Source: a virus
Taxonomy: Duplodnaviria > Heunggongvirae > Uroviricota > Caudoviricetes
Reading direction: 5' to 3' (one strand)
DNA: 64,000 nt
IMG/VR virus record: IMGVR_UViG_3300031134_000466
The notes under the pieces: generated by a model
The model's database searches: none
Seen by the model: only the letters and a program-made list of their open reading frames with translations
What the model was told of the DNA's origin: nothing
Position numbers and translations under genes: made by a program
Shown: positions 1-64,000 of the stretch, piece after piece
Layout of the letters: each line of letters opens with the position of its first letter
Numbering within the stretch: the first letter of the stretch is position 1

Positions 1-42
1 ATCAACGGTAAGATTCGTCCTGTAGAAAAAGCTCAAGGAGCA

Positions 43-1527
43 ATGTTCCAGTTGCGTCCCCACCAGCAAGAAGGTGCAGACCTTATCAAGAAGGCAGGAG
101 CGACCGGTGGACGAGGTTTCATCGTTGCTGACGCCACTGGGGTAGGTAAGAGTCTTACAGGTCTTATAGGGGCGTCAGAGGCTGCAAGAGCTAAAGGCTT
201 CACAGCTCAGAAGAAAGCTAAAATGCTCATCATCTGCCCAAACGGGGCTGTTCCTCACTGGAAGAACACCATTCGTCACTCAGGTGTTGACAATCTTCGA
301 TGCCTGGTCATCAACTACGAGCAATACAAGAAACTACTTACCGTTCCCAAATCTGCTGAGACAGTGAAGAAGACAAAAACGAAGAACAAGCACATTGCTG
401 AATCAGGGAAACCTTACATTTTGTGGGACTTCATTATCTGTGACGAGTCGCATAAAATCAAAAATCAGACTTCCCAGCGAACGCAGGCATTCGAACGGGT
501 TGCTCAATACAGTGCTGACGCATCCCGTGCACCTTTCGTGATTTGGATGTCAGCTACCATCGGGCAGACACCCTTAGAGTTAGGTTACTTAGCCCCACTG
601 ATTGGTCAATTCGCTGGACAGAATTTGACTATGGAAACTTACCCTGCTTGGTTGCATGCGAATGGTTTCCATGTGAAGAAATCAAAGAGTGGCACTTGGA
701 CTTGGGTGAAACCAGCAAGTCCTGAAGATGCAGTATCCAGAGCTCAACAGAAGCAGGACGTTGAAAGACTTGCTGCTACTCTGTTCCATCCTAAAGCTCC
801 TTCCATCCGCCGTAAACCAGAAGACATTGCCGGCTGGCCATCAGTGAACCGCATTGCTTTGCCAGTTACTTTAGGCATGGAGGCAGAGAAGGAATACCAG
901 AAACTGTGGACAGAGTTCCGCAAAGCCATGAATTTGAAGATGAAAGGTAAAAACCCTACATCAGTTCTTGCTGAGCAACTCAGATTCTCGCAGAAAGCAT
1001 CTCTGTTACGAACTGCACAAACAGTTGACAACATTGTTGATTTGTTAGAAAACGGCTACCAGGTTGCTGTTTCGGTTCGATTCATTGAGAGTCTGGAAGC
1101 CATCAAAAGTTCACTGAGCAAACTGGGAGTGGATGTATCAGAATACTCTGGACGTAAATTCATCAACAAAGAGCATGAAAGAATTCTGTTCCAGAAAGGT
1201 GACAACAAAGTTATCTTGTTCACAGTTGAAGAAGCAGTTTCTTTCCATGCGAAAGAGCAACTCCCTGACGGTTCGTTAGCTTCGCCATTCCCACGAGCCA
1301 CTCTTATTCATGACATGCGTTACTCCGCATTGTCCATGACTCAAATTATTGGTCGTACCCACCGTGATGGCCAGTTAGCTAACGCTTACTTCTTGTACGC
1401 AGAGGGTACTGTGGAGAAGACAATTATGGATATCATGCTGAACAAGATGGAGAATATGACTATTTTGTCGGGGGATGAAGAGGAAGATTCCATTATGGAA
1501 ATCATGGAGTCTGTCCTGGCAGGCTAA
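43..1527 (+). CDS. SNF2/DExH-family helicase (possibly 5'-truncated: frame is open to nt 1)
   Basis: Motif I-like LRPHQxEG, Walker A-like GVGKS, DExH box ICDESHK, motif VI QIIGRTHRDGQ; no stop between nt 1 and the first ATG. Confidence 0.8.
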   Translation: MFQLRPHQQEGADLIKKAGATGGRGFIVADATGVGKSLTGLIGASEAARAKGFTAQKKAKMLIICPNGAVPHWKNTIRHSGVDNLRCLVINYEQYKKLLTVPKSAETVKKTKTKNKHIAESGKPYILWDFIICDESHKIKNQTSQRTQAFERVAQYSADASRAPFVIWMSATIGQTPLELGYLAPLIGQFAGQNLTMETYPAWLHANGFHVKKSKSGTWTWVKPASPEDAVSRAQQKQDVERLAATLFHPKAPSIRRKPEDIAGWPSVNRIALPVTLGMEAEKEYQKLWTEFRKAMNLKMKGKNPTSVLAEQLRFSQKASLLRTAQTVDNIVDLLENGYQVAVSVRFIESLEAIKSSLSKLGVDVSEYSGRKFINKEHERILFQKGDNKVILFTVEEAVSFHAKEQLPDGSLASPFPRATLIHDMRYSALSMTQIIGRTHRDGQLANAYFLYAEGTVEKTIMDIMLNKMENMTILSGDEEEDSIMEIMESVLAG

Positions 1528-1533
1528 CTATAA

Positions 1534-1569
1534 TGGATAAGGGTCCTCCAAAATAAGGACCCTTATCCA
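1534..1569 (+). terminator. stem-loop (13-14 bp stem) downstream of helicase gene
   Basis: Inverted repeat tggataagggtcc ... ggacccttatcca immediately after the stop codon; no strong T-tract. Confidence 0.35.
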
Positions 1570-1635
1570 TTCATGAGTATGAATTGACCGATAAAGAGTA
1601 AGTAATTTCCTTTATCCCCTTGAAAGTTTCTATTC

Positions 1636-2751
1636 ATGCTTGCCCTCAATAAGGTTTTGCAGTCCTCTAAAGCTGCTATTGATTTAGCATCAATTATGGT
1701 TGGTGTCATCATCATTGGTTTGATCGGTGGTGTTATCGCTGCTACTGTTTTCGCTGTCATTCCTTGGTCTCAAGACAAAGCAGCGAAGCAGCAGCTGGAT
1801 TCTGTCCATACTGCAGAGAACGCGTTCTTTGGTTTATCCTCTGACCCAAGCCAGAATCTTGTTGGAGGCAAAAAGAACAGCTTTACGAACTCAGCTGAAT
1901 TAGCTTCAAATAATTTGCTGACTTCAAATGCTAACTACTGCGCAGTGAACACTGTTGACGGCAAAGACTACCACGCTTATGCTAAGTCTAGTTCAGGTAA
2001 AACATTCTATGCTTTGAACAGTAACAAACAAGCCCAGGTCTTCACTGGTGCCTACCCTTGTATCACTGATGCTAACGGAGTAGTTATTGTTGACCCTACC
2101 GTCGATAACGGCACAACTCCAGTGGGAACAACTCCTGGAACTGCCCCAACTACTCCTACCCCAACACCTGGTTCAGATTACGGAGTACCAGTCGGCACAG
2201 TAGTTTATTCTACTGATTTTGAAGGAGAAGCTTTCAACGCTCTTCCAGCTGGCTGGAATTACTATAATTCCAGCGGTACTAATGGCACTGGTGCGAACTT
2301 GAAAGTTAAGACAACAGACTCTAACGCAATATCCGCTAACCGGGCTCAATACTCTGGATTGTACGCAAACTTCAGTAGAATAAACGCCACAAAAGCCCTC
2401 GAAATGCGAAACGCAGCAAATAATGGTTATATAACCGGACCTACAGTAACTCTTACTCCAGGTACATATTCAGCTTCTGGTTATACGGCAAAAGGTGCAA
2501 ACGGTTCTTGGAACACCTGGACTTTGAGTGCTAAAAAAACTACTGGTGCAACAGTAGCATCGACAACATGGACTCCAGGGTTCCAATCTAACGGAGGGAC
2601 TTCAGCTTATGTTTGGGAGACCCATGGAGTAGATTTCACTGTAACAGAAGAAGGCACTTACTATCTCAACTGGACTGGAACTGATGCAGGGGAGACTACT
2701 TCTTATCTCATGATTGACGACGTGAAGATTATTAAGACCGGAACACTCTAA
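1636..2751 (+). CDS. Pilin/pseudopilin-like (TadE-like N-terminus) membrane-anchored surface protein, paralog A
   Basis: N-term basic stretch then AAIDLAS-IMVGVIIIGLIGGVIAATVF hydrophobic helix and VIPWSQDKAAKQQL, resembling type IV pilin/TadE N-terminal helix; Thr/Pro linker TPVGTTPGTAPTTPTPTPGS; C-terminal Gly/Thr-rich domain; first ~170 aa about 75% identical to the next ORF. Confidence 0.55.
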   Translation: MLALNKVLQSSKAAIDLASIMVGVIIIGLIGGVIAATVFAVIPWSQDKAAKQQLDSVHTAENAFFGLSSDPSQNLVGGKKNSFTNSAELASNNLLTSNANYCAVNTVDGKDYHAYAKSSSGKTFYALNSNKQAQVFTGAYPCITDANGVVIVDPTVDNGTTPVGTTPGTAPTTPTPTPGSDYGVPVGTVVYSTDFEGEAFNALPAGWNYYNSSGTNGTGANLKVKTTDSNAISANRAQYSGLYANFSRINATKALEMRNAANNGYITGPTVTLTPGTYSASGYTAKGANGSWNTWTLSAKKTTGATVASTTWTPGFQSNGGTSAYVWETHGVDFTVTEEGTYYLNWTGTDAGETTSYLMIDDVKIIKTGTL

Positions 2752-2846
2752 GTTATATAAAAATACGATAGAGATTCCAACAGTCAACTTAGAATCGTCG
2801 CAACCAATATCTTATCAAAATTATCCCCTAAAGAAAGTACCTAACT

Positions 2847-4235
2847 ATGCTTACCCTGAATAAGGTTTTGCAGTCCTCCAAAGCTGCTATTGACTTAGCT
2901 TCCATTATGGTTGGTGTCATCATCATTGGTTTAATCGGTGGAGTCATCTCAGCAACAGTTTTTGCTGTTATCCCTTGGTCCCAGGACAAAGCAGCAAAAC
3001 AGCAGTTAGAATCAATTCACACAGCTGAGAACGCTTTCTACGGCTTTAGTGCTGATGCGTCGACTACGCTGAAAAATAAAACAAACAGCACCCGCGAACT
3101 CAGGAATACATTTGCCGATTCAGCTGAACTGGCTTCCAACGCACTCCTGACATCAAACCCTAACTATTGTGTTGTACCTACTGCTGATGGCAAAGACTAT
3201 CACGCTTATTCAAAGTCTGGTTCAGGTAAGACTTTCTATGCTTTGAACAGCAACAAGCAAGCACAAGTTTTCACAGGCGCTTTCCCCTGTGTCGTTGACG
3301 CCTCTACTGGTGTTGTGGGTGTCGACCCAGCTGTAGACAACGGAACCTCCCCTGTAGGTGTTACTCCAGGAAGCACTGGCGGAACAGGTGGCGGAACAAC
3401 TGCACCTGGCACTGGTTCTGGTGGCACTGGCGGAGGAACAACTCCTACGGCTCCTGTGAATCCTCTTGCTTTGACCATCAACTGCCCTGCAAATATCAAT
3501 AAATATGCAACCCCAACAATTGATTTTGTCGGTAAAGCCCTTCTCAGCGATGGAGTAGAAAAAACTTACACGTCTCCTTCTAACCCAATTTTTGATGTCA
3601 CCCCAGGCAAAACTTACACTATTCAGATGACTGGTACTTACAGTCAGATGAGCAGTATTAGTGTAGCCAGTGCCCCTTGCTTGGTAAGTGTCGATTCATG
3701 GGGAGATACTTCTAAGTTCAACAACATCGCAAACGGTTTTTACGGTTCTACTAACTTAGTATCAGTTCCAGATACATTACCTCCGCTTATTACTACTTTA
3801 GCAAACACCTTTTACGGGGCAACTAAGTTCAACAGTCCCAACGTATCCAAATGGGACACCAGTAACGTAACAAAGATGAACAACACTTTCCGAGAAAATA
3901 CTGTGTTCAACCAAGATTTGAGCAAGTGGAACACCAGTAACGTAACAGATATGGTTGGTATGTTCTGGTTAGCTAATGCTTTCAATAGCAACATTAGTTC
4001 ATGGGACACCAGTAAAGTGACTGATATGTTTGCAATGTTCTACAAAGTGACATCGTTCAACCAAGACATCAGTGGATGGAACACCGTCAATGTGACTCGT
4101 ATGGCATCTATGTTTGATGGGGCTAAAGCTTTCAAGCAAAACCTGAGTGGATGGAATGTAGCGAAAGTTACAAATTATTCCAGCTTCAATACGAACGGCT
4201 TGTTGGTTGCAGCTGAACTTCCTAAGTTCAAGTAA
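2847..4235 (+). CDS. Pilin/pseudopilin-like anchored surface protein, paralog B, with C-terminal BspA/DUF285-type repeats
   Basis: Same N-terminal 170-aa module as paralog A; Gly-rich linker GSTGGTGGGTT...; about six repeats of the x(SKW/SSW/SGW)(D/N)TSNVT(x)M..MF..A..FNQDIS type typical of the Mycoplasma/BspA-like DUF285 LRR family. Confidence 0.55.
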   Translation: MLTLNKVLQSSKAAIDLASIMVGVIIIGLIGGVISATVFAVIPWSQDKAAKQQLESIHTAENAFYGFSADASTTLKNKTNSTRELRNTFADSAELASNALLTSNPNYCVVPTADGKDYHAYSKSGSGKTFYALNSNKQAQVFTGAFPCVVDASTGVVGVDPAVDNGTSPVGVTPGSTGGTGGGTTAPGTGSGGTGGGTTPTAPVNPLALTINCPANINKYATPTIDFVGKALLSDGVEKTYTSPSNPIFDVTPGKTYTIQMTGTYSQMSSISVASAPCLVSVDSWGDTSKFNNIANGFYGSTNLVSVPDTLPPLITTLANTFYGATKFNSPNVSKWDTSNVTKMNNTFRENTVFNQDLSKWNTSNVTDMVGMFWLANAFNSNISSWDTSKVTDMFAMFYKVTSFNQDISGWNTVNVTRMASMFDGAKAFKQNLSGWNVAKVTNYSSFNTNGLLVAAELPKFK

Positions 4236-4243
4236 CACTAATT

Positions 4244-4287
4244 AAATAGTTGAAGCCCTACTGAATTCAGTAGGGCTTCAACTATTT
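4244..4287. terminator. Perfect 22-bp-arm palindrome between convergent genes (bidirectional terminator candidate)
   Basis: aaatagttgaagccctactgaa|ttcagtagggcttcaactattt centred on GAATTC. Confidence 0.5.
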
Positions 4288-5107
4288 AACGACCGACATA
4301 ATGCTCTTTCAAAGCACTCCAAGACATAGGGATGATTTCCAAATCAAGAGTTGACAACTCCAAAAGAGCAAGGTTGTTTTTCGAACCATCCATGTCCAAC
4401 CCGATGCTGTGAAGAGTGTACTCATTCAGTCCATCATTCAGCACAGTTTCATGGTCTGCAAAGAAATGGTAATGACCATGAAGGAATAAGTCAGGTTTTA
4501 CTCCATCAACAGCTTGACGCATCATTGCACGTGACTGGTTTGCGTAACGCATCTCTGTTGGAGACCAGATACCATGGTCTTCTCGATGAGACCCGAACAG
4601 GTTCACCCCTGCAGGGCAGTCATGCGCCAGCATGATGTCAGCATGACCATGCATCACTGTCTTGAAGACATCATCCAGAGTAATCTGCTCAGCCTTCCAC
4701 CAGGTTCTATTCTCGGTACGACCAGTGAAGTCAATGCTGTTTGCTCCTCCAAGAGAGACAAAGGTACGACCATTCCACTCCCACCTTGCTCCACGGTCAG
4801 CTACAAGAATGTGAGGGTACTCAGGGTTGTAACGCCAGCCAGGGAACTGTGACGGTTGCAGCTGGCTGATTTGTACATAGTCCTCATGATTGCCCAAAGT
4901 CACGTACAAAACTTGCCCATTTGCCGCGAGACGTTTGTTAGTCTTGTAAAGATACTTTTGCCCATTGTTACCTGGCCAGAAACCGAAATCACCCAGATGA
5001 AGGATGTGCTTAATTCCAAGCTCAGCAAAACGTGCGATTGCGATACCAGCCCAGCCAGTATTACCATGCCAATCGCCTGCTACGCCAACAATGTCAAAAG
5101 TTTCCAT
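4286..5107 (-). CDS. Calcineurin-like metallophosphoesterase
   Basis: GDWHGN, GDFGFWPG, GNHED, HGHYH metal-ligand motifs in canonical order. Confidence 0.8.
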   Translation of the reverse strand: METFDIVGVAGDWHGNTGWAGIAIARFAELGIKHILHLGDFGFWPGNNGQKYLYKTNKRLAANGQVLYVTLGNHEDYVQISQLQPSQFPGWRYNPEYPHILVADRGARWEWNGRTFVSLGGANSIDFTGRTENRTWWKAEQITLDDVFKTVMHGHADIMLAHDCPAGVNLFGSHREDHGIWSPTEMRYANQSRAMMRQAVDGVKPDLFLHGHYHFFADHETVLNDGLNEYTLHSIGLDMDGSKNNLALLELSTLDLEIIPMSWSALKEHYVGR

Positions 5108-5148
5108 GACACAAGTGTATCACAGATGTTTGAAGAAAAGAACAAGAC

Positions 5149-5838
5149 TTAAGAACGCACAGCGATAGGGTTCAGTAAACCGTCAGTAGTTGGTGCCACT
5201 GGAGGGTTCTGCTCATCCCGTTCGGAAGAATACTTATTGGCGTTATCCATGAAGTCTTGGAAGGTTGGTTCTGAGAAAGCCATGCATGTTTGAGTTGCTC
5301 CCCATTGACTGAAAGCAATCAAACGACCAGAAGGCATGTCAGCATCAGCTGGCCAACTCAGAACAAGTAGCTTATCTTCATGAGTGTCATTCCATTTGTC
5401 AGCAAAGTCTCGAACGAACTCATACCCATCATCAGGGTAGTTAGTGGAAGTCCAAATAACTTTGTGACCTTCCCATTCAGCACGAAGAATCTCTTCGTTA
5501 CTGTAAGGATTACCTCGTGGTTCGATGCTCTCTATAGAGTCAGCGTCAAACGGAGCGGGTGACATGTACCCGTAAGCAGGGATAATCATTGGATGGCGGG
5601 GAACTTCTTCAGTGTAGTCTTCAGGAATGGTCCCGTACTGACCGTCCTTAGGGCTGAACACGAAAGTGTCACCACACTGGGTCAGGATACCGTTAGATGC
5701 GGGCGGAACACTGATACTGCCATAAGCGCTGTTCTGCTCAAGATTAGCTGAAGGTTGACTCAACGCTCCGAAAGCAAGCATAGAAACACCTGCCAGCAGA
5801 AAGCCAGACAAGATAAGTTTAGTTCCACGGTATAGCAT
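5149..5838 (-). CDS. Secreted protein of unknown function
   Basis: N-terminal signal peptide-like hydrophobic segment LILSGFLLAGVSMLAFGALS; no recognisable catalytic motif. Confidence 0.45.
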   Translation of the reverse strand: MLYRGTKLILSGFLLAGVSMLAFGALSQPSANLEQNSAYGSISVPPASNGILTQCGDTFVFSPKDGQYGTIPEDYTEEVPRHPMIIPAYGYMSPAPFDADSIESIEPRGNPYSNEEILRAEWEGHKVIWTSTNYPDDGYEFVRDFADKWNDTHEDKLLVLSWPADADMPSGRLIAFSQWGATQTCMAFSEPTFQDFMDNANKYSSERDEQNPPVAPTTDGLLNPIAVRS

Positions 5839-5887
5839 GATGACGTACTTATCGGCTTACACGTATAACCAGCCTATAATAGAGGTT

Positions 5888-6619
5888 ATGAATGATGTGG
5901 TTAGTGTCAACAGTCTGTTAGTGAAATACGAAGAGTTCACAGCAGTGAAAGATGTTTCTTTTTCCGTGGAAGCTGGTGAAGTGCGTGGTGTTCTGGGCGG
6001 AAACGGTGCAGGTAAATCCACAACCCTTCGAGTCCTTGGTGGAGTCATTAAACCCACCGCTGGTGAAATCACCATTGGAGGAGTGAGCACGAAAAGTTTC
6101 AAAGGCGCCAACAAAGCAAGAACGCTGACAGGGTATTGTCCTGACGTAGGTGGGCTTATTTCAGGAGCCACTCCTTTGGAACATGTTCGGCTTTTAGCTT
6201 CACTCCATCGAGACAAATCGCTGTATGAAAAAGGCCAAGTTGAAATCGAACGATTCAACTTAGCCGAATTTAAAAACACTCCAGTCTCTGGGTTCTCTCA
6301 CGGAATGATGAGACGACTCAGTGTTCTCCTTGCTTACATTTCAGCAGACAAATTACTCATTCTTGATGAGCCTTTCGACGGGGTTGACCCTCTTGGTGTT
6401 GACATTATTAACGCAGCTATCAGTGATGCTCGTGAAGCAGGCACAGCTGTCATTGTTTCCACACATCTTCAGAATCTTCTTGTTGATGTGTCAGACTCGG
6501 TAAACATCATGTCCAAAGGTGAACTGTTGCAGATTATCCCAGCTTCAGAGCTCATCGGTCCTGAAGGTGTGAACCGTTACACAACCATGCTGACTACCCA
6601 CACAGAGAAGAATGCATAA
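5888..6619 (+). CDS. ABC transporter ATP-binding protein (ABC-2/DrrA-like)
   Basis: Walker A GGNGAGKST, signature-like FSHGMMRRLSV, Walker B LLILDEPFDGVD, H-loop STHL; ATG at 5888 preceded by AGAGG; longer ORF begins 5837. Confidence 0.85.
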   Translation: MNDVVSVNSLLVKYEEFTAVKDVSFSVEAGEVRGVLGGNGAGKSTTLRVLGGVIKPTAGEITIGGVSTKSFKGANKARTLTGYCPDVGGLISGATPLEHVRLLASLHRDKSLYEKGQVEIERFNLAEFKNTPVSGFSHGMMRRLSVLLAYISADKLLILDEPFDGVDPLGVDIINAAISDAREAGTAVIVSTHLQNLLVDVSDSVNIMSKGELLQIIPASELIGPEGVNRYTTMLTTHTEKNA

Positions 6620-8191
6620 ATGAAACTGTTCTTTGCTGGGTTGAACGACTCATTCACTTTACTTGCCTTCCGTTTCGCTAACGCAAAACCATGGATGCAA
6701 ATAGCAGGCTTACTCTTCTTGCTTGGTGCAATCGGGGCTATTGCAGCGTCGCTGCAGACAACCTCATTCATCAGAGCAATCATGACAGCAACTCTGCCCG
6801 ATGATCCGACAGCAGAGACAGCCAGAGAGTTACAACAATTCCTGTCTGTATACCTGGAAATGTATACGACAGGTAACATGGAAGTATTCGTAACAGTAGC
6901 TGTAGCTCTGCTGTTAGGTTCCATTATCTTCGTACCGTTCTCAGGGTACGTAATTCACGGTATGGTGTCCCATAGTGAAATGGTTATTGTCAAGAATGGT
7001 GACACTTATAAAATCGGTGACAGTGTTCTGTTCCAGGTTATTTCATCCTTCACCCTTATCCAGCTCACTGGGTTGACCATTGCTGCCCAGCTGATAACTT
7101 TCGACTCGGCCTACCCTTCCTACGCTGTCATTTTTGCTTGGGGTATCTGGGTGTTCATGACAATCGTTACTGCTTTAGTTTCCTGGGTTGTCGAGTTCAT
7201 TTCCCGTAAGTTCGGTCGCAAAATGAGACTGTTGTTCTTAGGCATGTTCGTAGCAGTACTTGGACTTGTTCTGCTGATTGACCCTAAGCACGGAACCACA
7301 TTGTTCGGTGGAGCTAACACCGTGTTCGACTTCTTGAATCAGTTAGCAACTGGTGATGGAAAACTGCTGGTTGCATCGTTGGTCATCATTGCAGGCTTGA
7401 CAGCTGTTGCCATTTCAGCGTTGTCTTTGATGGCGTCACATACATTACAAATTCCAGAACCTTTGACGGTTTCTAAGACCAATGAGAAGCAAATCTCTGG
7501 AAGCTCTGTTCCTTTGAGTCCATTAGTGCTACTTACTCGTTTACTCTTCCGTTACAGCACTGTAACCAAACCAGTCATGACTTCCCTTGCATTCTCTCTC
7601 ATCATTGTTCTTCTACTCAAAGGTGAAAATGCTTTAACCACAACAATGATTGTGTTACCTCTTGCTGTTGGTGTTTCTTTCGGAGCGAACATCTTTGGTC
7701 TGATTAGCGGTTCAATCAACTGGTTGTTGTCAATCAACAAATGGCGGAGCAAGATGTTGAACGCTGGAATGATTGTCATTCTTGCCTCAATCGTCATCAT
7801 CTACGCTATTGTTTACGGCGTTGGTTTAGCTATTGGAACCATCGAATGGGACCAGTTGGTAAAAGTGATTCCCGCACTTATTTCTGTGACATCAGCAACA
7901 ACAATCATCTCCATCTACCTTTCAGTGAAGAAGCCTTTACCATTCTCAGGTAAATCTCGTGAGAACCTCATTTCTTCACCCACAGCTTTGATTGGTTATG
8001 TGTTTGTGCTGCTTGTCGGTGCCGGCGGTGCTGGTAACGTTGCACTCTTTGCCCCATCCCCATCATCATGGATTATCGCAGGAACAACACTGTTCATCAG
8101 CGTCATGAGCTACTTGTTACTTTACCGTACATGGATGAATACTGAAAAGTACACTAAGCGACTGTTGAAAGAAACCATCAACGCCGGTTAA
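6620..8191 (+). CDS. Polytopic membrane protein, probable ABC-2-type permease partner
   Basis: ATG overlaps/abuts the ATPase stop (TAAATG coupling); at least 10 predicted hydrophobic helices. Confidence 0.55.
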   Translation: MKLFFAGLNDSFTLLAFRFANAKPWMQIAGLLFLLGAIGAIAASLQTTSFIRAIMTATLPDDPTAETARELQQFLSVYLEMYTTGNMEVFVTVAVALLLGSIIFVPFSGYVIHGMVSHSEMVIVKNGDTYKIGDSVLFQVISSFTLIQLTGLTIAAQLITFDSAYPSYAVIFAWGIWVFMTIVTALVSWVVEFISRKFGRKMRLLFLGMFVAVLGLVLLIDPKHGTTLFGGANTVFDFLNQLATGDGKLLVASLVIIAGLTAVAISALSLMASHTLQIPEPLTVSKTNEKQISGSSVPLSPLVLLTRLLFRYSTVTKPVMTSLAFSLIIVLLLKGENALTTTMIVLPLAVGVSFGANIFGLISGSINWLLSINKWRSKMLNAGMIVILASIVIIYAIVYGVGLAIGTIEWDQLVKVIPALISVTSATTIISIYLSVKKPLPFSGKSRENLISSPTALIGYVFVLLVGAGGAGNVALFAPSPSSWIIAGTTLFISVMSYLLLYRTWMNTEKYTKRLLKETINAG

Positions 8192-8236
8192 ACGAATGAA
8201 GGCTGGAAGCCATATGACTTCCAGCCTTCATTCGTT
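8191..8236. terminator. 19-bp perfect stem-loop between convergent genes
   Basis: aacgaatgaaggctggaag ... cttccagccttcattcgtt. Confidence 0.5.
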
Positions 8237-8245
8237 TGTTACAGG

Positions 8246-8998
8246 TTAGCGAATCTGACGGTTTGCACGCTGCACCTGGATGTACTCAGGGTATTCGTCA
8301 AGGAGAGCGTTGTACAGCTCGGTGCTGGTCAGCTTGTCCACATCGCCAACAGGCTTGTAGTCAGCGTTGTCCACGTAACGAGTCTTCAGGTCGTCCAGCT
8401 TCACGAGGAAGGGGAACTCCTCGCTACCGATGGAGAGGAACTGCCAGAAGATGGGGACGAAGGAAGCCTTCACCAGGGACTCCTGGGCCAGCTTACGGCT
8501 GTCAGGGCTACCGTCTGTCAGGAAGGTGACGTGAACAGGAAGCTCAGCAGGAGCGGAGAGAGGAGCGTTAGGAGTGGCAGTCTTGCCGAAGAGGCCGCCG
8601 AGACCCTTCTTGGTGGGGAAGTAGTGGTCGCGGATGAGGTCGAAGGCAGCGTGGTAAGCGGTGCTGGTCTTGCGGCGGTTGCCAAGAAGCTTAGCGAGAC
8701 CGTCACGGAAGTTGTCGATGGTCAGTTCGCCCAGGTACTCAGCCTCACGACCGAAGATGAAGATGTCAATAGCACCATCATCGTCAATCTGCGAACCGAA
8801 AGCCAGAACCTTCTCAGCAAGACGCTGCATTGCACCGCTGTTGTAGTGGTTGGTCATGGACATGGAGAAGTCAAGGCAGAGGGCAACCTTCGCACGGTGA
8901 CCCTCCAGACCCTTGCTCTTCAGGGTGTGGTTAGCGTTCTTGGAGAGACTCAGAAGCTCAGGAGCCTTCTGCTCAATCTTATCAAGTGAAATAGCCAT
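8246..8998 (-). CDS. von Willebrand factor A (vWA) domain protein
   Basis: MIDAS motif D-x-S-x-S (LDFSMSM), later Thr and LTDGSPDS; overall vWA-like order. Confidence 0.65.
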   Translation of the reverse strand: MAISLDKIEQKAPELLSLSKNANHTLKSKGLEGHRAKVALCLDFSMSMTNHYNSGAMQRLAEKVLAFGSQIDDDGAIDIFIFGREAEYLGELTIDNFRDGLAKLLGNRRKTSTAYHAAFDLIRDHYFPTKKGLGGLFGKTATPNAPLSAPAELPVHVTFLTDGSPDSRKLAQESLVKASFVPIFWQFLSIGSEEFPFLVKLDDLKTRYVDNADYKPVGDVDKLTSTELYNALLDEYPEYIQVQRANRQIR

Positions 8999-9095
8999 AA
9001 CGGGTAAACCTTTCTAAAACTAATTGTTGTTACGTAAGTATTCGGTTCAAAACTGCAATAACTAAACCTTAGTCATCACAAAAGGGAAAGTCAAG

Positions 9096-9545
9096 TCAGT
9101 CCAGCAAAGACTCAATCTTTACTACCAACGGAGTCTTAGCAAGCCAGGTGTGAGCTGTCATGTCGATACATTTAGTTGCTTCTTCAATAAAATCTCGACG
9201 CTCCTGCTCAGAAGGCTTCAAATAATCATTCATGAACAGCATGATGTTAGTAGCATACCAGTCGATAATAGCAACCTGGTAATTTTCTGCTTCATTGAAG
9301 ATGAAACCCAGCACATTCACAAGGTAATCACGGTCCATTGATTCAAGCTTGAACACATCCCCTGTAATGTTCACCCAAAACTCATCCTGCATGAACACGC
9401 GTAAGTCAATACTACCATCAGTATGCTTTTCTTTAGGTTCAGGGAACTCTGGAAGCAAACCAGCTTCCACTAACCAAGTGTCATTCTGCACCTTCAAGGG
9501 CTGCCTCCTTCTCCTTGAATGCAATCCACTTCGGGCTAACCTCAT
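9096..9545 (-). CDS. Hypothetical protein
   Basis: ORF only; overlaps upstream gene end by 65 nt (11 nt if a GTG at 9491 is used). Confidence 0.4.
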   Translation of the reverse strand: MRLARSGLHSRRRRQPLKVQNDTWLVEAGLLPEFPEPKEKHTDGSIDLRVFMQDEFWVNITGDVFKLESMDRDYLVNVLGFIFNEAENYQVAIIDWYATNIMLFMNDYLKPSEQERRDFIEEATKCIDMTAHTWLAKTPLVVKIESLLD

Positions 9546-10065
9546 CCACGTAGGTGTTCACGTGGTCAAGAAGCTCGGCAAGGGTTGCGTACTGAATCTT
9601 ACCGTCAAAGCTCGGGGCGAAAGGCTGACCCTGCCATGTCATGCGACGGTAAACCCAGCCATGCTCACGCTTAGCGAAAGTGATGGTGTTGACACCAGAG
9701 TCGATGTCAAGCGAGCGGGCTTCAACCTGCTTCAGGTACCAACCAGTAAGCTGGGTCTTACGGTAACGGATGTACTGGGCGACAAGCTTAGCGTCTTCCT
9801 CATCAGGAGCAAGGTAGTTCATGTAGTTGCTGTACTCACTGCTGTTATCAGGAACCACCAGAGCAGCGATGAAGAACGTGCCTACATGCATGTCCCTAAC
9901 GACAGGGACACGGTACTGGGCGACCCACGGGTGGTTGATGTCAACCTGGCTCAGGGTGGTCTCAGTGTAACCTTCGGCAATATCTGTACTCATTTGAAGA
10001 ACTCCAATATGATGGGGAACAGGACGTATTAGCTCTACTCTACCAGACGCAGGTTCTAAAATCAA
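9481..10065 (-). CDS. Hypothetical protein
   Basis: ORF, 4-nt overlap with downstream-strand neighbour at 10062-10065. Confidence 0.5.
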   Translation of the reverse strand: MILEPASGRVELIRPVPHHIGVLQMSTDIAEGYTETTLSQVDINHPWVAQYRVPVVRDMHVGTFFIAALVVPDNSSEYSNYMNYLAPDEEDAKLVAQYIRYRKTQLTGWYLKQVEARSLDIDSGVNTITFAKREHGWVYRRMTWQGQPFAPSFDGKIQYATLAELLDHVNTYVDEVSPKWIAFKEKEAALEGAE

Positions 10066-10685
10066 CCCTTGTTCTGTTTAGCCCATTCTACACCAGCAAG
10101 GAAAGCATCACGAGGACGCTCGTCCTTCCAGGAATCAGCAATGGCAGCAGCTTCAGGGTCAACATCGTCCTTCGTCTTCACGAAAACATCGCTCACCAGC
10201 ATGAAAGTGATACGAAGTCTATCCTGCATGAACATCACATCTCGGGAAATGTACTCAAGCCCATCTTTGTACTTGACCTGCATAGGACTCTCATTGAGAA
10301 TTCCATCAGAAATAAAGTCGTCAATCTCCCAGCCTTTTGCCTGAAGTCGCTCAGTGATTGTCGATGCGTACTCAGTACGGTAAGCGTAACGCTCTTTCTT
10401 CTTTCGGTCGAAGTACTTGTCGCCGTAGCGATATGCAACGTAAAGACCTGCTGCAATGACTGCAAAACCGATGACGGTGCCAAAGAACTCGTTCACTGTC
10501 TTACCGAACATGGTGAAAAAGGGAACAAGGATGACAAGCGAGCCCAGGATGCCGGCAAGCATGAACAGGTTAGCTCGAAGCTTCTCGTCCCAGTCACTGA
10601 GACCGTAGAATCGCTTCATGTCAGGGTCAAAACTAATCCACTGCTCTTTGTAACGAGGAACAGGCTTGAAAGTCTCTACAGACAT
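10062..10685 (-). CDS. Membrane protein (2 TM), unknown function
   Basis: Two long hydrophobic helices (LFMLAGILGSLVILVPFF; VIGFAVIAAGLYVAY). Confidence 0.5.
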   Translation of the reverse strand: MSVETFKPVPRYKEQWISFDPDMKRFYGLSDWDEKLRANLFMLAGILGSLVILVPFFTMFGKTVNEFFGTVIGFAVIAAGLYVAYRYGDKYFDRKKKERYAYRTEYASTITERLQAKGWEIDDFISDGILNESPMQVKYKDGLEYISRDVMFMQDRLRITFMLVSDVFVKTKDDVDPEAAAIADSWKDERPRDAFLAGVEWAKQNKG

Positions 10686-10758
10686 TATGAATCTCCCAAA
10701 ATAAGTCTGGCGAATAATATAGTCGTCAGTCTACCAAGGAAAAGCAGGAAAAGCAACC

Positions 10759-11367
10759 TTAGTCGTCAGATACTTGCTGCCACGCAACTGCAGCATCATT
10801 CCACTCCAGAGCATTGTCGATGTCACCAACCCATTCTCTTACTGATGGCAGCCGGTCACCATTCAAGAAGTTCCGCTTGATTTTCAAGCGTGGGACATAG
10901 AAGCCACCGACTTTTTCTAAGGAACTATGCAAGTTCTCAGTGGGAAGGAACTTGTCAAGGATAGCTGCAAATTCGGGCACAGCTAACCATAGATTGTTCA
11001 CGGAAAGGAACGGAGCAGTGTCAACATGGATAGCACGGTAGAAGTTTACGTCTGAATCGTACATGTAACCGCTTGCTATCCCACCAAAGATTTGCGGTTC
11101 AAATTTGGGGCGGTAAGTGACTTTTCTTGTTTCACTCAACGGAGCATCAATTTTTATCAAGTCAGGAACATATCTTGATGCAGACTTCTCTGTTTTTAGG
11201 TGAAGCAGGTAACCTGTTTGGTCCCAAAAGATTAGACTGTTAGGTACGCTTTTCATCTGTTTCTTGCTCAATAAGTCAAGTTTCGCAAGTTCAGATTTTA
11301 GACTCAACCGACTGATGTCAGGATCGTTCGATAGCTCTTTTGTGTAAGAGTGTGAGGTAATGTTCAT
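10759..11367 (-). CDS. Hypothetical protein
   Basis: ORF only. Confidence 0.45.
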   Translation of the reverse strand: MNITSHSYTKELSNDPDISRLSLKSELAKLDLLSKKQMKSVPNSLIFWDQTGYLLHLKTEKSASRYVPDLIKIDAPLSETRKVTYRPKFEPQIFGGIASGYMYDSDVNFYRAIHVDTAPFLSVNNLWLAVPEFAAILDKFLPTENLHSSLEKVGGFYVPRLKIKRNFLNGDRLPSVREWVGDIDNALEWNDAAVAWQQVSDD

Positions 11368-11369
11368 GA

Positions 11370-12155
11370 TTAGTTATTCACCGTTTCAAAGTAGTATCTA
11401 TTATCGTCATGTTCAACGAAGTGACGTTCAGAAATGTTCTCATTCCCATCTACATACACTTTCAGCTTCCCGCTTCGAACAGTTCCTTCTGTGATAACGG
11501 AAGACTCTCGTCTGGTGGTGCCGTATTCAGTAGAAGCAACATTGTAGTTAGTGAGAATCCATTTTTCGACATCAGTACTGCTGTTGTCAGTGAACCATCC
11601 ACCAGGTAGGAACACTGATACCACAGCCGCGACCGCAAAAATAGATGTCAGAAGAGCTACATGAGCTCCCAGCACATGACCAACAACCTCTTTCCTCTCA
11701 CCCTTAGAGAAGACAACAAAAACCATAGCTAACAAACCAGCAAAAATGACTATGGCCACAACTCGTGCCACCCAGGTGATGATAGACGTTGAACCATCAA
11801 CCCACTCTAAATATTGTGGGTTGGTATAGATCAGATGACCTTTTACCCGAGGTCCGAACAAACCAAGAGAAATAGAGGTGATGTAGAACACAACCCCCAG
11901 GATGGCTAACCAGATCAGTGCTTTTGATTTGGATTTAGAATAAGCAGTTCCAATGTCATTGGCAGTGTCTTTGAAAAATGCTTTACTGTCACCAATCATA
12001 TTTTCTGGACTCAGAGGATCAGTTGAAGTGTTGGAAACAGTTTTAGGCTCAGGCTTTTTCTCTTCAAAATCATTTTTGGAGAAGCCGGTAATAAGATCAT
12101 CAGACATAGTATGTGATCCTATCATGAGTGCATTAGACGCATGAATAAAAGTCAA
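11370..12155 (-). CDS. Membrane protein, unknown function
   Basis: Three hydrophobic segments in the central region; 3-nt spacing from downstream gene. Confidence 0.5.
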   Translation of the reverse strand: MTFIHASNALMIGSHTMSDDLITGFSKNDFEEKKPEPKTVSNTSTDPLSPENMIGDSKAFFKDTANDIGTAYSKSKSKALIWLAILGVVFYITSISLGLFGPRVKGHLIYTNPQYLEWVDGSTSIITWVARVVAIVIFAGLLAMVFVVFSKGERKEVVGHVLGAHVALLTSIFAVAAVVSVFLPGGWFTDNSSTDVEKWILTNYNVASTEYGTTRRESSVITEGTVRSGKLKVYVDGNENISERHFVEHDDNRYYFETVNN

Positions 12156-12331
12156 ATCTTTAGCAAAAGAAAGTGTTTTAGGGGAATCAAAAATACTTTC
12201 TTAGCGTTATACAAAGACCACCAATACCCGATAGTTATTAACCCCATACCGCTCAATTTATCAAGTCTCAAAAACGTGCCTCAAAACAGGACGATGGTAG
12301 ACTTCCCGTACTGAACTACTAAGAAGGAAAC

Positions 12332-13324
12332 ATGTCAGAAGAAAACAACCTCGAACCTCGTGAGCAGCAGCACCCAGCTTATGAGGCAATCAACTGGAAC
12401 AACGTCGATGAGTTCGACAACGCTGTTTGGCAGAAACTTACCAGTAACTTCTGGTTGCCAGAAAAAGTCTCTGTTTCCAACGACCGTAAAACATGGGAAA
12501 CCTTGTCTGATGCAGAAAAGAAGCTGGTTCTCCATGTCTTTACTGGTCTGACAATGCTTGACACCATTCAGGGTCGTTTCGGTGCTTTGAGTATTATGAA
12601 AGATGCAACTTCGTTGTTCGAAGAAGCTGTGTACACAAACATTGCGTTTATGGAGAATGTTCACGCTAAGAGCTACTCTTCTATCTTCTCTACTCTGTCC
12701 ACCACAAAGGACATTAACCAGTCCTTCAACTGGTCACAGCATAATGAGTTCCTTCGTAAGAAGGAAGAAATCATCATGTCCTACTACCGCGACACCGAGC
12801 ACCCTTTAGCTCCTCAGCGTCGTAAGATTGCTTCAACCCTGCTTGAATCCTTCTTGTTCTACTCAGGTTTCTACCTTCCTCTGTACATGAACTCACAGGC
12901 TAAGCTCACAAACTCAGCTGACATCATCAAGCTGATTATTCGTGACGAAGCAGTTCACGGTTTCTACATTGGTAAAAAGTACCAGGACAGCATTGAAGAA
13001 CTGGATGAGGCTACTAAAGCTGAACTCAAAGACTTCACCTACGAATTGCTTCTCGACTTGTTCGATAACGAAATTCGTTACACTCAGGACTTGTATGATG
13101 AGTTCGGTCTTACCGAAGACGTAATTGCTTTCTTGAAGTACAACGCAAACAAGGCTCTTGCTAACTTGGGCTATGAGCCTTTGTTCCCTGACCCTGAAGT
13201 ATCTGCAGCTATCACTTCGCAGCTCAACGCAGGTTCTGACACGCACGACTTCTTCAGTGGAAGTGGAGCATCCTACGTGATGACCACTCGTGAAGAGTTG
13301 GCTGAAGAGGACTGGGACTTCTAA
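12332..13324 (+). CDS. Ribonucleotide reductase class I small (beta/R2) subunit
   Basis: Two ExxH di-iron ligand motifs (MENVHAKSY, RDEAVHGFY), radical Tyr-region SYSSIF, C-terminal acidic tail EEDWDF. Confidence 0.9.
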   Translation: MSEENNLEPREQQHPAYEAINWNNVDEFDNAVWQKLTSNFWLPEKVSVSNDRKTWETLSDAEKKLVLHVFTGLTMLDTIQGRFGALSIMKDATSLFEEAVYTNIAFMENVHAKSYSSIFSTLSTTKDINQSFNWSQHNEFLRKKEEIIMSYYRDTEHPLAPQRRKIASTLLESFLFYSGFYLPLYMNSQAKLTNSADIIKLIIRDEAVHGFYIGKKYQDSIEELDEATKAELKDFTYELLLDLFDNEIRYTQDLYDEFGLTEDVIAFLKYNANKALANLGYEPLFPDPEVSAAITSQLNAGSDTHDFFSGSGASYVMTTREELAEEDWDF

Positions 13325-13347
13325 TCTACACTGACATGTAGCTTCTT

Positions 13348-13391
13348 AGGAGGGCTGACACTGAATACAAATTTTCAGTGTCAGCCCTCCT
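13348..13391 (+). terminator. 16-bp stem-loop after RNR gene
   Basis: aggagggctgacactg ... cagtgtcagccctcct. Confidence 0.5.
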
Positions 13392-13537
13392 TGTGTTAAC
13401 AGACCAGAAACGTATCCCATTAGCCGCAGACGCCCATCTGCTGCCCTAATACCCTTCATTCACTCAAGTGGACGGCTTACACTACCCAACCTCTTAGACG
13501 CCGTTTTAGTAAGAAACTGCTTTATAGGGTTACCGAG

Positions 13538-14050
13538 TTGCATTCTTCGGACCTTCCTGCTAAGGTAAGGAACATACAGTCCTTATTCGTTCCACCAGGA
13601 AGAAACAAAGCTTTTATGTTTGATGAGATTGGCTCGGCGCCTCAGACCCGGTACAAGCCCCGTGCGGGCGTTGTGCAGTTCCCTGAGAAGACTGCTCTTT
13701 CCAACCGTCAGCGTTCCTACCTGGATATTGCTGTTCGCCTCGCTGAGTCCTCGGATGCAAGCTTCAAGCACGGAGCAGTTATTGTTCGTGGCGGCAGCGT
13801 TCTTGCTGTCGGAGTGAACAAGTGGAAGAATCGTGACCTTCCTCCGACTCCCCCTGATGTGTACAACCCTGACATCACTGTCCACGCTGAGATTGATGCT
13901 CTTTCCCGAGTGAAGGACGCTCGCGGAACCACTGTCTACATTGCCCGAGTCACCCGTAGCGGCGACGAGCGTTTCTCTCGCCCCTGCAACCGTTGCGAGA
14001 AGGCTCTCATCGAGGCTGGAGTCAAGCGGGTCGTCTACACGGTAGGCTAA
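13538..14050 (+). CDS. dCMP/CMP deaminase (CDA fold)
   Basis: Zinc-binding HAE (HAEIDAL) and PCxxC (PCNRCEKAL) motifs with dCMP-deaminase spacing; true start may be an internal Met. Confidence 0.8.
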   Translation: MHSSDLPAKVRNIQSLFVPPGRNKAFMFDEIGSAPQTRYKPRAGVVQFPEKTALSNRQRSYLDIAVRLAESSDASFKHGAVIVRGGSVLAVGVNKWKNRDLPPTPPDVYNPDITVHAEIDALSRVKDARGTTVYIARVTRSGDERFSRPCNRCEKALIEAGVKRVVYTVG

Positions 14051-14127
14051 GACAAATAATTCCTAAGGCTGAACGTTTTACTGATAAAGTAAACGTTCAG
14101 CCTTATCTGTTTAACGAAAGAACCCTG

Positions 14128-14343
14128 ATGACTTGTCCACACTGTGCAATGGTAAACGAATGGCATCAATACAATTGCCCCACTGTACCCAAATTCGAAG
14201 ACATCTATGATGGACACCATTATTGGATTGCCTTCATGGATAGCCCTTATGCTTCATGTGCCTGGTGTGGAAAGATGAAAGGCAAACTTTCGTCAGCCCC
14301 AGATGCCCAATGTCGAGGAATCGTAAGAGTAGGATTACGTTAA
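14128..14343 (+). CDS. Small Cys-rich zinc-ribbon-like protein
   Basis: CPHC ... C ... CAWC arrangement; ATG at 14128 with purine-rich RBS; longer overlapping ORF from 13993 is probably not used. Confidence 0.4.
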   Translation: MTCPHCAMVNEWHQYNCPTVPKFEDIYDGHHYWIAFMDSPYASCAWCGKMKGKLSSAPDAQCRGIVRVGLR

Positions 14344-14388
14344 CTGAAAGAAGCCCTGACTTATAACCAGTCAGGGCTTCTTTCAGTT
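14342..14388. terminator. 20-bp perfect stem-loop between convergent genes
   Basis: aactgaaagaagccctgact ... agtcagggcttctttcagtt. Confidence 0.5.
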
Positions 14389-14394
14389 AATCAG

Positions 14395-16512
14395 TTACAG
14401 TTCACGACGACCTGTACGCAGTTCACGAAGCATACGCTCGTAAGCATATCCTGTCATTTCAGCGTCATTGTAAGCACGGTGAGCGCCAAGGTAAGGAACA
14501 TTGTAGCGGGCAGTGAATGAAGAGAGCTTATCGTTCGGAACATCAGTCAGAAGACGACGAGACAGTTTCAAAGTGTCAAGAATTTTGATTTTCTTGTGCT
14601 TCACAGCATCAGCAAAACCAGGAACATGTGTGGACATCCAACGCTGTTCAAAAGTCTTGTTGTGAGCCATCATGATACCAACATTTGTCAGCTGGTCAAG
14701 AACAGCAGTACCTTCAGCAGGGTTCAAGAACTGACGCTTCTTCGCAATCTGAGTTTCAGTAATACCATGCACTTCACTGTTGCCTGTGCTGCGAGTCAGG
14801 AGAGCTTTCTTCGAAAGACCGTAAAGCTTGCTTGTCTTAGCTTTCTCAGTGTCATTACGAGTCAGAGTAGAGTTACGGTAGTTGGTACGAACGGATGCAC
14901 CATACTCGATGATGCTACCTGAAGTAGGCTGAGAACCGGCAGTTTCCAAATCAACACTCACATAGTCAGGAAGCGTTTCCTGCTTAGCTGCCGTGACGTA
15001 GAGGCTACGAAGCTGAGCCGCAACATAGGTTCGGTCTTTGCGATTCTCATCATCGAAGTTGCCAGCAAACTCCTGCTCAACAACCTTAGAATCAACACCA
15101 CGCATTGTTGCAACTTCAGTGAAGATTTCCTGCTTCTCTTTGTTACTCAAGCTGGAGTTCAGAGCGTTCTGAGAGAAACCACGAGCGCGGTTACGTCCTT
15201 CCCAAGTACCAGCCTTACGGGAAGCAAGCTCGGTGTTGAACTTCTTCACAGCTTCAAGGTTGCCAGCAGCTTCCTGCTCAAGCTCAGGAGTCATAGTGAA
15301 ATGGTATTCACGGTATTCACGGTCGTCAATGACAACTGCAACCATACCACGCTTGAAACCAGCAGCCTGAGCATACCAAAGAGTCTGAGCTCGGTAAGTG
15401 TCAGGAACACCATCCAAACCATCTTCAGGGTTACCCCATTTGCCAGCAACAGAAGCAGTCTTGATTTCGACAATACCGTCAGGGTTACCATCCTTGTCAG
15501 CCATCAGACCGTCAAAGTTAGCAAACTGGAACTCGTTCTCGTTGTGCTTCCAAGAAGACTTGCAGAAAGTGATGTTGTCGTCAGGGTTGTTCTGCACAAC
15601 CTGGAGGAAGATTCGCTTCTCCCAAGCGTTACCACGACCAGCCGCGCCAGCATACTCTTCGTTGTTCAGTGCCTGCTCAGCAACCTGCTCATCAGTGATG
15701 GGTTCAAGCTTGGACTGCATGATTTCTTCATAGCTGTTGTAAGCACCCTTGACTCGCTTGATGGCTCCAACATCTGAACCACCAATACCTTTCTGACGCT
15801 GCTCAAGCCATTCACGAGTACCTGACTCGAACTCAGCAGTCTTAGTGAGTTCATTCAGCGTCTCTTTGTCATACTCACGCCATTCGCCAGCTTCACGAAG
15901 ACGGTTCTCTTCAAGGTCGGCAAGGTGAGCCACAACAGGTGCTGCAACGTCTTTGTACTCGTTAATCTGACGGCGGAGGAGACTGACTTCTTCGTTGATG
16001 TCAATCATCGCAAGTTCCTTCTGACGAACATCTTCGTAAAGGAACGCAGGGTCTTCTTCCCACTTCTTCTTCAGAAGGTCACGGTCAGCTTTAGTCTCCT
16101 CAAGAAGCTGCATGTTTGCATCACGCTTCTCAAGCAGGGCAGTAAAGTCTTCAGAGTTGATACGGTCCTGGATGAAGCTTTCCATGGCTTCCTCATCACC
16201 TGATTCAATCAGGCGGGCAGCTTCAGCTTTATCCTCTTCAACGGTCTTCAGAGCTTTCTGGTGACCGTAGGAACTAACAGGAGTGTAGGTACGCTCCATA
16301 GCTTCCTTCAAAATAGACATAGCAAGCAGGCTCTCAACATCGTTTGTGTTGTTCAGCTGCTTCTCAACCAGCTCAGCATTCTTGTGCTGATGATACTGGT
16401 ACTCAGTCATGTGTTCTCCGTTTATCAGTGTGCATTTCTTCTGTGCAGGGCAACGGACCCAATCGCCTTGCCTCTTGCCTGATTGCTGTTTATGGTAGTT
16501 CTTCATGGTCAA
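14395..16512 (-). CDS. Dual exonuclease: YqaJ/lambda-Exo-like PD-(D/E)xK domain fused to C-terminal DnaQ-like DEDDh 3'-5' exonuclease, with N-terminal coiled-coil
   Basis: GIGGSDVGAI motif, DG...DGIVEIK, Y..Q.Q (YqaJ family); then DLETAG (Exo I), AHNKTFE (Exo II), HRAYNDAEMT (Exo III, DEDDh). Confidence 0.7.
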   Translation of the reverse strand: MTMKNYHKQQSGKRQGDWVRCPAQKKCTLINGEHMTEYQYHQHKNAELVEKQLNNTNDVESLLAMSILKEAMERTYTPVSSYGHQKALKTVEEDKAEAARLIESGDEEAMESFIQDRINSEDFTALLEKRDANMQLLEETKADRDLLKKKWEEDPAFLYEDVRQKELAMIDINEEVSLLRRQINEYKDVAAPVVAHLADLEENRLREAGEWREYDKETLNELTKTAEFESGTREWLEQRQKGIGGSDVGAIKRVKGAYNSYEEIMQSKLEPITDEQVAEQALNNEEYAGAAGRGNAWEKRIFLQVVQNNPDDNITFCKSSWKHNENEFQFANFDGLMADKDGNPDGIVEIKTASVAGKWGNPEDGLDGVPDTYRAQTLWYAQAAGFKRGMVAVVIDDREYREYHFTMTPELEQEAAGNLEAVKKFNTELASRKAGTWEGRNRARGFSQNALNSSLSNKEKQEIFTEVATMRGVDSKVVEQEFAGNFDDENRKDRTYVAAQLRSLYVTAAKQETLPDYVSVDLETAGSQPTSGSIIEYGASVRTNYRNSTLTRNDTEKAKTSKLYGLSKKALLTRSTGNSEVHGITETQIAKKRQFLNPAEGTAVLDQLTNVGIMMAHNKTFEQRWMSTHVPGFADAVKHKKIKILDTLKLSRRLLTDVPNDKLSSFTARYNVPYLGAHRAYNDAEMTGYAYERMLRELRTGRREL

Positions 16513-16555
16513 TCTCTAACCTACCGCATTAACGTTTGAACCGCAAATCGAGCTT

Positions 16556-17479
16556 TTAGTGAAGATGGGAGAAGTTTTTTACAGCATCAACAGAAACACC
16601 GTTGACTAACGGCTCTAACTCTTTAAGGAAAGAGTTCAGTTCACCTTCATCAGTAGCATGGAGTGTTTTTGAAGCGATTGTCAAAGCTCTACGACCAAGA
16701 AGAAGAGCTGCAAACTGATTCAAACCGTAATCACTCACTGATCTGCCCAGAAGAGTCTCATATTCTTGACGAGCAACTGTCCACAGTTCAGGACGACGCA
16801 TCCGGTGAACCAGGTGAAGATACAGATGAGCTAAATCATATTCGCGTGGAGCAGCTCTTGATTCTTCGAAGGAAGTCCAGACAACACTGTAGTCTTCTTT
16901 CATCACTAAGTTCTCTGGTGTGGCACGTCCATGACTGACAACATTGATTTCAGGTGTTGAAGAAATCATGTTGGTAACAGGCTGAATAATTACTTTGAAC
17001 AAATCCCGTAAACGGTTCTGATTCTCAGCAGTCAAATACTTGAACGAAGGAGAACCCAGCTTCTCTCCGTAGCGTAAGTAGTCATCATTGGAGCTTTCAT
17101 TCAACTGAGGATACTTCAAGCTGTTGTGGATGTAGAACAGTTCCCGTGCTGCGTGAGCTGCTTGCATGGGGTTCATGTTAGTCCCAATTGGATACAGACG
17201 TTCCCATTCCCAAGCGGACAGTACAAGAGGTAACCCTCGTGATGACCTATGGTGAACATTGTCGAATAGAGGGTTTGTACCGTAAGTGGTGTTTACTGCG
17301 AAATCAATTTCTGTTTGCAGAGGAGCTGGGTTAGTTTCTGGCCGGAGGAGCTTGACAAATACACGTTCGTTATCACTGAGAATGTGATGAGGGGAACGGT
17401 TCAAAGAGTCTAATCTCACGATACCGTAGGTGATGTAATTCTGGCTAAGAATTCGGCACACTTCGTGAACAAGATTCAT
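16556..17479 (-). CDS. Protein-kinase-like fold (APH/choline-kinase family-like) protein, possibly with altered catalytic Asp
   Basis: HGRATPENLV resembling HGDxxPGN catalytic loop with Asp replaced by Arg; downstream SFEES and YDLAHL resembling the DFE/DLA motifs. Confidence 0.3.
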   Translation of the reverse strand: MNLVHEVCRILSQNYITYGIVRLDSLNRSPHHILSDNERVFVKLLRPETNPAPLQTEIDFAVNTTYGTNPLFDNVHHRSSRGLPLVLSAWEWERLYPIGTNMNPMQAAHAARELFYIHNSLKYPQLNESSNDDYLRYGEKLGSPSFKYLTAENQNRLRDLFKVIIQPVTNMISSTPEINVVSHGRATPENLVMKEDYSVVWTSFEESRAAPREYDLAHLYLHLVHRMRRPELWTVARQEYETLLGRSVSDYGLNQFAALLLGRRALTIASKTLHATDEGELNSFLKELEPLVNGVSVDAVKNFSHLH

Positions 17480-17597
17480 GGGGGTTGGCGACTTCTTTCT
17501 TCCAGGTGCAAAGGCGTAACCCTTCTATTATCGGGTAATGAAAGCCTTACTGCAGAAACTGTGGCAAAAAGAGTTGATCCGATAGACTATTTTTACT

Positions 17598-18269
17598 ATG
17601 ACTGATAAGAAAACCTACCCCTCCCCTTCACTCCTGGTCCTTGCTTTCCACGAAACCTACGGCCAGCCTGTTCGCACTGAACCTGTTTATGATGTTCCTG
17701 AGAAGCTTATGCGATCCGAACTGATCCTTGAAGAAGCAAGCGAGTTCTGGGACGCCAACAAAGCTAACGATTTAGTCGAAATGGCTGATGCTTTAGCTGA
17801 CCTTGTTTACGTAGCTTACGGTGCAGCAATCACCCATGGTGTCGACGTTGACGCTTCCTTCGGTGGACACAAAGAAACCCCTGCTGAGGTCTTGCGTGTT
17901 GTTCACCGCCGCCAGCGTCAGAAGATTCGTCCAATTCCAACATTGAACGTTCTTTCCCGCAACATGACTGCCTCAGGTTTGAACAAAACAGCTGTTGCTT
18001 ACGACAACTACGTTCGTCACACTCTTGAAGGTAACCCAGACCAGATTCGTGCGTTATTGACCACAATCATCTCCAGTGCTTACTTTGCAGCTTTTTCCTT
18101 AGGCATCGACTTGGATGACGTTCTGGAAGAAGTGCAGCGTTCCAACATGTCCAAGCTTGGTGAAGACGGCAAGCCAATCTACCGTGAAGATGGAAAGGTT
18201 CTCAAAGGACCAAACTTCTTCACACCTGACATTGCAGCTGTTTTGAAGCGTCAAGGTTGGAAAGGCTGA
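17598..18269 (+). CDS. MazG-like nucleoside triphosphate pyrophosphohydrolase
   Basis: EExxE...E/D metal-binding helix pattern LILEEASEFWDA ... VEMADALADLVYVAYG typical of MazG/HisE all-alpha NTP-PPase. Confidence 0.7.
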   Translation: MTDKKTYPSPSLLVLAFHETYGQPVRTEPVYDVPEKLMRSELILEEASEFWDANKANDLVEMADALADLVYVAYGAAITHGVDVDASFGGHKETPAEVLRVVHRRQRQKIRPIPTLNVLSRNMTASGLNKTAVAYDNYVRHTLEGNPDQIRALLTTIISSAYFAAFSLGIDLDDVLEEVQRSNMSKLGEDGKPIYREDGKVLKGPNFFTPDIAAVLKRQGWKG

Positions 18270-18294
18270 AAAGCCCTGAACATTGAATTGTAAT

Positions 18295-18327
18295 TTTGTC
18301 CCCCACAAGAACCTTGTGGGGGACAAA
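18295..18327 (+). terminator. 15-bp stem-loop after mazG-like gene
   Basis: tttgtcccccacaag ... cttgtgggggacaaa. Confidence 0.5.
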
Positions 18328-18429
18328 ATACTTTAATAAACTTTCACTCACCCTTGGTTCAAACTGGCTTTTGTCGGAGGTTTCCGATAGAATAAAGTAA
18401 CCCAGTAAACAAGAAAGCAGGCACATTCG

Positions 18430-21147
18430 ATGGCCACCCTCATCGGCGTATCAGGAAAAATTGCGTCAGGTAAAGATTACTTGACTGACAAGCTTGTAAA
18501 CGAACTGAAACGTCTTGGTTTTACCATCGACTACACAGCCTTCGCTGCACCCCTGAAGCAGGAACTCAACGAAATCATCTCTCTGATTCGAGCTTTCCCT
18601 GAACAGGATGAACTGACTCTTTCTTTCTCCATCGCTCGTAATCTGGACATCAACTACGATGATGCTCTTCTGATTGCTACTAATCTGAGAACAGAAGTGC
18701 TTGCAGATGAAACTCTCAACGGTTACTCACGAACAGTCAAAATTCGTGAATCTCTTCAGTATCTTGGTACAGAGATTCGCAGGAAGCAGCGTCCTGAATA
18801 CTGGACTGACTTGTTCTTGAACTTCGTCAACAATTCAGAAACAGATTTCATTTTCGTTTCAGATGCACGTTTTCCTAATGAAATGGACACGGTTGTCGAC
18901 AATCAAGGTGTTGCTCTACGTCTTGACATTCCAGAAGAAGTTCTTGCAGAGCGTCGAAACAAGCGTGACGGCATCAAATACACTGATGAGCAGTTGAATC
19001 ATATCTCAGAAACTGCACTGGATGATTACACCAAATTTGACATGATGATTGGTGTGCAGTTCAACGAACGTGAAATCGTAGAGAATATCCTGAAAAAAGT
19101 TGAACGACTTCAGGAACTTCCTGCAAAAGCTTCTCGCGTCCTGAAAGCCAAAATCGCAGAGCATACACCTTCAGTGTCAGATAAGAAAGATGTTTACCCA
19201 GAGGTGAATTTACCTGAAGGCCAGTACAAAGTGTTGTCTTTGTTTGCAGGTGCAGGTGGATTAGATTTAGGTTTTGAGTTAGCTGGATTAGAAGCAGTTC
19301 ACGGTAAAGAAAAAGTGGACGCTGCTTACAAAGACAAAAAAGCATTTGACGAGCTCCGCAAAGAGAACCTCATTCACACGGTCTACGTAAATGACAACTT
19401 CAAAGATGCAATAGCTTCCTACCGTCAGAACTTTCCTGAAACGTTTATTGACGAACGAGATATCAAAAAAATCAGCAGCTTCCCTGATGCAGACCTTCTG
19501 TTAGGTGGATTCCCTTGCTTCCCTAAAGGAACAGGTGTAGCTACAGAGACAGGTTACAAAAACATTGAAGATGTCGAGAAAGGTGATTTTGTTCTCACTC
19601 ATGAAGGTCGTTACCGTGAAGTAACAGACACCATGACACGCAATGTGAACAAATCAGCCACTCTACATGCTTACGGTTCTCTTCCTTTGGTCTCAACGGT
19701 GAATCATCCTTACTGGGTGAAAGAAACTGTCGATTCTGAACCTAAATGGGTTCATGCTGAGAACATTCAGCCAGGTTGGTTTGTGTCTCATCCAATCAGC
19801 ACATTCAGTACAGATGAAGTAACCGAAAAAGAAGCCAAGTTTGCTTACTTAGCCGGCGTCTTCGCTCAGTGTGGTACAAAAACTTTGAACGACGAGCACA
19901 AGCCAAGCTATCTCACTCCTTACAATGATGAGGAGTTCCTGGCTTTGCTGGCTGAAATTGATGCTGTCTGTTCAAAAGAAGGCAAAAACGTCATCGTCCA
20001 CAGTGAACAGCTGAACAAGATGATGAAATTGTTCGGAACTACCAAATGGAACAAAGTCATTCCTGAAGAGGTCCACCAGAAACCACGAGCTTGGCAGAAA
20101 GCTTTCCTTGACGGCTTCCTGTTCCACAACTCTGACCAGGAAGTGCACAGCAAGAACTTGGCTGTTGGCGTGGCTCGAATTATTCGTAGTTTGAACCCTA
20201 CACAGGATGTTATCGTGTCCTCACCCAAATACAGTTCCTGGATTGTAACTGCAACTGACACTACCGTAGCTCATCATGATGACAACTATGTATGGGTTCC
20301 TGTGGAGCGTTTGCAAGTAAGAAACGAAATGGGAGTACTTCCTGTTTACGATATTACTGTAGCCGAAGACGAATCATTCGTAGCAGATGGATTTGTAGTT
20401 CACAACTGCCCTGGCTTCTCAGCAGCAGGTCTTCGCATGTTAGATGACCCTCGCAACTTCCTGTACCTGCATTTCGTACGAGCTGTTGTTGACGCTCAAC
20501 CAAAGATTTTCGTAGCAGAAAACGTAAAAGGTCTACTCACTCATGGTCAAGGTGAAGCTTTCAACCAGATAGTCGAAGACTTTGCAGCAGCAGGTTACAC
20601 CATCTACTACAAGCTGATGAAAGCAATTCAGCATGGTGTACCTCAGATGAGAGAGCGATTGATTATTGTTGGTGTGCGAAACGACATTGATTTTGAATAC
20701 CAGCATCCTGCTGCCACTCATGGTGAAGGTCTACTTCCATACAAAACTCAAAGAGACGCTTTCTACGATTTGAGGGACCTGAACGATGAACACTACGAAG
20801 GAGACTTCTCTTCTCGCTACCGTTCCAGAAGGTTCAAACTGGACTGGGATGTACCGTCAAAGACCATTTTGGCAACAGGGCGGCACCTGCCTTTGCACCC
20901 TGACGGAGTGCCTCAGGAGAAGCTGGAGCAGGACTTGTGGAGTTTAGACGCTGCAGACCGTAGATTCACTGTAAGAGAAGCTGCACGAATCCAGACATTC
21001 CCTGACTGGTATGATTTCGTGACAACCTCTCGCGGAACAACCAACACAGTCCTGGAGAAACAGTACCGTCAGATAGGTAACGCTGTTCCTGTCGAACTGG
21101 GACGAGTTGTTGCTGAACCTATTGTTCAGTTCCTGAAAAGTCTGTAA
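18430..21147 (+). CDS. Fusion protein: T4 gp1-like dNMP kinase (N-terminal) + DNA (cytosine-5)-methyltransferase interrupted by an intein
   Basis: N-term GVSGKIASGKDY...AAPLKQEL and SDARFPNEMD match dNMP-kinase P-loop and DxR motifs; MTase motif I FAGAGG, motif IV GGFP-C...PGFSAAG (split by intein), ENV (motif VI), QMRER (VIII), GNAVPV (X); one continuous frame. Confidence 0.85.
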   Translation: MATLIGVSGKIASGKDYLTDKLVNELKRLGFTIDYTAFAAPLKQELNEIISLIRAFPEQDELTLSFSIARNLDINYDDALLIATNLRTEVLADETLNGYSRTVKIRESLQYLGTEIRRKQRPEYWTDLFLNFVNNSETDFIFVSDARFPNEMDTVVDNQGVALRLDIPEEVLAERRNKRDGIKYTDEQLNHISETALDDYTKFDMMIGVQFNEREIVENILKKVERLQELPAKASRVLKAKIAEHTPSVSDKKDVYPEVNLPEGQYKVLSLFAGAGGLDLGFELAGLEAVHGKEKVDAAYKDKKAFDELRKENLIHTVYVNDNFKDAIASYRQNFPETFIDERDIKKISSFPDADLLLGGFPCFPKGTGVATETGYKNIEDVEKGDFVLTHEGRYREVTDTMTRNVNKSATLHAYGSLPLVSTVNHPYWVKETVDSEPKWVHAENIQPGWFVSHPISTFSTDEVTEKEAKFAYLAGVFAQCGTKTLNDEHKPSYLTPYNDEEFLALLAEIDAVCSKEGKNVIVHSEQLNKMMKLFGTTKWNKVIPEEVHQKPRAWQKAFLDGFLFHNSDQEVHSKNLAVGVARIIRSLNPTQDVIVSSPKYSSWIVTATDTTVAHHDDNYVWVPVERLQVRNEMGVLPVYDITVAEDESFVADGFVVHNCPGFSAAGLRMLDDPRNFLYLHFVRAVVDAQPKIFVAENVKGLLTHGQGEAFNQIVEDFAAAGYTIYYKLMKAIQHGVPQMRERLIIVGVRNDIDFEYQHPAATHGEGLLPYKTQRDAFYDLRDLNDEHYEGDFSSRYRSRRFKLDWDVPSKTILATGRHLPLHPDGVPQEKLEQDLWSLDAADRRFTVREAARIQTFPDWYDFVTTSRGTTNTVLEKQYRQIGNAVPVELGRVVAEPIVQFLKSL
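19516..20406 (+). mobile_element. Intein (297 aa) with LAGLIDADG homing-endonuclease motifs, inserted at the catalytic Pro-Cys of MTase motif IV
   Basis: Starts with Cys (CFPKGTGVATETG...GDFVL block A), block B TVNH, two dodecapeptide motifs (YLAGVFAQCGT; FLDGFLFHNSD), ends VVHN followed by +1 Cys; excision restores GGFPCPGFSAAG. Confidence 0.8.
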
Positions 21148-21762
21148 TCAGTTGATGGCGTGAATGCGGTTCAACGGCCACATCACGAACTTAGGCTGGC
21201 CCAGGATGCTATCCACTGGCACGAAAGGGTCATTAGGGTGGTACCTGGAGTCAGCTGAGTTCAACCGGTTGTCGCCCAGGACAAACACTTGCCCTGCTGG
21301 GACAGTGTAAGAGAATTCTTTGTTGACATCGTTCACACCATCTTTGATGTAATTCTCATTAAGTTCCTCGCCATTGAGAAGAAGCTTCCCATCATCAGAG
21401 CAGCAAGAGATGGTGTCACCACCAACAGCTATCACACGTTTCACAAACACTGTTCCAGCAGGTTCACCCCAAGATGCTGGAGGGTTGAAAACGACAACAG
21501 TGCCACGGTCAGGAGCCTGCCTGTTGTCCAAAGCAGGAACAGATACCATGTAATCCTTGACTTGCAAAGTATTCGTCATGGAGGAAGAAGGGACAACATA
21601 GCTGTCCACGAAGAATAGATTCAGAATGATTCCTACTACCAGACCAAAGATGATCGTGTCGAGGAAACCAATTTTGTGTTTTTTCTTAGAACGAGTTACA
21701 ACCTCAGAGGAGGGGGTAATGTCGTCGTCCATCAAAATTCTTCCTATCATTACAGTAACCAT
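21148..21762 (-). CDS. Signal peptidase I (S26 family)
   Basis: N-terminal TM anchor, catalytic Ser box SSSMTNTL, Lys box VFVKRVIAVGGD, box D/E GDNRLNSADSRY. Confidence 0.8.
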   Translation of the reverse strand: MVTVMIGRILMDDDITPSSEVVTRSKKKHKIGFLDTIIFGLVVGIILNLFFVDSYVVPSSSMTNTLQVKDYMVSVPALDNRQAPDRGTVVVFNPPASWGEPAGTVFVKRVIAVGGDTISCCSDDGKLLLNGEELNENYIKDGVNDVNKEFSYTVPAGQVFVLGDNRLNSADSRYHPNDPFVPVDSILGQPKFVMWPLNRIHAIN

Positions 21763-21881
21763 TCTGGGTACTGGATCGTTCTATATGTCTGCCGTGCTGA
21801 TATTAGAAACAGCAGCAAAGTGGGCTAAATCAGAAAAACTGTAGAATAGCTACAGTGTAACACAACAAATTAGGGTTTTCA

Positions 21882-23186
21882 TTGATTTCAACACTACGAC
21901 ACTCCCAGAAATTTCAAGACAGCTTTGTTGTCTGGATTTTTGTACTTCTTTTCGCCGGTCAGGGTTTCAGGAACCTAATCGGCCTCATCTGTTACGGCAC
22001 TATCAGCCTGGTGACTGTAAGCGTAGCCGTTTGGCTCTTTTGGAATACCTGGAGTAAACGCCGAACCCCGTTTTTGCTGGGTGCTTTTGTAACTTTAGCA
22101 GCTCTGTCCACAATTTGGTCCACTTACCGTCTGGAAACATTCATAGCCAGTATCATTCTGGCGGCCACCAGCCTCATAGGACTTTTAGTTGCCTCAGCTT
22201 ACAAATGGAAAAAACTGATAGTCCTTTTAGGTTACGGACTGCAAATCTGCGTGGTCGGCAGTTTAGTCTTTGAAACAATCGTCGCCACTGTGTTTAGGAG
22301 ACCAGTTCTACCTGTCTTCATGGAATTTGTGGGCCTTACTGACATTGAGAAAAATTCTGGTGTGTTGAACTGGTCAGAGAACAATTTGTTTGCAGGTGGT
22401 CCAATTCAGGGTTTCATGGGTAACAGAAACTTGTTAGGTTTTGTTGCATTGCTTCTAATTGTTGTGTCAGTAGTGACTTTGTTGGAGAAACTCACAAACA
22501 AATGGGTGAGCCTTAGCTGGATAGCTGTAGGGTTAGGAACACATTTTCTGACAGTCTCAGCTACCATCTCTTTGGCTCTGCTGGCTGTTGTCATCATCGT
22601 TGCTGGTGCGATGTTTATACGATTTACGCCAGAAAAGTTCAGACGGATAACATCCTGGTCCTTCGTGGGACTCTGTATCGTTCTTGGTGTTGCTGCGTTG
22701 AAGAACTACGACAAACTGTTTGGTGTTTTTGACCGTGACCCGAACCTTACTAACCGCACTGAAATCTGGAAACGAGTGGCTGATCTGGCTTTGCAGAAAC
22801 CTGAAGGTTGGGGATGGGTTAGTTACTGGCCTGTATGGAAAGAGCCTTTCAACGGAATACTCACATTAGGTGGAGTGCCTGTAGCTCATGCCCATAATGC
22901 ATATTTGGATGTATGGTTCCAACTGGGTGTAGTTGGCGTCATTCTTCTAGCAGCTATGACTTTGTACATTTTAGGAAGCTCTTGGCGTTTAGTGGAACAT
23001 GCAGGAAGGAGTTCAAGCTTCTTACCTCTTGGTTTGTTCCTTCTTGGTGGTTGCTTGTTCATTCAAGCTCTTACAGAATCCCGTCTGCTACTTGAGGGTA
23101 ATTGGATGCTGTTGACTGTGTTGCTTGTGTATACGCCATCTGCTTTCCGAAAAACAAACCTGAAGGCGTTAGAGCCGATATCGTAA
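21882..23186 (+). CDS. O-antigen ligase/Wzy_C-family polytopic membrane protein (PglL/PilO-like O-oligosaccharyltransferase candidate)
   Basis: About 10 TM helices and a periplasmic-loop motif AHAHNAYLDVWFQLGVVG matching the Wzy_C H-N-x-x-L signature. Confidence 0.55.
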   Translation: MISTLRHSQKFQDSFVVWIFVLLFAGQGFRNLIGLICYGTISLVTVSVAVWLFWNTWSKRRTPFLLGAFVTLAALSTIWSTYRLETFIASIILAATSLIGLLVASAYKWKKLIVLLGYGLQICVVGSLVFETIVATVFRRPVLPVFMEFVGLTDIEKNSGVLNWSENNLFAGGPIQGFMGNRNLLGFVALLLIVVSVVTLLEKLTNKWVSLSWIAVGLGTHFLTVSATISLALLAVVIIVAGAMFIRFTPEKFRRITSWSFVGLCIVLGVAALKNYDKLFGVFDRDPNLTNRTEIWKRVADLALQKPEGWGWVSYWPVWKEPFNGILTLGGVPVAHAHNAYLDVWFQLGVVGVILLAAMTLYILGSSWRLVEHAGRSSSFLPLGLFLLGGCLFIQALTESRLLLEGNWMLLTVLLVYTPSAFRKTNLKALEPIS

Positions 23187-23188
23187 CC

Positions 23189-23380
23189 ATGACTACGAAT
23201 GACCTTGCTCCCATGCAACTACCTCCTTTTAAAGAGGGGGAAATGAAGAAAGTTGCTTTAGGGTTCCGTGAAGTTGACGGTAAAGTGGAAGTGACAGTGA
23301 CTTCACACAATATGAACGATGATATTAACGAAATTGCTGTGTTCTTGTCATTTGCGTTGGAAAAAATGCTCGAAGACTGA
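23189..23380 (+). CDS. Small hypothetical protein (63 aa)
   Basis: ATG 2 nt after upstream stop; longer in-frame ORF from 23102 overlaps the previous gene. Confidence 0.3.
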   Translation: MTTNDLAPMQLPPFKEGEMKKVALGFREVDGKVEVTVTSHNMNDDINEIAVFLSFALEKMLED

Positions 23381-23433
23381 TATGGTGTGCAGCAGATAAG
23401 ATTTTTCTTGCTATCTGTTAGGAATACAAAACT

Positions 23434-24246
23434 ATGTGCAAACGCAAACCATACCCTCGTTGCAGCTACCATGCTCGCATCAAACTTGAAGCTGCAGAAA
23501 AGTCTGGTGATCTTGAACGCATCAAGCTTGCAAGAAGGAACTATTTCACTTCATTAGCTGGTATTGCTGACCTCAAAGCTCAGGGTAAAGATGCATTAGC
23601 TGCAAAATATGAGACTCGTAGAGCAAATCTCATTGCTCAAGCTGAACGTGAGACTAACCTCCGCAAGACACCCCTGGTTTTGGCGTTGGATGTAGACAAC
23701 ACCAGTGGTGACTTCACAGAATCCATTCGTAACCATGTCATGAAGACACAAGGACTTACTCCTGAACAGGCTGAAACACTTCTTCCTAGCCCTCCAACTC
23801 ACTACTCTTTCGTAGACTCAGGCTGGTTCACTGACGTTAACTCATTCCTGGATGCTTTCCATTCAGCGGAAGAGAATGGTGTTTACTCCAAGATGAAAGC
23901 TTTTGACGGAGTAAGCAAGACTCTTCGCACTTTGGTCAGTAATCGTGACGTTGAAGTTCGTGTTGTGACGGCCCGTGGTAACAGATGGAATGAAGAGACC
24001 CGTCAGTGGTTGCGTCGTCATCGTATTCCTTTCACTTCCATCACTCACACTGAGGACAAAGAGAAAGTCCCAGGTATCGATGTGTACATTGATGACTCTG
24101 ACAAGCAGATTAACACTCTGCAGAAGAACGGTAAGACAGTTATTGCGTTCGAGAATGCATACAACGCAACTGTTCCTTCTAAGTATCGTGTAAAGAAGTG
24201 GAAAGAAGTGCCGGCAGTTCTGAAACTCATCGCACAAGCCAAATAA
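23434..24246 (+). CDS. HAD-superfamily phosphatase carrying the N-terminal Cys-KP-RCS-H module shared with the three ADP-ribosyltransferases
   Basis: N-term MCKRKPYPRCSYHA; HAD motif I LDVDNT, motif II VVTARG, motif IV YIDDSD. Confidence 0.7.
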   Translation: MCKRKPYPRCSYHARIKLEAAEKSGDLERIKLARRNYFTSLAGIADLKAQGKDALAAKYETRRANLIAQAERETNLRKTPLVLALDVDNTSGDFTESIRNHVMKTQGLTPEQAETLLPSPPTHYSFVDSGWFTDVNSFLDAFHSAEENGVYSKMKAFDGVSKTLRTLVSNRDVEVRVVTARGNRWNEETRQWLRRHRIPFTSITHTEDKEKVPGIDVYIDDSDKQINTLQKNGKTVIAFENAYNATVPSKYRVKKWKEVPAVLKLIAQAK

Positions 24247-24260
24247 CAAACCATCAATAT

Positions 24261-24300
24261 GGCGGTCCAGGATGCTAATTGTCCTGGGCCGCCCTTGTTT
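24261..24300 (+). terminator. 12-bp stem-loop (one G.U) followed by T-tract
   Basis: ggcggtccagga ... tcctgggccgcc cttgtttt. Confidence 0.5.
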
Positions 24301-24391
24301 TCTCAATTAGGTGTTATGGGAACCTGTGAAAAGCTTGTTAATTACCGATACTTTTTTCAGCTACCTAACCCCCTTAGAGAGAAGAATCTGT

Positions 24392-26083
24392 ATGTCTGCT
24401 GGCAGCACGCACCCGACTATTCAAAACTACACAAAAATACGAGCAGCTTTTAGCTCCTCACAAGCCGCTATCGACTTAGCTTCCATCATGGTGGGTGTCA
24501 TCGTAATCGGACTTATTGGTGGAGTAATCTCTGCCACAGTATTCGCTATCATTCCTTGGGCACAGGACAAAGCAGCGAAAGCATCTCTCTCCTCAGTACA
24601 CACAGCAGAATCAGCATATGCTGGGTTCAGTGTTGGTGATGACGGAGAGAAGAAACAAACTTTTGGTAACTACGACGACTTGAAAGCTGAACATGGAGGT
24701 TTGCTTCAAGAATCTGAACGTCTAATAGTTTCCACCGGAACAAACAACAAAGACTGCTATGTTGCTGTCATTACCTCAGAGACAGGAAACCGTTTCTGGA
24801 TTGACAACAAGATCAGTGCACCTCGCATGTACCAAGAAGGTGACCAGTCAGAGTGTCTGAACCTTGAAGACATGTTCGGTGATGACAACGGTGGTATTGG
24901 ATACAACTCCTCCCTTGATGGTACTTACTTCGAAGGGCAAGGTTTTGCAGCTGTTGTTCACATTCGTAACAGTGCAATCAACTATGGTGTTGAACCAGAC
25001 CCAACTTGTGAGCCTACTGACCCAGCCACACAGGTAACACAGGTAAAAGCTTACTTAGACAGTGAAGAAATTGAAATTGCTGGTAGCTGGGAATACATGC
25101 AATCATCAGACGGAATTCAGACAGCAGTAGGCATCCAAACCACTAACGGATACATTGGTGCTACCACAGAGGAAGCTCAAACTTTCGCTGAAAGAGGACA
25201 AGTAATTTTCTTACCAGCTGGTTGTGCTGATTCAATCACCATCAACGTATCAGGAACATCCACTCCTCCAGGTGGTGACGACGGCGGTGGTGACCAACCT
25301 GTTGAACTATGCAGCAAGTACAATAACATGTTCACTGACGCCCAAACAACCAGTGAAACCACTGGAACTACTTTCTATGTTGACCCAAGCTGCAACACCA
25401 GCATGACTGCAATGTTCACATCCTTTGAGTCGATGTTCCAAACAATGGGACAGCCAACACTTACCGCTCGTACTGACGGTTGCTGGTCAGAACAGGGAAC
25501 TTATAAGAAAGTTGCCTGTGACCCAACAGGACAAGCTTACTACTACAGCCCAGGAAGCATGGAACAGTTCTGGACTTCAGCTAACGGAACAACAGTTGAA
25601 TTGTACCTCAACGGTTCAAGTACCCCATTCTTCTCCCAGGCATCAAACACTCCAAGTGAGTTCTACTACGAAGTTCCTCGTGAAGATAGGACAGATTCCT
25701 ACACTCAGAGCTCATACAACGCTGACGCTCCAACTGTCGGAATTGATGTCACAAGTAGCTACAGAATGACCAACTTCTACCGTGCAGCTAAACCAGCTGC
25801 AGGAACAACTTCAAACTCTTGCTTGGATGAACTTCAAGCGGGTAAGCTTCCAACCACTTACCAAGGCGAGTATGGTGTAGCTAACTGCCAAGGTGAAGAT
25901 GACTTCCGTATCTATGACTGGGACATCTCAGGTAACTTCGGTAATGCCGATGAAGCAACTTACGAAAACATCAAAACAGTCAGTGAACAAGGCGGTATGG
26001 TCAAGTTCACAACAACAGAAGGTAAAACTTCAACCATCCAGCTGAACCCAGGAGCTTTGAACCCAGAACCACAAGCTTCATAA
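24392..26083 (+). CDS. Pilin/pseudopilin-like anchored surface protein, paralog C, with Cys-rich C-terminal domain
   Basis: SSSQAAIDLASIMVGVIVIGLIGGVISATVFAIIPWAQDKAAK...VHTAESAYAGF matches first 60 aa of paralogs A/B; rest unrelated, at least 10 Cys; ATG 24392 chosen over the longer TTG-initiated ORF at 24311. Confidence 0.55.
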   Translation: MSAGSTHPTIQNYTKIRAAFSSSQAAIDLASIMVGVIVIGLIGGVISATVFAIIPWAQDKAAKASLSSVHTAESAYAGFSVGDDGEKKQTFGNYDDLKAEHGGLLQESERLIVSTGTNNKDCYVAVITSETGNRFWIDNKISAPRMYQEGDQSECLNLEDMFGDDNGGIGYNSSLDGTYFEGQGFAAVVHIRNSAINYGVEPDPTCEPTDPATQVTQVKAYLDSEEIEIAGSWEYMQSSDGIQTAVGIQTTNGYIGATTEEAQTFAERGQVIFLPAGCADSITINVSGTSTPPGGDDGGGDQPVELCSKYNNMFTDAQTTSETTGTTFYVDPSCNTSMTAMFTSFESMFQTMGQPTLTARTDGCWSEQGTYKKVACDPTGQAYYYSPGSMEQFWTSANGTTVELYLNGSSTPFFSQASNTPSEFYYEVPREDRTDSYTQSSYNADAPTVGIDVTSSYRMTNFYRAAKPAAGTTSNSCLDELQAGKLPTTYQGEYGVANCQGEDDFRIYDWDISGNFGNADEATYENIKTVSEQGGMVKFTTTEGKTSTIQLNPGALNPEPQAS

Positions 26084-26095
26084 ATAACCAAACTG

Positions 26096-26136
26096 TTGAA
26101 GCCTCCCACCTGTAGTAATAAGGTGGGAGGCTTCAA
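26096..26136 (+). terminator. 16-bp perfect stem-loop
   Basis: ttgaagcctcccacct ... aggtgggaggcttcaa. Confidence 0.5.
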
Positions 26137-26336
26137 CCATGCTAAGATGTATGAAACCCCATACCTAACGAAAGAAATCTATGGACGAGTATTCAGCTTT
26201 TGAGAAACGAAACAAAGTAATTCGAGTCGTCGCAATTGTCACAGTAATAGCTGTTGCCGGCTCAGGAATCGCAGCAGCCTTCTTCGGAGCATTCTAAAAA
26301 TACCTGATGAGAGCGTCTTTTTGATTCAAAATTAGA

Positions 26337-26365
26337 GTTGCAAACCTCCGAAAACGTGCTATAAT
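26337..26365 (+). promoter_or_regulatory. Near-consensus sigma-A/sigma-70-type promoter (TTGC(C)A - 16/17 nt - TATAAT) ending about 7 nt before the PARP ATG; implies a leaderless transcript
   Basis: ttgc(c)aaacctccgaaaacgtgc TATAAT aagagc ATG; no room for a Shine-Dalgarno. Confidence 0.45.
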
Positions 26366-26371
26366 AAGAGC

Positions 26372-27676
26372 ATGGGAAAAATCATTGAAGAGACAATGCT
26401 TGTCATGGTTGACACAAAGAACAACAACAACAAGTTCTACCATGTCACATTGGATGATGCTAACGTCGTCACCAAGCGCTGGGGACGTGTAGGAGCTGAA
26501 GGAGCGAGTTCCGTCGAGACAACAGGCAAGATTGGTTACGAGCGAGCCATCAAGTCCAAAGAGAAAAAGGGCTACAAGGTCTCACCTATTGTTAGCACAG
26601 GTGTCACAGTCAAGAGTTCTGTCAACCACCTTGACGAAGTAGCTAAGAAGTTTCTGTCCAAGGACAGCGGAGACAGCCTTATCAGCAACCTCATTGACCG
26701 ACTCATCGCATCAAACCAGCACCAGATTATGGAGCAGTCCGGTGGTATGATTAAGATTACCGACGACGGAACCGTAAAGACCGCTCTCGGTGTTGTTGAC
26801 CTTTGCTCCATCAACTCTGCCCGAGACCTCATTGGTGAGATGCAGAAGAAGAAAACAGGGCAGACCAAGCTCCTGGAAGATTACCTCACCCTCATTCCTC
26901 AGAACATTGGGTACCGTCGTGGTTGGGAAGAGGACTTCCTGAAGACGGAAAACTTTGCCAAGCAGATGGACTTCTTGAAGCAGCTTGAGGATTCTGTGCA
27001 GTGGCGAAACACCACCGCACAGGTCACCACAGATGACGAAGACAAGTTCGACATCGATGCTCACAAAGACCTGTTCCGCATGAACCTTGCGAAGATTTCC
27101 GACAGCGGAAAAGACTTCGACCGTATCAACAAGATGTTTAAAGAAACACGCAACAACATGCACACATCACGTAACCTCAAACTTGTGAACGTGTATGCAG
27201 TGGAAGATGTCAAGGGCAAGGAAGCTTACGAAGCTGCTCAGAAGAAGTATGGAAACGTACGTGAACTCTGGCACGGAACAAAAGCCTCCAATGTTCTCTC
27301 CATTCTCACAAAGGGATTGTTCGTGCCTAACGCAGGTAGCGGTATCCCTGTGACAGGAAGAATGTTCGGTGATGGTGTCTACTTCAGTGACCAGAGCACC
27401 AAAAGCTTGAACTACGCCAACGGTTACTGGGATGGTTCACGCACCAGCCAGAACTGTTTCATGCTTCTGAACGATGTTGTCATGGGTCATGAGTACCGCC
27501 CTCAGCGTTGGGACTACAGCTCTCTCCGTCAGGCACACAAGGGCGTTGGAACTTCAGGTAAGCCTTACCAGTCCATCAGCGTTCGTGGTGGAACCTGTAA
27601 CGTTCGAAACAACGAAATGATTATTTGGAACACTGACCAGGTGGCTGTACGTTACCTCTGCGAATTTGGTAGCTAA
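26372..27676 (+). CDS. Poly(ADP-ribose) polymerase (PARP)-like protein: WGR domain + helical regulatory region + catalytic domain with H-Y-E triad
   Basis: WGR motif KFYHVTL...VVTKRWGRVGAEG...KKGYKV; catalytic LWHGTKASNVLSIL (His), GVYFSDQSTKS (Tyr), YANGY, NEMIIWN (Glu) in PARP order. Confidence 0.85.
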   Translation: MGKIIEETMLVMVDTKNNNNKFYHVTLDDANVVTKRWGRVGAEGASSVETTGKIGYERAIKSKEKKGYKVSPIVSTGVTVKSSVNHLDEVAKKFLSKDSGDSLISNLIDRLIASNQHQIMEQSGGMIKITDDGTVKTALGVVDLCSINSARDLIGEMQKKKTGQTKLLEDYLTLIPQNIGYRRGWEEDFLKTENFAKQMDFLKQLEDSVQWRNTTAQVTTDDEDKFDIDAHKDLFRMNLAKISDSGKDFDRINKMFKETRNNMHTSRNLKLVNVYAVEDVKGKEAYEAAQKKYGNVRELWHGTKASNVLSILTKGLFVPNAGSGIPVTGRMFGDGVYFSDQSTKSLNYANGYWDGSRTSQNCFMLLNDVVMGHEYRPQRWDYSSLRQAHKGVGTSGKPYQSISVRGGTCNVRNNEMIIWNTDQVAVRYLCEFGS

Positions 27677-27745
27677 TTGACAGCTTTTAGCCTATCTGCT
27701 GAAAATCACCAGAAAAGAAATATCGTATCAGTGATGCTGGTAAAG

Positions 27746-28399
27746 CTAATTGTGTTTTTTTGCAGGTACAGGTCTACTCATTGAATTTGCACTTCCTAAT
27801 ATGAATATTAACGCTGTGCTGGCTAAATTCAATATATTACTAAACGTTAAAACTAAATTTAGCCTTGATTGTTTTGTTTCACGGATTTCAGGATTGTAAA
27901 CATATTCTGGTACTTCTGCCAAGCATTTTTCTTTAGGAGTTAGGTTGTTGTACCAGGCAGCTGTTTGGGGCATGGAACCGGCACTATTTGAAACATTCGC
28001 ACATCGTTCGGCGGGAGTCATATTCTCTATTCGGGCGTCATTCAAAGAAGTTCCAATTACAATACTTTGCAGAAGGAAAGATATAACACTCAAAGTCAAG
28101 ATAAGACCAGGTAATTTTGATAAAGATTTTGTGTCATTGCCTCTTCTAAACCATAGGCTAATTGTAGGGGCTAAAATAGCTATAGTGAATATCAACGTGA
28201 GTACGTAAAATTGTTTCGTACTTATAAACTCAGCATATCGCATAAGTAACAAAACGATATTTACAGAAACATAAAATAACATCCAATACCAAAATTCACT
28301 TTTACTGGCTGTTCCTTGGGGCTTGAAACTACGTTCAAATCCATGGCGTATTGCTCTGAAAAAATTAACAGATTCTGCAACAGGGGGTATATAAGTCAT
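27746..28399 (-). CDS. Membrane protein (4-5 TM), unknown function
   Basis: Multiple hydrophobic helices; no motif recognised. Confidence 0.45.
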   Translation of the reverse strand: MTYIPPVAESVNFFRAIRHGFERSFKPQGTASKSEFWYWMLFYVSVNIVLLLMRYAEFISTKQFYVLTLIFTIAILAPTISLWFRRGNDTKSLSKLPGLILTLSVISFLLQSIVIGTSLNDARIENMTPAERCANVSNSAGSMPQTAAWYNNLTPKEKCLAEVPEYVYNPEIRETKQSRLNLVLTFSNILNLASTALIFILGSANSMSRPVPAKKHN

Positions 28400-28538
28400 A
28401 CATCTATATTCGGTTCAAAAGAACAAAATAACACTTAGATAACAGGCTATTGATCGGATGTAGAGAGGATGACATGTTTCTATAGTGCGTGTATCTCAGA
28501 TAATCTAAGGTTGTAATTCGCCTTGTTAGACATAAACT

Positions 28539-29579
28539 ATGACCACTGCTACTAAATGTGCCAAACCAAAAGGGGTATATTGCCGTTTGCACAACCCTGA
28601 ACCTCGTGGGTATGCTTCTGCATCAGAAGCGTTAAATAAAGCAGAGCAGGACTTCAACAAAGCCAACCCGATCAAATCTTCTTCTCCTGGTGTTTCTTTT
28701 CATAAAAACGGTGAGACTCGCACATTGCACAAAAGTGTTCCAGAGAACATTGCTGACCATATTGCTTTGAATCAAGAACAACTGTCTCACTTGTCAGACA
28801 TGCAGAAGAAAGCTTTGAACGGTTACACCGGCTTTGCTGCAGGTGTTTGCAATAGTGTGTTGTTAGCAAAAGAATTCGCTTATGAGTATTACGAAGATGC
28901 CCCTCTATGGAAAGAAGCCCCAGGAGGAGCGTGTGACTTTGTTTCTCGTGAAGATTTAGTTGACTACATGGAAACAATGGATGGTATCCTTGCTTCCCGC
29001 CAGGAACAATCCCGAGTTCTATACCGTGGTATTCCTATTTACTCAGAACTGCATGACGAGATTGGTAATGGCATAGGTAAAAAGCTGCCTTTCGCTGATG
29101 CTACTGGCTTAGCAGAGGGTTTGAGTGAATATTACAAGCCTGGTACTGTCATTAAGCATGACCATTACTTGTCCACAACAGCATCAGCGTATTATGCAGC
29201 TGACCGTACAGACAATTCCATCGGGACAAAAAAGAGCTATTACGATAGCAATGATGTACCAGTCGGTATTGTCTTTGAGCTGAAAACCAATGCTGGTTTG
29301 GATGTTACAGCTGCAGCTCGTCATCATTCTTATGAACGTGAAGTGGTGTTACCTCGTGAAACTTACTTCAAAGTTGTCAACGTGGACGTGAATCCACAAG
29401 CTTATGACACTGTTTCAGGATTCGATACGCTCAACCATCCTGAGGAGCGAGAGCAGAAAACTTTCACTCGCTTAGCTGCTGTTGTTCAGATGGTCGAAGT
29501 AGACAAAAACGGCAAAGAAATAACAGGTACTGCACCTCATAATCCAGAGAGAAAAATCAGCGACATCATTCCTGGATGA
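28539..29579 (+). CDS. Mono-ADP-ribosyltransferase (R-S-E class) with N-terminal Cys-KP-C-H module
   Basis: N-term KCAKPKGVYCRLH; Arg motif VLYRGI, Ser-Thr motif YLSTTAS, catalytic YEREVVLPRETYFKVV (E-x-E). Confidence 0.7.
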   Translation: MTTATKCAKPKGVYCRLHNPEPRGYASASEALNKAEQDFNKANPIKSSSPGVSFHKNGETRTLHKSVPENIADHIALNQEQLSHLSDMQKKALNGYTGFAAGVCNSVLLAKEFAYEYYEDAPLWKEAPGGACDFVSREDLVDYMETMDGILASRQEQSRVLYRGIPIYSELHDEIGNGIGKKLPFADATGLAEGLSEYYKPGTVIKHDHYLSTTASAYYAADRTDNSIGTKKSYYDSNDVPVGIVFELKTNAGLDVTAAARHHSYEREVVLPRETYFKVVNVDVNPQAYDTVSGFDTLNHPEEREQKTFTRLAAVVQMVEVDKNGKEITGTAPHNPERKISDIIPG

Positions 29580-29610
29580 CAGCACCTTTGTTGGATTACT
29601 CCAAATATAG

Positions 29611-29660
29611 TTAAAAAGCTGTGGCGCCACCTCTACAAAGGTGGCGCCACAGCTTTTTAA
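29611..29660. terminator. 21-bp perfect stem-loop between convergent genes
   Basis: ttaaaaagctgtggcgccacc tctacaaa ggtggcgccacagctttttaa. Confidence 0.55.
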
Positions 29661-29884
29661 CTTCTCATTTTCCTCTTATTAGCCATCTCCAATATTCTGT
29701 TGTATTCAACAACCTGCAGTAGAGCAGCACGTAGAGTATCTTCTAAGAACGCACCGTCTTTGTTTCGGTAGTCGGTACTGACTGAGATGTGATTGCCGTT
29801 CACAGTGAAGCGGATGAAGTTGGCTTCATGAGGCTGTGAGGCCGGGGATGGTTTTCCGAGGTGGAGTGATACGTTTTTTGACAT
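29657..29884 (-). CDS. Small hypothetical protein (75 aa)
   Basis: ATG at 29884 with GAAAGGA RBS; longer ORF to 29953 lacks RBS. Confidence 0.35.
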   Translation of the reverse strand: MSKNVSLHLGKPSPASQPHEANFIRFTVNGNHISVSTDYRNKDGAFLEDTLRAALLQVVEYNRILEMANKRKMRS

Positions 29885-30049
29885 GGTTATCCTTTCAGTT
29901 GGTGTTATTGACTGAAAAGATAAATTTGCGTTACATGTCTTAGATAGTATCACATTCGTTTAGGACTCGGACAGAATCACTTATCGGCTACTTGCTCGAA
30001 AGTGTGATGTTTTCAACTAAGCTGCATTCAAATATGGTAACCTGTAATT

Positions 30050-30460
30050 ATGACTAACGAAAACCTGACCATGCATGATGTCGAAGTTGATGACCAAGTA
30101 GAAATTATTTTCACTAACGGTGACCGAATCACAGGGACTGTGACTTCTCCTAACATCAGCTCCACAATGCGTATCCAGACCATTTTTGCTGGGGACACAT
30201 ACATCTCTTTGCACAACGTAGACAGCTACACGGTAAAGAAGGTCCACGACAAGCAGGAACCTTTCGAACCTGAAGGTGAAGGAGAAATCTGGGGTTACAT
30301 CCAGTACCAGGTTCGAGGTTTCGCTGCAATCAACAAGAAGCAGGTCCACCGTGACGCTAAGGGGCTATGGCACATGGATGGCAAGTCAGGAACCTGGGCG
30401 AGACTTCAGTTCAACATTGGTCAGGACTTCACATTTGTTCAGTTGGTGGAAGCTAACTGA
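30050..30460 (+). CDS. Hypothetical protein
   Basis: ORF only. Confidence 0.45.
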   Translation: MTNENLTMHDVEVDDQVEIIFTNGDRITGTVTSPNISSTMRIQTIFAGDTYISLHNVDSYTVKKVHDKQEPFEPEGEGEIWGYIQYQVRGFAAINKKQVHRDAKGLWHMDGKSGTWARLQFNIGQDFTFVQLVEAN

Positions 30461-30499
30461 GGTTGGTAGCATATGCTTACATCTTGTTAGAGATTAGGT

Positions 30500-31465
30500 A
30501 TGTGCTACCCCAAACCTGGTCCTCGCTGTTCAGCTCATGCTGCAGTTAAACTGGCGACTGTAAAACTCGCTTCTACCAGCGGTAGTCAAGATTTTGCCGA
30601 GTACTTAGCTCATCAGGAGCGTCTTGAAGAAGCTCAGCTGGAGTATGACATCACGCCAGCAGGTTTGAAAGATTTACAGGATTTAGTGGGTCAACGAAAT
30701 GACCCTGACGCTGAGCTCCGTTATTCCAAAGCTAAAGCCCTGAGAGCAAAGAAGTTGGCTTTGTTGCATGAAGACCAGAAACAAGAGCAAGGTCATACTC
30801 TTGCAAGGGTTCAAGGGGTAAATGAAGATTTTTGTTCTGATGAAATTGTTCGTTCTAACAAAGATGCTGGAATCACATCCGCAGCTTTAGTAGCTGAAGC
30901 TGAACCGTGGTTTAATCAGTTGAACGATGATGAACTTTCTCAAATGCACTGGATGACCGACTATGGTTCAATGGAAGCTAATACGCACATCGCAGGAACC
31001 AATGACCATAAACGTTTTGGTGGTCTATTCTCTGCAGAGAACTTGGAATCTCGTATGGTTCAAGTTGACTCGGCTTTGAGTAAGTTTGAGTCACATCATG
31101 ATGAAGTTGTCTACAGGGGCTTTCGTGAAGGCTCTCTTCCCTCTGCTATGGCAAACAACTACCGGGTATCAGATGATGTGAAGCAAGCTGCAGTTCTGAA
31201 ATCTTTCACCGTAGGTGAAGTCTACAAGTCTGATTTCTACATGCCAACTTCTGTACAGCCTGAAGAGGCTGCTCGTTTTGCTGATTTCGGTTGCGTCATG
31301 GAAATCAAAACCCGCAAAGCTGCTCCTGTATCTGCCATTTCTGAAGTTCCCCGTGAGTCAGAAAAACTGATTGGTCGTAACAGTGAATTCAAAGTCGTGG
31401 CAATCAAAGAGAACATCATGTACGGCATTAAGAGAATGACTGTTGTTCAGTTAGAGCAACTCTAA
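30500..31465 (+). CDS. Mono-ADP-ribosyltransferase (R-S-E class) with N-terminal MCYPKPGPRCSAHA module
   Basis: Arg motif VVYRGF, Ser-Thr motif YMPTSV, catalytic PRESEKLIGRNSEFKVV (E-x-E). Confidence 0.7.
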   Translation: MCYPKPGPRCSAHAAVKLATVKLASTSGSQDFAEYLAHQERLEEAQLEYDITPAGLKDLQDLVGQRNDPDAELRYSKAKALRAKKLALLHEDQKQEQGHTLARVQGVNEDFCSDEIVRSNKDAGITSAALVAEAEPWFNQLNDDELSQMHWMTDYGSMEANTHIAGTNDHKRFGGLFSAENLESRMVQVDSALSKFESHHDEVVYRGFREGSLPSAMANNYRVSDDVKQAAVLKSFTVGEVYKSDFYMPTSVQPEEAARFADFGCVMEIKTRKAAPVSAISEVPRESEKLIGRNSEFKVVAIKENIMYGIKRMTVVQLEQL

Positions 31466-31547
31466 TTTTCATTCATAAGCCTTTTCTGAGGCGTTTCACA
31501 AGAATCTGCTAGGCTCCTGCTAAGAAACATTAGTTAAGGAGACTCTC

Positions 31548-32480
31548 TTGGTCGGTTTCATTATTTTTGCAGTGATCGCGTTCATCGCTGTTATTGTTTG
31601 GCGTAAATTCTCTAAACAGTCAAAACTTGTCAGTCGCACAGCCGGCGGTGCAGGTGTTCTGTTCGGTCTGATCGCTGCAGCATGCCTGGTAGGGGCTATG
31701 GCGTACACTCAGGACCCTGGTGAGGCTGTTGTGCAGCGTGACACCATCACAGGTAAGATCGTCGGTCAGACGACCACTGAAGGCTTGTACTTCAAAGCTC
31801 CTTGGGTTGACACTGTGACTTTCAACATTCGAAACCAGAAAGTATCTTTCGCTGGAAGTGCTGAGACCGGCTACAACGACAACGCTGGTGGTGCAGCTGA
31901 CGGAGCTCAGGTCACTGTGCAGGACAAAGAAGGTGTTTCTTCCAACATTGACATCACCTTACGTTATTCGATCAAAGCTGATTCAGTGACTGACATCTAC
32001 CGTCAGTTCAAAGATGAAGACAACTTCAAGAGTTCCTTCATTACTCAGGACATCCGTTCCGTAGTTCGTTCAGTGCCAACACAGTTCACAACCCTTGAAC
32101 TCATCACTAAGCGAGGCGAAATCGAAGCTCAGATTCTTGAAGCTTTGGAAGACCGTTGGAAATCAGAAGGCGTCATCATTGATTCAATCTCCTTACAGGA
32201 AATCCGAGTACCTGAAAGCGTGAAAGAAGCTTACGCTTCAGCCCAAGAAGCTCAGATTAACGTTGAGAAAGAACGATCCAACTTGGAAGCTGAAGAAGTG
32301 AAAGCTCAGCAGAAAGTCGCTAACGCTACAGCTGAAGCAGAAGCTAACCGACTGCTTACCGAATCTTTGAACGACAACGTTCTGAAGCAGCGATACCTGG
32401 ACACTTTGAGTGAACTTGGTAAAGACGGTAACGTCATTGTTGTTCCTGAAGGATTCAACGCTTTAGGTTCAATCAAGTAA
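31548..32480 (+). CDS. SPFH/Band-7 (stomatin/prohibitin/HflK-like) membrane protein
   Basis: N-terminal TM helix, SPFH core, C-terminal Ala/Glu-rich coiled coil (EAQINVEKERSNLEAEEVKAQQKVANATAEAEANRLL). Confidence 0.7.
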   Translation: MVGFIIFAVIAFIAVIVWRKFSKQSKLVSRTAGGAGVLFGLIAAACLVGAMAYTQDPGEAVVQRDTITGKIVGQTTTEGLYFKAPWVDTVTFNIRNQKVSFAGSAETGYNDNAGGAADGAQVTVQDKEGVSSNIDITLRYSIKADSVTDIYRQFKDEDNFKSSFITQDIRSVVRSVPTQFTTLELITKRGEIEAQILEALEDRWKSEGVIIDSISLQEIRVPESVKEAYASAQEAQINVEKERSNLEAEEVKAQQKVANATAEAEANRLLTESLNDNVLKQRYLDTLSELGKDGNVIVVPEGFNALGSIK

Positions 32481-32486
32481 TTTCTC

Positions 32487-32542
32487 CTTAACTAAGTAAC
32501 GGGAACCCATAGATATTACTGGGTTCCCGTTACTTAGTTAAG
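32487..32542. terminator. 23-bp perfect stem-loop between convergent genes
   Basis: cttaactaagtaacgggaaccca ... tgggttcccgttacttagttaag. Confidence 0.55.
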
Positions 32543-32545
32543 CTG

Positions 32546-32866
32546 TTAGTCGCAGCCGCCGCCTCCACCGCTGTCGCTACTGCCGCCTGAATCGCTTCCG
32601 CCAGAGTAACCTCCGCTGGAGCCGCTGTCACCAGAGTAGCTGCTGAACCAGGTGGAAGTTCCAGAATCTGAAGAACTTGAGCTGAAAGATGAACGAGACG
32701 AACGACCAGCGCTTGAACGGTGAGTGGTCTGAGTTGAGTTGAAACTCTCAGAAAGAGTAGGCTCTCGGTACGTCTGCGAAGATGACCTACTGCGGAACAC
32801 CAGCACTGCGATAACAGCTACAACAGCGATAGCTGCCAGAATCAGGATAATAGTAAGGGTTGTCAT
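32546..32866 (-). CDS. Small single-TM protein with Ser/Gly-rich low-complexity tail
   Basis: MTTLTIILILAAIAVVAVIAVLVF anchor then SSxSSSDSGGG repeats. Confidence 0.4.
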   Translation of the reverse strand: MTTLTIILILAAIAVVAVIAVLVFRSRSSSQTYREPTLSESFNSTQTTHRSSAGRSSRSSFSSSSSDSGTSTWFSSYSGDSGSSGGYSGGSDSGGSSDSGGGGGCD

Positions 32867-32920
32867 GGTCTGATGCTAACATAGAAGGAAGGCAAAAGTC
32901 AACAACCCGATAAGGTAGAC

Positions 32921-33580
32921 ATGGTAGACGTAAAGATTTTAGACTCATTTCCTTCTTCTGAAGAGCTGCAAAAGCGTGCAGAGTTGTCAGTAGAGATTCA
33001 GTTAGCGTTAGAAGAAAGTCAAGGCTGGACTCATCCGTTCAGTAAGAAAGATTTGTTTTCTCAGAAGTCAGACTCGGTTGGTGGTTACACTGAATACCAT
33101 TGGGAAGATGGTGGTGGACAGTCACTGACAATTTTCTTTGCAGACAACCAAATTCTCTTACTGGCTTATGACCACGAATGCTCATCTAACTTCTATTCAG
33201 GGGAAGACGAAGATATTGCTAATCAAATTGCTATGTATGAAGGCGTACCAGAAAACCTGATGCGTTTTGTCTCTAACGTAGATGAAAATCCTTGGAATCT
33301 GAACATCGAACTGGATGATGACGGAGAAAAGACAATCTCTTCTGCTTCGTTCGTTGCATGGTTTGATGGTGAAAAGTGGAACCATGCACCTAACCTGGAA
33401 CAGTTACTGGGTAGATACAATGAAGACGGCGGGTTAGGGTATTGTTCAGCACATCTCGTCCCAGAAGAAAAGGTTCTGTCCGAAGAAAGCGTTCGTCAGT
33501 ACTATTTCGAAGCTGGTTATGACGAAGACGAACTGCTGGAGGTAGTTGTAGCAACGTACAGAAAGTTCATGGCTTCATGA
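32921..33580 (+). CDS. Hypothetical acidic protein
   Basis: ORF; 4-nt overlap with next gene. Confidence 0.45.
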   Translation: MVDVKILDSFPSSEELQKRAELSVEIQLALEESQGWTHPFSKKDLFSQKSDSVGGYTEYHWEDGGGQSLTIFFADNQILLLAYDHECSSNFYSGEDEDIANQIAMYEGVPENLMRFVSNVDENPWNLNIELDDDGEKTISSASFVAWFDGEKWNHAPNLEQLLGRYNEDGGLGYCSAHLVPEEKVLSEESVRQYYFEAGYDEDELLEVVVATYRKFMAS

Positions 33581-34143
33581 GAGAACAAGAAGAACTGTTC
33601 TTCCAAGCACTAAGAGCTAAACACAACAAAGCAGCCATCCTCAAAGAAGTCACCATGCCTGACGAACCAGCTGCATTAATTTACCGCACTCGTCAAGCAC
33701 AATCGTCTCCACGGTACAGAGCCTGGTTCGATAAAAAAGGACTTACTTACGATGGTGTGGTTCCTGATGATTACGACATGGCTAAAGCTAAGCTCACCAG
33801 ACGTATTGACTTTCTCATGTTCGAAGGCCCCTCAGTAACAGCCATCGAGATGAAAGTTTCCAAAGCTGATTTCAGAAGAGATACTGAGGACAAAAGGAGA
33901 GCTTGGAAAGCTGTCACAAACCGATTTGTTTACCTCACGCCTAAAGGATTGTTATCCCCTGAGGATATCCCCGAAGGTTGCGGGTTGTGGGAGTTTGAGA
34001 ATGGAAAAATTGTTGTCATCAAAAAGTCTAAAACGAATAACGATCCAGAGCCTTTCCCAGCATCCATGGTGAAATATTTTGCTTGGAGAGCCTTCGCTGC
34101 TGAAGCAACTAATCCAAGAAGAGCCAGAAGACGTAGACGCTAA
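33577..34143 (+). CDS. Hypothetical protein, possible PD-(D/E)xK nuclease-like core, basic C-terminal tail
   Basis: D...EMKVSKADF arrangement; RRARRRRR tail; weak call. Confidence 0.3.
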   Translation: MREQEELFFQALRAKHNKAAILKEVTMPDEPAALIYRTRQAQSSPRYRAWFDKKGLTYDGVVPDDYDMAKAKLTRRIDFLMFEGPSVTAIEMKVSKADFRRDTEDKRRAWKAVTNRFVYLTPKGLLSPEDIPEGCGLWEFENGKIVVIKKSKTNNDPEPFPASMVKYFAWRAFAAEATNPRRARRRRR

Positions 34144-34350
34144 ATCGCTGAAAATGACTTTACCTCAAAAAAGCTGTTAAACTTATGGGGCAGTAGAAAA
34201 ACGGCAAGCGTCATCAAATTTCTTTTGAAGAAAATACCTTTTAGTTCGGTTAAGGATGAAAATCGTCCGATAACATTAAAAGGTTAGTTCTTCTTGATTC
34301 GGGGGATAAAGAAAACTGATGACATGTGTAACTTTCTTCCGTTACACACT

Positions 34351-34392
34351 GCGGGGCCCAGGTACTAAGTACTTGGGCCCCGCATCTTTTTT
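34351..34392 (+). terminator. GC-rich 16-bp stem-loop followed by T6 run (classic intrinsic terminator)
   Basis: gcggggcccaggtact aa agtacttgggccccgc atctttttt. Confidence 0.55.
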
Positions 34393-34403
34393 ACCTGTAA
34401 CAG

Positions 34404-35891
34404 TTAGCCTACGAAGGTTACTCCAGTAGTGGTTCTGTCATACTGTGTCCATGTTGTTCCGTTGGATGGTCCATAGAAATGGGTAGTCAAACTACCTGTC
34501 TTTGTATCAAACTCCAGAGTTCGTACAGGGTTGGTGGTGTTTGAATGGAATGTTCCCAGGTAAGAAACAATCTTGTTGCCGTTCACTCCCACATCTTCAC
34601 GGTAACCAGCTTCACCGACATGGCCAGATAAGACAACTTTGATGTTTGGGTACTGCTTGACAAGGTTGTCATACACATACTGAGCTGAGTTACTTCCATA
34701 ACTGGCTGACTGGTCAATACTTCCATCACCGTTCAAATACGAATGAGTGGAAACAATAACATTGTAGTCAGGATGTGCAGCTACGACAGTTTTTGCCCAG
34801 TCAACGACCTCAGTGCGTGGCCAGAGTTCCAGAGTCAAAACCAACCACTTTTTGTCAGCAGCGTTGAAAGTCTGGTAAGCATTGTCAACTTTTCCAGTTT
34901 CGAAGGTTGTGATACCTGGGTAACGTGAAGGACTGAAGTAGCTATTGAAAGTGGTGGTGTTTCGCACTAAAGTGCGAGTGTTCTTAGGGTCAGCAGCAGA
35001 ACCGCCAACACCTACAGCAGCTGTATCATGGTTTCCGATGGTAAGAGAATTCTGGATTTTGTTGTCATCTAACACCTTCATGGCTTTGGATGCAACAGCG
35101 TACTGTTCGTGATTTGGAGTATCCCAATTGACGACATCACCAGTATGGTTCACATATCGCAAATCTAAAGCGTTTTTGTTATCAACAAGCCATTGTGTAC
35201 GGTTCACAAATCGAGTGTCTGTTCCAACTTCTTGTTGGGTGTCTGGAATCACAGCCATTGTGAACTTGCCGTCAGCATCAGCAGGATTTACTGGCGGAGT
35301 TGTTGGTGGTGTAACAACAGGGGAAGGTTTAGCTCCGTAGAATGAGATTCCTTCGGCTGCCCAGCCGGCTGTTGTCAGGGCAGTTCTTTCGGCTTCAGTT
35401 GTCGCATAACGATGCTTACCACTTTTTTGGAAACGGTAGACTGGTTGGCTGCCAGAAAGGTTTTTGGTTGAAGCGTAGAAATTGATTCCTTGCTCTGTGT
35501 AACCATATTTACTTTGGGCAACGGCAAGTTCATTAGAGGAAGAAGATTTTGCTATCCAGATGAAATCGCCGTTCTTGTGAAGACGGTAGACTGGCACTAA
35601 CCCTGTTTTTTGGTCGTGGTTAGCTTTGAAAACAATCCCTTTGGTTTCTGTGAAGCCATAGCTGTTTTTAGCACTGTCAATTTCTTTTGAGTTGACAGTG
35701 AGTAGATTAGCTTGGCTTTTAGGGTTGATTGACTGATAAACATCTGTCGTCATTGAAGACAGAATAGATGCATCAGAGGGAGCGGTCGCAGCTGAAGCGG
35801 ATGTAGCTGTAGCGAAAGGTAGAACAAGTGTAGCTAATAGTACGACGCCTAAAGTCCTAAATCGGACAGGTTGCGTTTGATTGTGGTTCAC
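34404..35891 (-). CDS. Secreted metallophosphoesterase with N-terminal tandem ~45-aa repeats
   Basis: Signal peptide; repeats PVYR(L/F)xKxG....Y....E........GW..EGI.FY x2-3; C-terminal AVIPDTQQE, NHTGDVVN, GNHD, STHSY, GHVGE phosphoesterase motifs. Confidence 0.7.
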   Translation of the reverse strand: MNHNQTQPVRFRTLGVVLLATLVLPFATATSASAATAPSDASILSSMTTDVYQSINPKSQANLLTVNSKEIDSAKNSYGFTETKGIVFKANHDQKTGLVPVYRLHKNGDFIWIAKSSSSNELAVAQSKYGYTEQGINFYASTKNLSGSQPVYRFQKSGKHRYATTEAERTALTTAGWAAEGISFYGAKPSPVVTPPTTPPVNPADADGKFTMAVIPDTQQEVGTDTRFVNRTQWLVDNKNALDLRYVNHTGDVVNWDTPNHEQYAVASKAMKVLDDNKIQNSLTIGNHDTAAVGVGGSAADPKNTRTLVRNTTTFNSYFSPSRYPGITTFETGKVDNAYQTFNAADKKWLVLTLELWPRTEVVDWAKTVVAAHPDYNVIVSTHSYLNGDGSIDQSASYGSNSAQYVYDNLVKQYPNIKVVLSGHVGEAGYREDVGVNGNKIVSYLGTFHSNTTNPVRTLEFDTKTGSLTTHFYGPSNGTTWTQYDRTTTGVTFVG

Positions 35892-35979
35892 GTATTACCC
35901 CTTTATTATCCCCTGTTTAGGTTGCAAAGGTAATCGGCTTCTATCCCTCGTTTGGGGGTCAAGAACGTGAATTTATTAT

Positions 35980-36441
35980 TTAATACTCTGTACGCAGCTG
36001 ATACTCGCCCCAAGTCGTGAAAGGCTGAACAGAATTGTCCAGGATAATTCGTTCAGCAACATCACCAGATGCAAGCTTCTCATAAAATGCTGCATCGTCA
36101 AAACCAGCATTCGCCGCATCATAACGGTCAGCAGAAAACACAATACGGTCAACACGAGACCATAAAGCAGCACCTAAACACATAGGGCAAGGTTCACAGG
36201 ATGAATAAAGAACACATCCTTCCAGGTTGAACACTTTAGCCTTGGCACAAGCAGCCCTAATAGCATTCACTTCCGCATGAGCGGTAGGGTCAATCGTGGT
36301 GGTGACAGAGTTTCCCGCAGCAACCGTGCTGCCGTTAGGGAAAAGGATTACAGCCCCAAAAGGTCCACCATTGCCGCTTTCCACGTTCTTTACAGCTGTA
36401 TCAATAGCAAGCTTAAGATAGTCAGCGTCGTTCATATTCAA
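35980..36441 (-). CDS. CDA-fold nucleoside/nucleotide deaminase (TadA/guanine-deaminase-like)
   Basis: HAEVNAIR and CEPCPMCLGA zinc-binding motifs. Confidence 0.8.
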   Translation of the reverse strand: MNMNDADYLKLAIDTAVKNVESGNGGPFGAVILFPNGSTVAAGNSVTTTIDPTAHAEVNAIRAACAKAKVFNLEGCVLYSSCEPCPMCLGAALWSRVDRIVFSADRYDAANAGFDDAAFYEKLASGDVAERIILDNSVQPFTTWGEYQLRTEY

Positions 36442-36526
36442 AACTCCTCAATAGTGACAACTTCATTTTATGGCACTTTTCAGGTAAAAGCAAATCGCAG
36501 CAACAAACCTGTTAGAATGAATCATC

Positions 36527-37519
36527 ATGCTTACAGTCTCCTCTTCCCTGAAAAGCTATAAAGCGTCAGGGTTATTCTTTGGGAGTCTACTACTCATACT
36601 GGCAGCGTTTGCTCTACTCCCTAAGAAGAGCTTCACTGGGTTGCTGAATGATTTCTTCATGCTTAGCTTCAGTGTGATTGTTGAATCTGTGCCGTTCTTG
36701 ATCCTGGGTAGCGTCCTTGCTGCACTGGTGCAAATTTTTGTCTCGTTTACCTGGCTGACAAGAATACTCCCTAACAACCCTCACCTGAAACGCTTCTTCC
36801 TGTCATTGTTCGGTGTTTTCTTACCGGTATGCGAATGCGGGAACATTCCTATGGCTCGGGGACTGATGCTAAAAGGATTCACTGTGTCAGAAGCAATGGT
36901 CTTTTTGCTCGCTGCACCCATTGTTAACCCTGTCACCATAATCACAACCCATCAAGCTTTTGGATGGGATTCAGGCATCCTCATTTGCCGTATTTTAGGT
37001 GGACTTGCCATAGCGAACTTCATTGGCTGGCTCTTCTCCCGCCAACAAGATGCAACCCAGTTTCTCACCCCTTCATTCGAACATTCATGTCGAGTTGAAG
37101 CAGGCGTTGTAGAAAAGAAAAGCATTTTCAACATAGCAAACAAAACAGCCTCGGAGCTGATCCTTCTATTCCCAGCTTTGATCGTGGGTGCAGGCATTGC
37201 TGCGTTCATTCAAGTGATTGTACCGAGGAGTACATTGTTAGCCATTGGTGAAGACCCAGTACTCTCAGTTCTTGTTATGCTCCTACTGGGAATCATCGTA
37301 GCAATATGTTCAAACGTGGATTCATTCTTTGCTCTATCATTCGCTAGCACTTTCACGAATGGAAGCCTCATCACATTCCTTCTGGCAGGTCCCTTAGTCG
37401 ATGTGAAGATGATCGCATTGATGAAATCCACTTTCACATCCAGAGCTGTCCTATATATTGTACTACTGGTGGTATGTGCCAGCGTTAGCATTGGGTTAGG
37501 AGTCAATCTTGTCTCTTGA
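36527..37519 (+). CDS. DUF318-family (ArsP-like) permease
   Basis: 8 TM helices and the family's VCECGNIP Cys-x-Cys motif in a loop. Confidence 0.65.
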   Translation: MLTVSSSLKSYKASGLFFGSLLLILAAFALLPKKSFTGLLNDFFMLSFSVIVESVPFLILGSVLAALVQIFVSFTWLTRILPNNPHLKRFFLSLFGVFLPVCECGNIPMARGLMLKGFTVSEAMVFLLAAPIVNPVTIITTHQAFGWDSGILICRILGGLAIANFIGWLFSRQQDATQFLTPSFEHSCRVEAGVVEKKSIFNIANKTASELILLFPALIVGAGIAAFIQVIVPRSTLLAIGEDPVLSVLVMLLLGIIVAICSNVDSFFALSFASTFTNGSLITFLLAGPLVDVKMIALMKSTFTSRAVLYIVLLVVCASVSIGLGVNLVS

Positions 37520-38231
37520 TAAGATAACTAAAACCCTACAATGGGTGACACTTGCAGTAACTATGAGCTTCATCCTCTGGCTCATATTCACAGGTAAGCT
37601 GTCATTGTTCATTCATCCTCGATATAACCTCTTCACCGCCATCATGGTTATTCTGGGAGCAGCTTTAGTGACAATAAGCTTTACTAAGAAGCAACCTTCA
37701 GGACATGAACATCAGCATGATGAGAAAAAGAACCCAAAACAGAAGCTGGTGATTGCTGCAATCGTTTTGGTAGCCACTTCCAGCATGTTCGTTGTCGCCC
37801 CAGGAGCTTTATCTTCCACCTTTGCTTCAGATAAAGTTGTCAACGGAGGGGTAGTGTCCACAAATCAAGACCTTGCTAATCCTGAAGGAGACTACCAAGA
37901 TTTTACTGTCAAAGACTGGGCTTTACTTGCCGAATCTGACATCAAGTATGAGTTCACAGGAAAAGAAGTCGATTTAGTAGGATTTGTTGTTCCCATTGAT
38001 GAAAACAATTTCTACTTGTCTCGATTTGTTGTGTACTGCTGTGCTGTTGACGCCCAACCAGTTGGTGTGCCAGTACATCAAGAGAATTGGCAGCAAGATT
38101 TCCAAGAAAATGATTGGGTTGAAGTGAAAGGGGAGTTCAGTGATACTACAAGTAACAGCGGTTATCAAGCTGAGCTCATCCCTGTTCGTGTTACTAAAAC
38201 TGTAGAACCAGAGGCTCCTTATGAGTACTGA
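37509..38231 (+). CDS. TIGR03943-like membrane protein, conserved partner of DUF318 permeases
   Basis: Two N-terminal TM helices, His-rich loop, C-terminal VVYCCAVDAQP Cys pair; 11-nt overlap with permease gene. Confidence 0.5.
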   Translation: MSLDKITKTLQWVTLAVTMSFILWLIFTGKLSLFIHPRYNLFTAIMVILGAALVTISFTKKQPSGHEHQHDEKKNPKQKLVIAAIVLVATSSMFVVAPGALSSTFASDKVVNGGVVSTNQDLANPEGDYQDFTVKDWALLAESDIKYEFTGKEVDLVGFVVPIDENNFYLSRFVVYCCAVDAQPVGVPVHQENWQQDFQENDWVEVKGEFSDTTSNSGYQAELIPVRVTKTVEPEAPYEY

Positions 38232-39276
38232 ACAAACCAAATCTCAGCATAGTCTAAACCGCAGTATAGTGGTGTCATTGTTACTCGTCCTGGCGTTAGT
38301 TGCTGCTTTGTTCGTCAAAGATGGCATCGCTCAGCAAACAAAAGTAAACAATGTTGACGGCTACTATTTAGCTGATTCCTCTTTCTACCATCAAAAAGGA
38401 ACCAACCCAGGTGAGGAAGTCTACTCTGGTCCAGAGTCAATTCTTTCTTTTTCATTGACTCATTCACATGCGTTACTCGTTACCTCTGCCCAGAAGATAC
38501 TACTTGTAGATTTAGCTTCAGGTAAATCTGAGGACATCACTACTCCTGGTTGTTCTGTACTTCAGACCAGCTCTGCATTCGACAGGTATTTTGTGTACCT
38601 AAACTCTTGCGATACAGACACAACAGCCCAACGTTTTGTTTCATATGACACTCAAACGAATAAGGAAACAACAACAGAAGTACAAGCATCCTCACAATGG
38701 CAAGTGAACCCTAAAACAGGAAACGTTGTATACCAGGCTGGTTTGACCAGTACTGTTTATTCAGGAAACATGGATAAGTCTGGCCAATGGCAACCGTTTG
38801 TGCAGTTAGGTCAGATGGGTTATCTCGGAGGTTTCTACAACAAAGGGAACACTTTGTTCTTATGGGGAACCGAAGCTGATGCTTCAACCCCAATCTCGTA
38901 TAACCTAAACGACTTGAATACTGTGAAGCTAGTTTTACCTGAAGCTGCAGATTCTAAAACACAGATAGCGTCAGGAACAACTGCTATTGATAGAACCAGT
39001 ATTTTGTGGGCTGTGACCGCTTATTCTCCAGAAGAAGATGCATATTACGAGTACGTCATCAAAGACACAAATCTTGGAGCTACTTTACTGGTTGACTTAT
39101 CTACTCTCGGGTATACGTTAGGTAACCGATTATCGTATGATGCAAAGAATGATGTAGTTGCAATTCCGGTGACACAGTACAACGGCGGGGATGTGTCTAC
39201 ACTGTTTGCTGATGCAGAAACAGGAAAAATTCTTTACCAGTTGCAGTTCACTACAGCGTTTCAATTTGCACCTTAA
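38221..39276 (+). CDS. N-terminally anchored extracytoplasmic protein, unknown function
   Basis: Single N-terminal TM (IVVSLLLVLALVAALFV); overlaps upstream gene by 11 nt. Confidence 0.45.
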   Translation: MSTEQTKSQHSLNRSIVVSLLLVLALVAALFVKDGIAQQTKVNNVDGYYLADSSFYHQKGTNPGEEVYSGPESILSFSLTHSHALLVTSAQKILLVDLASGKSEDITTPGCSVLQTSSAFDRYFVYLNSCDTDTTAQRFVSYDTQTNKETTTEVQASSQWQVNPKTGNVVYQAGLTSTVYSGNMDKSGQWQPFVQLGQMGYLGGFYNKGNTLFLWGTEADASTPISYNLNDLNTVKLVLPEAADSKTQIASGTTAIDRTSILWAVTAYSPEEDAYYEYVIKDTNLGATLLVDLSTLGYTLGNRLSYDAKNDVVAIPVTQYNGGDVSTLFADAETGKILYQLQFTTAFQFAP

Positions 39277-39277
39277 A

Positions 39278-39326
39278 TTATGAAAGCCGACCCGACAGAA
39301 ATTCTTTGTCAGGTCGGCTTTCATAA
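39278..39326. terminator. 15-bp stem-loop between convergent genes
   Basis: ttatgaaagccgacc ... ggtcggctttcataa. Confidence 0.5.
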
Positions 39327-39327
39327 T

Positions 39328-40449
39328 TCAGTCAGCAGTTTTTCCGTTCAAGTTCCAGAATGGCTTCTCAAACTCAGGCTGAATCATTTTCCAGATGATG
39401 TCAGAGATTTTCTTCTCAGACCTGGTATCAAAATGACCTCCGCTGTGACGAGAGAATAACAAACCAGTAATGCGTTTGTCTTCTTTCTGTACAGCTGCAG
39501 CGTAGTCCTTCTGAGTGTATCCTTCAGGAAGTTCAGAAAGAATACGGTTGTAAGTTTCCTCAACTGTTGCACGCAATTCAGCATGCTCTGCAAGTAGTCG
39601 GTCACGAGTTGTTTCGACATACTCAACGAACTCATCAGGGAGACCAACAATCCATGAAGTGAAGTCACCGTCAGCTACAAGCAGCTCCCAGATGCGACGC
39701 GAAGAAGCACCTGTGATGACACGGTGAAGCTGAACGTAGTCATCCTGTTTCACTTTCACTCGAACATCACTATCCAGGAAGTGAACAACAACGCCTTCTT
39801 TGTTCTCACGACCAGGAGCGGCCAAAGCTTCAGTAAGGCTGTTGTATTCAAACTGCTCAACCTTCAACCAAGTCCATTCATCAACCTGTGATGCTGGTAC
39901 AGAGCGACCTGTTGCTGTGTTCACTCGGGCAATCAAGATGAGGTCATCCAAATCACCGTAGTTAACAACGATACGGTTTGTAGGGTAGATGATTTCCCAG
40001 ATGTAAGTTTCACCAGCAAGTGGCTCCCATTTTCCGTCGTACAGCTCCTGGTAACGTGCTGTGGCATGCAGAGCCTGCTCAGAGCTGAATGAACCTCGTG
40101 TGGAGATGTTCAGTCGACCAGTTTCAGGGTTTACATATGAAACACCCATAGAACCATCTGCTTTGTCTGTGACAACGATAGGTCCAGTCAGTGCATCCTG
40201 AGGAACATCTGGTTCGCCGTGGTTAAAGAACTTACCAAGAGGGCGGGAGACAATCTCCTGGGTGGAACCGTCAACGATAAGTCCTCGTGAAGCTAATGTT
40301 GCAGCGTTCCAGGCTCGGTCAAACTGGCATACCTGTGAGTAGTCAAAGATAGCCAGGTCAAGCGTAGGGTGAACCTGACGATTGATGTGCTTGTTCTGGA
40401 ATTCAGCTGCCCAAAGTTCAGCAGGAGCGATATCGTAAATGTGTACCAT
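39328..40449 (-). CDS. ATP-dependent RNA ligase (Rnl family), paralog 1
   Basis: Nucleotidyltransferase motif I TDKADGSMG (KxDG), same order of downstream motifs as ORF 54122. Confidence 0.7.
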   Translation of the reverse strand: MVHIYDIAPAELWAAEFQNKHINRQVHPTLDLAIFDYSQVCQFDRAWNAATLASRGLIVDGSTQEIVSRPLGKFFNHGEPDVPQDALTGPIVVTDKADGSMGVSYVNPETGRLNISTRGSFSSEQALHATARYQELYDGKWEPLAGETYIWEIIYPTNRIVVNYGDLDDLILIARVNTATGRSVPASQVDEWTWLKVEQFEYNSLTEALAAPGRENKEGVVVHFLDSDVRVKVKQDDYVQLHRVITGASSRRIWELLVADGDFTSWIVGLPDEFVEYVETTRDRLLAEHAELRATVEETYNRILSELPEGYTQKDYAAAVQKEDKRITGLLFSRHSGGHFDTRSEKKISDIIWKMIQPEFEKPFWNLNGKTAD

Positions 40450-40536
40450 GATGGTTCTTTCGTTAGATCAGTATTTCATCAACGATAGCAGAAGACAGGT
40501 CTCCAAGTCAACTAATATGCATCCGATTGTTTAGAG

Positions 40537-40809
40537 ATGGATGTTAGAAGAATGAGCGTTACTGATTTAGTAGCGATTGTCGTGGCTGCGGGCAAAAAAC
40601 CTCGACATGCTCAAAATGTTTTGCTTCGTCATGTTGTTACTGAACAGGTTGCTGTTACTTCCGATCATTACATTGAAGACAGTGAAGGCTCAGTATCAAC
40701 AATGCTATTGTTCTTTTTTGCTAAGTATAAGATTGATTACGATAAGCTCATCGATCATCCGGAGTTGAGTTTCGAAATCAAACAAAGGCTTTATCAACTT
40801 ACGGTATAA
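40537..40809 (+). CDS. Hypothetical protein
   Basis: ORF only. Confidence 0.35.
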   Translation: MDVRRMSVTDLVAIVVAAGKKPRHAQNVLLRHVVTEQVAVTSDHYIEDSEGSVSTMLLFFFAKYKIDYDKLIDHPELSFEIKQRLYQLTV

Positions 40810-40813
40810 AAGA

Positions 40814-41173
40814 TTGGTTATGACGTTTATGAATACTACAACACTATGGCGCCCAGTAGGACCAAAAGAACTGGAACTAATAGCTCAGACTGGATTTACC
40901 CATTTCCCACCCAGATTACCAGAACAACCCATTTTTTATCCTGTGCTGAATCAGGAATACGCAGTAAAGATTGCTAAAGAATGGAACGTAAAACATGATG
41001 GTGCTGGTTATGTGAGCGAATTCCAAGTAGAAACCAGCTTTTTGTCTAATTACCCTATCCAGCAAGCTGGAGGTAGAACCATTCTCGAATATTGGATACC
41101 TGCAGAGGATTTAGATGCTTTCAACGATTCGATAGTGGGTATTATTAAAATCGTCAACACTTTTCTTTCTTGA
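40814..41173 (+). CDS. Hypothetical protein
   Basis: ORF only. Confidence 0.45.
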   Translation: MVMTFMNTTTLWRPVGPKELELIAQTGFTHFPPRLPEQPIFYPVLNQEYAVKIAKEWNVKHDGAGYVSEFQVETSFLSNYPIQQAGGRTILEYWIPAEDLDAFNDSIVGIIKIVNTFLS

Positions 41174-41178
41174 AACCT

Positions 41179-41213
41179 TTATGTTGTAGTTTTTTACAGA
41201 TACTACAACATAA
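41179..41213 (+). terminator. 12-bp AT-rich stem-loop
   Basis: ttatgttgtagt ... actacaacataa. Confidence 0.4.
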
Positions 41214-41293
41214 GGAACCGCCTAATTTGCTTGTCATTGAAATATAATGTAAGCTGGTGCTAACGTTCAAAATACGGAAAGATTACTGTTATT

Positions 41294-42706
41294 ATGCCAA
41301 TTGGTCAAAAAATTGTAGGAGTAGCTGTAGCAGCTACAGTTTCATTAAGTGCGGTAGCTTTTGTGGCTTCTCCAGCACTTGCTGATGAGGCAGCTCCTAC
41401 GACAACACAAGACGTTCCTACGGAAGTAGAAACTGGGACTGAGGGAGTTGCTCCAGCAGCTGACCCTGTTGAGGAAGAAGTACCTGCTCCTGAGGTTGCA
41501 GTACCAGAAGAGACTGAACCTGAAGTAGTTGTTCCATCTGAAGAAGCACCAGTAGAAGAAGTACCTACTGAAGAAGCACCTGTTGAAGAAGTTCCTGTCG
41601 AAGAGGTCCCTGCAGAGGAAAATGCTTTGGTAGCAACAACATTTGCTTTGACTTTTGGTGGTGACACATCAACTGTTCCTGAAAACCTGACACTTGAAGT
41701 TCACTATACTTCTTTGGTGAATGATGAAGTGCAGGATAATGTTGTTTACCTAACCCGCGATGTCCCTCCTACTGCCATTGACATCCCTGAAGGTTCTACA
41801 GTTCAGGTTTCAGTAACTGGTTTACCTGACATCGAAAACACAACACTAAACCCAGTTGTTCTGCTCAATGGGAATCCTTTGCCTGCTGATGGTGTTACAT
41901 TAGTGTCTGGTGAAGTGTATGATTTTTCTGTAGCTATTGATGCAGTAACAGAAAACCCTGCACCTTCAGACGCTCCTGCTATTCAGCAGGATGAAGCTCT
42001 TCCTGTTGATGTAGAAAACCTTATTTCTGTAAATGCTGCAGTTGCTTTCCCTGGTGACACTATAACTGTTTCTGCTTCAAGCGTTGCTACTCCTGAATCT
42101 TGGGTTTCAGTATGGCTTCATTCCACTCCTGTGCTTCTCGCTGGTTGGGTTCAGACTGACGTGAATGGAAACATTGATGTCACAATTCCAGCAGGTACCG
42201 AAACTGGTGAACACCGTATTGTTGTGTCTGACGCAGACAACAACATTGTAGGTTGGACAAGCATTCTTGTTGTCAACCAGGATGATGAAGTTATCGTTCC
42301 TGGAGAAGACCCTGAAACCCCTGTAGACCCTGAAACGCCTACAGACCCTACCCTTCCTGTGGACCCTACAACTCCTACTGACCCAGAAGTGCCAGTTACT
42401 CCTACAAACCCAGATGCAGGAGTAACTCCTGAGACTGAACCAGAAACAACTCCTCGTGACCCTTCTTCTGGCGGAGTATCCATCATTCCTGAGGAAGAGT
42501 TCAACACTGGAGGTTACGACAATGATGAGTTGGGTAACGTAACAGACCGTGGTGACCGCTCAGACATTAACACCAGAGCTTTGGCTTACACTGGTTCTGA
42601 CTCCAACTCCACGGTGTTCCTCACCTTCATGGGTGGTCTCATGTTGATTGGTGGTTTCGTCCTCCGCAGACTTCCTCGTCTGCGTGCTGCACGTCGCAAT
42701 AGCTGA
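41294..42706 (+). CDS. Cell-wall-anchored surface protein with LAxTG sorting signal and acidic Pro/Glu/Val repeats
   Basis: Signal peptide; EEAPVEEVPTEEAPVEEVPVEEVPAEE repeats; DPxTPTDP repeats; C-terminal LAYTG + hydrophobic segment + RRLPRLRAARRNS tail. Confidence 0.75.
   Translation: MPIGQKIVGVAVAATVSLSAVAFVASPALADEAAPTTTQDVPTEVETGTEGVAPAADPVEEEVPAPEVAVPEETEPEVVVPSEEAPVEEVPTEEAPVEEVPVEEVPAEENALVATTFALTFGGDTSTVPENLTLEVHYTSLVNDEVQDNVVYLTRDVPPTAIDIPEGSTVQVSVTGLPDIENTTLNPVVLLNGNPLPADGVTLVSGEVYDFSVAIDAVTENPAPSDAPAIQQDEALPVDVENLISVNAAVAFPGDTITVSASSVATPESWVSVWLHSTPVLLAGWVQTDVNGNIDVTIPAGTETGEHRIVVSDADNNIVGWTSILVVNQDDEVIVPGEDPETPVDPETPTDPTLPVDPTTPTDPEVPVTPTNPDAGVTPETEPETTPRDPSSGGVSIIPEEEFNTGGYDNDELGNVTDRGDRSDINTRALAYTGSDSNSTVFLTFMGGLMLIGGFVLRRLPRLRAARRNS
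41527..41625 (+). repeat. Imperfect ~30-nt tandem repeats encoding (E/V)E(A/V)P(V/T)EE
   Basis: gaagaagcaccagtagaagaagtacctact / gaagaagcacctgttgaagaagttcctgtc / gaagaggtccctgcagaggaa. Confidence 0.5.
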
Positions 42707-42720
42707 GAATAGCAAATAAG

Positions 42721-42751
42721 AAAAACCTGAGTCACCACGACTCAGGTTTTT
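42721..42751 (+). terminator. 13-bp stem-loop followed by T-rich tract
   Basis: aaaaacctgagtc accacg gactcaggttttt cttattt. Confidence 0.55.
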
Positions 42752-42761
42752 CTTATTTAAT

Positions 42762-42790
42762 TTGTCTTATCCCCCAAAATGGTGTACTAT
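42762..42790 (+). promoter_or_regulatory. Candidate promoter TTGTCT-17-TACTAT upstream of dnaK, containing the TTATCCCCC motif
   Basis: ttgtct tatcccccaaaatggtg tactat; about 35-nt leader with AAAGAAAGGG RBS. Confidence 0.3.
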
Positions 42791-42792
42791 GA

Positions 42793-44685
<1,893 letters not shown>

Positions 44686-44697
44686 TTTCTGAGATAC

Positions 44698-44741
44698 TCT
44701 GAAAGGGACGCTACTGTGATAATGGTAGCGTCCCTTTCAGA
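44698..44741 (+). terminator. 17-bp perfect stem-loop after dnaK
   Basis: tctgaaagggacgctac ... gtagcgtccctttcaga. Confidence 0.5.
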
Positions 44742-44761
44742 TTGCATTTAAACGATAAAGT

Positions 44762-44795
44762 AGAAAGGCCCTGACTAAAGAGTCAGGGCCTTTCT
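44762..44795. terminator. Second 15-bp stem-loop between dnaK and convergent gene
   Basis: agaaaggccctgact aaag agtcagggcctttct. Confidence 0.45.
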
Positions 44796-44797
44796 AC

Positions 44798-45427
44798 TTA
44801 GTTCTTTTTAGCTATGTATTCCCAGGTGATGATACCTTTTTCACAAGTCAGAACATAATGGCTATTGTACCATTCTCCACCTGCGTTGTAGTTATATTCA
44901 TGATAACCAGTTGTGTATCCTTTTGCTACCCATGTGTCTGCAGATGGAGGAACATCTTGATGAGGTCGAGCGTCAGAAGGCTGGAAGCTTTGTACCTGAT
45001 TGATTCGTAACTTCAATTCCTTATGAAGTTCTTCGAACTTGATAGCGACAGACTTACGTCCCTGTTCATCTTCATTCACATACAGAGAAGTATCACTTTC
45101 GTTCCAACCATTGCTGTCACCTAACATGCTCAGGCGGTAAGAAATAACCACAGTAACCTGAAGTTCTGCTCCTGTGCGTTGAGCTTCAAAGATTTCATCT
45201 AAAGTCAATGCAGTGACTACTCGTGTAGCTTCAGGAACTGGGATAAGCTTAGCCCATTCGCCATGAGCGTAATGAGCAAGTTCTCTTTTAGGTAATGTGC
45301 CGAGGACATCAGCTATTTTAGCTGGTCGTTTGTTCGTTTCTTTAGCCATTAGGTGTTTCAACCATTCTGTCTTGGTATCCAAGTATATCAAACAAATTAG
45401 GTAAAAGGCATAAATAGTGTGGAACAA
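44798..45427 (-). CDS. Hypothetical protein
   Basis: ORF begins with TTG; internal ATG at 45349 (MAKETNK...) may be the true start. Confidence 0.4.
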   Translation of the reverse strand: MFHTIYAFYLICLIYLDTKTEWLKHLMAKETNKRPAKIADVLGTLPKRELAHYAHGEWAKLIPVPEATRVVTALTLDEIFEAQRTGAELQVTVVISYRLSMLGDSNGWNESDTSLYVNEDEQGRKSVAIKFEELHKELKLRINQVQSFQPSDARPHQDVPPSADTWVAKGYTTGYHEYNYNAGGEWYNSHYVLTCEKGIITWEYIAKKN

Positions 45428-45511
45428 AGAAATGGCATAGTTCGGCCTGGGTCATCACCATTGTGTTACAATTGACCTGTACAACACCAATAAAGCGTAA
45501 CAGGAGTTACC

Positions 45512-46171
45512 ATGGACAACATTAAAGTAGAAGCTAACGGTAAATGGGTCAAGCTGGTAGAAAAAGCAGCATATGATGCACCTCCTACGTGGCATTTGGA
45601 AACCCCAGAGGGCGAGTTCCATATTTCTGTACCTATGCAGTCCACTCAGTTTGAATTGGTAAAACAATACCAGCGTGTATATGACAGTCAGAAAGATATA
45701 GGAATTCCTATTGCTGACGACTTAATGGTTGAGTTAGTTGAATCCGACTGGGGTTTTGTCGGTAACGAAGATGATGTATGGAAGTTCATCTTTACTTCTG
45801 TTGGTTATGACCAGAAGAATCTGATTGAGGACAAAGCAGAGCTGAAAGAACTGGTTCAGGATGCAGCTGAGCAGTTAGAAATCCTCAAACATGATGTTGA
45901 AGCCTCTGCTATCAGCTTCGACCCTGAAGTTGACACTAACACTGGCGATTTCTTTGAGTTTACATCTGCAACATTGAGTGATATGACAAAGCTACTTGCT
46001 GAAACTAAAAAGTCTTTGAAGCGTTACAAGGTACTTTTAGAAGCAGCTGAAAGATGGGTAGCTAAAGAATCGATGGGCCTGAACTGGACTAACGAGACAT
46101 TCCTTAGTAACTATGGTGAAACTCCTGAAGCTAAAAGGCTAATGGCTACGTACGAAGCACACCAAAAGTAG
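45512..46171 (+). CDS. Hypothetical acidic protein
   Basis: ORF with AGGAG RBS 8 nt upstream. Confidence 0.5.
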   Translation: MDNIKVEANGKWVKLVEKAAYDAPPTWHLETPEGEFHISVPMQSTQFELVKQYQRVYDSQKDIGIPIADDLMVELVESDWGFVGNEDDVWKFIFTSVGYDQKNLIEDKAELKELVQDAAEQLEILKHDVEASAISFDPEVDTNTGDFFEFTSATLSDMTKLLAETKKSLKRYKVLLEAAERWVAKESMGLNWTNETFLSNYGETPEAKRLMATYEAHQK

Positions 46172-46365
46172 CGAACAACATACCAAAAAGTTGTCAGAGT
46201 GGAGTAAAGATGGTAGACTTGTCTCAGTTGGCGATAACAGTCGCCCGTCTCAAGTGGTTACTCCTACGCGGTTTCGCTGTTGAGAGCAAGGTCCCGAGGA
46301 TTCTGTTATCTCACCATCATTCTATTTGACGGTTGAGCGTAGGTTGACTGTCAGAAAATAGGTAA

Positions 46366-47154
46366 ATGATGACTACAAACAGTTTCCAGAAAAAAGCCAT
46401 TCGTGAACGAATGAAGCACACTGGTGAACCGTACCTCGAAGCTTCCCGCCAGCTTTATGGAACCTCTGACAAGTTTCCTACTCCATGGTCTGAACTCAAT
46501 AAAGTTTTGGACGGTGGACTAAGAAAAGGTTCAGTTACTCTTCTTGGCTCTGGACCAGGAGGAGGTGCCACAAGCACAGCTATCAGCATCGCAGAAGGTG
46601 CTAAAAATAAGAGAGCTTTGTATGTTTCCTCGGAAATCTATGGACAAGAATTTCGCACTTTGGACAGTAAGCGGGATGATGATTCTTCTGACCTTATTTT
46701 CATCTACATCGGGCGAGAACAGTTTGGTAACTTAGTCGGCTCTTTGAAAGGGATGGTGTCATCAGTACATGACATCAAAGATGAACCTGATGTCGAGCTT
46801 ATTGTTATTGACTCTTTCGACTTTCTGACTCCTGAACTGCCTACGGTCCAAGAAGCAGCTGCTATGTCTGCTCAAATTAAGAAAATGGCTATCGAGCTTA
46901 ACCTTCCAGTAGTTCTTCTTACTCATTTGAGTACACAATCTGCACACGAAAAAAACCACTTCAGACATTCTTCTGATTTGGTCCAAGACTCTGATGTAAT
47001 ACTCACCTCTCATGTTGAAGGAGAGGGTGTCAACTTAGTTGTTCGCAAAAACAGATTCGGGGACTACGGTCAAAAGATTGCTTTAGATTGGGACAAAAAG
47101 AACTGCTTAATGACATCGAAAAAGTCTACTAATAACTCCTCAGAAACCAACTGA
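46366..47154 (+). CDS. DnaB-helicase C-terminal-domain-like (RecA-fold) protein with degenerate Walker A
   Basis: LNKVLDGGLRKGSVTLLGSGPGGGATS (Walker A without Lys), Walker B ELIVIDSFDFL, LPVVLLTHLS, and DnaB hallmark VVRKNRFGDYGQKIALDWD; no N-terminal DnaB domain. Confidence 0.55.
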   Translation: MMTTNSFQKKAIRERMKHTGEPYLEASRQLYGTSDKFPTPWSELNKVLDGGLRKGSVTLLGSGPGGGATSTAISIAEGAKNKRALYVSSEIYGQEFRTLDSKRDDDSSDLIFIYIGREQFGNLVGSLKGMVSSVHDIKDEPDVELIVIDSFDFLTPELPTVQEAAAMSAQIKKMAIELNLPVVLLTHLSTQSAHEKNHFRHSSDLVQDSDVILTSHVEGEGVNLVVRKNRFGDYGQKIALDWDKKNCLMTSKKSTNNSSETN

Positions 47155-47248
47155 CGTTAGATATAGTAGTGCAGGTAAAACTGTGTTATCTAACTCCTTT
47201 ATTGCGCCGCCTTCTCACTGAGGCGGCGCAATTGGTTAAATTGCCGAC

Positions 47249-47668
47249 ATGAAGAAAACAAGCTATAATCATTGCATGCTCCCTGAAGGTATAATCACCC
47301 ATCGTAAGATCATTCAACTGCAATTTACTGATATTGCAGGCGATAATTACAGTATTGCTCAAATGGATGACAGCAATGCAGCTGTTGGACATTGCGAAGA
47401 TGTTTCCAGAACCATTCTCAACTCAGGTCTTCTTGAAAATGCTGAGTTAGTAAGTGTCGAAGCTCTCACAGGGAGTGAAGTCTGGTGGCATGTAGCGGTA
47501 GGTATCACTGATCCTGTTTCAGAAGAGCTCACAGTGTACGACTACACTGCACGTCAATTCAGTGCTAATTTGCCTTTCCCTTTAATTCAGCATTATGACA
47601 CATGGGTAAACACCATTGAAACACACGCTAAGAAAGGAACGCTGGCTTTCAGCGAACTCGTATGGTAA
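47249..47668 (+). CDS. Hypothetical protein
   Basis: ORF only. Confidence 0.4.
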   Translation: MKKTSYNHCMLPEGIITHRKIIQLQFTDIAGDNYSIAQMDDSNAAVGHCEDVSRTILNSGLLENAELVSVEALTGSEVWWHVAVGITDPVSEELTVYDYTARQFSANLPFPLIQHYDTWVNTIETHAKKGTLAFSELVW

Positions 47669-48114
47669 ACATGACCCCAACACTTGACTTGAAAGAAAGT
47701 TTCACAGTCCAACGCTTCTACTCTGAGCTGAAAAGGCTAATCAGTTCTTTGGAAGCTGGCACACCAGTTACTGATGACGAGCGTATTTGGCTTATCGTGT
47801 TGAATGCAGGACTTGATAACTTCCAAGGCAGTTTCTATGCAGCAGAAGAACCTCAGCCAGACACTGTAGAAAACTGGTTACTTTTTGCGAACAACATTCA
47901 GATTAGCTTGTACGCATTATCCGATGAACAAGGATGGTTCTTCTTTAGAACAGGAACTCCAGGTGCAACGGTAAAAGAACTGCTCAAGTCTGAAGTGTCA
48001 TCCAACCTTCTTTCATCTACTGATTGGGATGCTTTGGTGTCCCAGCTGGAGAATGATGAGAGTAACGAAATGTTTATCGATGGCGAAGTGTACGTTTGTA
48101 ACGTGCGGTTCTAA
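47662..48114 (+). CDS. Hypothetical protein
   Basis: ORF; 7-nt overlap with upstream ORF. Confidence 0.4.
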   Translation: MVNMTPTLDLKESFTVQRFYSELKRLISSLEAGTPVTDDERIWLIVLNAGLDNFQGSFYAAEEPQPDTVENWLLFANNIQISLYALSDEQGWFFFRTGTPGATVKELLKSEVSSNLLSSTDWDALVSQLENDESNEMFIDGEVYVCNVRF

Positions 48115-48133
48115 GAATCCGATATAGGTCGAC

Positions 48134-48655
48134 ATGAATAAACTTGTAGTTGCCTGTGATGGTTCATGCCTAAAAAATCCAGGCGGCGCAATTGGATGGT
48201 CCTGGGCGGACAGCAAAGGACGCTGGCAAGCAAACGGTTTACCCACCGGGACAAACCAGGTAGCTGAACTTATTGGGTTATTGTCTGTCCTTTACGCTTT
48301 TCCTAATACAGACCTTCACATCAAAATTGACTCACGTTACGCTATGGACATCTCAACCAAATGGATGTTTACCTGGAAGAAGAATGGTTGGTGGCGTGAC
48401 ACTCAGCAGACAAAAGCAGTTAGCAACCTCACCCACGTGAAAGCTCTTTATGAAGCTCTTCGAATTAGAAAAAAGAAGAACCTTGTAACAACATTCGAAT
48501 GGGTGAAAGGCCATGCTTCTGACACTTTGAACAACAAAGCCGACAAAGAAGCTCAAGCAGCTGCCAGGCGAGTCAAAGCCGGCAAACTAGCGTATGCTGA
48601 CTCAGCAAAGAACACAACTTCTGAACGACAAACAAGAATGTTAGAAACCCTGTGA
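48134..48655 (+). CDS. rnhA: Ribonuclease HI
   Basis: DEDD catalytic set in RNase H order: VACDGSC..NPG.GG, NQVAEL, IKIDSRY, KGHASDTLNNKADKEA. Confidence 0.85.
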   Translation: MNKLVVACDGSCLKNPGGAIGWSWADSKGRWQANGLPTGTNQVAELIGLLSVLYAFPNTDLHIKIDSRYAMDISTKWMFTWKKNGWWRDTQQTKAVSNLTHVKALYEALRIRKKKNLVTTFEWVKGHASDTLNNKADKEAQAAARRVKAGKLAYADSAKNTTSERQTRMLETL

Positions 48656-49461
48656 CTCTCACTATTGCTTCATACAACATCCAAGTGCCTGCCGCTAAAG
48701 CTGAATTCCATGGCTGGGAGGGGAGGAAAGAAGAACTGTTGGCAACGTTGCCAACTTTAGGTGATCTGTTTGGTTTACAAGAAGTTTCATACGTAGATAC
48801 TCAAGGGTCAGAGGTTTCAACCCAGCTACGTAACAACGGATTTGATGGTTATGAACCTTCACATAACGACTTTAGCGAATATGATGACGAATTCCATCAG
48901 AGAAATCCTATCTTCTGGAAAGCTGACAAATTTGAACTCAAACAAAGCCATGTAAGGCTACTCACTACAGGAACTGTCGAAGAGCAGCAAGAGCTTCCCA
49001 ATATTGAAAACAGATACAGCACTCACGTATTGCTGGAGCATGTTTCAGGTGATTTGATCCATTTCTTCAACCTTCACCAGCAGCATGTTCCCATTGAACT
49101 AACAGATGAAGAACTCATTGCCAAATATGCAGCGGTGCAGGTAAAAGGTCTGATAGCTTTGCACGAATTTGCTCAGGAAGTCAACCCAGAAAATAATCCT
49201 GCAATCATTGTTGGAGATTTCAACTCTGTTTCCCCAACTGTCATGGGGTTCACCTGTGCCAAGAAAGCCGCTAACGAAAACGTGAATGGCCAGTACAACA
49301 GCTACCACGGCTATGTAGAAGAAACGGCTGCTAACGGTGACTACATAATTGACCATATACTGTCAAATTTCCCAGCTGGTGACATTCTTCGCACTGAGAC
49401 TTTGATAGAAGACAAAGGCAGCGACCATTACCCTCTGCAAGCATCATTCAAACACTGCTGA
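48652..49461 (+). CDS. Endonuclease/exonuclease/phosphatase (EEP) family protein
   Basis: TIASYNIQ N-terminus, GDFNS, SDHYPL motifs; 4-nt overlap with rnhA. Confidence 0.7.
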   Translation: MTLTIASYNIQVPAAKAEFHGWEGRKEELLATLPTLGDLFGLQEVSYVDTQGSEVSTQLRNNGFDGYEPSHNDFSEYDDEFHQRNPIFWKADKFELKQSHVRLLTTGTVEEQQELPNIENRYSTHVLLEHVSGDLIHFFNLHQQHVPIELTDEELIAKYAAVQVKGLIALHEFAQEVNPENNPAIIVGDFNSVSPTVMGFTCAKKAANENVNGQYNSYHGYVEETAANGDYIIDHILSNFPAGDILRTETLIEDKGSDHYPLQASFKHC

Positions 49462-49519
49462 CGATAGTAAAAAATAGACTTCCGGTAGACTTGAACTCTG
49501 CCTAACCAGATTTGGAACC

Positions 49520-50176
49520 ATGAGAATAGTAGTAGCTGATTGTTCAGTCATTTACACAGGAAGAGGAGACACCCGTCTTCCCCGAGCAGTCCGAGCGATC
49601 ATTGTCAAAGATGATGGTTCAATCTCAGTGCATAACGACAAAAGTAACAAACCTTTGAACTATATGGGTAAAGGTAACGAGCTTTCAGAAGTTGAGCTGG
49701 AAGATTGTAAACTATGGTTCTTTGACACAAGGCAAGAAAGTCTCCGCATTACTTTACATGAAGTTATTTCTGACACTGATTTCCTCCTTGATCGAAACGA
49801 TGAAGGACTGATCCGTGACGGCACAGAGAAGCAGCTGCAGGCTTGGTTAGCAGAGAACCCAGAAGCATTAGGTGAAGGCTATACTTTCGTTCAAAGAGAA
49901 TATCAGACAGGTGCAGGAGCTGTTGATTTGTTAGTCACTGACCCTGAAGGTAACCCTGTGGCGGTAGAAGTGAAACGAGTGGCCATGATTAACAGTGTGA
50001 GCCAGACACAACGTTATGTTGAGTCGATGAAAGAGGACCCTGAGTTTGCCAATACCACTGGCATTATCGCCGCTTTAGACATTCGACCTAACACTGTGAA
50101 GTTAGCGGACAAAAAGAAAATCCGCTGTGTCACTTTACCAACATGGTGGCGTGACCCAGCGGATACTTCAATGTAA
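49520..50176 (+). CDS. NucS/EndoMS-like PD-(D/E)xK nuclease
   Basis: N-terminal beta-rich region then GAVDLLVTDPEGNPVAVEVKR (D...EVK) C-terminal RecB-like core. Confidence 0.5.
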   Translation: MRIVVADCSVIYTGRGDTRLPRAVRAIIVKDDGSISVHNDKSNKPLNYMGKGNELSEVELEDCKLWFFDTRQESLRITLHEVISDTDFLLDRNDEGLIRDGTEKQLQAWLAENPEALGEGYTFVQREYQTGAGAVDLLVTDPEGNPVAVEVKRVAMINSVSQTQRYVESMKEDPEFANTTGIIAALDIRPNTVKLADKKKIRCVTLPTWWRDPADTSM

Positions 50177-50177
50177 T

Positions 50178-50666
50178 TCAGCCGTCAAACTTTTCGACAT
50201 CTTGAGGTGCTACACGGTAAGCGTATTCTGTTTTTGCTGACAGGTAGTACACGTACAGCTTGTCAGTTTTGTCAGTACTGGTTTCCAGAATGTAATTACG
50301 TTTTGCATCTTCATCCAAGAACCCGTTCTGATTGTGAAGCATCTCAAGCGATTCTTCTTTTGTAAGGCCAAGATAAGAGTAGTTCTTGTCAAACCATTTC
50401 AAATAGCTTTTTTCTGAAATAGCTACTTTCTGTTGGGGCTGGAAGAATGAAATGTGCCAGAAGCTGAAACCGGCAGCTCCTACAAGAAGGAGAGTGAATA
50501 GCCAGGTCAGGATAACAGGAAGTTGCCTGATGGCAGGGATAATCATGCCCAGGATGAGTAACCCTGCTGGGATGAGGAGGAACCAGAAGTTGAAGTTCTC
50601 ATACCCAGATAGATCATGAGGAGGCAACCAACCAGTGAGGTCTTCCAGTGTGATGTCGTTGGGCAT
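50178..50666 (-). CDS. Membrane protein (3 TM), unknown
   Basis: Hydrophobic helices in N-terminal half. Confidence 0.45.
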   Translation of the reverse strand: MPNDITLEDLTGWLPPHDLSGYENFNFWFLLIPAGLLILGMIIPAIRQLPVILTWLFTLLLVGAAGFSFWHISFFQPQQKVAISEKSYLKWFDKNYSYLGLTKEESLEMLHNQNGFLDEDAKRNYILETSTDKTDKLYVYYLSAKTEYAYRVAPQDVEKFDG

Positions 50667-50800
50667 GATTCTAATGTTCCTTAATCGTTGTCAGCTTTAT
50701 GAGCGGTCAAAGAATTCTATCATCAACGGCTAAAGCACATAGTATTTGACAGCTGGCTGGGTTTCATGGTAAGTTGGAGTATCTTAAGTTAGGAAACAAA

Positions 50801-51706
50801 ATGTCACAGATAATGCGGATTCACCGTGGAGTGCAAGGCTCTGGTAAATCCACAGAAGCCATCCGTTGGGTGAACCAGGACCCGTTAAACCGTGCCCGTG
50901 TGAACCGTGATGACATTCGTCTCAGCCAGTTCGGCTCCTACGAGCTTCCTCAGGAACTCGAAGTTGCTGTTACCAAAGTAGAGCATGCCATCATCACCGC
51001 ACTTCTTGCTGCACGCAAAAGTGTTGTTGTTGACAATGTGAACCTGAAAGCCAAGTACGTTAAAGAGTACCTGCTTATTGCGGAGAAAGCCAACGTACCT
51101 GTTGTGCATCAGGACTTCCCTGTGGAGTTGGAGACAGCTCTTGCTCGTAACGCTGCTCGTGACCGTAAAGTCCCTGCACATGTGATTGAGACAACATTCA
51201 AGCGTTACATTCAGAGTGGCAAGTTCCCTCCGTTCCCCGTACTTGACTACGAAGCCGCTGCAGCAGGAATCTATGTTCCTGATGAGACTCTGCCTAAAGC
51301 TATCCTTTTGGATGTTGACGGCACAGCCATGAAGATGGGTTCACATCGTGGACCGTTTGACTGGCACAAAGTCATTGATGACGAGCCTAACCCGCCTGTT
51401 GTTGAAACAGTAAAAGCTTTGCATGCTCAGGGCTACAAAGTTGTTGTCATGTCTGGTCGTGATGAAGTCTGCAAAACAGACACGTTACTTTCTCTGGAAG
51501 TAGCTGGTGTTCCTGTGGATGAAATCTACATGAGACCCCACAACGATTACCGTAAAGACAACATCATCAAGCGTGAACTTTTTGATGCTCACATTCGGGA
51601 GCGTTTCAACATCCTGTTAGCTTTGGATGACCGGAACCAGGTTGTGGACGCTTACCGTCGTGAGCTGGGTCTTCCTGTCTTTCAGGTTGACTACGGAGAC
51701 TTCTAA
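50801..51706 (+). CDS. Polynucleotide 5'-kinase/3'-phosphatase (T4 Pnkp architecture)
   Basis: N-terminal P-loop GVQGSGKST and kinase core, C-terminal HAD phosphatase LLDVDGT ... MSGRDE ... LDDRNQ; ATG 50801 with AGGAAA RBS. Confidence 0.8.
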   Translation: MSQIMRIHRGVQGSGKSTEAIRWVNQDPLNRARVNRDDIRLSQFGSYELPQELEVAVTKVEHAIITALLAARKSVVVDNVNLKAKYVKEYLLIAEKANVPVVHQDFPVELETALARNAARDRKVPAHVIETTFKRYIQSGKFPPFPVLDYEAAAAGIYVPDETLPKAILLDVDGTAMKMGSHRGPFDWHKVIDDEPNPPVVETVKALHAQGYKVVVMSGRDEVCKTDTLLSLEVAGVPVDEIYMRPHNDYRKDNIIKRELFDAHIRERFNILLALDDRNQVVDAYRRELGLPVFQVDYGDF

Positions 51707-51717
51707 GTCAGCATGAG

Positions 51718-51752
51718 TAAAGCCCCGAATCGTAACTTGATTCGGGGCTTTA
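51718..51752. terminator. 14-bp stem-loop between convergent genes
   Basis: taaagccccgaatc ... gattcggggcttta. Confidence 0.5.
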
Positions 51753-51757
51753 CCTGT

Positions 51758-52729
51758 TTAAATTTCTCGCAGCTGCACAATTGTCAGTTCAGTTGCTTCA
51801 CCTTTTTTATTGACCCTTTTGACTTTCACATCATTAGCAACAACTTCGAATTTTGCACCACGAGGAATGATGAACTCATACTCTCTTGGACCTTGCGATG
51901 AAATAGCTGTGATTGGGGCTCCACTTTTTGTAAGAATCTGTAAAGAAACATTGATGTTGTCTTTGGAAGGTAAATCTTGAGGATTCAAACTTGTCGATAA
52001 GAAGAATTTAGGTTCGTAAGTGCTACCAACAGGGAAATGTTTGTCGAGGTTTTGAGCGTCATCACTTGAATGATATCCTTTTTCATCATAAAGATGATGA
52101 CGGCGGTAAACCATCACGCCTTCTTCTGCTGGTTCGTGTTTAGCAAAAGCATCATCCAGGATAGTTACAGCTGCATCCAACGTTTCAGGTGCAACATTTT
52201 TTGCGTACGGATTTGTTGAAGCTGAAAGATGGCCGTTGATGTCAGCATAGCCATCTTCTGAATACCAGCGAAGAGTAGCTATTTCAGTATCATCCAGTTT
52301 GGCACTCCAGTTTTGGGAATCTGCCATGCTGTTCAACAGGTCAGCATGTTTGTAATGCATCTCTTCAAGAGTGTCACCAGTTTCGAAAAACGTCGGAGAA
52401 GTGTAAGCAGCTTTTTGTGCTTTTTTGTGGGTGATGACTTTACGATCCGCAACAGCAGCTAATCTTCTGGCTCGTTCTTGAGAAAGCGCTTCGTATTCTT
52501 CTGCATGCCATTCCTGCGTTGGATTCTTTTTGATCTGTCTTTCCAAAGACTTTAGATAAGCTGGTGTTAGTTTGTACTCTGCTTCAGCTTTTCTTCTTAC
52601 CGCTATTAGCTTCTCAAGCTCTGGGTCTTTGCGGTTGTCCATGAAAGCACTGAGAACCGCTTGATGAGCTTTAGCGTAGGTGGCTGCAGCATGAGCTGAA
52701 CAACGGGGACCAGGTTTTGGGTAACACAT
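51758..52729 (-). CDS. Mono-ADP-ribosyltransferase (R-S-E class) with N-terminal MCYPKPGPRCSAHA module
   Basis: Arg motif MVYRRH, classic STS motif FLSTSLN, catalytic PREYEFIIPRGAKFEVV (E-x-E); N-terminal 100 aa paralogous to ORF 30500. Confidence 0.7.
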   Translation of the reverse strand: MCYPKPGPRCSAHAAATYAKAHQAVLSAFMDNRKDPELEKLIAVRRKAEAEYKLTPAYLKSLERQIKKNPTQEWHAEEYEALSQERARRLAAVADRKVITHKKAQKAAYTSPTFFETGDTLEEMHYKHADLLNSMADSQNWSAKLDDTEIATLRWYSEDGYADINGHLSASTNPYAKNVAPETLDAAVTILDDAFAKHEPAEEGVMVYRRHHLYDEKGYHSSDDAQNLDKHFPVGSTYEPKFFLSTSLNPQDLPSKDNINVSLQILTKSGAPITAISSQGPREYEFIIPRGAKFEVVANDVKVKRVNKKGEATELTIVQLREI

Positions 52730-52811
52730 GCTCCATTTCTAACAGCTTGACATCCCATCATTTATCCGATACTGTTGTTACTATACGAACCGAATAGCAG
52801 ATTGAGGTTAT

Positions 52812-53015
52812 ATGCCTGGAATGATGGCTTCCAACAAGAACCGTGCCGTGAACAACGTTGACAGCACTATGTTCGATGATGGTTTCTGGCAGCACCGACA
52901 CTTCAAAGGTAAGCGTCGCACTGGAGCTGCAACTGGTGGTCGCGGTTGGCGTCGAGCTCTTCGCAAGAAGGAGAAGCAGAGCGTCAAAAAGGACATCCGT
53001 AACGACGAAATGTGA
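52812..53015 (+). CDS. Small highly basic protein (67 aa)
   Basis: Lys/Arg-rich (GKRRTGAATGGRGWRRALRKKEKQ); followed directly by a terminator hairpin; alternative antisense ORF exists. Confidence 0.3.
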   Translation: MPGMMASNKNRAVNNVDSTMFDDGFWQHRHFKGKRRTGAATGGRGWRRALRKKEKQSVKKDIRNDEM

Positions 53016-53021
53016 ACTGTA

Positions 53022-53065
53022 AATAGGGTCAAAATCCTGATAAACTCAAGGATTTTGACCCTATT
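53022..53065 (+). terminator. 16-bp stem-loop followed by T-tract
   Basis: aatagggtcaaaatcc ... ggattttgaccctatt ttgtt. Confidence 0.5.
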
Positions 53066-53146
53066 TTGTTGCTGGATACCGTGTTCTGTGGTAGACTTGA
53101 GTAACATACAACGCAGCATCACACAGTTCACTGAAAGGGTTCCATT

Positions 53147-54028
53147 ATGACTACAAATTTAGGTTTCAGAGCTGAGGTCTCATACGACGCAGTGAAAGAT
53201 TTGACTCTCATGAGTTCATCATCTTCAGACTTCTCTTCTCCTCTTAACTTTGCCCTCACACGAGGTTCTGACGAGGACAAAGCCGTCAGGGCTCTCCTCG
53301 AAGACCAGGGACGAGTAGAATTCGTCAAGTCAGCGGTTTCTTTGAACAACCTTTCCCAGGTAGGTTCTTTCGGTGTTAGAACAGACGGTAATCCTTCCCG
53401 AGCTGACCTGGGTGTTCACAAGAACCTCACTATCGCAGGTAAAGATGGTTCAGGTGTTCTGAACTTCGTCAGAAACTATCTTCTTTGGGCTTACGCTACA
53501 AACACTCGAATCTATGCTGTGAACGCTCCAGCTGACATGTACGGTGCTGTGAATTACTTGCGTACTGACAAACTGGTTCGTATCGACTCAGGAGATGAGC
53601 CGAACATTGATTCCATCTGGAGTCAGTACGATGCTGATGTTGCTGCTGGTCGTCCTGTGCTTGTGTTGGTGAACAGCATTGGTGATATCGAAGACCAGGA
53701 TGAGGTGGTTGCAAGTTTCCTTGCCCATGTTGACACACGCAAGTTCGAAGTTTACGCTCTTTCTTTCTCAACATTCCAGGAAGAGCTTCCAGAAGACACT
53801 CATTACGAGAACTTCTTCTGGCGAGTTGGTGTTGACGCTGAGCACACTACAGGTTTCATTGGTGACACTCTTCCTGAGATTGCATCTTACATGATGAAAG
53901 AACATGTAGGAATTCCTCATGAGAACCCTCGTGGCGTGCTGTGGTTAAACAGAAATGCTGAGCGTTACGAACGAGTTATCACCTATGTGGTGCCTCGTCG
54001 TTTCTGGGAAGACAGCCTGAACTTCTGA
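53147..54028 (+). CDS. Hypothetical protein
   Basis: ORF only. Confidence 0.5.
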   Translation: MTTNLGFRAEVSYDAVKDLTLMSSSSSDFSSPLNFALTRGSDEDKAVRALLEDQGRVEFVKSAVSLNNLSQVGSFGVRTDGNPSRADLGVHKNLTIAGKDGSGVLNFVRNYLLWAYATNTRIYAVNAPADMYGAVNYLRTDKLVRIDSGDEPNIDSIWSQYDADVAAGRPVLVLVNSIGDIEDQDEVVASFLAHVDTRKFEVYALSFSTFQEELPEDTHYENFFWRVGVDAEHTTGFIGDTLPEIASYMMKEHVGIPHENPRGVLWLNRNAERYERVITYVVPRRFWEDSLNF

Positions 54029-54037
54029 TTTCAGACA

Positions 54038-54080
54038 ATTGAGGGACCTGTGCTTGTAATTAAAGTGCAGGTCCCTCAAT
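54038..54080 (+). terminator. 13-bp stem-loop followed by T5 (intrinsic terminator)
   Basis: attgagggacctg ... caggtccctcaat tttttg. Confidence 0.55.
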
Positions 54081-54121
54081 TTTTTGTATTCTGCTGTCTG
54101 TTTCTTTGTTAGTAATAGGGC

Positions 54122-55363
54122 ATGTCAACTACAAGAAAACCTCCTTATCATCACAGCGATGGTACAAACTGCTGGACTAAAGATTGTTCGATCAGAGGCC
54201 GTGAAGATACAGAAAAAGCTGCTTTCTTCAAGCAAGTAGAAACAGCTGCTGAGACTGTTGTTCCAACCAATGAATTGCCTCCTCTGTCAGCTTTTCAGAA
54301 AGCCTATGATGATGGTCGCATTGAGTGCAGCCGCCACCCTGAACATCCTTATGTGACTTACAAGTATTCCAGAACAACTCAGTTTGCTTCTGACTGGGAT
54401 GATGTGACCTTAGCGTCTCGTGGTGTCATCTTCAATGAGGAGACAGGCGAGATTGTTGCTCGTCCATTTGCTAAGTTCTTCAACCATAACGAACCGTCAG
54501 TTCCCAGAGACAAATTACATGGCCGTATTAGTGTAACTGACAAGCTGGACGGTTCTTTAGGAATTGGTTATGTTGATGAGAACGGTAAGTTCAACATTGC
54601 AACCTCTGGAAGCTTTATCTCTGAACAGGCAAAACGTTCTACAGAGCTCTATCATGAGCGTTATGAAGGCAACTGGAAGCCAAATCCTAAGTTGACCTAC
54701 ATGTGGGAAATCATCTACCCAGAAAATCGTGTCGTGGTCAACTATGGCGATGAAGATGACTTGCATCTCATCGGTGCTGTCAACAAACGAACTGGTAAAT
54801 CAGTTCCGTTGCGTGACATCAAAGAATGGAAGTGGAAAAGAGCTGAAGAGTACAAAGACTTCTCCTCCTTGGATGCTGTTCTTCACTCTCCTGAAAGAGA
54901 AAACCGTGAAGGTTTCATTGTTCATTACATCGATACTGATACCCGCGTGAAATACAAGCATGCAGATTATCTTGAGCTCCATCGTAACCGTACTGGCGTG
55001 ACTTCCAAAACTATCTGGCGTAAAATGCGTATGGGTGAAGATATGGCAGGTTGGAAAGAGAACATGCCTGAAGAGTTCAGTGAGTTCGTATCCACTCGTC
55101 AAGCTAAAATCACTGCCGGATATAACAAAGAAATTGCCCAAATTACTGATGAGCATGGCACTTTCAAAGCAACTCTTCCTGCTGGTTATGACCGTAAGAC
55201 TTTTGCTACCACTTTGAAAAACTCACCTCTTGTACCAGCCGAAAACAAAGCTTTCGTCATGAACCTTGAGTTCAACGGCAGTGCTGTTGGAAGTGTTGTT
55301 CAATCTCATAAGATTTGGGACCGTGTGAAACCTGAGGACGAGAACACCTTGTGGAACATGTAA
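54122..55363 (+). CDS. ATP-dependent RNA ligase (Rnl family), paralog 2
   Basis: Motif I TDKLDGSLG; collinear with ORF 39328 (SRG..F..E....ARP.AKFFNH.EP, GSF.SEQA, YMWEIIYPENRVVVNYGD, REG.VVH). Confidence 0.7.
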   Translation: MSTTRKPPYHHSDGTNCWTKDCSIRGREDTEKAAFFKQVETAAETVVPTNELPPLSAFQKAYDDGRIECSRHPEHPYVTYKYSRTTQFASDWDDVTLASRGVIFNEETGEIVARPFAKFFNHNEPSVPRDKLHGRISVTDKLDGSLGIGYVDENGKFNIATSGSFISEQAKRSTELYHERYEGNWKPNPKLTYMWEIIYPENRVVVNYGDEDDLHLIGAVNKRTGKSVPLRDIKEWKWKRAEEYKDFSSLDAVLHSPERENREGFIVHYIDTDTRVKYKHADYLELHRNRTGVTSKTIWRKMRMGEDMAGWKENMPEEFSEFVSTRQAKITAGYNKEIAQITDEHGTFKATLPAGYDRKTFATTLKNSPLVPAENKAFVMNLEFNGSAVGSVVQSHKIWDRVKPEDENTLWNM

Positions 55364-55364
55364 T

Positions 55365-55652
55365 TCAAGTAAAGAGGTTCCACAAAAAGTCTCCGACCCC
55401 GAAGATAATAAAGAACAAGTTTATCATTAGAGCAGAAAAGAAAATTTTTTGCGAAACATTGGAGGCTTGACTTTGATTATCAATAAGATTACCAGCTCCA
55501 GCAAATAAGAGGACCAAACCCCACCAAGCCGCTCCCTTAAAAACAAAAATATAAATTACAGCCAGAACAACCAAGATAACATAATAAAACGCGGCAAAAT
55601 AAAGAAGTGCTTGAGTATCTTGTTGTTCTTCATTGGTAGAATTAGTTTTCAC
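55365..55652 (-). CDS. Small membrane protein (2 TM)
   Basis: Two hydrophobic helices. Confidence 0.35.
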   Translation of the reverse strand: MKTNSTNEEQQDTQALLYFAAFYYVILVVLAVIYIFVFKGAAWWGLVLLFAGAGNLIDNQSQASNVSQKIFFSALMINLFFIIFGVGDFLWNLFT

Positions 55653-55746
55653 CTTGGACCTCCTAATTTTAAATCGGCTGATTATTTTACGAATTGTACT
55701 GTAATTATAGTCATTCTGACGATAAAGATGGTATGATTAGGATGTT

Positions 55747-56412
55747 ATGAAGAACACATACGGAATTCTCGGCGGATATGGGGCGGTAGCCACCCTACAT
55801 CTCCAGCAGCTGCTCGTGAAGCGAGTCCTCAGCACTGGACAGTACGCTGATATTGCCTTCCCTCGTATGGTAATTTCCAATCTGCCTGAAGACATCATCA
55901 ATGCTGAAGGACATATCAGCAGCCTTGGTAGCCTGCGGACTGAACTTGGTAAAACAGCTCCTCTATTCCAAGGAGCCACAGATGTTTATGTCATTTGTAA
56001 CACCTTCCATGTCGAAGAAGAGTTCATGCAGCGAGTCTTCGCTAACAAACTACATTCTGTTCCGGCTTTAACCAGTCAAGCTGTCGTAGATGCTGGATAC
56101 TCCAAACCTCTTATCGTAGGTTCCAAGCTGACTTCTCAGGATAACCTGTACAGTCATACAGCTTACACCTCAACTAACATGTTTGCGGATGAGCTAATCA
56201 CTGCTGGAATGAAGTACCAGACATCTCACTCTCAGCTGGCAGATGTCATAGCTGCTGCCAAACAGGCTAGCTCAGACTGCATTGTTTTAGGTTGCACAGA
56301 TTTGTCCGTGATGGCTGACACTCTCCGAACCATGACTGCACTTCCCGTAATCGACTCCGTTGAAGCAGTCGCCAACCATATTTACAACTCCCATACGAAA
56401 GATGAATCGTGA
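55747..56412 (+). CDS. Asp/Glu/hydantoin racemase-family protein
   Basis: N-terminal ILGGYGAVATLH (GGMG-type motif) and second-half VLGCTDLS (GCTE-type) with the two catalytic-Cys-region positions. Confidence 0.65.
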   Translation: MKNTYGILGGYGAVATLHLQQLLVKRVLSTGQYADIAFPRMVISNLPEDIINAEGHISSLGSLRTELGKTAPLFQGATDVYVICNTFHVEEEFMQRVFANKLHSVPALTSQAVVDAGYSKPLIVGSKLTSQDNLYSHTAYTSTNMFADELITAGMKYQTSHSQLADVIAAAKQASSDCIVLGCTDLSVMADTLRTMTALPVIDSVEAVANHIYNSHTKDES

Positions 56413-57374
56413 AAGTCTACAACGACACAGTAACCATGACTGCAGAGCTGGCTCAGACCTTAGAGCAATTGAGAGCTGTGCGGGCTTTTGACGCTACAGA
56501 ATGGATTGAGCGTAAGGTTGTCCTAATCAACCAGTACTTCGCTCAGAACAAGCTCTCAGGGGCTGTAGTAGGTGTTTCTGGTGGCATCGACTCAGCTGTA
56601 GCCCTTTCACTTCTTGTCAAAGCATCCCAGCAAGACAACAGCCCAATTCAGAAGATTGTCCCTCTTCTACTTCCTGCTCTTTCTTACGAAGGTGCAACTA
56701 ACCAAGACGGGGCAGTTCAGCAGGCTACTGACCTATGCCAGAACCTTGGACTGAAGCCAGCTGTTTTCACTAAGCTCACATCTCTTTCCCAAGTGATTAC
56801 TTCTGAACTGGAAGACATTCTGGACATCAAATCAACAGACTGGGCTAAAGGACAGCTAGTGGCTTACACCAGAACCCCAGTCCTGTACAACACCTGCTCA
56901 ATCCTTACTGACGCCGGCTACCCTGCACTGGTTGTAGGAACCACAAACCTTTCCGAAGGTGGATACCTCGGTTATGTCGGAAAAGCTTCAGATGGTATGG
57001 TTGACCTGCAAGTAATTTCTGATTTGTACAAGTCAGAAGTGTACAAAGTCGCAGCTTTACTTGAAGTTCCTGAAAGCGTTATGAAAGCTACTCCTACAGG
57101 GGACATGTACGACGGTCGTGAAGATGAAACAGTTTTCGGAGCTTCTTACGACTTCGTAGAGCTGTTTCATCTATGGCTACAGGCACGCAGCGTCCCATTG
57201 AAACTTCTTCGAGATGCCCACTTTGTCACAGGAGCTAAAAACCTGCAAAAACTGCACGACTACAACGCACATAAGTACACCTACGGAACTCCATCCATTC
57301 ACCTGGACATTATGAACGCAGCAATCCCAAACGGATGGAACAATCAGCCTTGGAGGCCCCAGAATGGCAACTAA
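56409..57374 (+). CDS. Divergent NAD+ synthetase (NadE)-like PP-loop amidotransferase
   Basis: PP-loop VGVSGGIDSAVA; GTTNLSEGGYLGYVGKASDGMVDLQVISDLYKSEVYKVA matches NadE GT.N.SE...GY.TKYGDG..D..P; 4-nt overlap with upstream gene. Confidence 0.7.
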   Translation: MKVYNDTVTMTAELAQTLEQLRAVRAFDATEWIERKVVLINQYFAQNKLSGAVVGVSGGIDSAVALSLLVKASQQDNSPIQKIVPLLLPALSYEGATNQDGAVQQATDLCQNLGLKPAVFTKLTSLSQVITSELEDILDIKSTDWAKGQLVAYTRTPVLYNTCSILTDAGYPALVVGTTNLSEGGYLGYVGKASDGMVDLQVISDLYKSEVYKVAALLEVPESVMKATPTGDMYDGREDETVFGASYDFVELFHLWLQARSVPLKLLRDAHFVTGAKNLQKLHDYNAHKYTYGTPSIHLDIMNAAIPNGWNNQPWRPQNGN

Positions 57375-58104
57375 ATTCGTAAACCAAGTCAACTTCGAAA
57401 TCCCTACTGTTGCTCACACAGTTCAAGTGAGACCGTTCCCTGAACTTGACCGTACAGCGGTAGTGATTCCTGAACTCGTCCCTGCCGAGGAAAAAGTCAG
57501 TATCATGGCAGCGTTGGAAGACTCCAACTGGCAGCCAGTGTCAGTGACAGGAATGTCAGGAAACTGGAAAGAAGGTGACCCTATTGGTTCTTACCGTGCT
57601 TCCAACTACACTCCTGAGTATGCTGAAGTTCTGTGGAACAGAATCAAACACGGTTTCCCTACTGTACGCACATTCACAGATGCTGATAACACCGACTTCG
57701 ATGGTCATGAGCTGTGGGAACCCATTGGCGTGTCACCTCTTCTTCGATTCATCAAATATGAAGAAGGCGGCTGGCTTGTAGTTCATTACGATGCTCCGTA
57801 TGTCGAATCAGAAGATGTTCGCACACTCCAAAGCCTTGTCGTATATCTGGAACACCCAGGTGAACTTCACGGAGGAGCAACCCGCTACCTTCATGACCCT
57901 CAGGCTCATCTTCCTGTTACTCAGCGTGAACTCAACGACGAATACCGTGCTGCTGAAGAAGATGAAGTGAGACTCCGCTTCGCTCCTGAAGATGGAACAG
58001 CTGTAGTCTTCGACCACCGCCTTCTGCATGACGCTGAAAAGGTCACAGGAACTGGCACAAAAACAATCATTCGAACAGACATTATGTACAGGAAAGTACG
58101 ATGA
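57364..58104 (+). CDS. 2OG-Fe(II) oxygenase-superfamily-like protein
   Basis: HYDAPY (HxD) and downstream His (LEHPGELHGG) with distal RxS-like region; weak call. Confidence 0.4.
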   Translation: MATKFVNQVNFEIPTVAHTVQVRPFPELDRTAVVIPELVPAEEKVSIMAALEDSNWQPVSVTGMSGNWKEGDPIGSYRASNYTPEYAEVLWNRIKHGFPTVRTFTDADNTDFDGHELWEPIGVSPLLRFIKYEEGGWLVVHYDAPYVESEDVRTLQSLVVYLEHPGELHGGATRYLHDPQAHLPVTQRELNDEYRAAEEDEVRLRFAPEDGTAVVFDHRLLHDAEKVTGTGTKTIIRTDIMYRKVR

Positions 58105-59624
58105 ATTTAGACAGATACTTCCAGGCTCTTTACGAAAGAACCAATAGTAAGCAGGACTTAGTAACAGCAGGTTGGATTGAAAACAAGCCGCTACGCATCA
58201 ACCCGCATGTGCGATTCTACACAACCCCTCTGCAAGCTATTCGTGACGCGGGCAAAAAGGACGTATCTGTCTTGTTCTACCCTGGTTGTTTCGCTCCAGT
58301 CCATGAAGGTCACCTTGGGGCTATGAGGCTGGCCAAAGAAGCAATTGAAACCCAGACAGGCGAGACTGTAGCTGCAGGCTATTTCACCCCTGACCATGAT
58401 AACTACATCATGCGTAAAACTCATGACGAACGTTTCATCGCACCTAACCGCATCGCTCTTCTCCATGAAGCAGTAGAAAATGAACCCTGGATGCAGGTGG
58501 ACGACTGGGCTTCACTGTACGCTCCCACTGATTTGAACTTCACAACACTATATGACAGGTTCAACCTTTACCTGAAGCGTTGGTTACCTGACTTGAACAT
58601 CAAGCTGTACATGGTTTTTGGTGGAGACAACTACATGTTTGCGAACAGTTTCACTGAATACGGACACGGTGTTTGTGTGCCAAGAGAAGGAGCTCAGATG
58701 GACTTGAGCTTAGTTCACCCTGATGCCAAAAAGCGGGTTATTTTCAGCGAAAAAGTCTGTACAGACCATTCTTCTACAGCTGCACGAGCAGCAAACCCTG
58801 GAGCTATCGATATCCACGGCAGAAGTGCATTAGGTTCCACCTATGTACTTCGTGAAGACTTGGACTTAGCTTTCCGAGAGAACCCTACTACTTACTCGAA
58901 CAAAATTATTGCTGACTCTGTAGCTATTCTTTTGCAGGCGCATGTGCCGTACGAGAAAGTCAAAGTGAAAAGAGTTCCCATTATCAGGCAGATGGCTAAC
59001 CATACTGAGACAGAGAATGTGATTTCCTTAGACTGTTTCTGGAAAGCAGAGCAGAACCTTGAAATTTCTCGCCTGTTTTCAACTGGAGGCAGTCAGCACC
59101 ATGCCATCAAATACGTCAACCGTCCTGGCTCGCCGGCTCTTCAAGAGCAGGTAGAAGCAATTCCTGCTGGAGTGTACACTCTCGTAGATGATGACATTGC
59201 TACTGGGGAGACAATGAGTTTTGTTTCCAACATGCTGGAAACGCACGATGTTGTTGTTGATAAGCAGGACAGCCTGATTTCCGAGCTGGGTTCTGACTTG
59301 TACGATGTAGTTGATTTGCGAGACTTTGTTCTTGGAACCGAACACGGCGGACTGACGGTTGCAACTCCTACAGGAGAAACGACAAGAATGCCTTACATCG
59401 CTCCTTATGTGAATCTTGTAAGCCGTGCTCGCATTAACCCTGACCGGGTGTTCAGTTTCTCCACCGAACTGTGGAAATTGAACTATGCACTTTACCGTAA
59501 TACGAAAACTACAGTAGGTGACATCAAAGAACATCAGGACTTCACCATGTTCGGTTTTGCCGAAGACATGACAGTGGCTGACTTGTGCCAAAAGCATCTT
59601 CAATTGATGACTGAATTGCAGTAA
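58101..59624 (+). CDS. Bifunctional NMN/NaMN adenylyltransferase (NadM-type) fused to a type I phosphoribosyltransferase-like domain
   Basis: Nucleotidyltransferase (H/T)xGH motif FYPGCFAPVHEGH and C-terminal SSTAARA motif; second domain with PRPP-binding loop VYTLVDDDIATGETM. Confidence 0.7.
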   Translation: MNLDRYFQALYERTNSKQDLVTAGWIENKPLRINPHVRFYTTPLQAIRDAGKKDVSVLFYPGCFAPVHEGHLGAMRLAKEAIETQTGETVAAGYFTPDHDNYIMRKTHDERFIAPNRIALLHEAVENEPWMQVDDWASLYAPTDLNFTTLYDRFNLYLKRWLPDLNIKLYMVFGGDNYMFANSFTEYGHGVCVPREGAQMDLSLVHPDAKKRVIFSEKVCTDHSSTAARAANPGAIDIHGRSALGSTYVLREDLDLAFRENPTTYSNKIIADSVAILLQAHVPYEKVKVKRVPIIRQMANHTETENVISLDCFWKAEQNLEISRLFSTGGSQHHAIKYVNRPGSPALQEQVEAIPAGVYTLVDDDIATGETMSFVSNMLETHDVVVDKQDSLISELGSDLYDVVDLRDFVLGTEHGGLTVATPTGETTRMPYIAPYVNLVSRARINPDRVFSFSTELWKLNYALYRNTKTTVGDIKEHQDFTMFGFAEDMTVADLCQKHLQLMTELQ

Positions 59625-59641
59625 GATGATAGACATGATGC

Positions 59642-60238
59642 ATGCTTGAAATACTTACAGCGGTAGGTCTTGCTTTAGCGGCAGGGTTGAACGCTTACAT
59701 TCCTCTGATTGCTGTCAGTTTGTTATCAAAGTTCACTGATTTTTTCACTCTTCCAGGAAACTGGTCATGGATGGAAGACAACTGGACATTAGCGATCTTG
59801 ATTGCTTTAGCTTTAGTAGAGTTCTTTGCTGACAAAATAGCTGCAGTTGACTCGTTGAATGATGTCATCCAAACAGCAGTCCGTCCAACATCAGGCGGAT
59901 TGCTGTTTGCTGCAGGTACCCATGTAACAGATGTTCCTGTGACTCAGATTAGTAATTTTGTGAGTTCTCCAGGCTTTCCTATGTTCATCATTGGTTTGAC
60001 TGTTGCTTTGCTTCCTCATTTGATGAAGATGTTCATCAGGCCGCTTATTAACGCAACGATGAGTGGAATGGTGACACCCATTGTCAGTTTTGGTGAAAAC
60101 ATTCTTACAGTAGGTTTGGTTGCTATGGCTATATTCATTCCAGTGCTGGTACCAGTAGCAGTAATACTGGTCATTGTTATAGGAGTACGGATTTTCCGAA
60201 ACCTCACCGCGAAAAAGAGTAAAACAGCAACAGCCTGA
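59642..60238 (+). CDS. DUF4126-like membrane protein
   Basis: LALAAGLNAYIPLIAVSLL ... LVEFFADKIAAVDSLNDVIQTAVRPTSGGL matches the DUF4126 pattern from memory. Confidence 0.45.
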   Translation: MLEILTAVGLALAAGLNAYIPLIAVSLLSKFTDFFTLPGNWSWMEDNWTLAILIALALVEFFADKIAAVDSLNDVIQTAVRPTSGGLLFAAGTHVTDVPVTQISNFVSSPGFPMFIIGLTVALLPHLMKMFIRPLINATMSGMVTPIVSFGENILTVGLVAMAIFIPVLVPVAVILVIVIGVRIFRNLTAKKSKTATA

Positions 60239-60330
60239 AGTTGTTCCGATAGACTGAGTTAGCATGCTTAGCATGTCTGCCCTGGCAGTAAACCAGTTTA
60301 TTCGATTTAGACAACAAAGGAGTACCTATC

Positions 60331-61548
60331 ATGGTGCAAAAACCAGAACGCGGGCGTTACTTAGAGCTTGAAGGTGTACGTGTTTCGTATAAACACAAAG
60401 ATGATTCCATCCACCTCACAGCAACAGACCCAGATGTTCCTCAGATAAACATCACCCTAAACAAAGGGACAGCGACAGAAGATTCGCTTAGAGATTTGCT
60501 CGTAGAGTACGGTTTAATTAGAGAATCAGAGTCTAATGCTGTTACCGAAATGGAACCTATCCCATATTACGCGGGTAACCCATTCTCAGCATTGCTGGCA
60601 GAATCACATATCCCGTCAGACAGAGCCAAGAACATTCTTCTTACAGGACAGCCAGGTTCAGGTAAAACCGTGGCCGCATCCTATGCAGCATTTCTTGCAC
60701 AAGGAATGAACATGCCTACTTTCGTCATGGGGCTTGCAGTTGACTATCTGAAAACGCTCAATGAAGACACCCAGGTTCTGATGCTGACAAAAATGGAATC
60801 AGGCTACCTGAATCCATTCAAAACAAAAATGTCAACAGAGCAGATTCTTCACTTTATCAACACTTTGACACTTCCAAGAGATGCTTACTATCAAGCACGA
60901 GCAAACCAGACGATAACAACACTCATCAAACAACAGTATGAAACTAAGCAGCCTTCATTGACTGGACTGCTACAAGTAATCAGCAAGTATGAAGAACTCC
61001 AATATGAAACAGCTGCTCTTTCCCATTTGGGTCTTAGCCCTGTAGGAGCTCCATTCTTTGGATACTCAGAGAACGTATTAGTGATTGATCCTGACAAGGA
61101 TTATGTCTTTGATGCCGCTGAAGTTCCGCTTGTAGCACCAGTAGAAGCATTGGACACTACTCAGGCAAGACAGAACACTGCAATCATTCAAGCAGTGTTC
61201 CATTTTGTTAGACAGCATTCACGACCAAGTAGTCAACCAAAAATGCTGATTGTCGACGGGAGGAATTACCAGTATGTTACTGAACTGAACCAGCTCAGTA
61301 GGTTAGCCCGAAGCCTAAATTTGGTTATGCTCACAGTAGGTGAACTTGAAGAAAATAACAGTCAATACTCTGACTTCATGGCTTACCGCTCTTCAACCGC
61401 AGAGACATCTGAACTTTTTGGTAAAAGGCTTGACACGCTTTCTTCAGGTCAATCTTATTGGAGAAACGAAGACGGAGAGGTCTTCTTTGTCCCTCGACCT
61501 ACCCTTCCAGCATCGTTTGCAAGAATTTTTGACACAATACCCAGATAA
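60331..61548 (+). CDS. P-loop NTPase of unknown function
   Basis: Walker A LLTGQPGSGKTVAAS; Walker B-like LIVIDPD/MLIVDG. Confidence 0.45.
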   Translation: MVQKPERGRYLELEGVRVSYKHKDDSIHLTATDPDVPQINITLNKGTATEDSLRDLLVEYGLIRESESNAVTEMEPIPYYAGNPFSALLAESHIPSDRAKNILLTGQPGSGKTVAASYAAFLAQGMNMPTFVMGLAVDYLKTLNEDTQVLMLTKMESGYLNPFKTKMSTEQILHFINTLTLPRDAYYQARANQTITTLIKQQYETKQPSLTGLLQVISKYEELQYETAALSHLGLSPVGAPFFGYSENVLVIDPDKDYVFDAAEVPLVAPVEALDTTQARQNTAIIQAVFHFVRQHSRPSSQPKMLIVDGRNYQYVTELNQLSRLARSLNLVMLTVGELEENNSQYSDFMAYRSSTAETSELFGKRLDTLSSGQSYWRNEDGEVFFVPRPTLPASFARIFDTIPR

Positions 61549-61590
61549 TACCTGCCAAACACACAGGTTATCTCATGGTAGAATAGTTAA

Positions 61591-62238
61591 ATGAACACCA
61601 TCCAGTTCCACGCCCAACACGGTGAAGACCCAAACACTGTAACTATTCAGCCCAGTGAAAGTAGCAAGTTTGCTGACATTATCAACAATATAGGTAAAGC
61701 TTTTCTTCAGCCTGCCTGGAATCAAGACATCCTTCGTAAAGCAATAGCAGCAGAGAACTCTCTTTCGCAAGAGACAAGAGATATAGTGCGCTGGGCTGAA
61801 CAGTTCACCACTAAGTTCAATAACAAGGAATTCAACCTTGTTGTAGAAGAGCAGGTATTGGATAGTTACAGTATCAACTTGAACACAGTGCAAAGCGTTG
61901 GCAACAACAGTATGAAACTCCTTGCCAGGCTTCACCATGCGACCCGAATGTGGATTGCTGTAGAAGATACAGACTGGGTAGCAGATATCATCCAAGATGC
62001 CCACCCCGACATCTTTCAGAAGGACAAAGGCTGGCTGGATGTCATCAATCTTCTCAGACAGAATCATGCTGTCCCTGTCATTGTCACCAGTAATAACAAC
62101 AGTTGGAATTGGAACACAGATAAGGCTGAAGAGTTGACGTTTGAACAGCAGCTCACTCCGCACACATGGGAAAGTTACATGTATGGGCACGGATATGATG
62201 CATTGGCAGTCGTTCGAAAACTTTCTCAAAGGAAATAG
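61591..62238 (+). CDS. Hypothetical protein
   Basis: ORF only. Confidence 0.45.
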
Positions 62239-62312
62239 TCACAAAAACGTGCTTTTTCGTCAATATGACGATATACTGTAATAAGAATGGTCTAAGGAAG
62301 GAAACCCGTATC

Positions 62313-63158
62313 ATGACCAAGCTCCAGAAACAGATTATTAACACTCTTGGGGTAAAACCCGTCATCAATGCCGAACAGGAGCTACGCACTCGTGTAGATT
62401 TCCTCAAAGACTTCACCCGTAATGCTGGCACCAGAGGATTTGTACTTGGAATCAGTGGTGGACAGGACTCTGCTCTTGCCGGCTACATTGCACAGACAGC
62501 TGTCCGTGAACTCCGCGACGAGACGGGTGAGAACTACCAGTTCTTAGCTCTTCTTCTTCCTTACGGGACTCAGAAAGACGCTGATGATGCAATCACCATC
62601 GCCCGTGACTTCATCAAGGCTGACCAGGTAATTGAGTACAACATCAAGCCTGCAGTGGATGCTTTCACTGACCAGTACAATGACATCGCTGGCTGGTCAG
62701 GCGATGAAGCTGATAACCTCAGCGATTACCATAAAGGTAACGTCAAAGCCCGCACCCGTGCCGTAACACAGTACGCTTACGCTGGTACCCATCAGCTGCT
62801 TGTTGTAGGTACAGACCATGCTGCTGAGGCAGTATCAGGCTTCTTCACCAAGTTCGGTGACGGTGCAGCTGACGTTCTCCCTTTGAGCGGTTTGAACAAA
62901 CGTCAGGGCAAAGAGCTTCTTCGCTTGGCAGGTGCTCCCGAGTTCGTCATCACCAAAGCTCCCACAGCGGACCTTCTGGACAACAAAGCAGGTCAGGCTG
63001 ATGAGACTGAGCTGGGTATTACATACGATGTTCTTGACGACTACCTTGAAGGTAAAGATGTCAATGTAGTTGCAGCTCAGAAAATTGAACTGCGTTACCT
63101 GATGACAGAACACAAGCGTCAACTCCCAGTTGACCCTGCAGCAACATGGTGGAAGTGA
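62313..63158 (+). CDS. nadE: NH3-dependent NAD+ synthetase
   Basis: Near-collinear with E. coli NadE from the N-terminus ([34 protein letters not shown]...[13 protein letters not shown]); ATG 62313 with AAGGAAGG RBS. Confidence 0.9.
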
Positions 63159-63173
63159 CCCTCTACTGAACAA

Positions 63174-63224
63174 TAGCGTTAGTGCTACAACTCCGTGTGA
63201 TATGGATTTGTAGCACTAACGCTA
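63174..63224 (+). terminator. 17-bp stem with 19-nt loop after nadE
   Basis: tagcgttagtgctacaa ... ttgtagcactaacgcta. Confidence 0.4.
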
Positions 63225-63269
63225 CTTAATGGGTGTGTCAACTAAGTGTGGGCTACTCTTGAATAGAGA

Positions 63270-63632
63270 ATGCTGTTACCTACAATTCGAGGTAGCAAAG
63301 TTGACAAGTTGAGCAAAGGTAAAAACGTGGACAGTTACATCTTTTGGAGAGTGTCCAACTCAGAAGACAATATCTCATGGATAGCCGCTCAAGAAGATTT
63401 TGGTGAACACCGAATTTTCGTGTGGGTAGGCAATACAAGACTTTGGCATCATCACGACGATTTGGAAAATGATTTCTATAACCGTGACAGAATAATGACC
63501 TACCTAAGGATCACTGCTGAAGAAGTAAATAGTCAGCTACCGTTCCAAGCATTGTTTGGTGAACGAACTGAGTGGATTTTGGACATTCTAAAGCAAGCTC
63601 CTGTTCGAACACATCAAGAAATAGGGTTATAA
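63270..63632 (+). CDS. Hypothetical protein
   Basis: ORF only. Confidence 0.4.
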   Translation: MLLPTIRGSKVDKLSKGKNVDSYIFWRVSNSEDNISWIAAQEDFGEHRIFVWVGNTRLWHHHDDLENDFYNRDRIMTYLRITAEEVNSQLPFQALFGERTEWILDILKQAPVRTHQEIGL

Positions 63633-63655
63633 CAATTTGACTTACTTTCAACTGA

Positions 63656-63973
63656 ATGGTAGAATCAGATATGACTATCAATATTGCTATTAACAGTCCC
63701 CTTACCGAGAACTATTCTTTGGATCAGAAGAACGCTTTAGCTAAACAAATTCTTGCTTTGATTGAAGCCAACAAAATCGATTTTGTCACCACTGTTGGAG
63801 AAGCTCGTCCTTACATTGGTCGGAATATCAGCATGTGGAGTTTTTCTGGGAACGATATTGAAGGTGTCCTGGAGCAGGTTGGATTCTCCGCTCAGGATAA
63901 TCGAGACTACGTTGTCGTAGACGGTAAAACTCATTACACTATCAAATCTTTCCCTATTACTGTAAAGCCTTAG
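63656..63973 (+). CDS. Hypothetical protein
   Basis: ORF only. Confidence 0.4.
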   Translation: MVESDMTINIAINSPLTENYSLDQKNALAKQILALIEANKIDFVTTVGEARPYIGRNISMWSFSGNDIEGVLEQVGFSAQDNRDYVVVDGKTHYTIKSFPITVKP

Positions 63974-64000
63974 CCTGGAGTCCCCTACCCTCATCATGAT

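Follow-up and report, generated by a model that had tools for sequence, protein, structure and literature searches.

A viral gene predicted to encode a dNMP kinase, a C5 DNA methyltransferase and an intein at the methyltransferase catalytic cysteine

We analyzed a 64,000-nucleotide stretch of DNA from a virus (IMGVR_UViG_3300031134_000466), referred to below as the window, and focused on a single long gene within it. Its product is a predicted precursor of three modules, a dNMP kinase, a C5 DNA methyltransferase (MTase) and a class-1 intein, and not of two. The initial annotation had read the gene as a kinase running into a complete Dcm-type MTase. The kinase and the PF00145-type C5 MTase were both recovered; the intein, which makes up one third of the ORF and splits MTase motif IV with 297 residues, had been missed. 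Sequence comparison shows the anatomy of the gene, where exactly its parts begin and end, what each of them is homologous to, and that all are under purifying selection. As a whole, the explanation we consider probable is a three-part precursor matured by intein splicing, in which the kinase and the MTase work independently and the MTase is an accessory. The features discussed below are as follows.

12332-13324, RNR small subunit
13538-14050, dCMP deaminase
17598..18269, + strand, MazG-like / PRA-PH NTP pyrophosphohydrolase, upstream neighbor (Pfam)
18430..21147, + strand, uninterrupted ORF with an ATG start, 905 aa by translation; stop codon at 21145-21147
18430..19125, + strand, aa 1-232, dNMP kinase domain of the T4 gp1 / phrog_139 type (profiles, AF2 fold, conserved residues)
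19126..19515, + strand, aa 233-362, C5 DNA MTase N-extein (first PF00145 stretch, local HMM)
19516..20406, + strand, aa 363-659, class-1 intein of 297 aa (Hint_2, Intein_splicing, TIGR01443, same-site phage homologs)
20407..21144, + strand, aa 660-905, C5 DNA MTase C-extein (best PF00145 stretch at aa 660-899, M.HaeIII alignment)
21148..21762, - strand, S26 signal peptidase, convergent downstream neighbor (Pfam Peptidase_S26, E 1e-36)
23434-24246, NT5C

Reading frame, kinase and methyltransferase

Of the 905 residues, about 232 belong to the kinase, 376 to the MTase and 297 to the intein, and no stop codon separates the modules, as the initial annotation had stated. All nine alleles in the 90% cluster (9/9) have the same length and come from separate JGI, ENA and Logan assemblies, and an allele that is 93% identical to the window gene at the DNA level keeps the frame through 185 nucleotide differences. 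A stop codon hidden by sequencing error is thereby excluded. Between these two alleles dN/dS is 0.005-0.12 across every module, and the same fusion is also found in an ortholog of 58% identity. Decayed versions do exist at related loci (L006), and one relative (P0124) is known only from a 1.4-kb contig. Against this, the catalytic and splicing motifs of the window gene are all intact, and together with the nine concordant alleles and the constraint on each module this makes it extremely improbable that the ORF is an assembly artefact or a decaying gene.

The N-terminal module belongs to the T4 gp1 type of dNMP kinase, in agreement with the original reading of the first ~230 residues. The phrog_139 profile matched aa 1-229 (E 6.7e-28) and Pfam DNMK (PF21448) scored 30.6 bits, above its gathering cutoff of 27.1. 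When a 35-sequence family profile was compared with the PDB, the first match was T4 dNMP kinase (1DEK, E 1.2e-9), and the profile alignment placed four motifs in both proteins: the P-loop ending in SGKD, LQxLGTD, YW and D-x-R-x-x-x-E. In the window kinase the conserved elements are the P-loop G9-SGK15-D16, LQYLGTEIRR (aa 109-118), YW (124-125), SDARFPNE (144-151), RDG (179-181) and NHISE (190-194). The four motifs shared with 1DEK are invariant or almost so among 23-35 family members. The two peptides quoted in the initial annotation are present, GVSGKIASGKD at aa 6 and FVSDARFPNEMD at aa 142. The AF2 model of the domain has a pLDDT of 95.8, and a Foldseek search of the PDB with this model returned 7XND (phosphomevalonate kinase, E 7e-8) and 1DEK (E 1e-7, TM 0.55-0.57), with generic NMP kinases ranked below both.

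T4 gp1 (1DEK/1DEL) acts on dGMP, dTMP and hm-dCMP. It resembles the window kinase in its NMP-kinase fold, its SGKD-type P-loop and the other three shared motifs, as well as in its nucleotide-metabolism gene context and its largely viral family. The two nevertheless share only about 18% identity, and a single-sequence phmmer search did not match T4 gp1. The helical insert that separates the P-loop region from LQYLGT is also longer in the window kinase. T4 gp1 itself and nearly every relative consist of the kinase alone, at 220-280 aa, unlike the window kinase, which is the N-terminal portion of a longer polypeptide. The family is almost exclusively viral, with 353 relatives in IMG/VR versus 1 in 185,579 GTDB species genomes; its actinophage members are annotated as dNMP kinases, and other members are fused to NT5C or to thymidylate kinase. 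These fusions, together with the neighboring RNR, dCMP deaminase, MazG and NT5C genes, fit a putative role in dNMP phosphorylation. The first three neighbors had been named from the outset and were confirmed by Pfam, which also identified NT5C. Between the two alleles the kinase has a dN/dS of 0.058.

The C-terminal module was correctly recognized in the initial annotation as a Dcm-type C5 DNA MTase. The match to PF00145 (DNA_methylase, E 5.6e-60) is split in two stretches, and TIGR00675 scored 180 bits against a cutoff of 100.65. The N-extein consists of an extension (aa 233-262) followed by motif I (LFAGAGGLDLG, aa 271-281), and it breaks off halfway through motif IV, after LLLGGFP. The C-extein carries the rest of motif IV (CPGFSAAG), motif VI (AENVKG), motif VIII (PQMRERLIIVG), the target-recognition region, motif IX (RRFTVREAARIQTFP) and motif X (QIGNAVP). 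Motifs I, IV, VI, VIII, IX and X are therefore in canonical order, with the target-recognition region between VIII and IX. M.HaeIII (1DCT) aligns end to end with the module, target-recognition region included, and is colinear with it across the splice junction (E 6e-43), and ordinary bacterial DNA MTases of ~420 aa are 50-54% identical over the full length, again with the target-recognition region included. These two comparisons argue that the module acts on DNA and not on nucleotides.

Enzymes of the M.HaeIII / M.BspRI type (PF00145; 1DCT, 3UBT) have the ten-motif landmarks in the same canonical order as the window MTase, and a group of ~420-aa Bacillales proteins annotated as DNA cytosine methyltransferases also shares its N-terminal extension and an insert after motif I. 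What sets the window MTase apart from all of these is the intein in motif IV, the kinase at its N-terminus and the lack of an evident cognate restriction enzyme in an adjacent position. The extension at aa 233-262 is native to the MTase subfamily and doubles as the inter-domain linker. It is conserved in two related proteins (P0002 and P0124) and at locus L006, and its dN/dS of 0.03 between the two alleles (1 nonsynonymous versus 8 synonymous changes), a sign of strong purifying selection, shows that the fused state is maintained where it is present. A HaeIII/BspRI-like GGCC target is a weak guess from similarity, since GGCC is moderately depleted in the window (O/E 0.57) and not unconstrained, the palindromes that escape avoidance there being AGCT and TGCA.

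The intein and its relatives

The intein is inserted directly after the Pro of motif IV and directly before its catalytic Cys, so that the translated sequence reads LLLGGFP / CFPKGTGV...GFVVHN / CPGFSAAG. All class-1 splicing residues are present: Cys1 is C363, block B is TVNH (aa 423-426), block F is VYDITVAEDESFVAD (VYDITV...D), the intein ends in H658-N659, and Cys660 serves both as the +1 nucleophile in splicing and as the motif IV catalytic Cys. Hint_2 scored 33.3 bits (cutoff 28.4) and the TIGR01443 model of the intein C-terminal region 36 bits (cutoff 15.6). In the primary translation product Pro362 and Cys660 are 297 aa apart, leaving no contiguous Pro-Cys loop, and since the MTase nucleophile is the +1 residue of the intein, the precursor would lack an active methylase before splicing. 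Without the intein the protein is 608 aa long and reads GGFPCPGFS, the canonical motif. An intein-free syntenic ortholog of 609 aa (P0002) reads GGFPCPGFSAAG at the insertion site, and the spliced sequence is colinear and gapless at the junction with both this ortholog and M.HaeIII. In addition, a local HMM was trained on the ~420-aa Bacillales homologs; its alignment starts at aa 233, runs to model position 157 and picks up again at position 155 in the C-extein, so that the two model positions abut.

From the intact residues, and from purifying selection on exteins that would be pointless if the MTase never assembled (C-extein dN/dS 0.005 between the two alleles), we infer that splicing is autocatalytic. 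The predicted pathway would begin with an N-S acyl shift at Cys363, continue with transfer of the acyl group to Cys660 and end with cyclization of Asn659 followed by an S-N shift. It would release a bifunctional kinase-MTase of 608 aa with a restored GGFPCPGFS catalytic loop. Before splicing the MTase would be dead, and the kinase domain would need no splicing to work.

The intein is of a known kind, since annotated phage methylases contain homologs of it at the same site. The C5-MTases of Lactobacillus phage Nyseid (MG765276), Escherichia Asteriusvirus ph0011 (OP557969), Pseudomonas phage Lana (MK473373) and Mannheimia phage 587AP2 (KP137435) all carry an intein at this Pro/Cys site. Like that of the window, these four are class-1 inteins (Cys1...HN/Cys) whose +1 Cys is the catalytic Cys, and they are homologous to it over the full length, LAGLIDADG scaffold included, at 23-27% identity with tblastn E values down to 1e-17. 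On these comparisons the intein belongs to a family found recurrently at this exact site in phage C5-MTases. A 2025 preprint lists a C-5 methylase among the intein hosts of actinophages (10.1101/2025.01.02.630785). The inteins of the window clade differ from the four phage inteins in being shorter (297 versus 312-345 aa), in having a host MTase that is additionally fused to a kinase, and in that the module persists in some window relatives without an MTase.

The middle of the intein is a LAGLIDADG-like domain in which both catalytic acidic positions are replaced (YLAGVFAQCGT and FLDGFLFHNSD). The acidic residue that ends each motif is absent, motif 1 having AQCG and motif 2 HNSD, and these substitutions are common to all clade members. 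The catalytic-acid columns, set by PI-PkoII and the phage inteins, hold Cys and Asn in the window intein. Both positions are acidic in PI-PkoII, whose motif 1 residue is Glu, and both are Asp in the Nyseid, ph0011 and 587AP2 inteins; in the fourth phage intein, that of Lana, they are Asn (motif 1) and Asp (motif 2), compared with Cys and Asn/Ser in the window clade. The intein profile matched PI-PkoII and PI-SceI-type inteins (E 2e-13 to 1e-8) in alignments that include both LAGLIDADG helices, and PI-PkoII (2CW7), PI-SceI (1DFA) and V-ATPase inteins (7QSU) have the same Hint-N, LAGLIDADG, Hint-C layout, from which the window intein differs by its lack of the catalytic acidic residues. With these residues gone, canonical endonuclease chemistry is unlikely, and the intein of the window clade is probably no longer a homing element.

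The evolutionary behavior of the intein was compared with that of its host. All clade members have an intein of 297 aa, with no indels in the four splicing-competent members at about 50% divergence. Pairwise intein identities of 54%, 47% and 36%, against 60%, 55% and 62% for the kinase, indicate that intein divergence tracks or exceeds that of the kinase, with the same branching order. Signs of recent horizontal homing, namely near-identical inteins in divergent hosts or tree conflict, were not found among the clade members compared. Between the two alleles dN/dS is 0.027 for the intein overall and 0.031 for its endonuclease-like part (28 synonymous versus 4 nonsynonymous changes). Such strong constraint on a domain without catalytic residues is not explained by a purely selfish, decaying intein.

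Distribution of the fusion and loss of its parts

The initial annotation considered the fusion a non-standard architecture, and the surveys agree. Among 50,697 phage and 72,556 plasmid records, none covered at least 80% of the fused protein. When 1.84 billion representative proteins were scanned, a kinase domain accompanied by a complete C5-MTase turned up only in the window protein cluster (P0001) and P0002. In P0124 only a remnant of MTase motif I is left. The fusion is missing from 78 of the 80 nearest metagenome loci and is confined to one clade of uncultivated 0.7-0.9 Mb replicons. Among 80 IMG/VR loci with this kinase family, a local MTase HMM detected no C5-MTase within 8 kb of the kinase (0/80); the same HMM missed one divergent phage MTase (ph0011), so this absence is not absolute. 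The replicon carrying the fusion is likely a phage, as the reference to virion DNA in the initial annotation assumes.

The gene sits in a syntenic backbone of YqaJ-RNaseT, a hypothetical protein, MazG, the kinase gene, S26 peptidase, Wzy_C and NT5C, which is seen at L001-L009, L017-L019 and L103. The stop codon of the S26 peptidase abuts that of the fusion gene, and in all relatives this peptidase is the downstream limit of a variable MTase/intein segment. A stand-alone kinase gene occupies the same slot at L017, L018/19 and L104-L110. Within the fusion clade, the MTase is decayed or deleted with the kinase intact in at least three lineages: it is a pseudogene in L006 and deleted in P0123 (three samples) and L103. 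Taken together, these comparisons identify the kinase-MTase fusion as a rare, often-lost, lineage-specific accessory.

In the same three lineages, and in the same slot, the intein-derived module is kept without a functional MTase. At L006, known from one Logan contig, each frame of the MTase N-extein is broken by 3-5 stops, yet the 297-codon intein is free of them and retains C1, TxxH, HN and C+1. In P0123 (L007-L009) the intein follows the kinase immediately and in the same frame, and all that is left of the C-extein is the residues CS. L103 encodes a 553-aa kinase-module protein without Cys1, terminal HN or C+1, whose module has 0 stops in 315 codons versus 10-32 in the other five frames and a pN of 0.45, below its pS of 0.77. 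This module evolves faster than the others, with 36% identity as opposed to 62% for the L103 kinase.

Why the modules are joined

Replacement of the catalytic Asp residues combined with purifying selection raises the possibility that the intein module has been exapted. The Hint and LAGLIDADG-like parts might serve, for example, as a non-catalytic DNA-binding domain kept independently of the MTase and eventually of splicing. The window gene would then be the ancestral state of a domestication series ending in a permanent kinase-Hint/LAGLIDADG protein, a scheme compatible with the explanation we favor. There are precedents in WhiA, a degenerate LAGLIDADG DNA-binding protein that acts as a transcription factor without catalytic residues, and in yeast HO, an intein-derived endonuclease that has kept nuclease activity. 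In both, a homing-endonuclease or intein scaffold was retained for a host function after mobility was lost, although the parallel is an analogy only and fits mainly the L103 and P0123 states, less the window gene. The three lineages that keep the module, its low dN/dS and the absence of indels all speak for exaptation. Conversely, the constraint in the window may reflect only the folding and splicing needed for the MTase, the single-contig status of L006 weakens that case, the fast L103 module is compatible with relaxed constraint, and AF2 models the intein with low confidence (pLDDT 64). The MTase losses could also be recent, making the open intein frame partly a matter of time, although the N-extein has already acquired several stops. 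On balance we regard exaptation as a tentative proposal with somewhat less than an even chance of being right. We think it rather improbable that the intein is instead a post-translational switch, with splicing and MTase activation gated by redox or another condition and timed apart from the kinase. Insertion exactly at the catalytic Cys, cysteines at both Cys1 and Cys+1, use of the same site by several unrelated phage MTases and strong purifying selection over the whole intein would suit a switch, and conditional splicing by active-site inteins has been documented in other systems (PMC4513877, PMC11377839). Yet an active-site position is usual for inteins, for selfish reasons, and is by itself no evidence of regulation, and the P0002 ortholog does without an intein in the same genomic context.

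The joining of kinase and MTase has been read in more than one way. The initial annotation suggested that the cytosine nucleotide pool and DNA cytosine modification are controlled together, which is unsupported given that the MTase module resembles ordinary DNA enzymes, that the kinase stands alone in syntenic relatives, that the MTase is lost repeatedly with the kinase kept and that the pairing was not detected within 8 kb at the 80 IMG/VR loci. Its modified-base pathway is, in our estimation, very improbable. Here the MTase domain would methylate dCMP or another nucleotide, the kinase would phosphorylate the product, and 5-methyl-dCTP would be incorporated at replication. The activity of T4 gp1 on a modified dCMP and the nearby dCMP deaminase, MazG-like and NT5C genes are in keeping with this idea, but the module is a complete DNA MTase, target-recognition region included, known nucleotide-level dCMP methylation is carried out by thymidylate-synthase-like enzymes of another fold, and the kinase is still conserved in relatives whose MTase is missing or dead. 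T4 gp1 is part of the T4 dNTP synthetase complex, and by analogy the window kinase might tether the MTase to a dNTP-synthesizing, replisome-associated complex, so that nascent DNA would be methylated at the fork before host restriction, or the fusion might ensure early co-expression in fixed stoichiometry. Conservation of the fusion and its homologous linker between lineages only 58% identical, purifying selection on that linker, the lack of a credible internal start for separate MTase expression, a neighborhood rich in nucleotide metabolism and strong palindrome avoidance in the window, which points to pressure from restriction systems, lend some weight to tethering. We nonetheless judge it unlikely, although a benefit specific to the clade is possible, because the fusion is limited to one small clade and was lost several times with the kinase retained, because the two enzymes are not associated at the 80 IMG/VR loci or at 78 of the 80 metagenome loci, and because the linker is simply the native extension of the MTase subfamily.

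We therefore return to the three-part precursor with independent activities. The kinase would convert dNMPs to dNDPs as part of a local nucleotide-salvage set (RNR small subunit, dCMP deaminase, MazG-like protein and NT5C), joined to a HaeIII/BspRI-like MTase through the MTase's own N-terminal extension. The distribution of the two enzymes argues that their activities are most likely mechanistically independent. For the MTase on its own, the most plausible role is anti-restriction self-methylation: it would methylate the replicon's own DNA, perhaps at GGCC-like sites, and thereby protect it against restriction, in a manner that depends on whether the replicon is a phage or a cell. We hypothesize that the MTase was fused once to a conserved kinase gene and that the intein was acquired once, with vertical inheritance and repeated loss accounting for the forms seen in the clade today.

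The fusion gene and its modules

The gene is one open reading frame (ORF) that runs on the + strand from an ATG at 18430 to a stop at 21145-21147 and encodes 905 aa. The initial annotation had described a dNMP kinase joined to a complete Dcm-type methyltransferase (MTase). The ORF is real, but that description is only partly right: Pfam and NCBIfam resolve three modules, not two, and the gene is a tripartite precursor composed of a dNMP kinase, a C5 DNA MTase and an intein at the catalytic cysteine, each part being of a known kind.

Modules of the fusion ORF
aa 1-232, + strand: kinase module, dNMP-kinase-type N-terminus
aa 233-362 plus 660-905, + strand: MTase module, PF00145 in two separate stretches
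ORF residues 363-659 (nt 19516..20406), + strand: intein of 297 aa, between the two PF00145 stretches

Subtracting the intein leaves 608 aa, in which motif IV reads as the canonical GGFPCPGFS. The reading frame is genuine and not an artefact. The window's 90%-identity cluster holds nine distinct sequences of 905 aa each, from JGI, ENA and Logan assemblies, and the window differs from P0001, the representative allele of this cluster (loci L003-L005), at 185 of 2718 nucleotides with the frame undisturbed. For this pair, dN/dS (Nei-Gojobori) is 0.058 in the kinase, 0.03 in the linker, 0.116 in the MTase N-extein, 0.027 in the intein and 0.005 in the MTase C-extein. In addition, P0002, a 609-aa ortholog with 58% identity and the same gene neighbourhood, joins kinase and MTase in the same way but lacks the intein, and its sequence at the intein site is GGFPCPGFSAAG. 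Translation of a separate MTase from an internal start was considered and rejected: the linker has no ATG, and no convincing start/SD pair was found upstream of motif I. Antisense ORFs within the gene (e.g. 19920..20261, 113 aa) were rejected as non-canonical endonuclease genes because stops interrupt them in the 93%-identical allele. Between the MazG-like and fusion genes, at ~18294-18328, lies a perfect 12-bp inverted repeat, GTCCCCCACAAG-AAC-CTTGTGGGGGAC, bordered by TTTT at one end and by AAAA at the opposite end, resembling a bidirectional terminator. A promoter/terminator consensus scan gave counts no higher than shuffled sequence and did not call this repeat.

By sequence comparison, the proposed dNMP kinase identity of the N-terminal module stands at the level of the phage family. 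The N-terminus matches Pfam DNMK PF21448 (30.6 bits, cutoff 27.1) and phrog_139, 'deoxynucleoside monophosphate kinase' (E 7e-28, PHROGs), with a cross-match to the related phosphomevalonate kinase family in Pfam/NCBIfam. A family profile was needed to find relatives in the PDB, where a single-sequence phmmer search with the kinase domain returned only noise. With a 35-sequence profile, T4 dNMP kinase 1DEK ranks first (E 1.2e-9), with the SGKD P-loop, LQxLGTD, YW and D-x-R-x-x-x-E motifs all aligned, and animal-type phosphomevalonate kinases follow. An AlphaFold2 model of the kinase (pLDDT 95.8, pTM 0.88) has phosphomevalonate kinase and 1DEK as its best fold matches (E 1e-7, TM 0.55-0.57). 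Nearly all of the 3185 relatives among 1.84 billion representative proteins are stand-alone and 220-280 aa long; other family members form fusions with NT5C 5'-nucleotidase or with thymidylate kinase, and Arthrobacter and Streptomyces phage relatives are annotated as dNMP kinase. Comparable degenerate patterns found the family 353 times in IMG/VR versus once, weakly, in 185,579 GTDB species genomes. These patterns came from an 8-sequence alignment, the 35-sequence alignment being too diverse, and single-sequence pattern scans with the kinase domain were empty in both collections.

The MTase module matches PF00145 in two stretches (E 6e-60) and over its full length is 50-54% identical to ~420-aa 'DNA cytosine methyltransferase' proteins, mostly from Bacillales. 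Residues 233-262, at first taken for a linker, align with the native N-terminal extension of this subfamily, which therefore places the fusion junction near aa 230-233. The target-recognition region is present, as are motifs I, IV (once spliced), VI, VIII, IX and X, and M.HaeIII (1DCT) aligns with the spliced sequence (E 6e-43) both over the splice junction and along the target-recognition region. A local HMM built from the ~420-aa homologs matches the ORF in two parts that meet at model positions 157 and 155; no MTase residue is therefore missing. The module is thus a DNA methyltransferase and not a nucleotide methyltransferase. Our guess from sequence would be a HaeIII/BspRI-like GGCC target. 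Palindrome statistics were not decisive on the target, with GGCC at an O/E of 0.57 and AGCT (0.96) and TGCA (0.98) the sole non-avoided 4-mers. The window strongly avoids short palindromes, including CTAG (O/E 0.06; 9 observed, 139 expected), GATC (0.22), GCGC (0.27), TTAA (0.38), CGCG (0.48), CCGG (0.51) and GGCC (0.57).

An intein at the catalytic cysteine

Motif IV is split as ...LLLGGFP / CFPKGTGVATETG ... SFVADGFVVHN / CPGFSAAG..., and therefore the MTase once called complete is a C5 DNA methylase interrupted at its catalytic cysteine. In the insert, the Hint domain PF13403 scores 33.3 bits (cutoff 28.4) and TIGR01443, the intein C-terminal splicing region, 36 bits (cutoff 15.6). Cys1, a block B of TVNH (intein residues 61-64), block F and a His-Asn end with Cys+1 directly after it make the insert a class-1 intein. 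Cys+1 (Cys660) aligns with the catalytic Cys of motif IV; judging from what is known of these families, the precursor would therefore be unable to methylate DNA, and the Cys660 thiol would act first in splicing and later in catalysis.

By tblastn against annotated phages, full-length relatives of the intein (23-26% identity, E down to 1e-17) occur only within genes that carry the annotation DNA cytosine methyltransferase. The phages concerned are Lactobacillus phage Nyseid, ~350-kb Escherichia Asteriusvirus phages, Pseudomonas phage Lana, a Yersinia phage and Mannheimia phage 587AP2. We translated four of these, and the intein position is exactly that of the window, with junctions GFP/C...VHN/CQDIS, GGFP/C...VHN/CQAWS, SPD/C...VHN/CTHFS and GGTP/C...VHN/CQS.

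Unannotated inteins at the motif IV Pro/Cys site
L013 2285-4405: Nyseid
L014 2270-4150: ph0011 (Asteriusvirus)
L015 2225-5368: Lana
L016 2264-4100: Mannheimia 587AP2

For Mannheimia phage 587AP2, the annotation divides the gene into two overlapping CDSs, called 'hypothetical protein' and 'cytosine-specific DNA methyltransferase'. Immediately past the intein, the C-extein goes on in another frame, suggestive of a frameshift, of a pseudogene or of a sequencing error. Inteins are known in N6/N4 methylases of mycobacteriophages (PMC5050341), and a C-5 methylase is among the intein hosts in actinophages (bioRxiv 10.1101/2025.01.02.630785). A literature search found no description of an intein at this C5-MTase motif IV site. 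Phage methylase genes in public records already hold such inteins, though unannotated, so an intein placed at a C5-MTase's catalytic Cys is of a known kind. An intein-only search of a set of 5.8 billion proteins gave two matches and listed neither P0001 nor P0123 (a kinase-intein fusion from related lineages), and we do not read this count as rarity.

The middle of the intein aligns with LAGLIDADG domains, both those of the phage inteins and those of PI-PkoII / PI-SceI-type inteins. The two catalytic-acid positions are both Asp in the inteins of Nyseid, ph0011 and 587AP2, Asn (motif 1) and Asp (motif 2) in that of Lana, and Glu and Asp in PI-PkoII. In the window clade, by contrast, the motif 1 residue is always Cys (AQCG or VQCS), and the motif 2 residue is either Asn or Ser (HNSD, HSPC, RSPE). 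Because the catalytic-acid positions are replaced throughout the clade, canonical endonuclease activity of the window intein is unlikely. Intein divergence tracks kinase divergence with an identical branching order, and each of the four splicing-competent inteins of the clade is exactly 297 aa, which points to vertical inheritance rather than continued homing. A 4-sequence alignment gave an AF2 intein model with a pLDDT of 63.8, too low for a fold search.

Gene content and the host replicon

About half of the window's ORFs have no family, and the window gave no tRNA or Rfam match. Of 51 ORFs covered by Pfam or PHROGs scans or by precomputed Pfam tables, none was a gene for capsid, terminase, portal or tail, and ribosomal proteins, tRNA and rRNA were likewise not found. 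With neither a structural nor a ribosomal hallmark in the window, to speak of virion DNA is therefore an assumption.

Other gene sets in the window
Nucleotide salvage: RNR small subunit, two cytidine/dCMP deaminase-family genes, MazG-like, NT5C
Replication and repair: DnaB_C, RNase H, NucS, SNF2 helicase, YqaJ-RNase T
39328-40449 (-), 54122-55363, 50774-51706: RNA repair, two T4 Rnl1-type ligases and a PNKP-like protein (AAA_33 plus HAD_PNKP)
26372-27676, 30500-31465, 51758-52729 (-), 56409-57374, 58101-59624, 62265-63158: NAD/ADP-ribose cluster
24311-26083: 590-aa protein with an N-terminal hydrophobic pilin-like segment and Thr/Ser/Gly-rich regions, no Pfam/PHROG match

The RNA ligases and PNKP-like protein resemble the RNA-repair set of T4. 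The NAD/ADP-ribose cluster comprises a WGR-domain PARP, ADP-ribosyl-exotoxin-like ADP-ribosyltransferases, two paralogous NAD synthases and a cytidylyltransferase-like protein, and could be an NAD-depletion counter-defence or effector set. The two cytidine/dCMP deaminase-family genes are separate, at 35980-36441 (-) and 13538-14050, and the 590-aa protein adjoins a Wzy_C (O-antigen-ligase-like) membrane protein (21882-23186) and an S26 signal peptidase.

Alleles of the fusion gene sit on contigs of 777-789 kb, and contigs of the lineage measure 696, 725, 777-789 and 828-885 kb at ~45% GC (L003, L001, L109, L110, P0276-P0284). The window DnaK is 74% identical to Microbacteriaceae DnaK and 80% identical to homologs on 0.83-0.88 Mb contigs. 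Pattern scans did not find the lineage among GTDB species genomes or in IMG/VR, where a single-sequence scan with the window DnaK also returned nothing. Gene content looks viral in type, with about half of the ORFs familyless and paralogous NAD, RNA-repair and ADP-ribosylation genes, and our leaning is towards a very large phage, or another mobile replicon, of Actinomycetota. A 2026 review (PMC13282480) puts the largest phage genome known at 735 kb, and the host replicons (0.70-0.89 Mb) may be phages beyond that record. Two independent assemblies of the intein-free relative, L001 (ENA, 696,453 bp) and L002 (JGI, 215,114 bp), break off at the same position, some 7 kb downstream from the fusion gene, where a genome terminus or a repeat boundary may lie.

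History of the fusion and fate of the intein

The initial annotation was right that the architecture is non-standard: database searches found it in one uncultivated clade only. The spliced protein had no place covering at least 80% of it in 50,697 phage and 72,556 plasmid records, megablast of the fusion gene against the same phage records gave no match, and a literature search for the architecture found nothing. In 80 IMG/VR loci, none of the 81 kinase ORFs exceeds 284 aa, and the MTase HMM detected no C5-MTase within 8 kb of the kinase in any of these loci. This HMM recovers Nyseid and Lana and misses ph0011, so the IMG/VR negative is indicative, not absolute. MTase or intein signal appeared in only two of the 80 nearest metagenome loci. 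Syntenic relatives share a backbone of YqaJ-RNaseT, a hypothetical protein, MazG-like, kinase, S26 peptidase (convergent), Wzy_C and NT5C, and in L017 and L018/L019 the kinase is a stand-alone gene. In a neighbour-joining tree of kinase domains, the MTase- or intein-associated kinases form one clade (bootstrap 71), a topology unchanged with more taxa.

Architectural states in the window clade and its relatives
Kinase alone: L017, L018, L104-L110
Kinase-MTase: P0002
Kinase-MTase with intein: window, P0001
Kinase, pseudogenised MTase N-extein and intact intein: L006 (5765-6709)
Kinase fused directly to intein, C-extein cut to 'CS': P0123, three samples (L007 58-1668; also L008, L009)
Kinase with intein-derived module lacking Cys1, terminal HN and Cys+1: L103 (4501-6162)

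P0124 (L182), a 415-aa ORF with the kinase, a linker, MTase motif I and the C-terminal half of an ABC ATPase, was rejected as evidence: it is known from a 1,386-bp contig only, and a real rearrangement and a chimeric assembly are both possible.

The simplest history is one fusion, one intein invasion and vertical descent, with repeated MTase loss and the kinase always kept. Such a pattern argues against an obligatory kinase-methylase coupling and against a modified-nucleotide pathway. The kinase-MTase fusion is rare and clade-specific, and on this distribution it is most likely an accessory rather than part of a coordinated pathway.

The intein-derived module has persisted in three related lineages that lost the methylase. 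In L006, the adjacent MTase remnant carries 3-5 stops in every frame, and the 297-codon intein has none. The L103 module has 0 stops in 315 codons versus 10-32 in the other five frames, its pN (0.45) is below a saturated pS (0.77), and, with every splicing residue lost, it can no longer splice and stays attached to the dNMP kinase as a permanent C-terminal domain. In the window lineage, the endonuclease-like sub-domain shows 28 synonymous versus 4 nonsynonymous changes (dN/dS 0.031), a constraint equal to that on the splicing sub-domains. Because the module outlives its host methylase and its catalytically degenerate LAGLIDADG-like domain is strongly constrained, we entertain, tentatively and with more doubt than conviction, that the Hint plus degenerate-LAGLIDADG module is selected for a function of its own and that the window intein begins a natural domestication series (exaptation). 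By analogy with WhiA, this function may be, for example, DNA binding. Alternatively, constraint in the window lineage could reflect the need to splice and nothing more, and the MTase losses could be recent.

The phage dNMP kinase, the HaeIII-like C5 DNA methylase and the intein at a methylase catalytic cysteine are kinds already known. What is new is the kinase-methylase architecture, found in a single uncultivated clade, and the natural intermediates around it, from kinase alone to kinase with a splicing-dead intein. These intermediates make it testable whether a methylase benefits from being tethered to a nucleotide kinase, and whether an endonuclease-dead intein can be kept and repurposed once its host gene vanishes. 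For annotation, long phage 'DNA cytosine methyltransferase' genes (Nyseid, Asteriusvirus, Lana) hide unannotated Pro-Cys inteins, and therefore automatic calls of 'complete' enzymes or odd fusions can mislead. The part worth following is the intein-derived module kept after methylase loss: if exaptation is the true explanation, this would be an intein caught while being exapted into a new multidomain protein.

Follow-up and report, generated by a model that had tools for sequence, protein, structure and literature searches.

A class-1 intein within the catalytic loop of a phage C5 DNA methyltransferase fused to a kinase-like domain, with a probably nuclease-dead LAGLIDADG-type domain

Inteins of phage methyltransferases and related elements

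LAGLIDADG-type inteins have been described in the N6/N4 DNA methylases of actinobacteriophages, where they are patchily distributed across related phages and are described as actively transferring (PMC5050341; PMC9957025). Among the mostly irrelevant papers retrieved for inteins and cytosine methyltransferases, the C-5 methylase is named as an intein host only in a 2025 actinophage survey (bioRxiv 10.1101/2025.01.02.630785). Unannotated inteins are present at one and the same site in the C5-methyltransferases of cultured phages, among them Erwinia phage vB_EamM_Yoloswag (gp43), Yersinia phage fHe-Yen9-02 (gp275) and Lactobacillus phage Nyseid, and we found 97 inteins at this site, between a proline and a cysteine, in the 147 representative clusters nearest to the protein described here; the first-pass annotation had considered inteins in C5-methyltransferase active sites uncommon, which these counts contradict. 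The VMA inteins and PI-SceI (7qst, 7qsu, 1vde), PI-PfuI (1dq3) and PI-TkoII (2cw7) are active endonucleases of 360-540 aa which retain both acidic residues of the active site. LAGLIDADG modules can also persist without cleavage, as in the nuclease-dead DNA-binding proteins of the WhiA type (review PMC3384342). For intein modules that persist without splicing, the yeast HO endonuclease and WHO elements, in which the nuclease is still active, provide a precedent (PMC7282813).

The intein studied here lies in a 64,000-nucleotide stretch of Caudoviricetes DNA (IMG/VR record IMGVR_UViG_3300031134_000466, hereafter the window, at its full length), which is probably derived from a very large phage genome. 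It has its insertion point in common with the phage C5-methyltransferase inteins (xxP-C...HN-C(Q/K/T)xxS, with hyphens marking the junctions, and with Cys1 and Cys+1), and its Hint lobes (GYKNIEDxxxGDFVLTH) and central domain are homologous to theirs. Beyond its own clade no inteins are closer to it than these (phmmer E ~1e-28), yet identity is just 24-28%, and the window's intein has neither the paired aspartates of the canonical inteins (both present in 92/97), nor their longer beta-hairpins, nor their Pfam LAGLIDADG_3 match; its host methyltransferase is fused to a kinase domain, unlike the canonical hosts. The actinobacteriophage N6/N4 methylases belong to another superfamily (PF01555) and have another insertion site. 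The Hint horseshoe with a LAGLIDADG domain inserted at a conserved position is shared with the VMA, PI-PfuI and PI-TkoII inteins, although identity to these is 11-17%, the window's intein is only 297 aa long, and it lacks their two acidic residues. It is a normal intein within an intact host gene, unlike HO, WHO and WhiA.

The precursor and its intein

The host gene is a single ORF which, judged from its Pfam and NCBIfam matches, is a C5 DNA methyltransferase fused to a dNMP-kinase-like domain, organised as follows:

18430..21147, + strand: precursor ORF, 905 aa, 102.9 kDa, kinase-like domain followed by the intein-split C5-methyltransferase (single ORF, Pfam and NCBIfam matches)
18430..19134, + strand: N-terminal P-loop dNMP-kinase-like domain (PF21448 DNMK, 30.6 bits, cut-off 27.1; partial PF04275 match)
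19135..19515, + strand: N-extein, methyltransferase linker and motifs I-IV (sequence reading, PF00145 match, P0002 alignment)
19240-19275, + strand: methyltransferase motif I, LFAGAGGLDLGF (sequence reading)
19504-19515, + strand: methyltransferase motif IV, GGFP (sequence reading)
20407..21147, + strand: C-extein, motifs IV, VI, VIII, target-recognition region and X (PF00145, residues 660-899 = profile 71-323)
from 20407, + strand: C-extein part of motif IV, CPGFS (sequence reading)
20518-20526, + strand: motif VI, ENV (sequence reading)
20644-20658, + strand: motif VIII, QMRER (sequence reading)
21076-21090, + strand: motif X, GNAVP (sequence reading)

The kinase-like domain, with the sequence GKIASGKD close to its start, is a stand-alone protein of 223-238 aa in >50 relatives. 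The methyltransferase part scores 203.9 bits with PF00145 (cut-off 22) and 180.6 bits with TIGR00675 (cut-off 100.65), and contains the C5-methyltransferase motifs I (FxGxG), IV (PC), VI (ENV), VIII (QxRxR) and X (GNxVP). The PF00145 match (DNA_methylase, E=5.6e-60) is formed by the intein flanks and is broken at profile positions 70/71, where an in-frame, stop-free insert of 891 nt or 297 codons is located, with the following features:

19516..20406, + strand: class-1 intein, 297 aa, 33.5 kDa (Hint_2, Intein_splicing and TIGR01443; structure model; Foldseek)
19516..19800, + strand: Hint N-terminal lobe (alignment of inteins, match to 2lwy, beta-strand pattern in the model)
19516-19518, + strand: block A Cys1, TGC (sequence reading)
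19696-19707, + strand: block B, T61-V-N-H64 (sequence reading, intein alignment)
19801..20235, + strand: trimmed LAGLIDADG-fold central domain, ~145 aa (hhalign, Foldseek, catalytic-column census)
19846-19878, + strand: LAGLIDADG motif 1, YLAGVFAQCGT, catalytic Asp replaced by Cys119
20104-20136, + strand: LAGLIDADG motif 2, FLDGFLFHNSD, Asn205 in place of Asp
20236..20406, + strand: Hint C-terminal lobe (TIGR01443 intein_Cterm, E=2.5e-8; match to 7cfv)
20350-20352, + strand: Asp279 of block F, VYDITV (sequence reading)
20401-20406, + strand: end of block G, His296-Asn297, the terminal Asn (AAC) at 20404-20406 (sequence reading)
20407-20409, + strand: Cys+1, TGC, the splice-junction nucleophile and the catalytic cysteine of motif IV

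The junctions read LLLGGFP-CFPKGTG on the N side and FVVHN-CPGFSAAG on the C side. All residues for class-1 splicing (Cys1, T61/H64, D279, H296-N297 and Cys+1) are in place in an alignment with nine other inteins, and the insert is matched by Pfam Hint_2 (E=3.6e-8), by Pfam Intein_splicing (E=3.1e-7, its 30.8 bits being under the cut-off of 35.8) and, over its cut-off, by the NCBIfam C-terminal intein profile listed above. Splicing in silico gives one unbroken PF00145 match (residues 266-602 = profile 1-323 of 324, E=1.2e-65), and the intein-free homologue P0002 (609 aa, GGFPCPGFSAAG), whose gene neighbourhood is the same, reads GGFPCPGFS and shows one clean gap of 297 columns when aligned; the uninterrupted site at the DNA insertion point is GGATTCCCT-TGCCCTGGC (also given as ...GGTGGATTCCCT-TGCCCTGGCTTCTCA...). 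A search of PDB chain sequences gave only weak partial intein matches, the best being the bacterial intein-like (BIL) domain 2lwy (E=0.03), and fold comparison was therefore needed. The predicted structure (pLDDT 90.3, pTM 0.84) has the PhoVMA and TliVMA inteins as best Foldseek matches in the PDB (7qst, 7qsu; E ~1e-15, TM 0.68-0.71), followed by PI-SceI, PI-TkoII and PI-PfuI, and by I-DmoI for the centre of the model. The profile matches, the predicted fold, the restored methylase match and the intein-free allele leave no room for chance and confirm the insert as a class-1 intein with a LAGLIDADG-type central domain, located between the proline and the catalytic cysteine of motif IV. The first-pass annotation had placed an intein at exactly these coordinates, had quoted TVNH, both dodecapeptides and an end in HN with Cys directly after it, all of which are present, and had stated that excision restores the catalytic loop, which is borne out by the continuous profile match and the P0002 alignment.

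That annotation also named the alternative of an insert without Hint similarity or a frameshifted separate ORF, to which can be added a free-standing endonuclease gene or a BIL domain. The 2lwy match is the one point in favour of these readings and reflects the shared Hint fold, whereas the reading frame is continuous and without stop or internal start signal, there are Hint lobes on both sides of the central domain, and HN followed by Cys+1 at a conserved catalytic site with an intein-free allele is typical of inteins and not of BIL domains. BIL domains are Hint domains in variable regions of non-conserved proteins, usually without +1 nucleophile or endonuclease domain, and a BIL domain was rejected for this insert with its conserved catalytic site, Cys+1 and central LAGLIDADG-fold domain. 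Since frame, Hint lobes, junction and intein-free allele already refute the BIL and separate-ORF readings, it is hardly conceivable that the insert is not an intein.

In the proposed mechanism, the 102.9-kDa precursor would be made with motif IV divided (GGFP, intein, CPGFS), and as this motif is split, the precursor would be unable to methylate. Cys1, assisted by T61/H64 of block B, would carry out an N-S acyl shift, the N-extein would pass to Cys+1 by trans-thioesterification, and cyclisation of Asn297, with His296 and Asp279, would free the 33.5-kDa intein, after which an S-N shift would give a 69.4-kDa enzyme with GGFPCPGFS. One cysteine would thereby have two roles, first as splice nucleophile and later in the attack on cytosine C6. 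The earlier suggestion that the methyltransferase is active solely after splicing is a reasonable one.

No convincing internal promoter or terminator was found within the intein, which does contain an antisense ORF (19920..20261) without family match. No further inteins were found across the window, which also gave zero matches when scanned for tRNAs and Rfam families. A DNA search for near-identical sequence in 50,697 phage records likewise found nothing, and no close relatives of the whole protein were found in IMG/VR.

The central domain and selection on the intein

The reading of the central domain as LAGLIDADG, also made in the first-pass annotation, holds for the fold and not for the catalytic residues. 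A two-fold pseudo-symmetric alpha/beta LAGLIDADG fold within the Hint domain is apparent from the Foldseek matches to PI-SceI, PI-PfuI and I-DmoI, and from hhalign with the endonuclease domains of canonical C5-methyltransferase inteins (93.5%, E=2.3e-7), but no Pfam LAGLIDADG family matches the window's intein at E<0.1, while P0006 and P0007 do carry PF14528. The columns of Cys119 and Asn205 contain Asp in 92/97 and 96/97 of the same-site inteins, respectively, whereas throughout the window's clade the first column holds Cys, the second Asn or Ser, and the beta-hairpins are shortened, and neither the alignment nor the column census reveals a conserved acidic replacement in this clade. As both metal-binding aspartates are lost, the central domain is probably nuclease-dead, and the element most likely can no longer home and is inherited vertically.

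Selection was assessed from the window and two close relatives at a synonymous distance of 0.3-0.5, since saturation of synonymous sites makes pairwise dN/dS between deep lineages unusable for fine inference. In these close pairs the C-extein had a dN/dS of 0.004-0.011, the N-extein one of 0.05-0.09 and the whole intein one of 0.027-0.042 (about 0.03), indicating strong purifying selection on exteins and intein. The endonuclease-like domain is as constrained (0.02-0.045) as the Hint lobes and kinase, with 28 synonymous versus 4 non-synonymous changes (P ~1e-15 under neutrality). The low extein values indicate that the methyltransferase is in use, for which splicing is required. A non-splicing intein, leaving the methyltransferase permanently broken, the N-terminal kinase alone functional and the locus en route to a methyltransferase-less state, would fit the decay series of exactly this kind seen in relatives (see below), but all class-1 splicing residues are intact, and a C-extein so conserved at this synonymous distance is incompatible with a dead enzyme, so we regard this as very improbable.

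Purifying selection on the central domain of an intein is usually read as continued homing. Together with the invariance of Gln118-Cys119 across the window's clade, and the coexistence of alleles with and without the intein among relatives, it would favour an intein which is still mobile through an active homing endonuclease with non-canonical active-site residues. We consider this improbable, as both metal-binding aspartates are replaced (by Cys119, and by Asn205 or, in relatives, Ser) with no conserved acidic substitute, the DNA-contacting hairpins are shorter than in the canonical relatives, and to our knowledge there is no active LAGLIDADG enzyme without both acidic residues. Furthermore, divergence and GC content of the intein resemble those of the host gene, and its GC content of 0.446 is close to that of the window (0.452), so that recent import is not indicated. 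It is quite likely that a canonical class-1 intein, with a dead endonuclease, has become fixed in the catalytic loop of this kinase-fused C5 methyltransferase and is inherited vertically. The endonuclease-like domain is however more constrained than a decaying passenger would be expected to be, and must either serve the folding of the intein or fulfil an independent function; the invariant Gln118-Cys119 suggests that the former active site may still have some role.

Retention of the intein in relatives and its implications

Across relatives the locus is found in four states: an empty site, the methyltransferase, the methyltransferase with intein, or the intein only. Related genomes in which the methyltransferase is gone still hold the intein ORF, and the intein has been kept without methyltransferase in four lineages, with the splicing residues gone in two of these (P0003 and P0005). 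In the P0003 and P0005 lineages the intein module is now the C-terminal domain of the dNMP kinase, for which, as for the stand-alone ORF described next, the yeast HO and WHO proteins and the WhiA-type proteins are precedents, although HO and WHO have kept an active nuclease and the modules here are under relaxed constraint. In the locus L005 it is a stand-alone ORF: several frameshifts and stops have made a pseudogene of the methyltransferase N-extein, and the C-extein is cut short, whereas the 297-codon intein ORF is intact (P(0 lesions) ~1e-3 to 1e-5 under an even spread of lesions). Splicing alone is not a sufficient explanation for an intein which is retained after loss of the methyltransferase.

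The Hint and LAGLIDADG-like module could therefore have been kept for a function of its own, beside or instead of passive splicing, for instance as a nuclease-dead scaffold that binds particular DNA sequences. This would account for the low dN/dS of the endonuclease-like domain, the intact ORF amid the methyltransferase wreckage in L005 and the four lineages without methyltransferase, and the P0005 clade still has dN/dS <1 (9 synonymous versus 9 non-synonymous changes, P=0.007). Against this, the splicing-dead clade is under clearly weaker constraint, with dN/dS of 0.11-0.48 for the intein versus <=0.1 for the kinase; the kinase and S26 peptidase genes of many close relatives have nothing between them, making the module dispensable; folding of the whole intein for splicing can account for the low dN/dS in the window's clade; and no specific function can be named. 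The intein-only loci were also found with the intein as query, and loci whose deletions took the intein count as empty; we have dropped the sparing of the intein by every deletion in relatives as evidence of selection, given this ascertainment bias. We thus see selection for an own function as possible but rather unlikely, and the same applies to the wider proposal that in this 0.7-0.9 Mb phage-like lineage the intein has survived the loss of its own endonuclease activity and also, in several of the relatives, that of its host gene, with the module selected for its own function. If true, this would be a prokaryotic-virus parallel to HO domestication, with DNA binding or regulation as possible roles.

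With fixation of a splicing, vertically inherited intein as the preferred reading, the element is real but a fairly ordinary, divergent member of a large family of C5-methyltransferase inteins, its unusual trait being a DNA-cutting domain which looks dead and yet is strongly conserved. On its own it is a classic example of an intein seated on a catalytic nucleophile, in which the +1 cysteine doubles as splice-junction and methyl-transfer nucleophile. Such inteins are almost never annotated, the genes of cultured phages being labelled 'hypothetical protein' or plain methylase, and annotators should expect phage cytosine methylases to carry inserts of 300-400 aa at their PC motif. What methylome is predicted for such phages hinges on splicing. 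Finally, the decay series among relatives, together with a constrained nuclease-dead domain, offers a natural system for intein persistence after the loss of homing.

The insert and its site in the methyltransferase

The intein interrupts a single precursor ORF:

18430..21147, + strand: precursor ORF, 905 codons
18430-19134: T4 gp1-like dNMP-kinase P-loop domain
19135-21147: C5 DNA methyltransferase, fused to the kinase

The first-pass annotation had placed a LAGLIDADG intein at 19516-20406, at the catalytic Pro-Cys of methyltransferase motif IV, and on the DNA these coordinates are base-exact: GGT GGA TTC CCT (GGFP) ends at 19515 with TGC at 19516-19518 as insert codon 1, and CAC AAC (His-Asn) ends at 20406, followed by TGC CCT GGC TTC TCA (CPGFS). 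The 891-nt insert (297 codons) is stop-free and in frame within the one ORF, and is not a frameshifted separate ORF. The Pfam C-5 cytosine methylase profile (PF00145, E=5.6e-60) matched in two stretches, the second covering residues 660-899 from profile position 71, with Hint_2 (E=7.6e-8) and Intein_splicing matched between them. In NCBIfam the whole protein scored 180.6 bits for the dcm family. TIGR01443, the intein C-terminal splicing region (cut-off 15.6 bits), was matched at E=4.8e-9 by the whole protein and at E=2.5e-8 by the insert alone. In-silico removal of the 297 residues gave a single methylase match to positions 1-323 of 324 (E=1.2e-65, better than unspliced), and an insert-free homologue, P0002 (609 aa), reads GGFPCPGFSAAG, aligns with a clean 297-column gap and has the same gene neighbourhood as the window; in-silico excision restores the catalytic loop, as had been proposed.

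A structure model built from ten aligned inteins was confident (pLDDT 90.3, pTM 0.84), and its top PDB matches were PhoVMA and TliVMA, two inteins that contain an endonuclease (E about 1e-15, TM 0.68-0.71), followed by PI-SceI, PI-TkoII and PI-PfuI; the two Hint lobes were matched by mini-inteins and the centre by I-DmoI. The class-1 splicing residues are complete in the sequence and alignment (Cys1, T61-x-x-H64, Asp279 of block F, His296-Asn297 and Cys+1, the first C-extein residue), and include the initial Cys, TVNH and terminal HN-Cys noticed earlier. The profiles, the model, the insert-free homologue and the splicing residues all support an intein at the motif IV Pro-Cys. As Cys+1 is the motif IV cysteine, the splice-junction and methyl-transfer nucleophiles are one residue.

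Inteins at this site had been thought uncommon, but the site proved common. When 1.84 billion representative proteins were searched by profile, 2,354 matches reached E<=1e-30, and the 147 closest representative proteins, some holding several inteins, contained 97 inteins (counted as inteins, not proteins) at the methyltransferase PC motif (Pro/Cys-x-x-(hydrophobic)-Ser or Thr, the slash marking the junction). An ENV motif follows downstream in most of these proteins. A second recurrent intein site of C5-type methyltransferases lies directly after motif VI (ENV/C, ..WENV/CF...VVHN/CGAFS; proteins P0018, P0026 and P0031), with P0026 carrying inteins at both sites. IMG/VR holds at least eight further same-site examples, and three cultured phages share the arrangement, their genes being publicly labelled 'modification methylase', 'hypothetical protein' and 'DNA-cytosine methyltransferase' with the intein unannotated:

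L009 1381-3489: Erwinia phage Yoloswag gp43, intein at same methyltransferase site (SPP/CFLKD...VVHN/CKGFS)
L011 499-2577: Yersinia phage fHe-Yen9-02 gp275, intein at same site
L010 472-2505: Lactobacillus phage Nyseid, intein at same site

The N6/N4 methylase inteins of mycobacteriophages are well described (PMC5050341; PMC9957025), and C-5 methylase (IPR001525) is one of the intein hosts that a 2025 survey records for actinophages (bioRxiv 10.1101/2025.01.02.630785). Given the same-site examples, the cultured phages and the published methylase inteins, the window intein is a divergent member of an already known kind; its nearest relatives outside its clade are the canonical same-site inteins, at 24-28% identity.

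The central domain

No Pfam LAGLIDADG family matched the insert centre at E<0.1, yet this region can be aligned to the LAGLIDADG_3-containing central domains found in other methyltransferase inteins (profile-profile probability 93.5%, E=2.3e-7). The alignment sets YLAGVFAQCGT against YVLGRYIADGW, and FLDGFLFHNSD against FVDGYMDGDGH, so that Cys119 and Asn205 occupy the metal-binding aspartate positions. Among the 97 same-site inteins, drawn from the best representative matches, both aspartates are present in 92, one is missing in four and both in one, whereas in the window's clade both are missing from all members. Each motif is also followed by a shorter beta-hairpin in the window intein than in its canonical relatives. 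The domain has a LAGLIDADG fold; judged from these lost aspartates and shortened hairpins, it very probably does not work as a nuclease. Of the domain first annotated, the fold was upheld by the profile-profile and I-DmoI matches, while the catalytic aspartates and a Pfam LAGLIDADG match (E<0.1) were not found.

Genomic context

Within the 64-kb window, tRNA and Rfam scans gave no match, rRNA included. Its genes encode an SNF2 helicase, a RecE-like/DnaQ exonuclease fusion, RNR beta, MazG, NT5C, PARP/WGR, three ADP-ribosyltransferases, two T4-type RNA ligases, HSP70 and NAD synthetases. The ADP-ribosylation toolkit is unusually rich, with four genes within 26 kb; one of the three paralogues is a weak match (E=4.9e-4, 19.9 bits, under the Pfam cut-off of 23.4):

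26372-27676: WGR-PARP protein
28539-29579: ADPrib_exo_Tox paralogue
30500-31465: ADPrib_exo_Tox paralogue
51758-52729, - strand: ADPrib_exo_Tox paralogue

At 46366-47154, a 262-aa ORF matches DnaB-like helicase profiles over their C-terminal third only; it may represent a gene fragment or a split gene, and no Hint domain was found in its vicinity.

The contigs that carry close relatives are 0.5-1.0 Mb long (L012/L069, 789 kb; L071, 879 kb; L072, 883 kb; L079, 858 kb; L082, 532 kb), and the longest listed contig of cluster P0189 is 1,000,729 nt (L082 itself being from the 532-kb contig). The gene content has a phage-like appearance (RNR, T4 RNA ligases, ADP-ribosyltransferases, PARP, HSP70, NAD synthetase), and the window's source looks like a very large phage, although no gene for a structural protein turned up; to our knowledge the relatives, if phages, are at or above the largest phage sizes known. 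The most plausible role of a phage methyltransferase would be shielding phage DNA from host restriction.

Locus states and selection

The locus is flanked by a MazG/PRA-PH gene on one side and a convergent S26 signal peptidase gene on the other. Its four states across relatives are a decay series, in which the kinase-methyltransferase fusion is seen only in the window's clade and P0002:

Kinase alone (223-238 aa): more than 50 related clusters
Kinase-methyltransferase without intein: P0002
Kinase-methyltransferase with intein: window, loci L012 and L068
Intein without methyltransferase: locus L005, proteins P0003, P0004 and P0005

Loci with methyltransferase lost and intein kept:

L005 5466-6816
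L001 5001-6689
L006 58-1668
L002 5001-6662
L070-L072 4287-5948

Intein-only forms are either a stand-alone ORF beside a frameshifted methyltransferase pseudogene (L005, with the kinase as a separate gene) or a direct kinase fusion. In the L005 N-extein pseudogene, the peptides FSVFSLFAGAGGLD and YQRNFTPTFIDQRDIKK are recognisable in different frames with stops between, and the C-extein has a stop immediately past Cys-Pro, a ~25-nt remnant and then a deletion. The 297 intein codons are intact with every splicing residue present, and the probability of no lesion in 891 nt would be about 1e-3 to 1e-5 if disabling lesions, at 3-5 per 380 nt, fell evenly. P0004 (kinase, intein, Cys-Ser-stop) also has intact splicing residues. 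P0003 is unable to splice, given Arg at position 1, Asn for the block B His and a terminal His-Cys, as is P0005, with position 1 Gly (or deleted) and His-Asn missing. Among four close P0005-clade sequences, two of them on the 879-kb and 883-kb contigs, dN/dS was 0.11-0.48 for the intein-derived part vs <=0.1 for the kinase, and the best-populated pair had nine synonymous and nine non-synonymous changes (P=0.007 against neutrality); constraint there is relaxed yet not absent.

Table. dN/dS in the unsaturated comparisons of the window with L012 (789-kb contig) and L068 (synonymous distances 0.3-0.5)
C-extein: 0.004-0.011
N-extein: 0.05-0.09
Kinase domain: 0.06-0.09
Whole intein: 0.027-0.042
Endonuclease-like centre: 0.019-0.045

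These low ratios indicate a methyltransferase that is in use, and by implication splicing. Constraint on the 'dead' centre is as tight as on the rest, with 28 synonymous vs four non-synonymous changes in one comparison (P about 1e-15 under neutrality). The intein's GC content (0.446) matches the window's (0.452). Between the window and L012, dS is uneven along 18430-21147 (kinase 0.17 vs 0.34-0.61 for methyltransferase and intein parts), which suggests intragenic recombination among close relatives.

A function of the intein module's own seems improbable to us and is kept as a minority reading, not a conclusion, because the intein-only loci were all discovered through intein-based searching and L079, a relative with ~80% nucleotide identity, retains no remnant whatever. 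The interest lies in the tight constraint on a probably nuclease-dead domain, and in an intein that has outlived its host gene in relatives.

What the first reader, a model, noticed from the sequence alone, without database searches (positions are those of the whole stretch)
21148..23186. Signal peptidase I and a Wzy_C/PglL-like membrane protein sit between the pilin-like paralogs
A complete S26 signal peptidase (SM, K, GDNR..S.DSR boxes) lies tail-to-tail with a 10-TM protein. That protein carries the O-antigen-ligase/pilin-O-oligosaccharyltransferase signature AHAHNAYLDVW. PglL/PilO-type pilin glycosyltransferases belong to this family. The pilin-like paralogs have Ser/Thr/Pro-rich linkers that are typical O-glycosylation targets, plus uncleaved-looking signal anchors. 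The neighbourhood therefore suggests a self-contained system that processes and glycosylates surface proteins.
Basis: inference. Interest (0 to 1): 0.6.

Follow-up and report, generated by a model that had tools for sequence, protein, structure and literature searches.

The report
Signal peptidase and glycan transferase pair
Two intact cell-envelope enzymes, a type I signal peptidase and a WaaL/PglL-like glycan transferase, form a conserved gene pair in a family of giant phage-like DNA elements of actinobacteria, but the nearby pilin-like proteins are almost certainly cut by a different, dedicated peptidase.

Summary

The pair occurs in all 10 related low-GC loci examined, from contigs up to 883 kb, and in none of 5 cellular orthologue loci. 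Both genes are under purifying selection.

The window looks like a huge phage-like element of Micrococcales, but no capsid or terminase gene was seen.

The signal peptidase-to-pilin link fails. The pilin family has prepilin-type signals (Gly at -1 in 118/119). Relatives encode a probable A24 prepilin peptidase, two assembly ATPases, a platform protein and pilin arrays more than 200 kb from the pair. Likelier clients are Sec-type exported proteins in the window.

The transferase's acceptor is unresolved. Cellular orthologues sit in wall-polysaccharide clusters or beside LCP genes. Sequence leans weakly towards PglL, and no PglL_A motif was found.

The parts
21148..21762 (-). Type I signal peptidase (S26), 204 aa as the longest ORF. 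The probable true start is Met11 at 21732 (194 aa). It has one N-terminal membrane anchor (about residues 29-50), catalytic Ser61 (nt 21580-21582) and Lys108 (nt 21439-21441), box E at residues 163-174, and an actinobacterial-type 'CC' motif at 120-121.
   Evidence: PF10502 1.2e-36. TIGR02227 5e-35. PDB signal peptidase I hits 4me8 and 4nv4. Invariant S61/K108/GD.R..S.DSR in A4. dN/dS 0.06-0.07.
21763..21881 (.). 119-nt divergent intergenic region between the two start codons. It could hold a bidirectional promoter, but none was detected by the sigma-70 consensus scan.
   Evidence: Coordinates. Promoter scan no better than shuffles. The gap is only 18 nt in L022, so no large conserved regulatory element is required.
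21882..23186 (+). Wzy_C-family (WaaL/Wzy/PglL superfamily) integral membrane glycan transferase, 434 aa, about 12 helices. Conserved residues include GNRN 180-183, R247, R292, PEGWGW 307-312, H338 (in AHAHNAYLDVW, nt 22884-22916), D343 and E399/E405.
23189..23380 (+). Conserved small ORF of 63 aa, soluble and acidic (motif GEMKK..LGFR.VDGK.E....DDINEI). It starts 2 nt after the Wzy_C stop codon and is present after Wzy_C in every related locus checked. Function unknown.
   Evidence: Sequence. Homologues in L001, L003, L022 and L023. 100% amino-acid identity with dS 0.08-0.11 against L026/L027. No Pfam hit.
23434..24246 (+). 5'-deoxynucleotidase (NT5C), the last gene of the probable Wzy_C/small-ORF/NT5C transcription unit. 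It is a conserved neighbour, not functionally related.
   Evidence: PF06941 2.6e-17. Same position in all related loci.
24261..24293 (+). Terminator-like hairpin (14-bp stem, 9 G-C pairs, T-rich tail) that separates the Wzy_C unit from the third pilin-like paralog.
24392..26083 (+). Pilin-like paralog 3. It is a modular pilin: a prepilin-like N-terminus (..SSQA|AIDLASIMVG..) and a large C-terminal part that ends in ...PEPQAS. It occupies this position only in the window's own subclade.
   Evidence: dN/dS 0.08-0.10.
1636..2751 (+). Pilin-like paralog 1, with a pilin module, a T/P-rich linker and a C-terminal beta-rich module.
   Evidence: The AF2 model of the N-terminal module has a helix at residues 3-67 followed by beta strands, pLDDT 65.
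2847..4235 (+). Pilin-like paralog 2, with a pilin module, a G/T-rich linker and a DUF285 repeat module that could be an adhesin.
   Evidence: PF03382 1.3e-54.
18430..21147 (+). Upstream neighbour that converges on the peptidase: a dNMP-kinase-like N-terminus fused to a C5 cytosine methyltransferase interrupted by a Hint/intein. In relatives the kinase part always precedes the peptidase.
   Evidence: Searches show a kinase-only gene in L003, L022 and L023.
34404..35891 (-). Candidate signal peptidase I client: an exported metallophosphatase/DUF5648 protein with a classical signal peptide ...TATSASA|ATAPSD.
   Evidence: The cleavage site is inferred by eye.
41294..42706 (+). Candidate signal peptidase I client: an acidic, Pro-rich surface protein with signal peptide ...ASPALA|DEAAP and a C-terminal LAYTG sorting signal plus membrane anchor. 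LAxTG is the class E sortase motif (established knowledge).
5149..5838 (-). Candidate signal peptidase I client: a 229-aa protein with an N-terminal signal-like segment ...AFGALS|QPSANL.

Best explanation
The interval holds two separate, functional envelope-biogenesis enzymes. They are carried as a fixed divergent gene pair by a family of giant (about 0.64-0.88 Mb contigs), low-GC, phage-like elements associated with Micrococcales actinobacteria.

(1) The signal peptidase. It is an actinobacterial-type type I signal peptidase, anchored by one N-terminal helix with its Ser61/Lys108 active site outside the membrane. Most likely it removes Sec-type signal peptides from the element's own exported proteins. 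This window holds three candidates with small-x-small cleavage sites, one of them an LAYTG sortase substrate. This would supply or boost peptidase capacity in the infected cell (inferred).

(2) The Wzy_C protein. It is a 12-helix WaaL/Wzy/PglL-superfamily enzyme derived from a host-lineage gene. It would take a host-made undecaprenyl-diphosphate-linked glycan at the outer face of the membrane and transfer it to an extracytoplasmic acceptor. The shared catalytic Arg and His are present (shown). I commit to the same kind of acceptor as its cellular orthologues, meaning wall or surface glycopolymer assembly. On this reading the element remodels the host surface, for example by masking a receptor or excluding superinfection (inferred).

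(3) The pilin-like paralogs. They are modular type IV pilins with prepilin signals. The element's own A24-like prepilin peptidase would cut them and its own type IV filament machinery, encoded elsewhere, would assemble them. They are not signal peptidase I substrates.
For: Gene identity and activity:
- Family scores, catalytic residues and fold for both enzymes.
- Purifying selection: dN/dS 0.03-0.07 at dS 0.25-0.55.

The pair is conserved in the elements only:
- Present in 10 of 10 element loci, with Wzy_C identity ranging from 45 to 96%.
- Absent from 5 of 5 cellular orthologue loci.

Context of the cellular orthologues:
- In Rathayibacter and Cryobacterium they sit as tandem Wzy_C genes among GT2/GT4 glycosyltransferases, sugar epimerases, and either a Wzm/Wzt ABC exporter or a Wzx-like flippase with GtrA.
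- In Demequina-like genomes they sit beside or near a LytR-CpsA-Psr gene.

Pilins are prepilin-type:
- Invariant G|AIDLASIMVG..IPW core.
- In relatives the arrays lie next to two T2SSE genes, one T2SSF gene and a 267-271-aa protein with Peptidase_A24 E=1.9e-4 and the motifs AAVDSK and GSGGDLK.

Sec-type clients and transcription:
- Three candidate exported proteins in the window.
- A terminator-like hairpin separates the Wzy_C unit from pilin 3.

Phage-like nature of the element:
- RNR, dCMP deaminases, YqaJ exonuclease, MazG, two T4-type RNA ligases plus PNKP, RNase H, PARP, ADP-ribosyltransferases and DnaK.
- The PARP is 40% identical to those of jumbo phages.
- GC is 44-50% in the element loci against 59-67% in the related cellular loci.
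- No ribosomal, aminoacyl-tRNA-synthetase or RNA-polymerase family appeared among the Pfam results seen for the window and the annotated related loci. The only tRNAs are a small cluster and one suppressor-like tRNA.
Against: - No substrate was tested for either enzyme.
- The signal-peptide cleavage sites were read by eye. No dedicated predictor was available.
- The Wzy_C acceptor is unresolved. By sequence the family profile matches a PglL-like oligosaccharyltransferase (9rmk_A, E=1.6e-4) and not the solved WaaL, even at E<=10.
- Monoderm bacteria have no lipid A-core acceptor, and LCP enzymes rather than Wzy_C proteins attach wall polymers to peptidoglycan (established knowledge). A ligase role therefore needs another acceptor.
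- No other glycan-synthesis gene was found in the window.
- The tight conservation of the pair could reflect a functional link that I have not identified.
- No capsid, portal or terminase gene was seen, so 'phage' is inferred from gene content only.
Confidence: 0.55

Rival explanations
1. The Wzy_C protein is a protein O-oligosaccharyltransferase of the PglL or TfpO/PilO type. It would decorate the element's type IV pilins, or other exported proteins such as the LAYTG protein, with host undecaprenyl-PP-linked glycan. The signal peptidase would act independently on Sec substrates.
For: - The only solved-structure sequence hit of the family profile is a PglL-numbered oligosaccharyltransferase, with R298/P313/G316/G318/H349 aligned to R292/P307/G309/G311/H338 and QRN178-180 aligned to NRN181-183.
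- Schulz et al. list G316, G318, Q178 and N180 as conserved in PglL but not in WaaL (PMC3643930).
- The elements encode arrays of pilins, which are the classic substrates.
- 29 of 119 family pilins end in Ser, and their tails are rich in Ala/Pro/Ser/Thr.
- Pilin 3, next to the Wzy_C unit, ends in a conserved C-terminal Ser.
- Gram-positive S-layer O-oligosaccharyltransferases also carry Wzy_C (PMC2943079 listing; established knowledge).
Against: - No PglL_A (PF15864) or Wzy_C_2 hit even at E<=10.
- Three of the seven PglL-specific residues (H400, E404, P406) could not be matched.
- Cellular orthologues lie in polysaccharide clusters, not next to pilins. No Wzy_C gene lies within 10 kb of the cellular pilin genes sampled.
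- In 7 of 10 element loci no pilin is near the gene.
- The excess of C-terminal Ser may simply reflect related paralogs.
Confidence: 0.3
2. One reading: signal peptidase I and the Wzy_C enzyme together form a self-contained system that cleaves and then glycosylates the pilin-like paralogs.
For: - All three gene types occur in the same genomes.
- One pilin gene lies 1.2 kb downstream in this window.
- The three window paralogs have Ala instead of Gly at -1 and short leaders, so their processing may be atypical.
Against: - The conserved cleavage site lies on the N-terminal, cytoplasmic side of a roughly 30-residue hydrophobic helix. The active site of signal peptidase I is on the outer face of the membrane.
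- There is no small-x-small site after the helix (..IPWSQDKAAK).
- A probable dedicated A24 peptidase is encoded beside the pilin arrays.
- The pair persists where no pilin is nearby.
- A terminator-like hairpin separates the units.
Confidence: 0.05
3. The window is not from a mobile element or virus. It is part of the chromosome of a very small-genome cellular organism, and the two genes are its ordinary housekeeping signal peptidase and wall-glycan enzyme.
For: - Contig sizes cluster at 0.64-0.88 Mb.
- The elements carry DnaK, a ClpB-like protein, a signal peptidase, type IV pilus genes, ABC and other transporters, and NAD synthesis genes.
- No relatives were found in IMG/VR, and no close relative in the phage records.
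- No capsid or terminase gene was seen.
Against: - No translation or transcription core family appeared among the Pfam results seen for the window and the annotated related loci.
- The 64-kb window has no tRNA.
- Phage-hallmark sets are present: two Rnl1 plus PNKP, a jumbo-phage-like PARP, several ADP-ribosyltransferases, a YqaJ exonuclease and an intein-bearing methyltransferase.
- L033 has a tRNA cluster with duplicated tRNA-Trp, and L003 has a suppressor-like tRNA.
Confidence: 0.07

Closest known systems
Bacterial type I signal peptidases of Gram-positive/actinobacterial type (LepB/SipS family, MEROPS S26A)
   Same: Single N-terminal anchor, Ser/Lys dyad, boxes B, D and E. The 'CC..G...NG' segment is shared with actinobacterial enzymes.
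   Different: It is encoded on a giant phage-like element. Identity to cellular enzymes is at most about 44%, against 47-97% within the element family. The usual SM.PT and G.PGD prolines are replaced (SMTNT, GVGGD). It is always paired with a Wzy_C gene.
WaaL O-antigen ligase (solved structure 7TPG/7TPJ, Cupriavidus metallidurans)
   Different: No detectable sequence similarity to that WaaL in a profile search. The host lineage is monoderm and has no lipid A-core acceptor.
PglL and TfpO/PilO pilin and general O-oligosaccharyltransferases
   Same: Wzy_C core with aligned Arg/His. The GxGW and (Q/N)RN motifs are shared with Neisseria-numbered PglL. Pilins are abundant in the same genomes, and some end in Ser.
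   Different: No PglL_A motif. At 434 aa it has no extra C-terminal domain, whereas PglL has about 600 aa. It is not adjacent to a pilin gene in most lineages. Cellular orthologues lie in polysaccharide clusters.
Wzy-type polymerases of seroconverting phages (for example Pseudomonas phage D3 and Salmonella phage epsilon15; recalled from established knowledge, not tested here)
   Same: A phage-borne membrane enzyme of the Wzy/WaaL superfamily that acts on host undecaprenyl-linked glycan and changes the cell surface.
   Different: Those are temperate phages of Gram-negative hosts acting on O-antigen. No sequence relative of this protein was found in 50,697 phage records or in PHROGs.
Modular type IV pilins of Gram-positive bacteria (pilin module fused to an adhesin module; recalled knowledge). 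This comparison is for the paralogs, not the pair.
   Same: Prepilin-like leader, a long hydrophobic N-terminal helix, a linker, then an extra module: DUF285 in the window and CBM_4_9 in a relative.
   Different: The mature N-terminus is AIDLAS, with Asp at +3 and no Glu at +5. The window copies have Ala at -1. The genes are encoded by a phage-like element.

Membership tests
Type I signal peptidase (S26A) | Family HMM score above the curated cut-off | tested here: met
   PF10502 126.6 bits (cut-off 22.9). TIGR02227 120.7 bits (cut-off 47).
Type I signal peptidase (S26A) | Catalytic Ser (box B) and Lys (box D), plus box E GDNxxxSxDSR | tested here: met
   S61, K108 and G163-D164-x-R166..S169-x-D171-S172-R173 are invariant in 27 sequences that include cellular enzymes.
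Type I signal peptidase (S26A) | N-terminal membrane anchor with the catalytic domain outside | tested here: met
   One hydrophobic segment at about residues 29-50, preceded by RSKKKHK. The orientation is inferred from the positive-inside rule.
Type I signal peptidase (S26A) | Cleaves Sec-type signal peptides after small residues at -3 and -1 | not testable with these tools
   Candidate substrates were identified by eye only.
Wzy_C superfamily (WaaL/Wzy/PglL) | PF04932 above the gathering score | tested here: met
   62 bits against 31.7.
Wzy_C superfamily (WaaL/Wzy/PglL) | Polytopic fold like WaaL | tested here: met
Wzy_C superfamily (WaaL/Wzy/PglL) | Conserved Arg/Arg/His of the large outer loop (E. 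coli WaaL R215, R288, H338 = PglL R224, R298, H349; PMC3643930) | tested here: inconclusive
   R292 and H338 align with PglL R298 and H349 and are invariant. The third Arg could be R247 or R182, both at least 90% conserved, but the alignment does not fix which.
PglL-type O-oligosaccharyltransferase | PglL_A motif (PF15864), which separates PglL from WaaL | tested here: not met
   No hit at E<=10.
PglL-type O-oligosaccharyltransferase | PglL-specific residues Q178, N180, G316, G318, H400, E404, P406 (PMC3643930) | tested here: inconclusive
   N183, G309 and G311 match. Q178 is Asn here. The H400/E404/P406 region is not alignable.
PglL-type O-oligosaccharyltransferase | Gene adjacent to its pilin or other target and outside polysaccharide loci | tested here: inconclusive
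   A pilin lies within 1.2 kb in 3 of 10 element loci only. Cellular orthologues lie inside polysaccharide loci.
PglL-type O-oligosaccharyltransferase | Transfers glycan to Ser/Thr of a protein | not testable with these tools
   Needs an expression experiment with mass spectrometry.
TfpO/PilO-type pilin glycosyltransferase | Gene immediately downstream of, and co-transcribed with, a pilin that ends in Ser/Thr (recalled knowledge) | tested here: not met
   The Wzy_C gene is upstream of pilin 3, separated from it by two genes and a terminator-like hairpin. Pilin 3 does end in Ser.
Type IV pilin (for the paralogs) | Class III signal: short charged leader, Gly at -1, then a hydrophobic helix of about 20-30 residues | tested here: met
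   For the family: Gly at -1 in 118 of 119 members, median leader 25 aa, invariant AIDLASIMVG..IPW. The three window copies have Ala at -1.
Type IV pilin (for the paralogs) | Glu at +5 of the mature protein | tested here: not met
   The mature N-terminus is A-I-D-L-A-S, with Asp at +3 and Ala at +5.
Type IV pilin (for the paralogs) | Genes linked to an assembly ATPase, a platform protein and a prepilin peptidase | tested here: met
   In relatives L020 and L033: two T2SSE, one T2SSF, an A24-like protein, then a pilin array. This locus is not within the 64-kb window.
Type IV pilin (for the paralogs) | Pilin fold (long helix packed on a beta sheet) | tested here: inconclusive
   The model has a helix at residues 3-67 plus strands, but pLDDT is 65. 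The best Foldseek hit is a type IV pilin at E=1.0, which is not significant.

The most novel reading that the evidence does not exclude
A giant virus-like element of Micrococcales equips the infected cell with its own surface-protein pathway. The pathway would comprise a type IV filament built from dozens of element-encoded modular pilins, a private signal peptidase I for its Sec-exported proteins, and a PglL/TfpO-like enzyme that O-glycosylates those pilins or other exported proteins with host wall glycan. This would be a virus-encoded protein O-oligosaccharyltransferase working in a monoderm host.
Probability: 0.2. Interest if true: 0.8.

Novelty: new member of a known kind. Interest (0 to 1): 0.42.

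Why it matters
Each enzyme is an ordinary member of a well-known family, so the finding itself is modest. The carrier and the arrangement are what matter.

- The pair is fixed in a family of 0.64-0.88 Mb phage-like elements.
- The family has no relatives in IMG/VR and no close relative in GenBank phage records.
- The Wzy_C protein has no match in PHROGs.
- If these elements are phages, they show how far a virus can take over host envelope biogenesis: signal-peptide processing, surface-glycan transfer and a complete type IV filament system.
- The pair also gives two easily testable enzymes for asking what such elements do to the surface of the infected cell.

Tried and rejected
- Nucleotide search of the interval against phage records: no match.
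- Protein search of Wzy_C against phage records: no match.
- Signal peptidase hits in that collection are mostly short, unannotated records that look like host contamination, so I did not use them as a phage precedent.
- IMG/VR scans with the Wzy_C protein, the Wzy_C alignment and the pilin alignment: no relatives.
- Exact-sequence look-ups of the window's Wzy_C and of P0001: not on record.
- PHROGs on 20 window proteins: nothing structural. The only informative hits were a DnaK-like family (phrog_22485, identified as DnaK from the matches) and a DNA-repair family.
- Foldseek on the pilin model: not significant.
- Promoter consensus scan of the divergent gap: no better than shuffles.
- PF13425, PF15864 and PF11846: not hit at E<=10.
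- Literature searches for a phage-encoded signal peptidase or O-antigen ligase in huge phages: no papers.
- The published 841-kb phage BF3 has 55% GC and a different predicted host group, so it does not look related. I made no sequence comparison.
- Signal peptidase I cleaving the pilins at A|AIDLAS or after the helix: rejected on membrane topology and on the lack of a suitable site.
Full report
**Observation**

The ORF at 21148-21762 on the minus strand (204 aa) scores 126.6 bits on Pfam Peptidase_S26 (E=1.2e-36) and 120.7 bits on NCBIfam TIGR02227, signal peptidase I. It matches solved bacterial signal peptidases.

In a 27-sequence alignment with element and cellular homologues, Ser61 (SSSMTNTL), Lys108 (VKRVIAVGGD) and the box E residues (GDNRLNSADSRY) are invariant. 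One hydrophobic anchor precedes the catalytic domain. Homologues indicate Met11 as the probable start.

The ORF at 21882-23186 on the plus strand (434 aa) scores 62 bits on Pfam Wzy_C (E=7.4e-17) and on nothing else, even at E<=10. AHAHNAYLDVW lies at residues 335-345 and fits H[NSQ]x9Gxx[GTY].

The genes are head-to-head with a 119-nt gap, not tail-to-tail. The peptidase is tail-to-tail with the upstream dNMP-kinase/Dcm/intein gene.

Compared with two relatives about 96% identical in Wzy_C, dN/dS is 0.06-0.07 for the peptidase and 0.03-0.04 for Wzy_C, at dS 0.25-0.55. Both genes are therefore maintained by selection.

**What carries the genes**

The window (43-48% GC, with one 2-kb bin at 50% and one at 41%) encodes:
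- an SNF2 helicase, the RNR small subunit, two dCMP deaminases, a YqaJ+RNase T exonuclease, MazG and NT5C;
- a WGR-PARP and several ADP-ribosyltransferase-like proteins;
- a Band 7 protein, DnaK, RNase H and NucS;
- two T4-type RNA ligases with a PNKP;
- NAD-synthase-like and NMNAT-like proteins.

It has no tRNA. The PARP is 40% identical to those of jumbo Xanthomonas and Stenotrophomonas phages.

Close homologues of the peptidase, of Wzy_C and of the pilins lie on metagenomic contigs of 638, 782, 789, 821, 828, 858, 879, 880 and 883 kb. These have similar low GC.

None of the Pfam results I saw for the window or the annotated related loci shows a ribosomal, aminoacyl-tRNA-synthetase or RNA-polymerase family. 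L033 has a tRNA cluster with duplicated tRNA-Trp, and L003 has a suppressor-like tRNA.

I read this as a huge phage or phage-like element. No capsid or terminase gene was seen, so this is inference. The family is absent from IMG/VR and has no close relative in GenBank phage records.

Several features point to Micrococcales as the host lineage:
- The nearest cellular Wzy_C homologues are in Demequina and Microbacteriaceae.
- The pilin family also occurs in Microbacteriaceae chromosomes.
- The peptidase shares the 'CC' segment of actinobacterial enzymes.
- The window has NucS and an LAYTG sorting signal.

**Is the pair more than a coincidence?**

The order dNMP kinase(+), S26(-), Wzy_C(+), small ORF(+), NT5C(+), then PARP a few genes on, recurs in the window and in L001, L003, L022, L023, L026, L027, L028, L029 and L031. 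That is 10 of 10 element loci, with Wzy_C identity from 45 to 96%. The upstream flank is rearranged among them.

The 63-aa ORF at 23189-23380 starts 2 nt after the Wzy_C stop and is conserved everywhere.

None of the five cellular orthologue loci has an adjacent S26 gene.

The pair is therefore a fixed feature of the element family. It is embedded in a conserved block of unrelated nucleotide-metabolism genes, so conservation alone does not prove that the two enzymes work together.

**The Wzy_C protein**

By sequence, the family profile hits only one solved chain, 9rmk_A 'Oligosaccharyltransferase' (E=1.6e-4). Its numbering matches Neisseria PglL: R298, P313, G316, G318 and H349 align with R292, P307, G309, G311 and H338 here, and QRN178-180 aligns with NRN181-183.

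Schulz et al. state that WaaL and PglL cannot be separated by BLAST. They list G316, G318, Q178 and N180 among residues conserved in PglL but not in WaaL, and they introduced the PglL_A model PF15864 (PMC3643930). This protein does not hit PF15864. The sequence therefore leans weakly towards PglL without meeting its marker.

Cellular orthologues tell a different story:
- In Rathayibacter and Cryobacterium they are tandem Wzy_C genes inside wall-polysaccharide clusters. These contain GT2/GT4 enzymes, epimerases, and either Wzm/Wzt or a flippase with GtrA.
- In Demequina-like genomes they lie beside or near an LCP gene at a housekeeping site.

I commit to glycopolymer assembly on host-made undecaprenyl-linked glycan as the most likely activity. 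I keep protein O-glycosylation as a serious rival.

**The pilin-like paralogs**

The three window genes share about 165 N-terminal residues. They belong to a large family found mostly on the same giant contigs. JGI names many members PulG-type pseudopilins.

Among 119 family members:
- the median leader is 25 aa;
- 118 have Gly at -1;
- the following AIDLASIMVG.I.IG.IGGVI.AT.FA.IPW.Q..AAK segment is essentially invariant.

On the 638-kb contig, about 200 kb from its S26/Wzy_C pair, lie two T2SSE ATPases, a T2SSF protein and a 271-aa membrane protein, followed by at least 11 tandem pilin genes. The membrane protein has a near-full-length Peptidase_A24 match (E=1.9e-4, below the gathering score) and the motifs AAVDSK and GSGGDLK.

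The window's nearest relative (789 kb) has the same locus about 240 kb from its pair.

These are therefore prepilin-type substrates with their own probable peptidase. The cleavage site lies on the cytoplasmic side of the anchor, out of reach of a type I signal peptidase.

The window copies are modular, with a pilin module, a linker and an extra domain such as DUF285. They have Ala at -1.

The fold test was inconclusive.

A pilin gene lies near the pair only in the window's own subclade (window, L026, L027). A terminator-like hairpin at 24261-24293 separates it from the Wzy_C unit.

**What the signal peptidase most likely does**

The window encodes proteins with classical signal peptides:
- 34404-35891(-): ...SASA|ATAP;
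- 41294-42706(+): ...PALA|DEAAP, with a C-terminal LAYTG sorting signal;
- 5149-5838(-)...GALS|QPS.

These are the natural clients. The cleavage sites were read by eye. An element-encoded peptidase would secure their processing during takeover of the host. This step is inferred.

**Verdict**

Each gene is a new member of a known family in an unusual carrier. The more striking facts lie around the finding. These are the size of the element family, with contigs up to 883 kb against a published record of 841,704 bp, and its complete type IV filament locus.

Noticed in passing
related contigs: L028 (883,042 bp), L031 (878,612 bp), L001 (880,409 bp), L027/L033 (788,683 bp), L003/L020 (637,770 bp): The element family assembles into contigs of 0.64-0.88 Mb. 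A 2025 preprint calls an 841,704-bp genome the largest known phage (10.1101/2025.01.14.633092). If these contigs are phage genomes, some exceed that record. I could not check completeness, circularity or structural genes. The family has no relatives in IMG/VR and no close relative in GenBank phage records.
   Followed up: partly
L020 1-20552 and L033 1-20564: These loci hold a full type IV filament locus on a phage-like element: two T2SSE ATPases, a T2SSF platform protein, a probable A24 prepilin peptidase, then at least 11 (L020) or at least 5 (L033) tandem pilin genes with identical N-termini. Some of the pilins are 300-360 aa, and one carries CBM_4_9. In L033 a tRNA cluster (Arg, Trp, Trp, Phe) follows.
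   Followed up: partly
window 18430-21147 (+): This gene fuses a dNMP-kinase-like domain to a C5 cytosine methyltransferase that is split by a Hint/intein with an inserted domain. Relatives L003, L022 and L023 have the kinase alone (225-230 aa). L001 has a 553-aa product matching the kinase and methyltransferase parts, apparently without the intein.
   Followed up: partly
window 26372-27676, 28539-29579, 30500-31465, 51758-52729: There is a WGR+PARP protein 40% identical to those of jumbo Xanthomonas and Stenotrophomonas phages. There are also three ADP-ribosyltransferase-like proteins, one of them assigned only by paralogy. Several share an N-terminal segment with the NT5C gene.
   Followed up: partly
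window 39328-40449, 54122-55363, 50774-51706: Two T4 Rnl1-type RNA ligases (41% identical to each other) and a polynucleotide kinase-phosphatase together form a tRNA-repair set typical of phages.
   Followed up: no
window 56409-57374, 62265-63158, 58101-59624: Two NAD-synthase-like paralogs and a cytidylyltransferase-like (NMNAT-like) protein suggest an element-encoded NAD supply alongside the NAD-consuming PARP and ADP-ribosyltransferases.
   Followed up: no
window 41294-42706 (+): This acidic, Pro/Glu-rich exported protein ends in LAYTG followed by a hydrophobic anchor and an Arg-rich tail. It is a sortase (class E type) substrate encoded by the element, and no sortase gene was seen in the window.
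   Followed up: no
window 42826-44685 (+); L022 start: The window encodes a full-length DnaK (58-60% identical to Firmicutes-type DnaK sequences present in the phage records, and 47-52% to those of metagenomic huge phages). L022 encodes a ClpB-like AAA+ protein.
   Followed up: no
L003 6984-7057 (-): ARAGORN calls a tRNA with anticodon CTA (reported as tRNA-Pyl), which looks like an amber suppressor. Genes in the window read normally with code 11, so there is no sign of recoding here.
   Followed up: no
window vs L026/L027: Envelope and host-interaction genes diverge faster than their neighbours. Amino-acid identity is 92% for pilin 3, 95-96% for the peptidase, 96% for Wzy_C and 94.5-95% for one ADP-ribosyltransferase, against 99-100% for RNR, the exonuclease, MazG, NT5C and PARP. 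All have dN/dS of about 0.10 or lower.
   Followed up: yes
proteins P0241-P0360 (pilin family); window 24392-26083: 29 of 119 family pilins end in Ser, often as ...W(D/T).TVS, and their last 25 residues are 50% Ala/Pro/Ser/Thr. Pilin 3 of the window ends in a Ser that is conserved in L026 and L027. This recalls pilins that TfpO glycosylates on a C-terminal Ser, but it may only reflect related paralogs.
   Followed up: partly
L009-L019 (Leifsonia sp. Leaf264, Frigoribacterium, Curtobacterium; GC 59-66%): The same pilin family, with the same AIDLASIM core, occurs in chromosomes of cultured Microbacteriaceae. There are at least 8 copies in Leifsonia sp. Leaf264, 7 of them on one 701-kb contig. 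One of those loci also holds a homologue of window gene 33577-34143, and another holds a PNKP-like gene.
   Followed up: partly
window 5837-8191, 8246-8998, 36527-38231, 49520-50176: Other cell-like genes are present: an ABC ATPase with a 12-helix permease, a TerF-like vWA protein, an ArsP_1 permease paired with a DUF1980 protein, and the mismatch endonuclease NucS.
   Followed up: no
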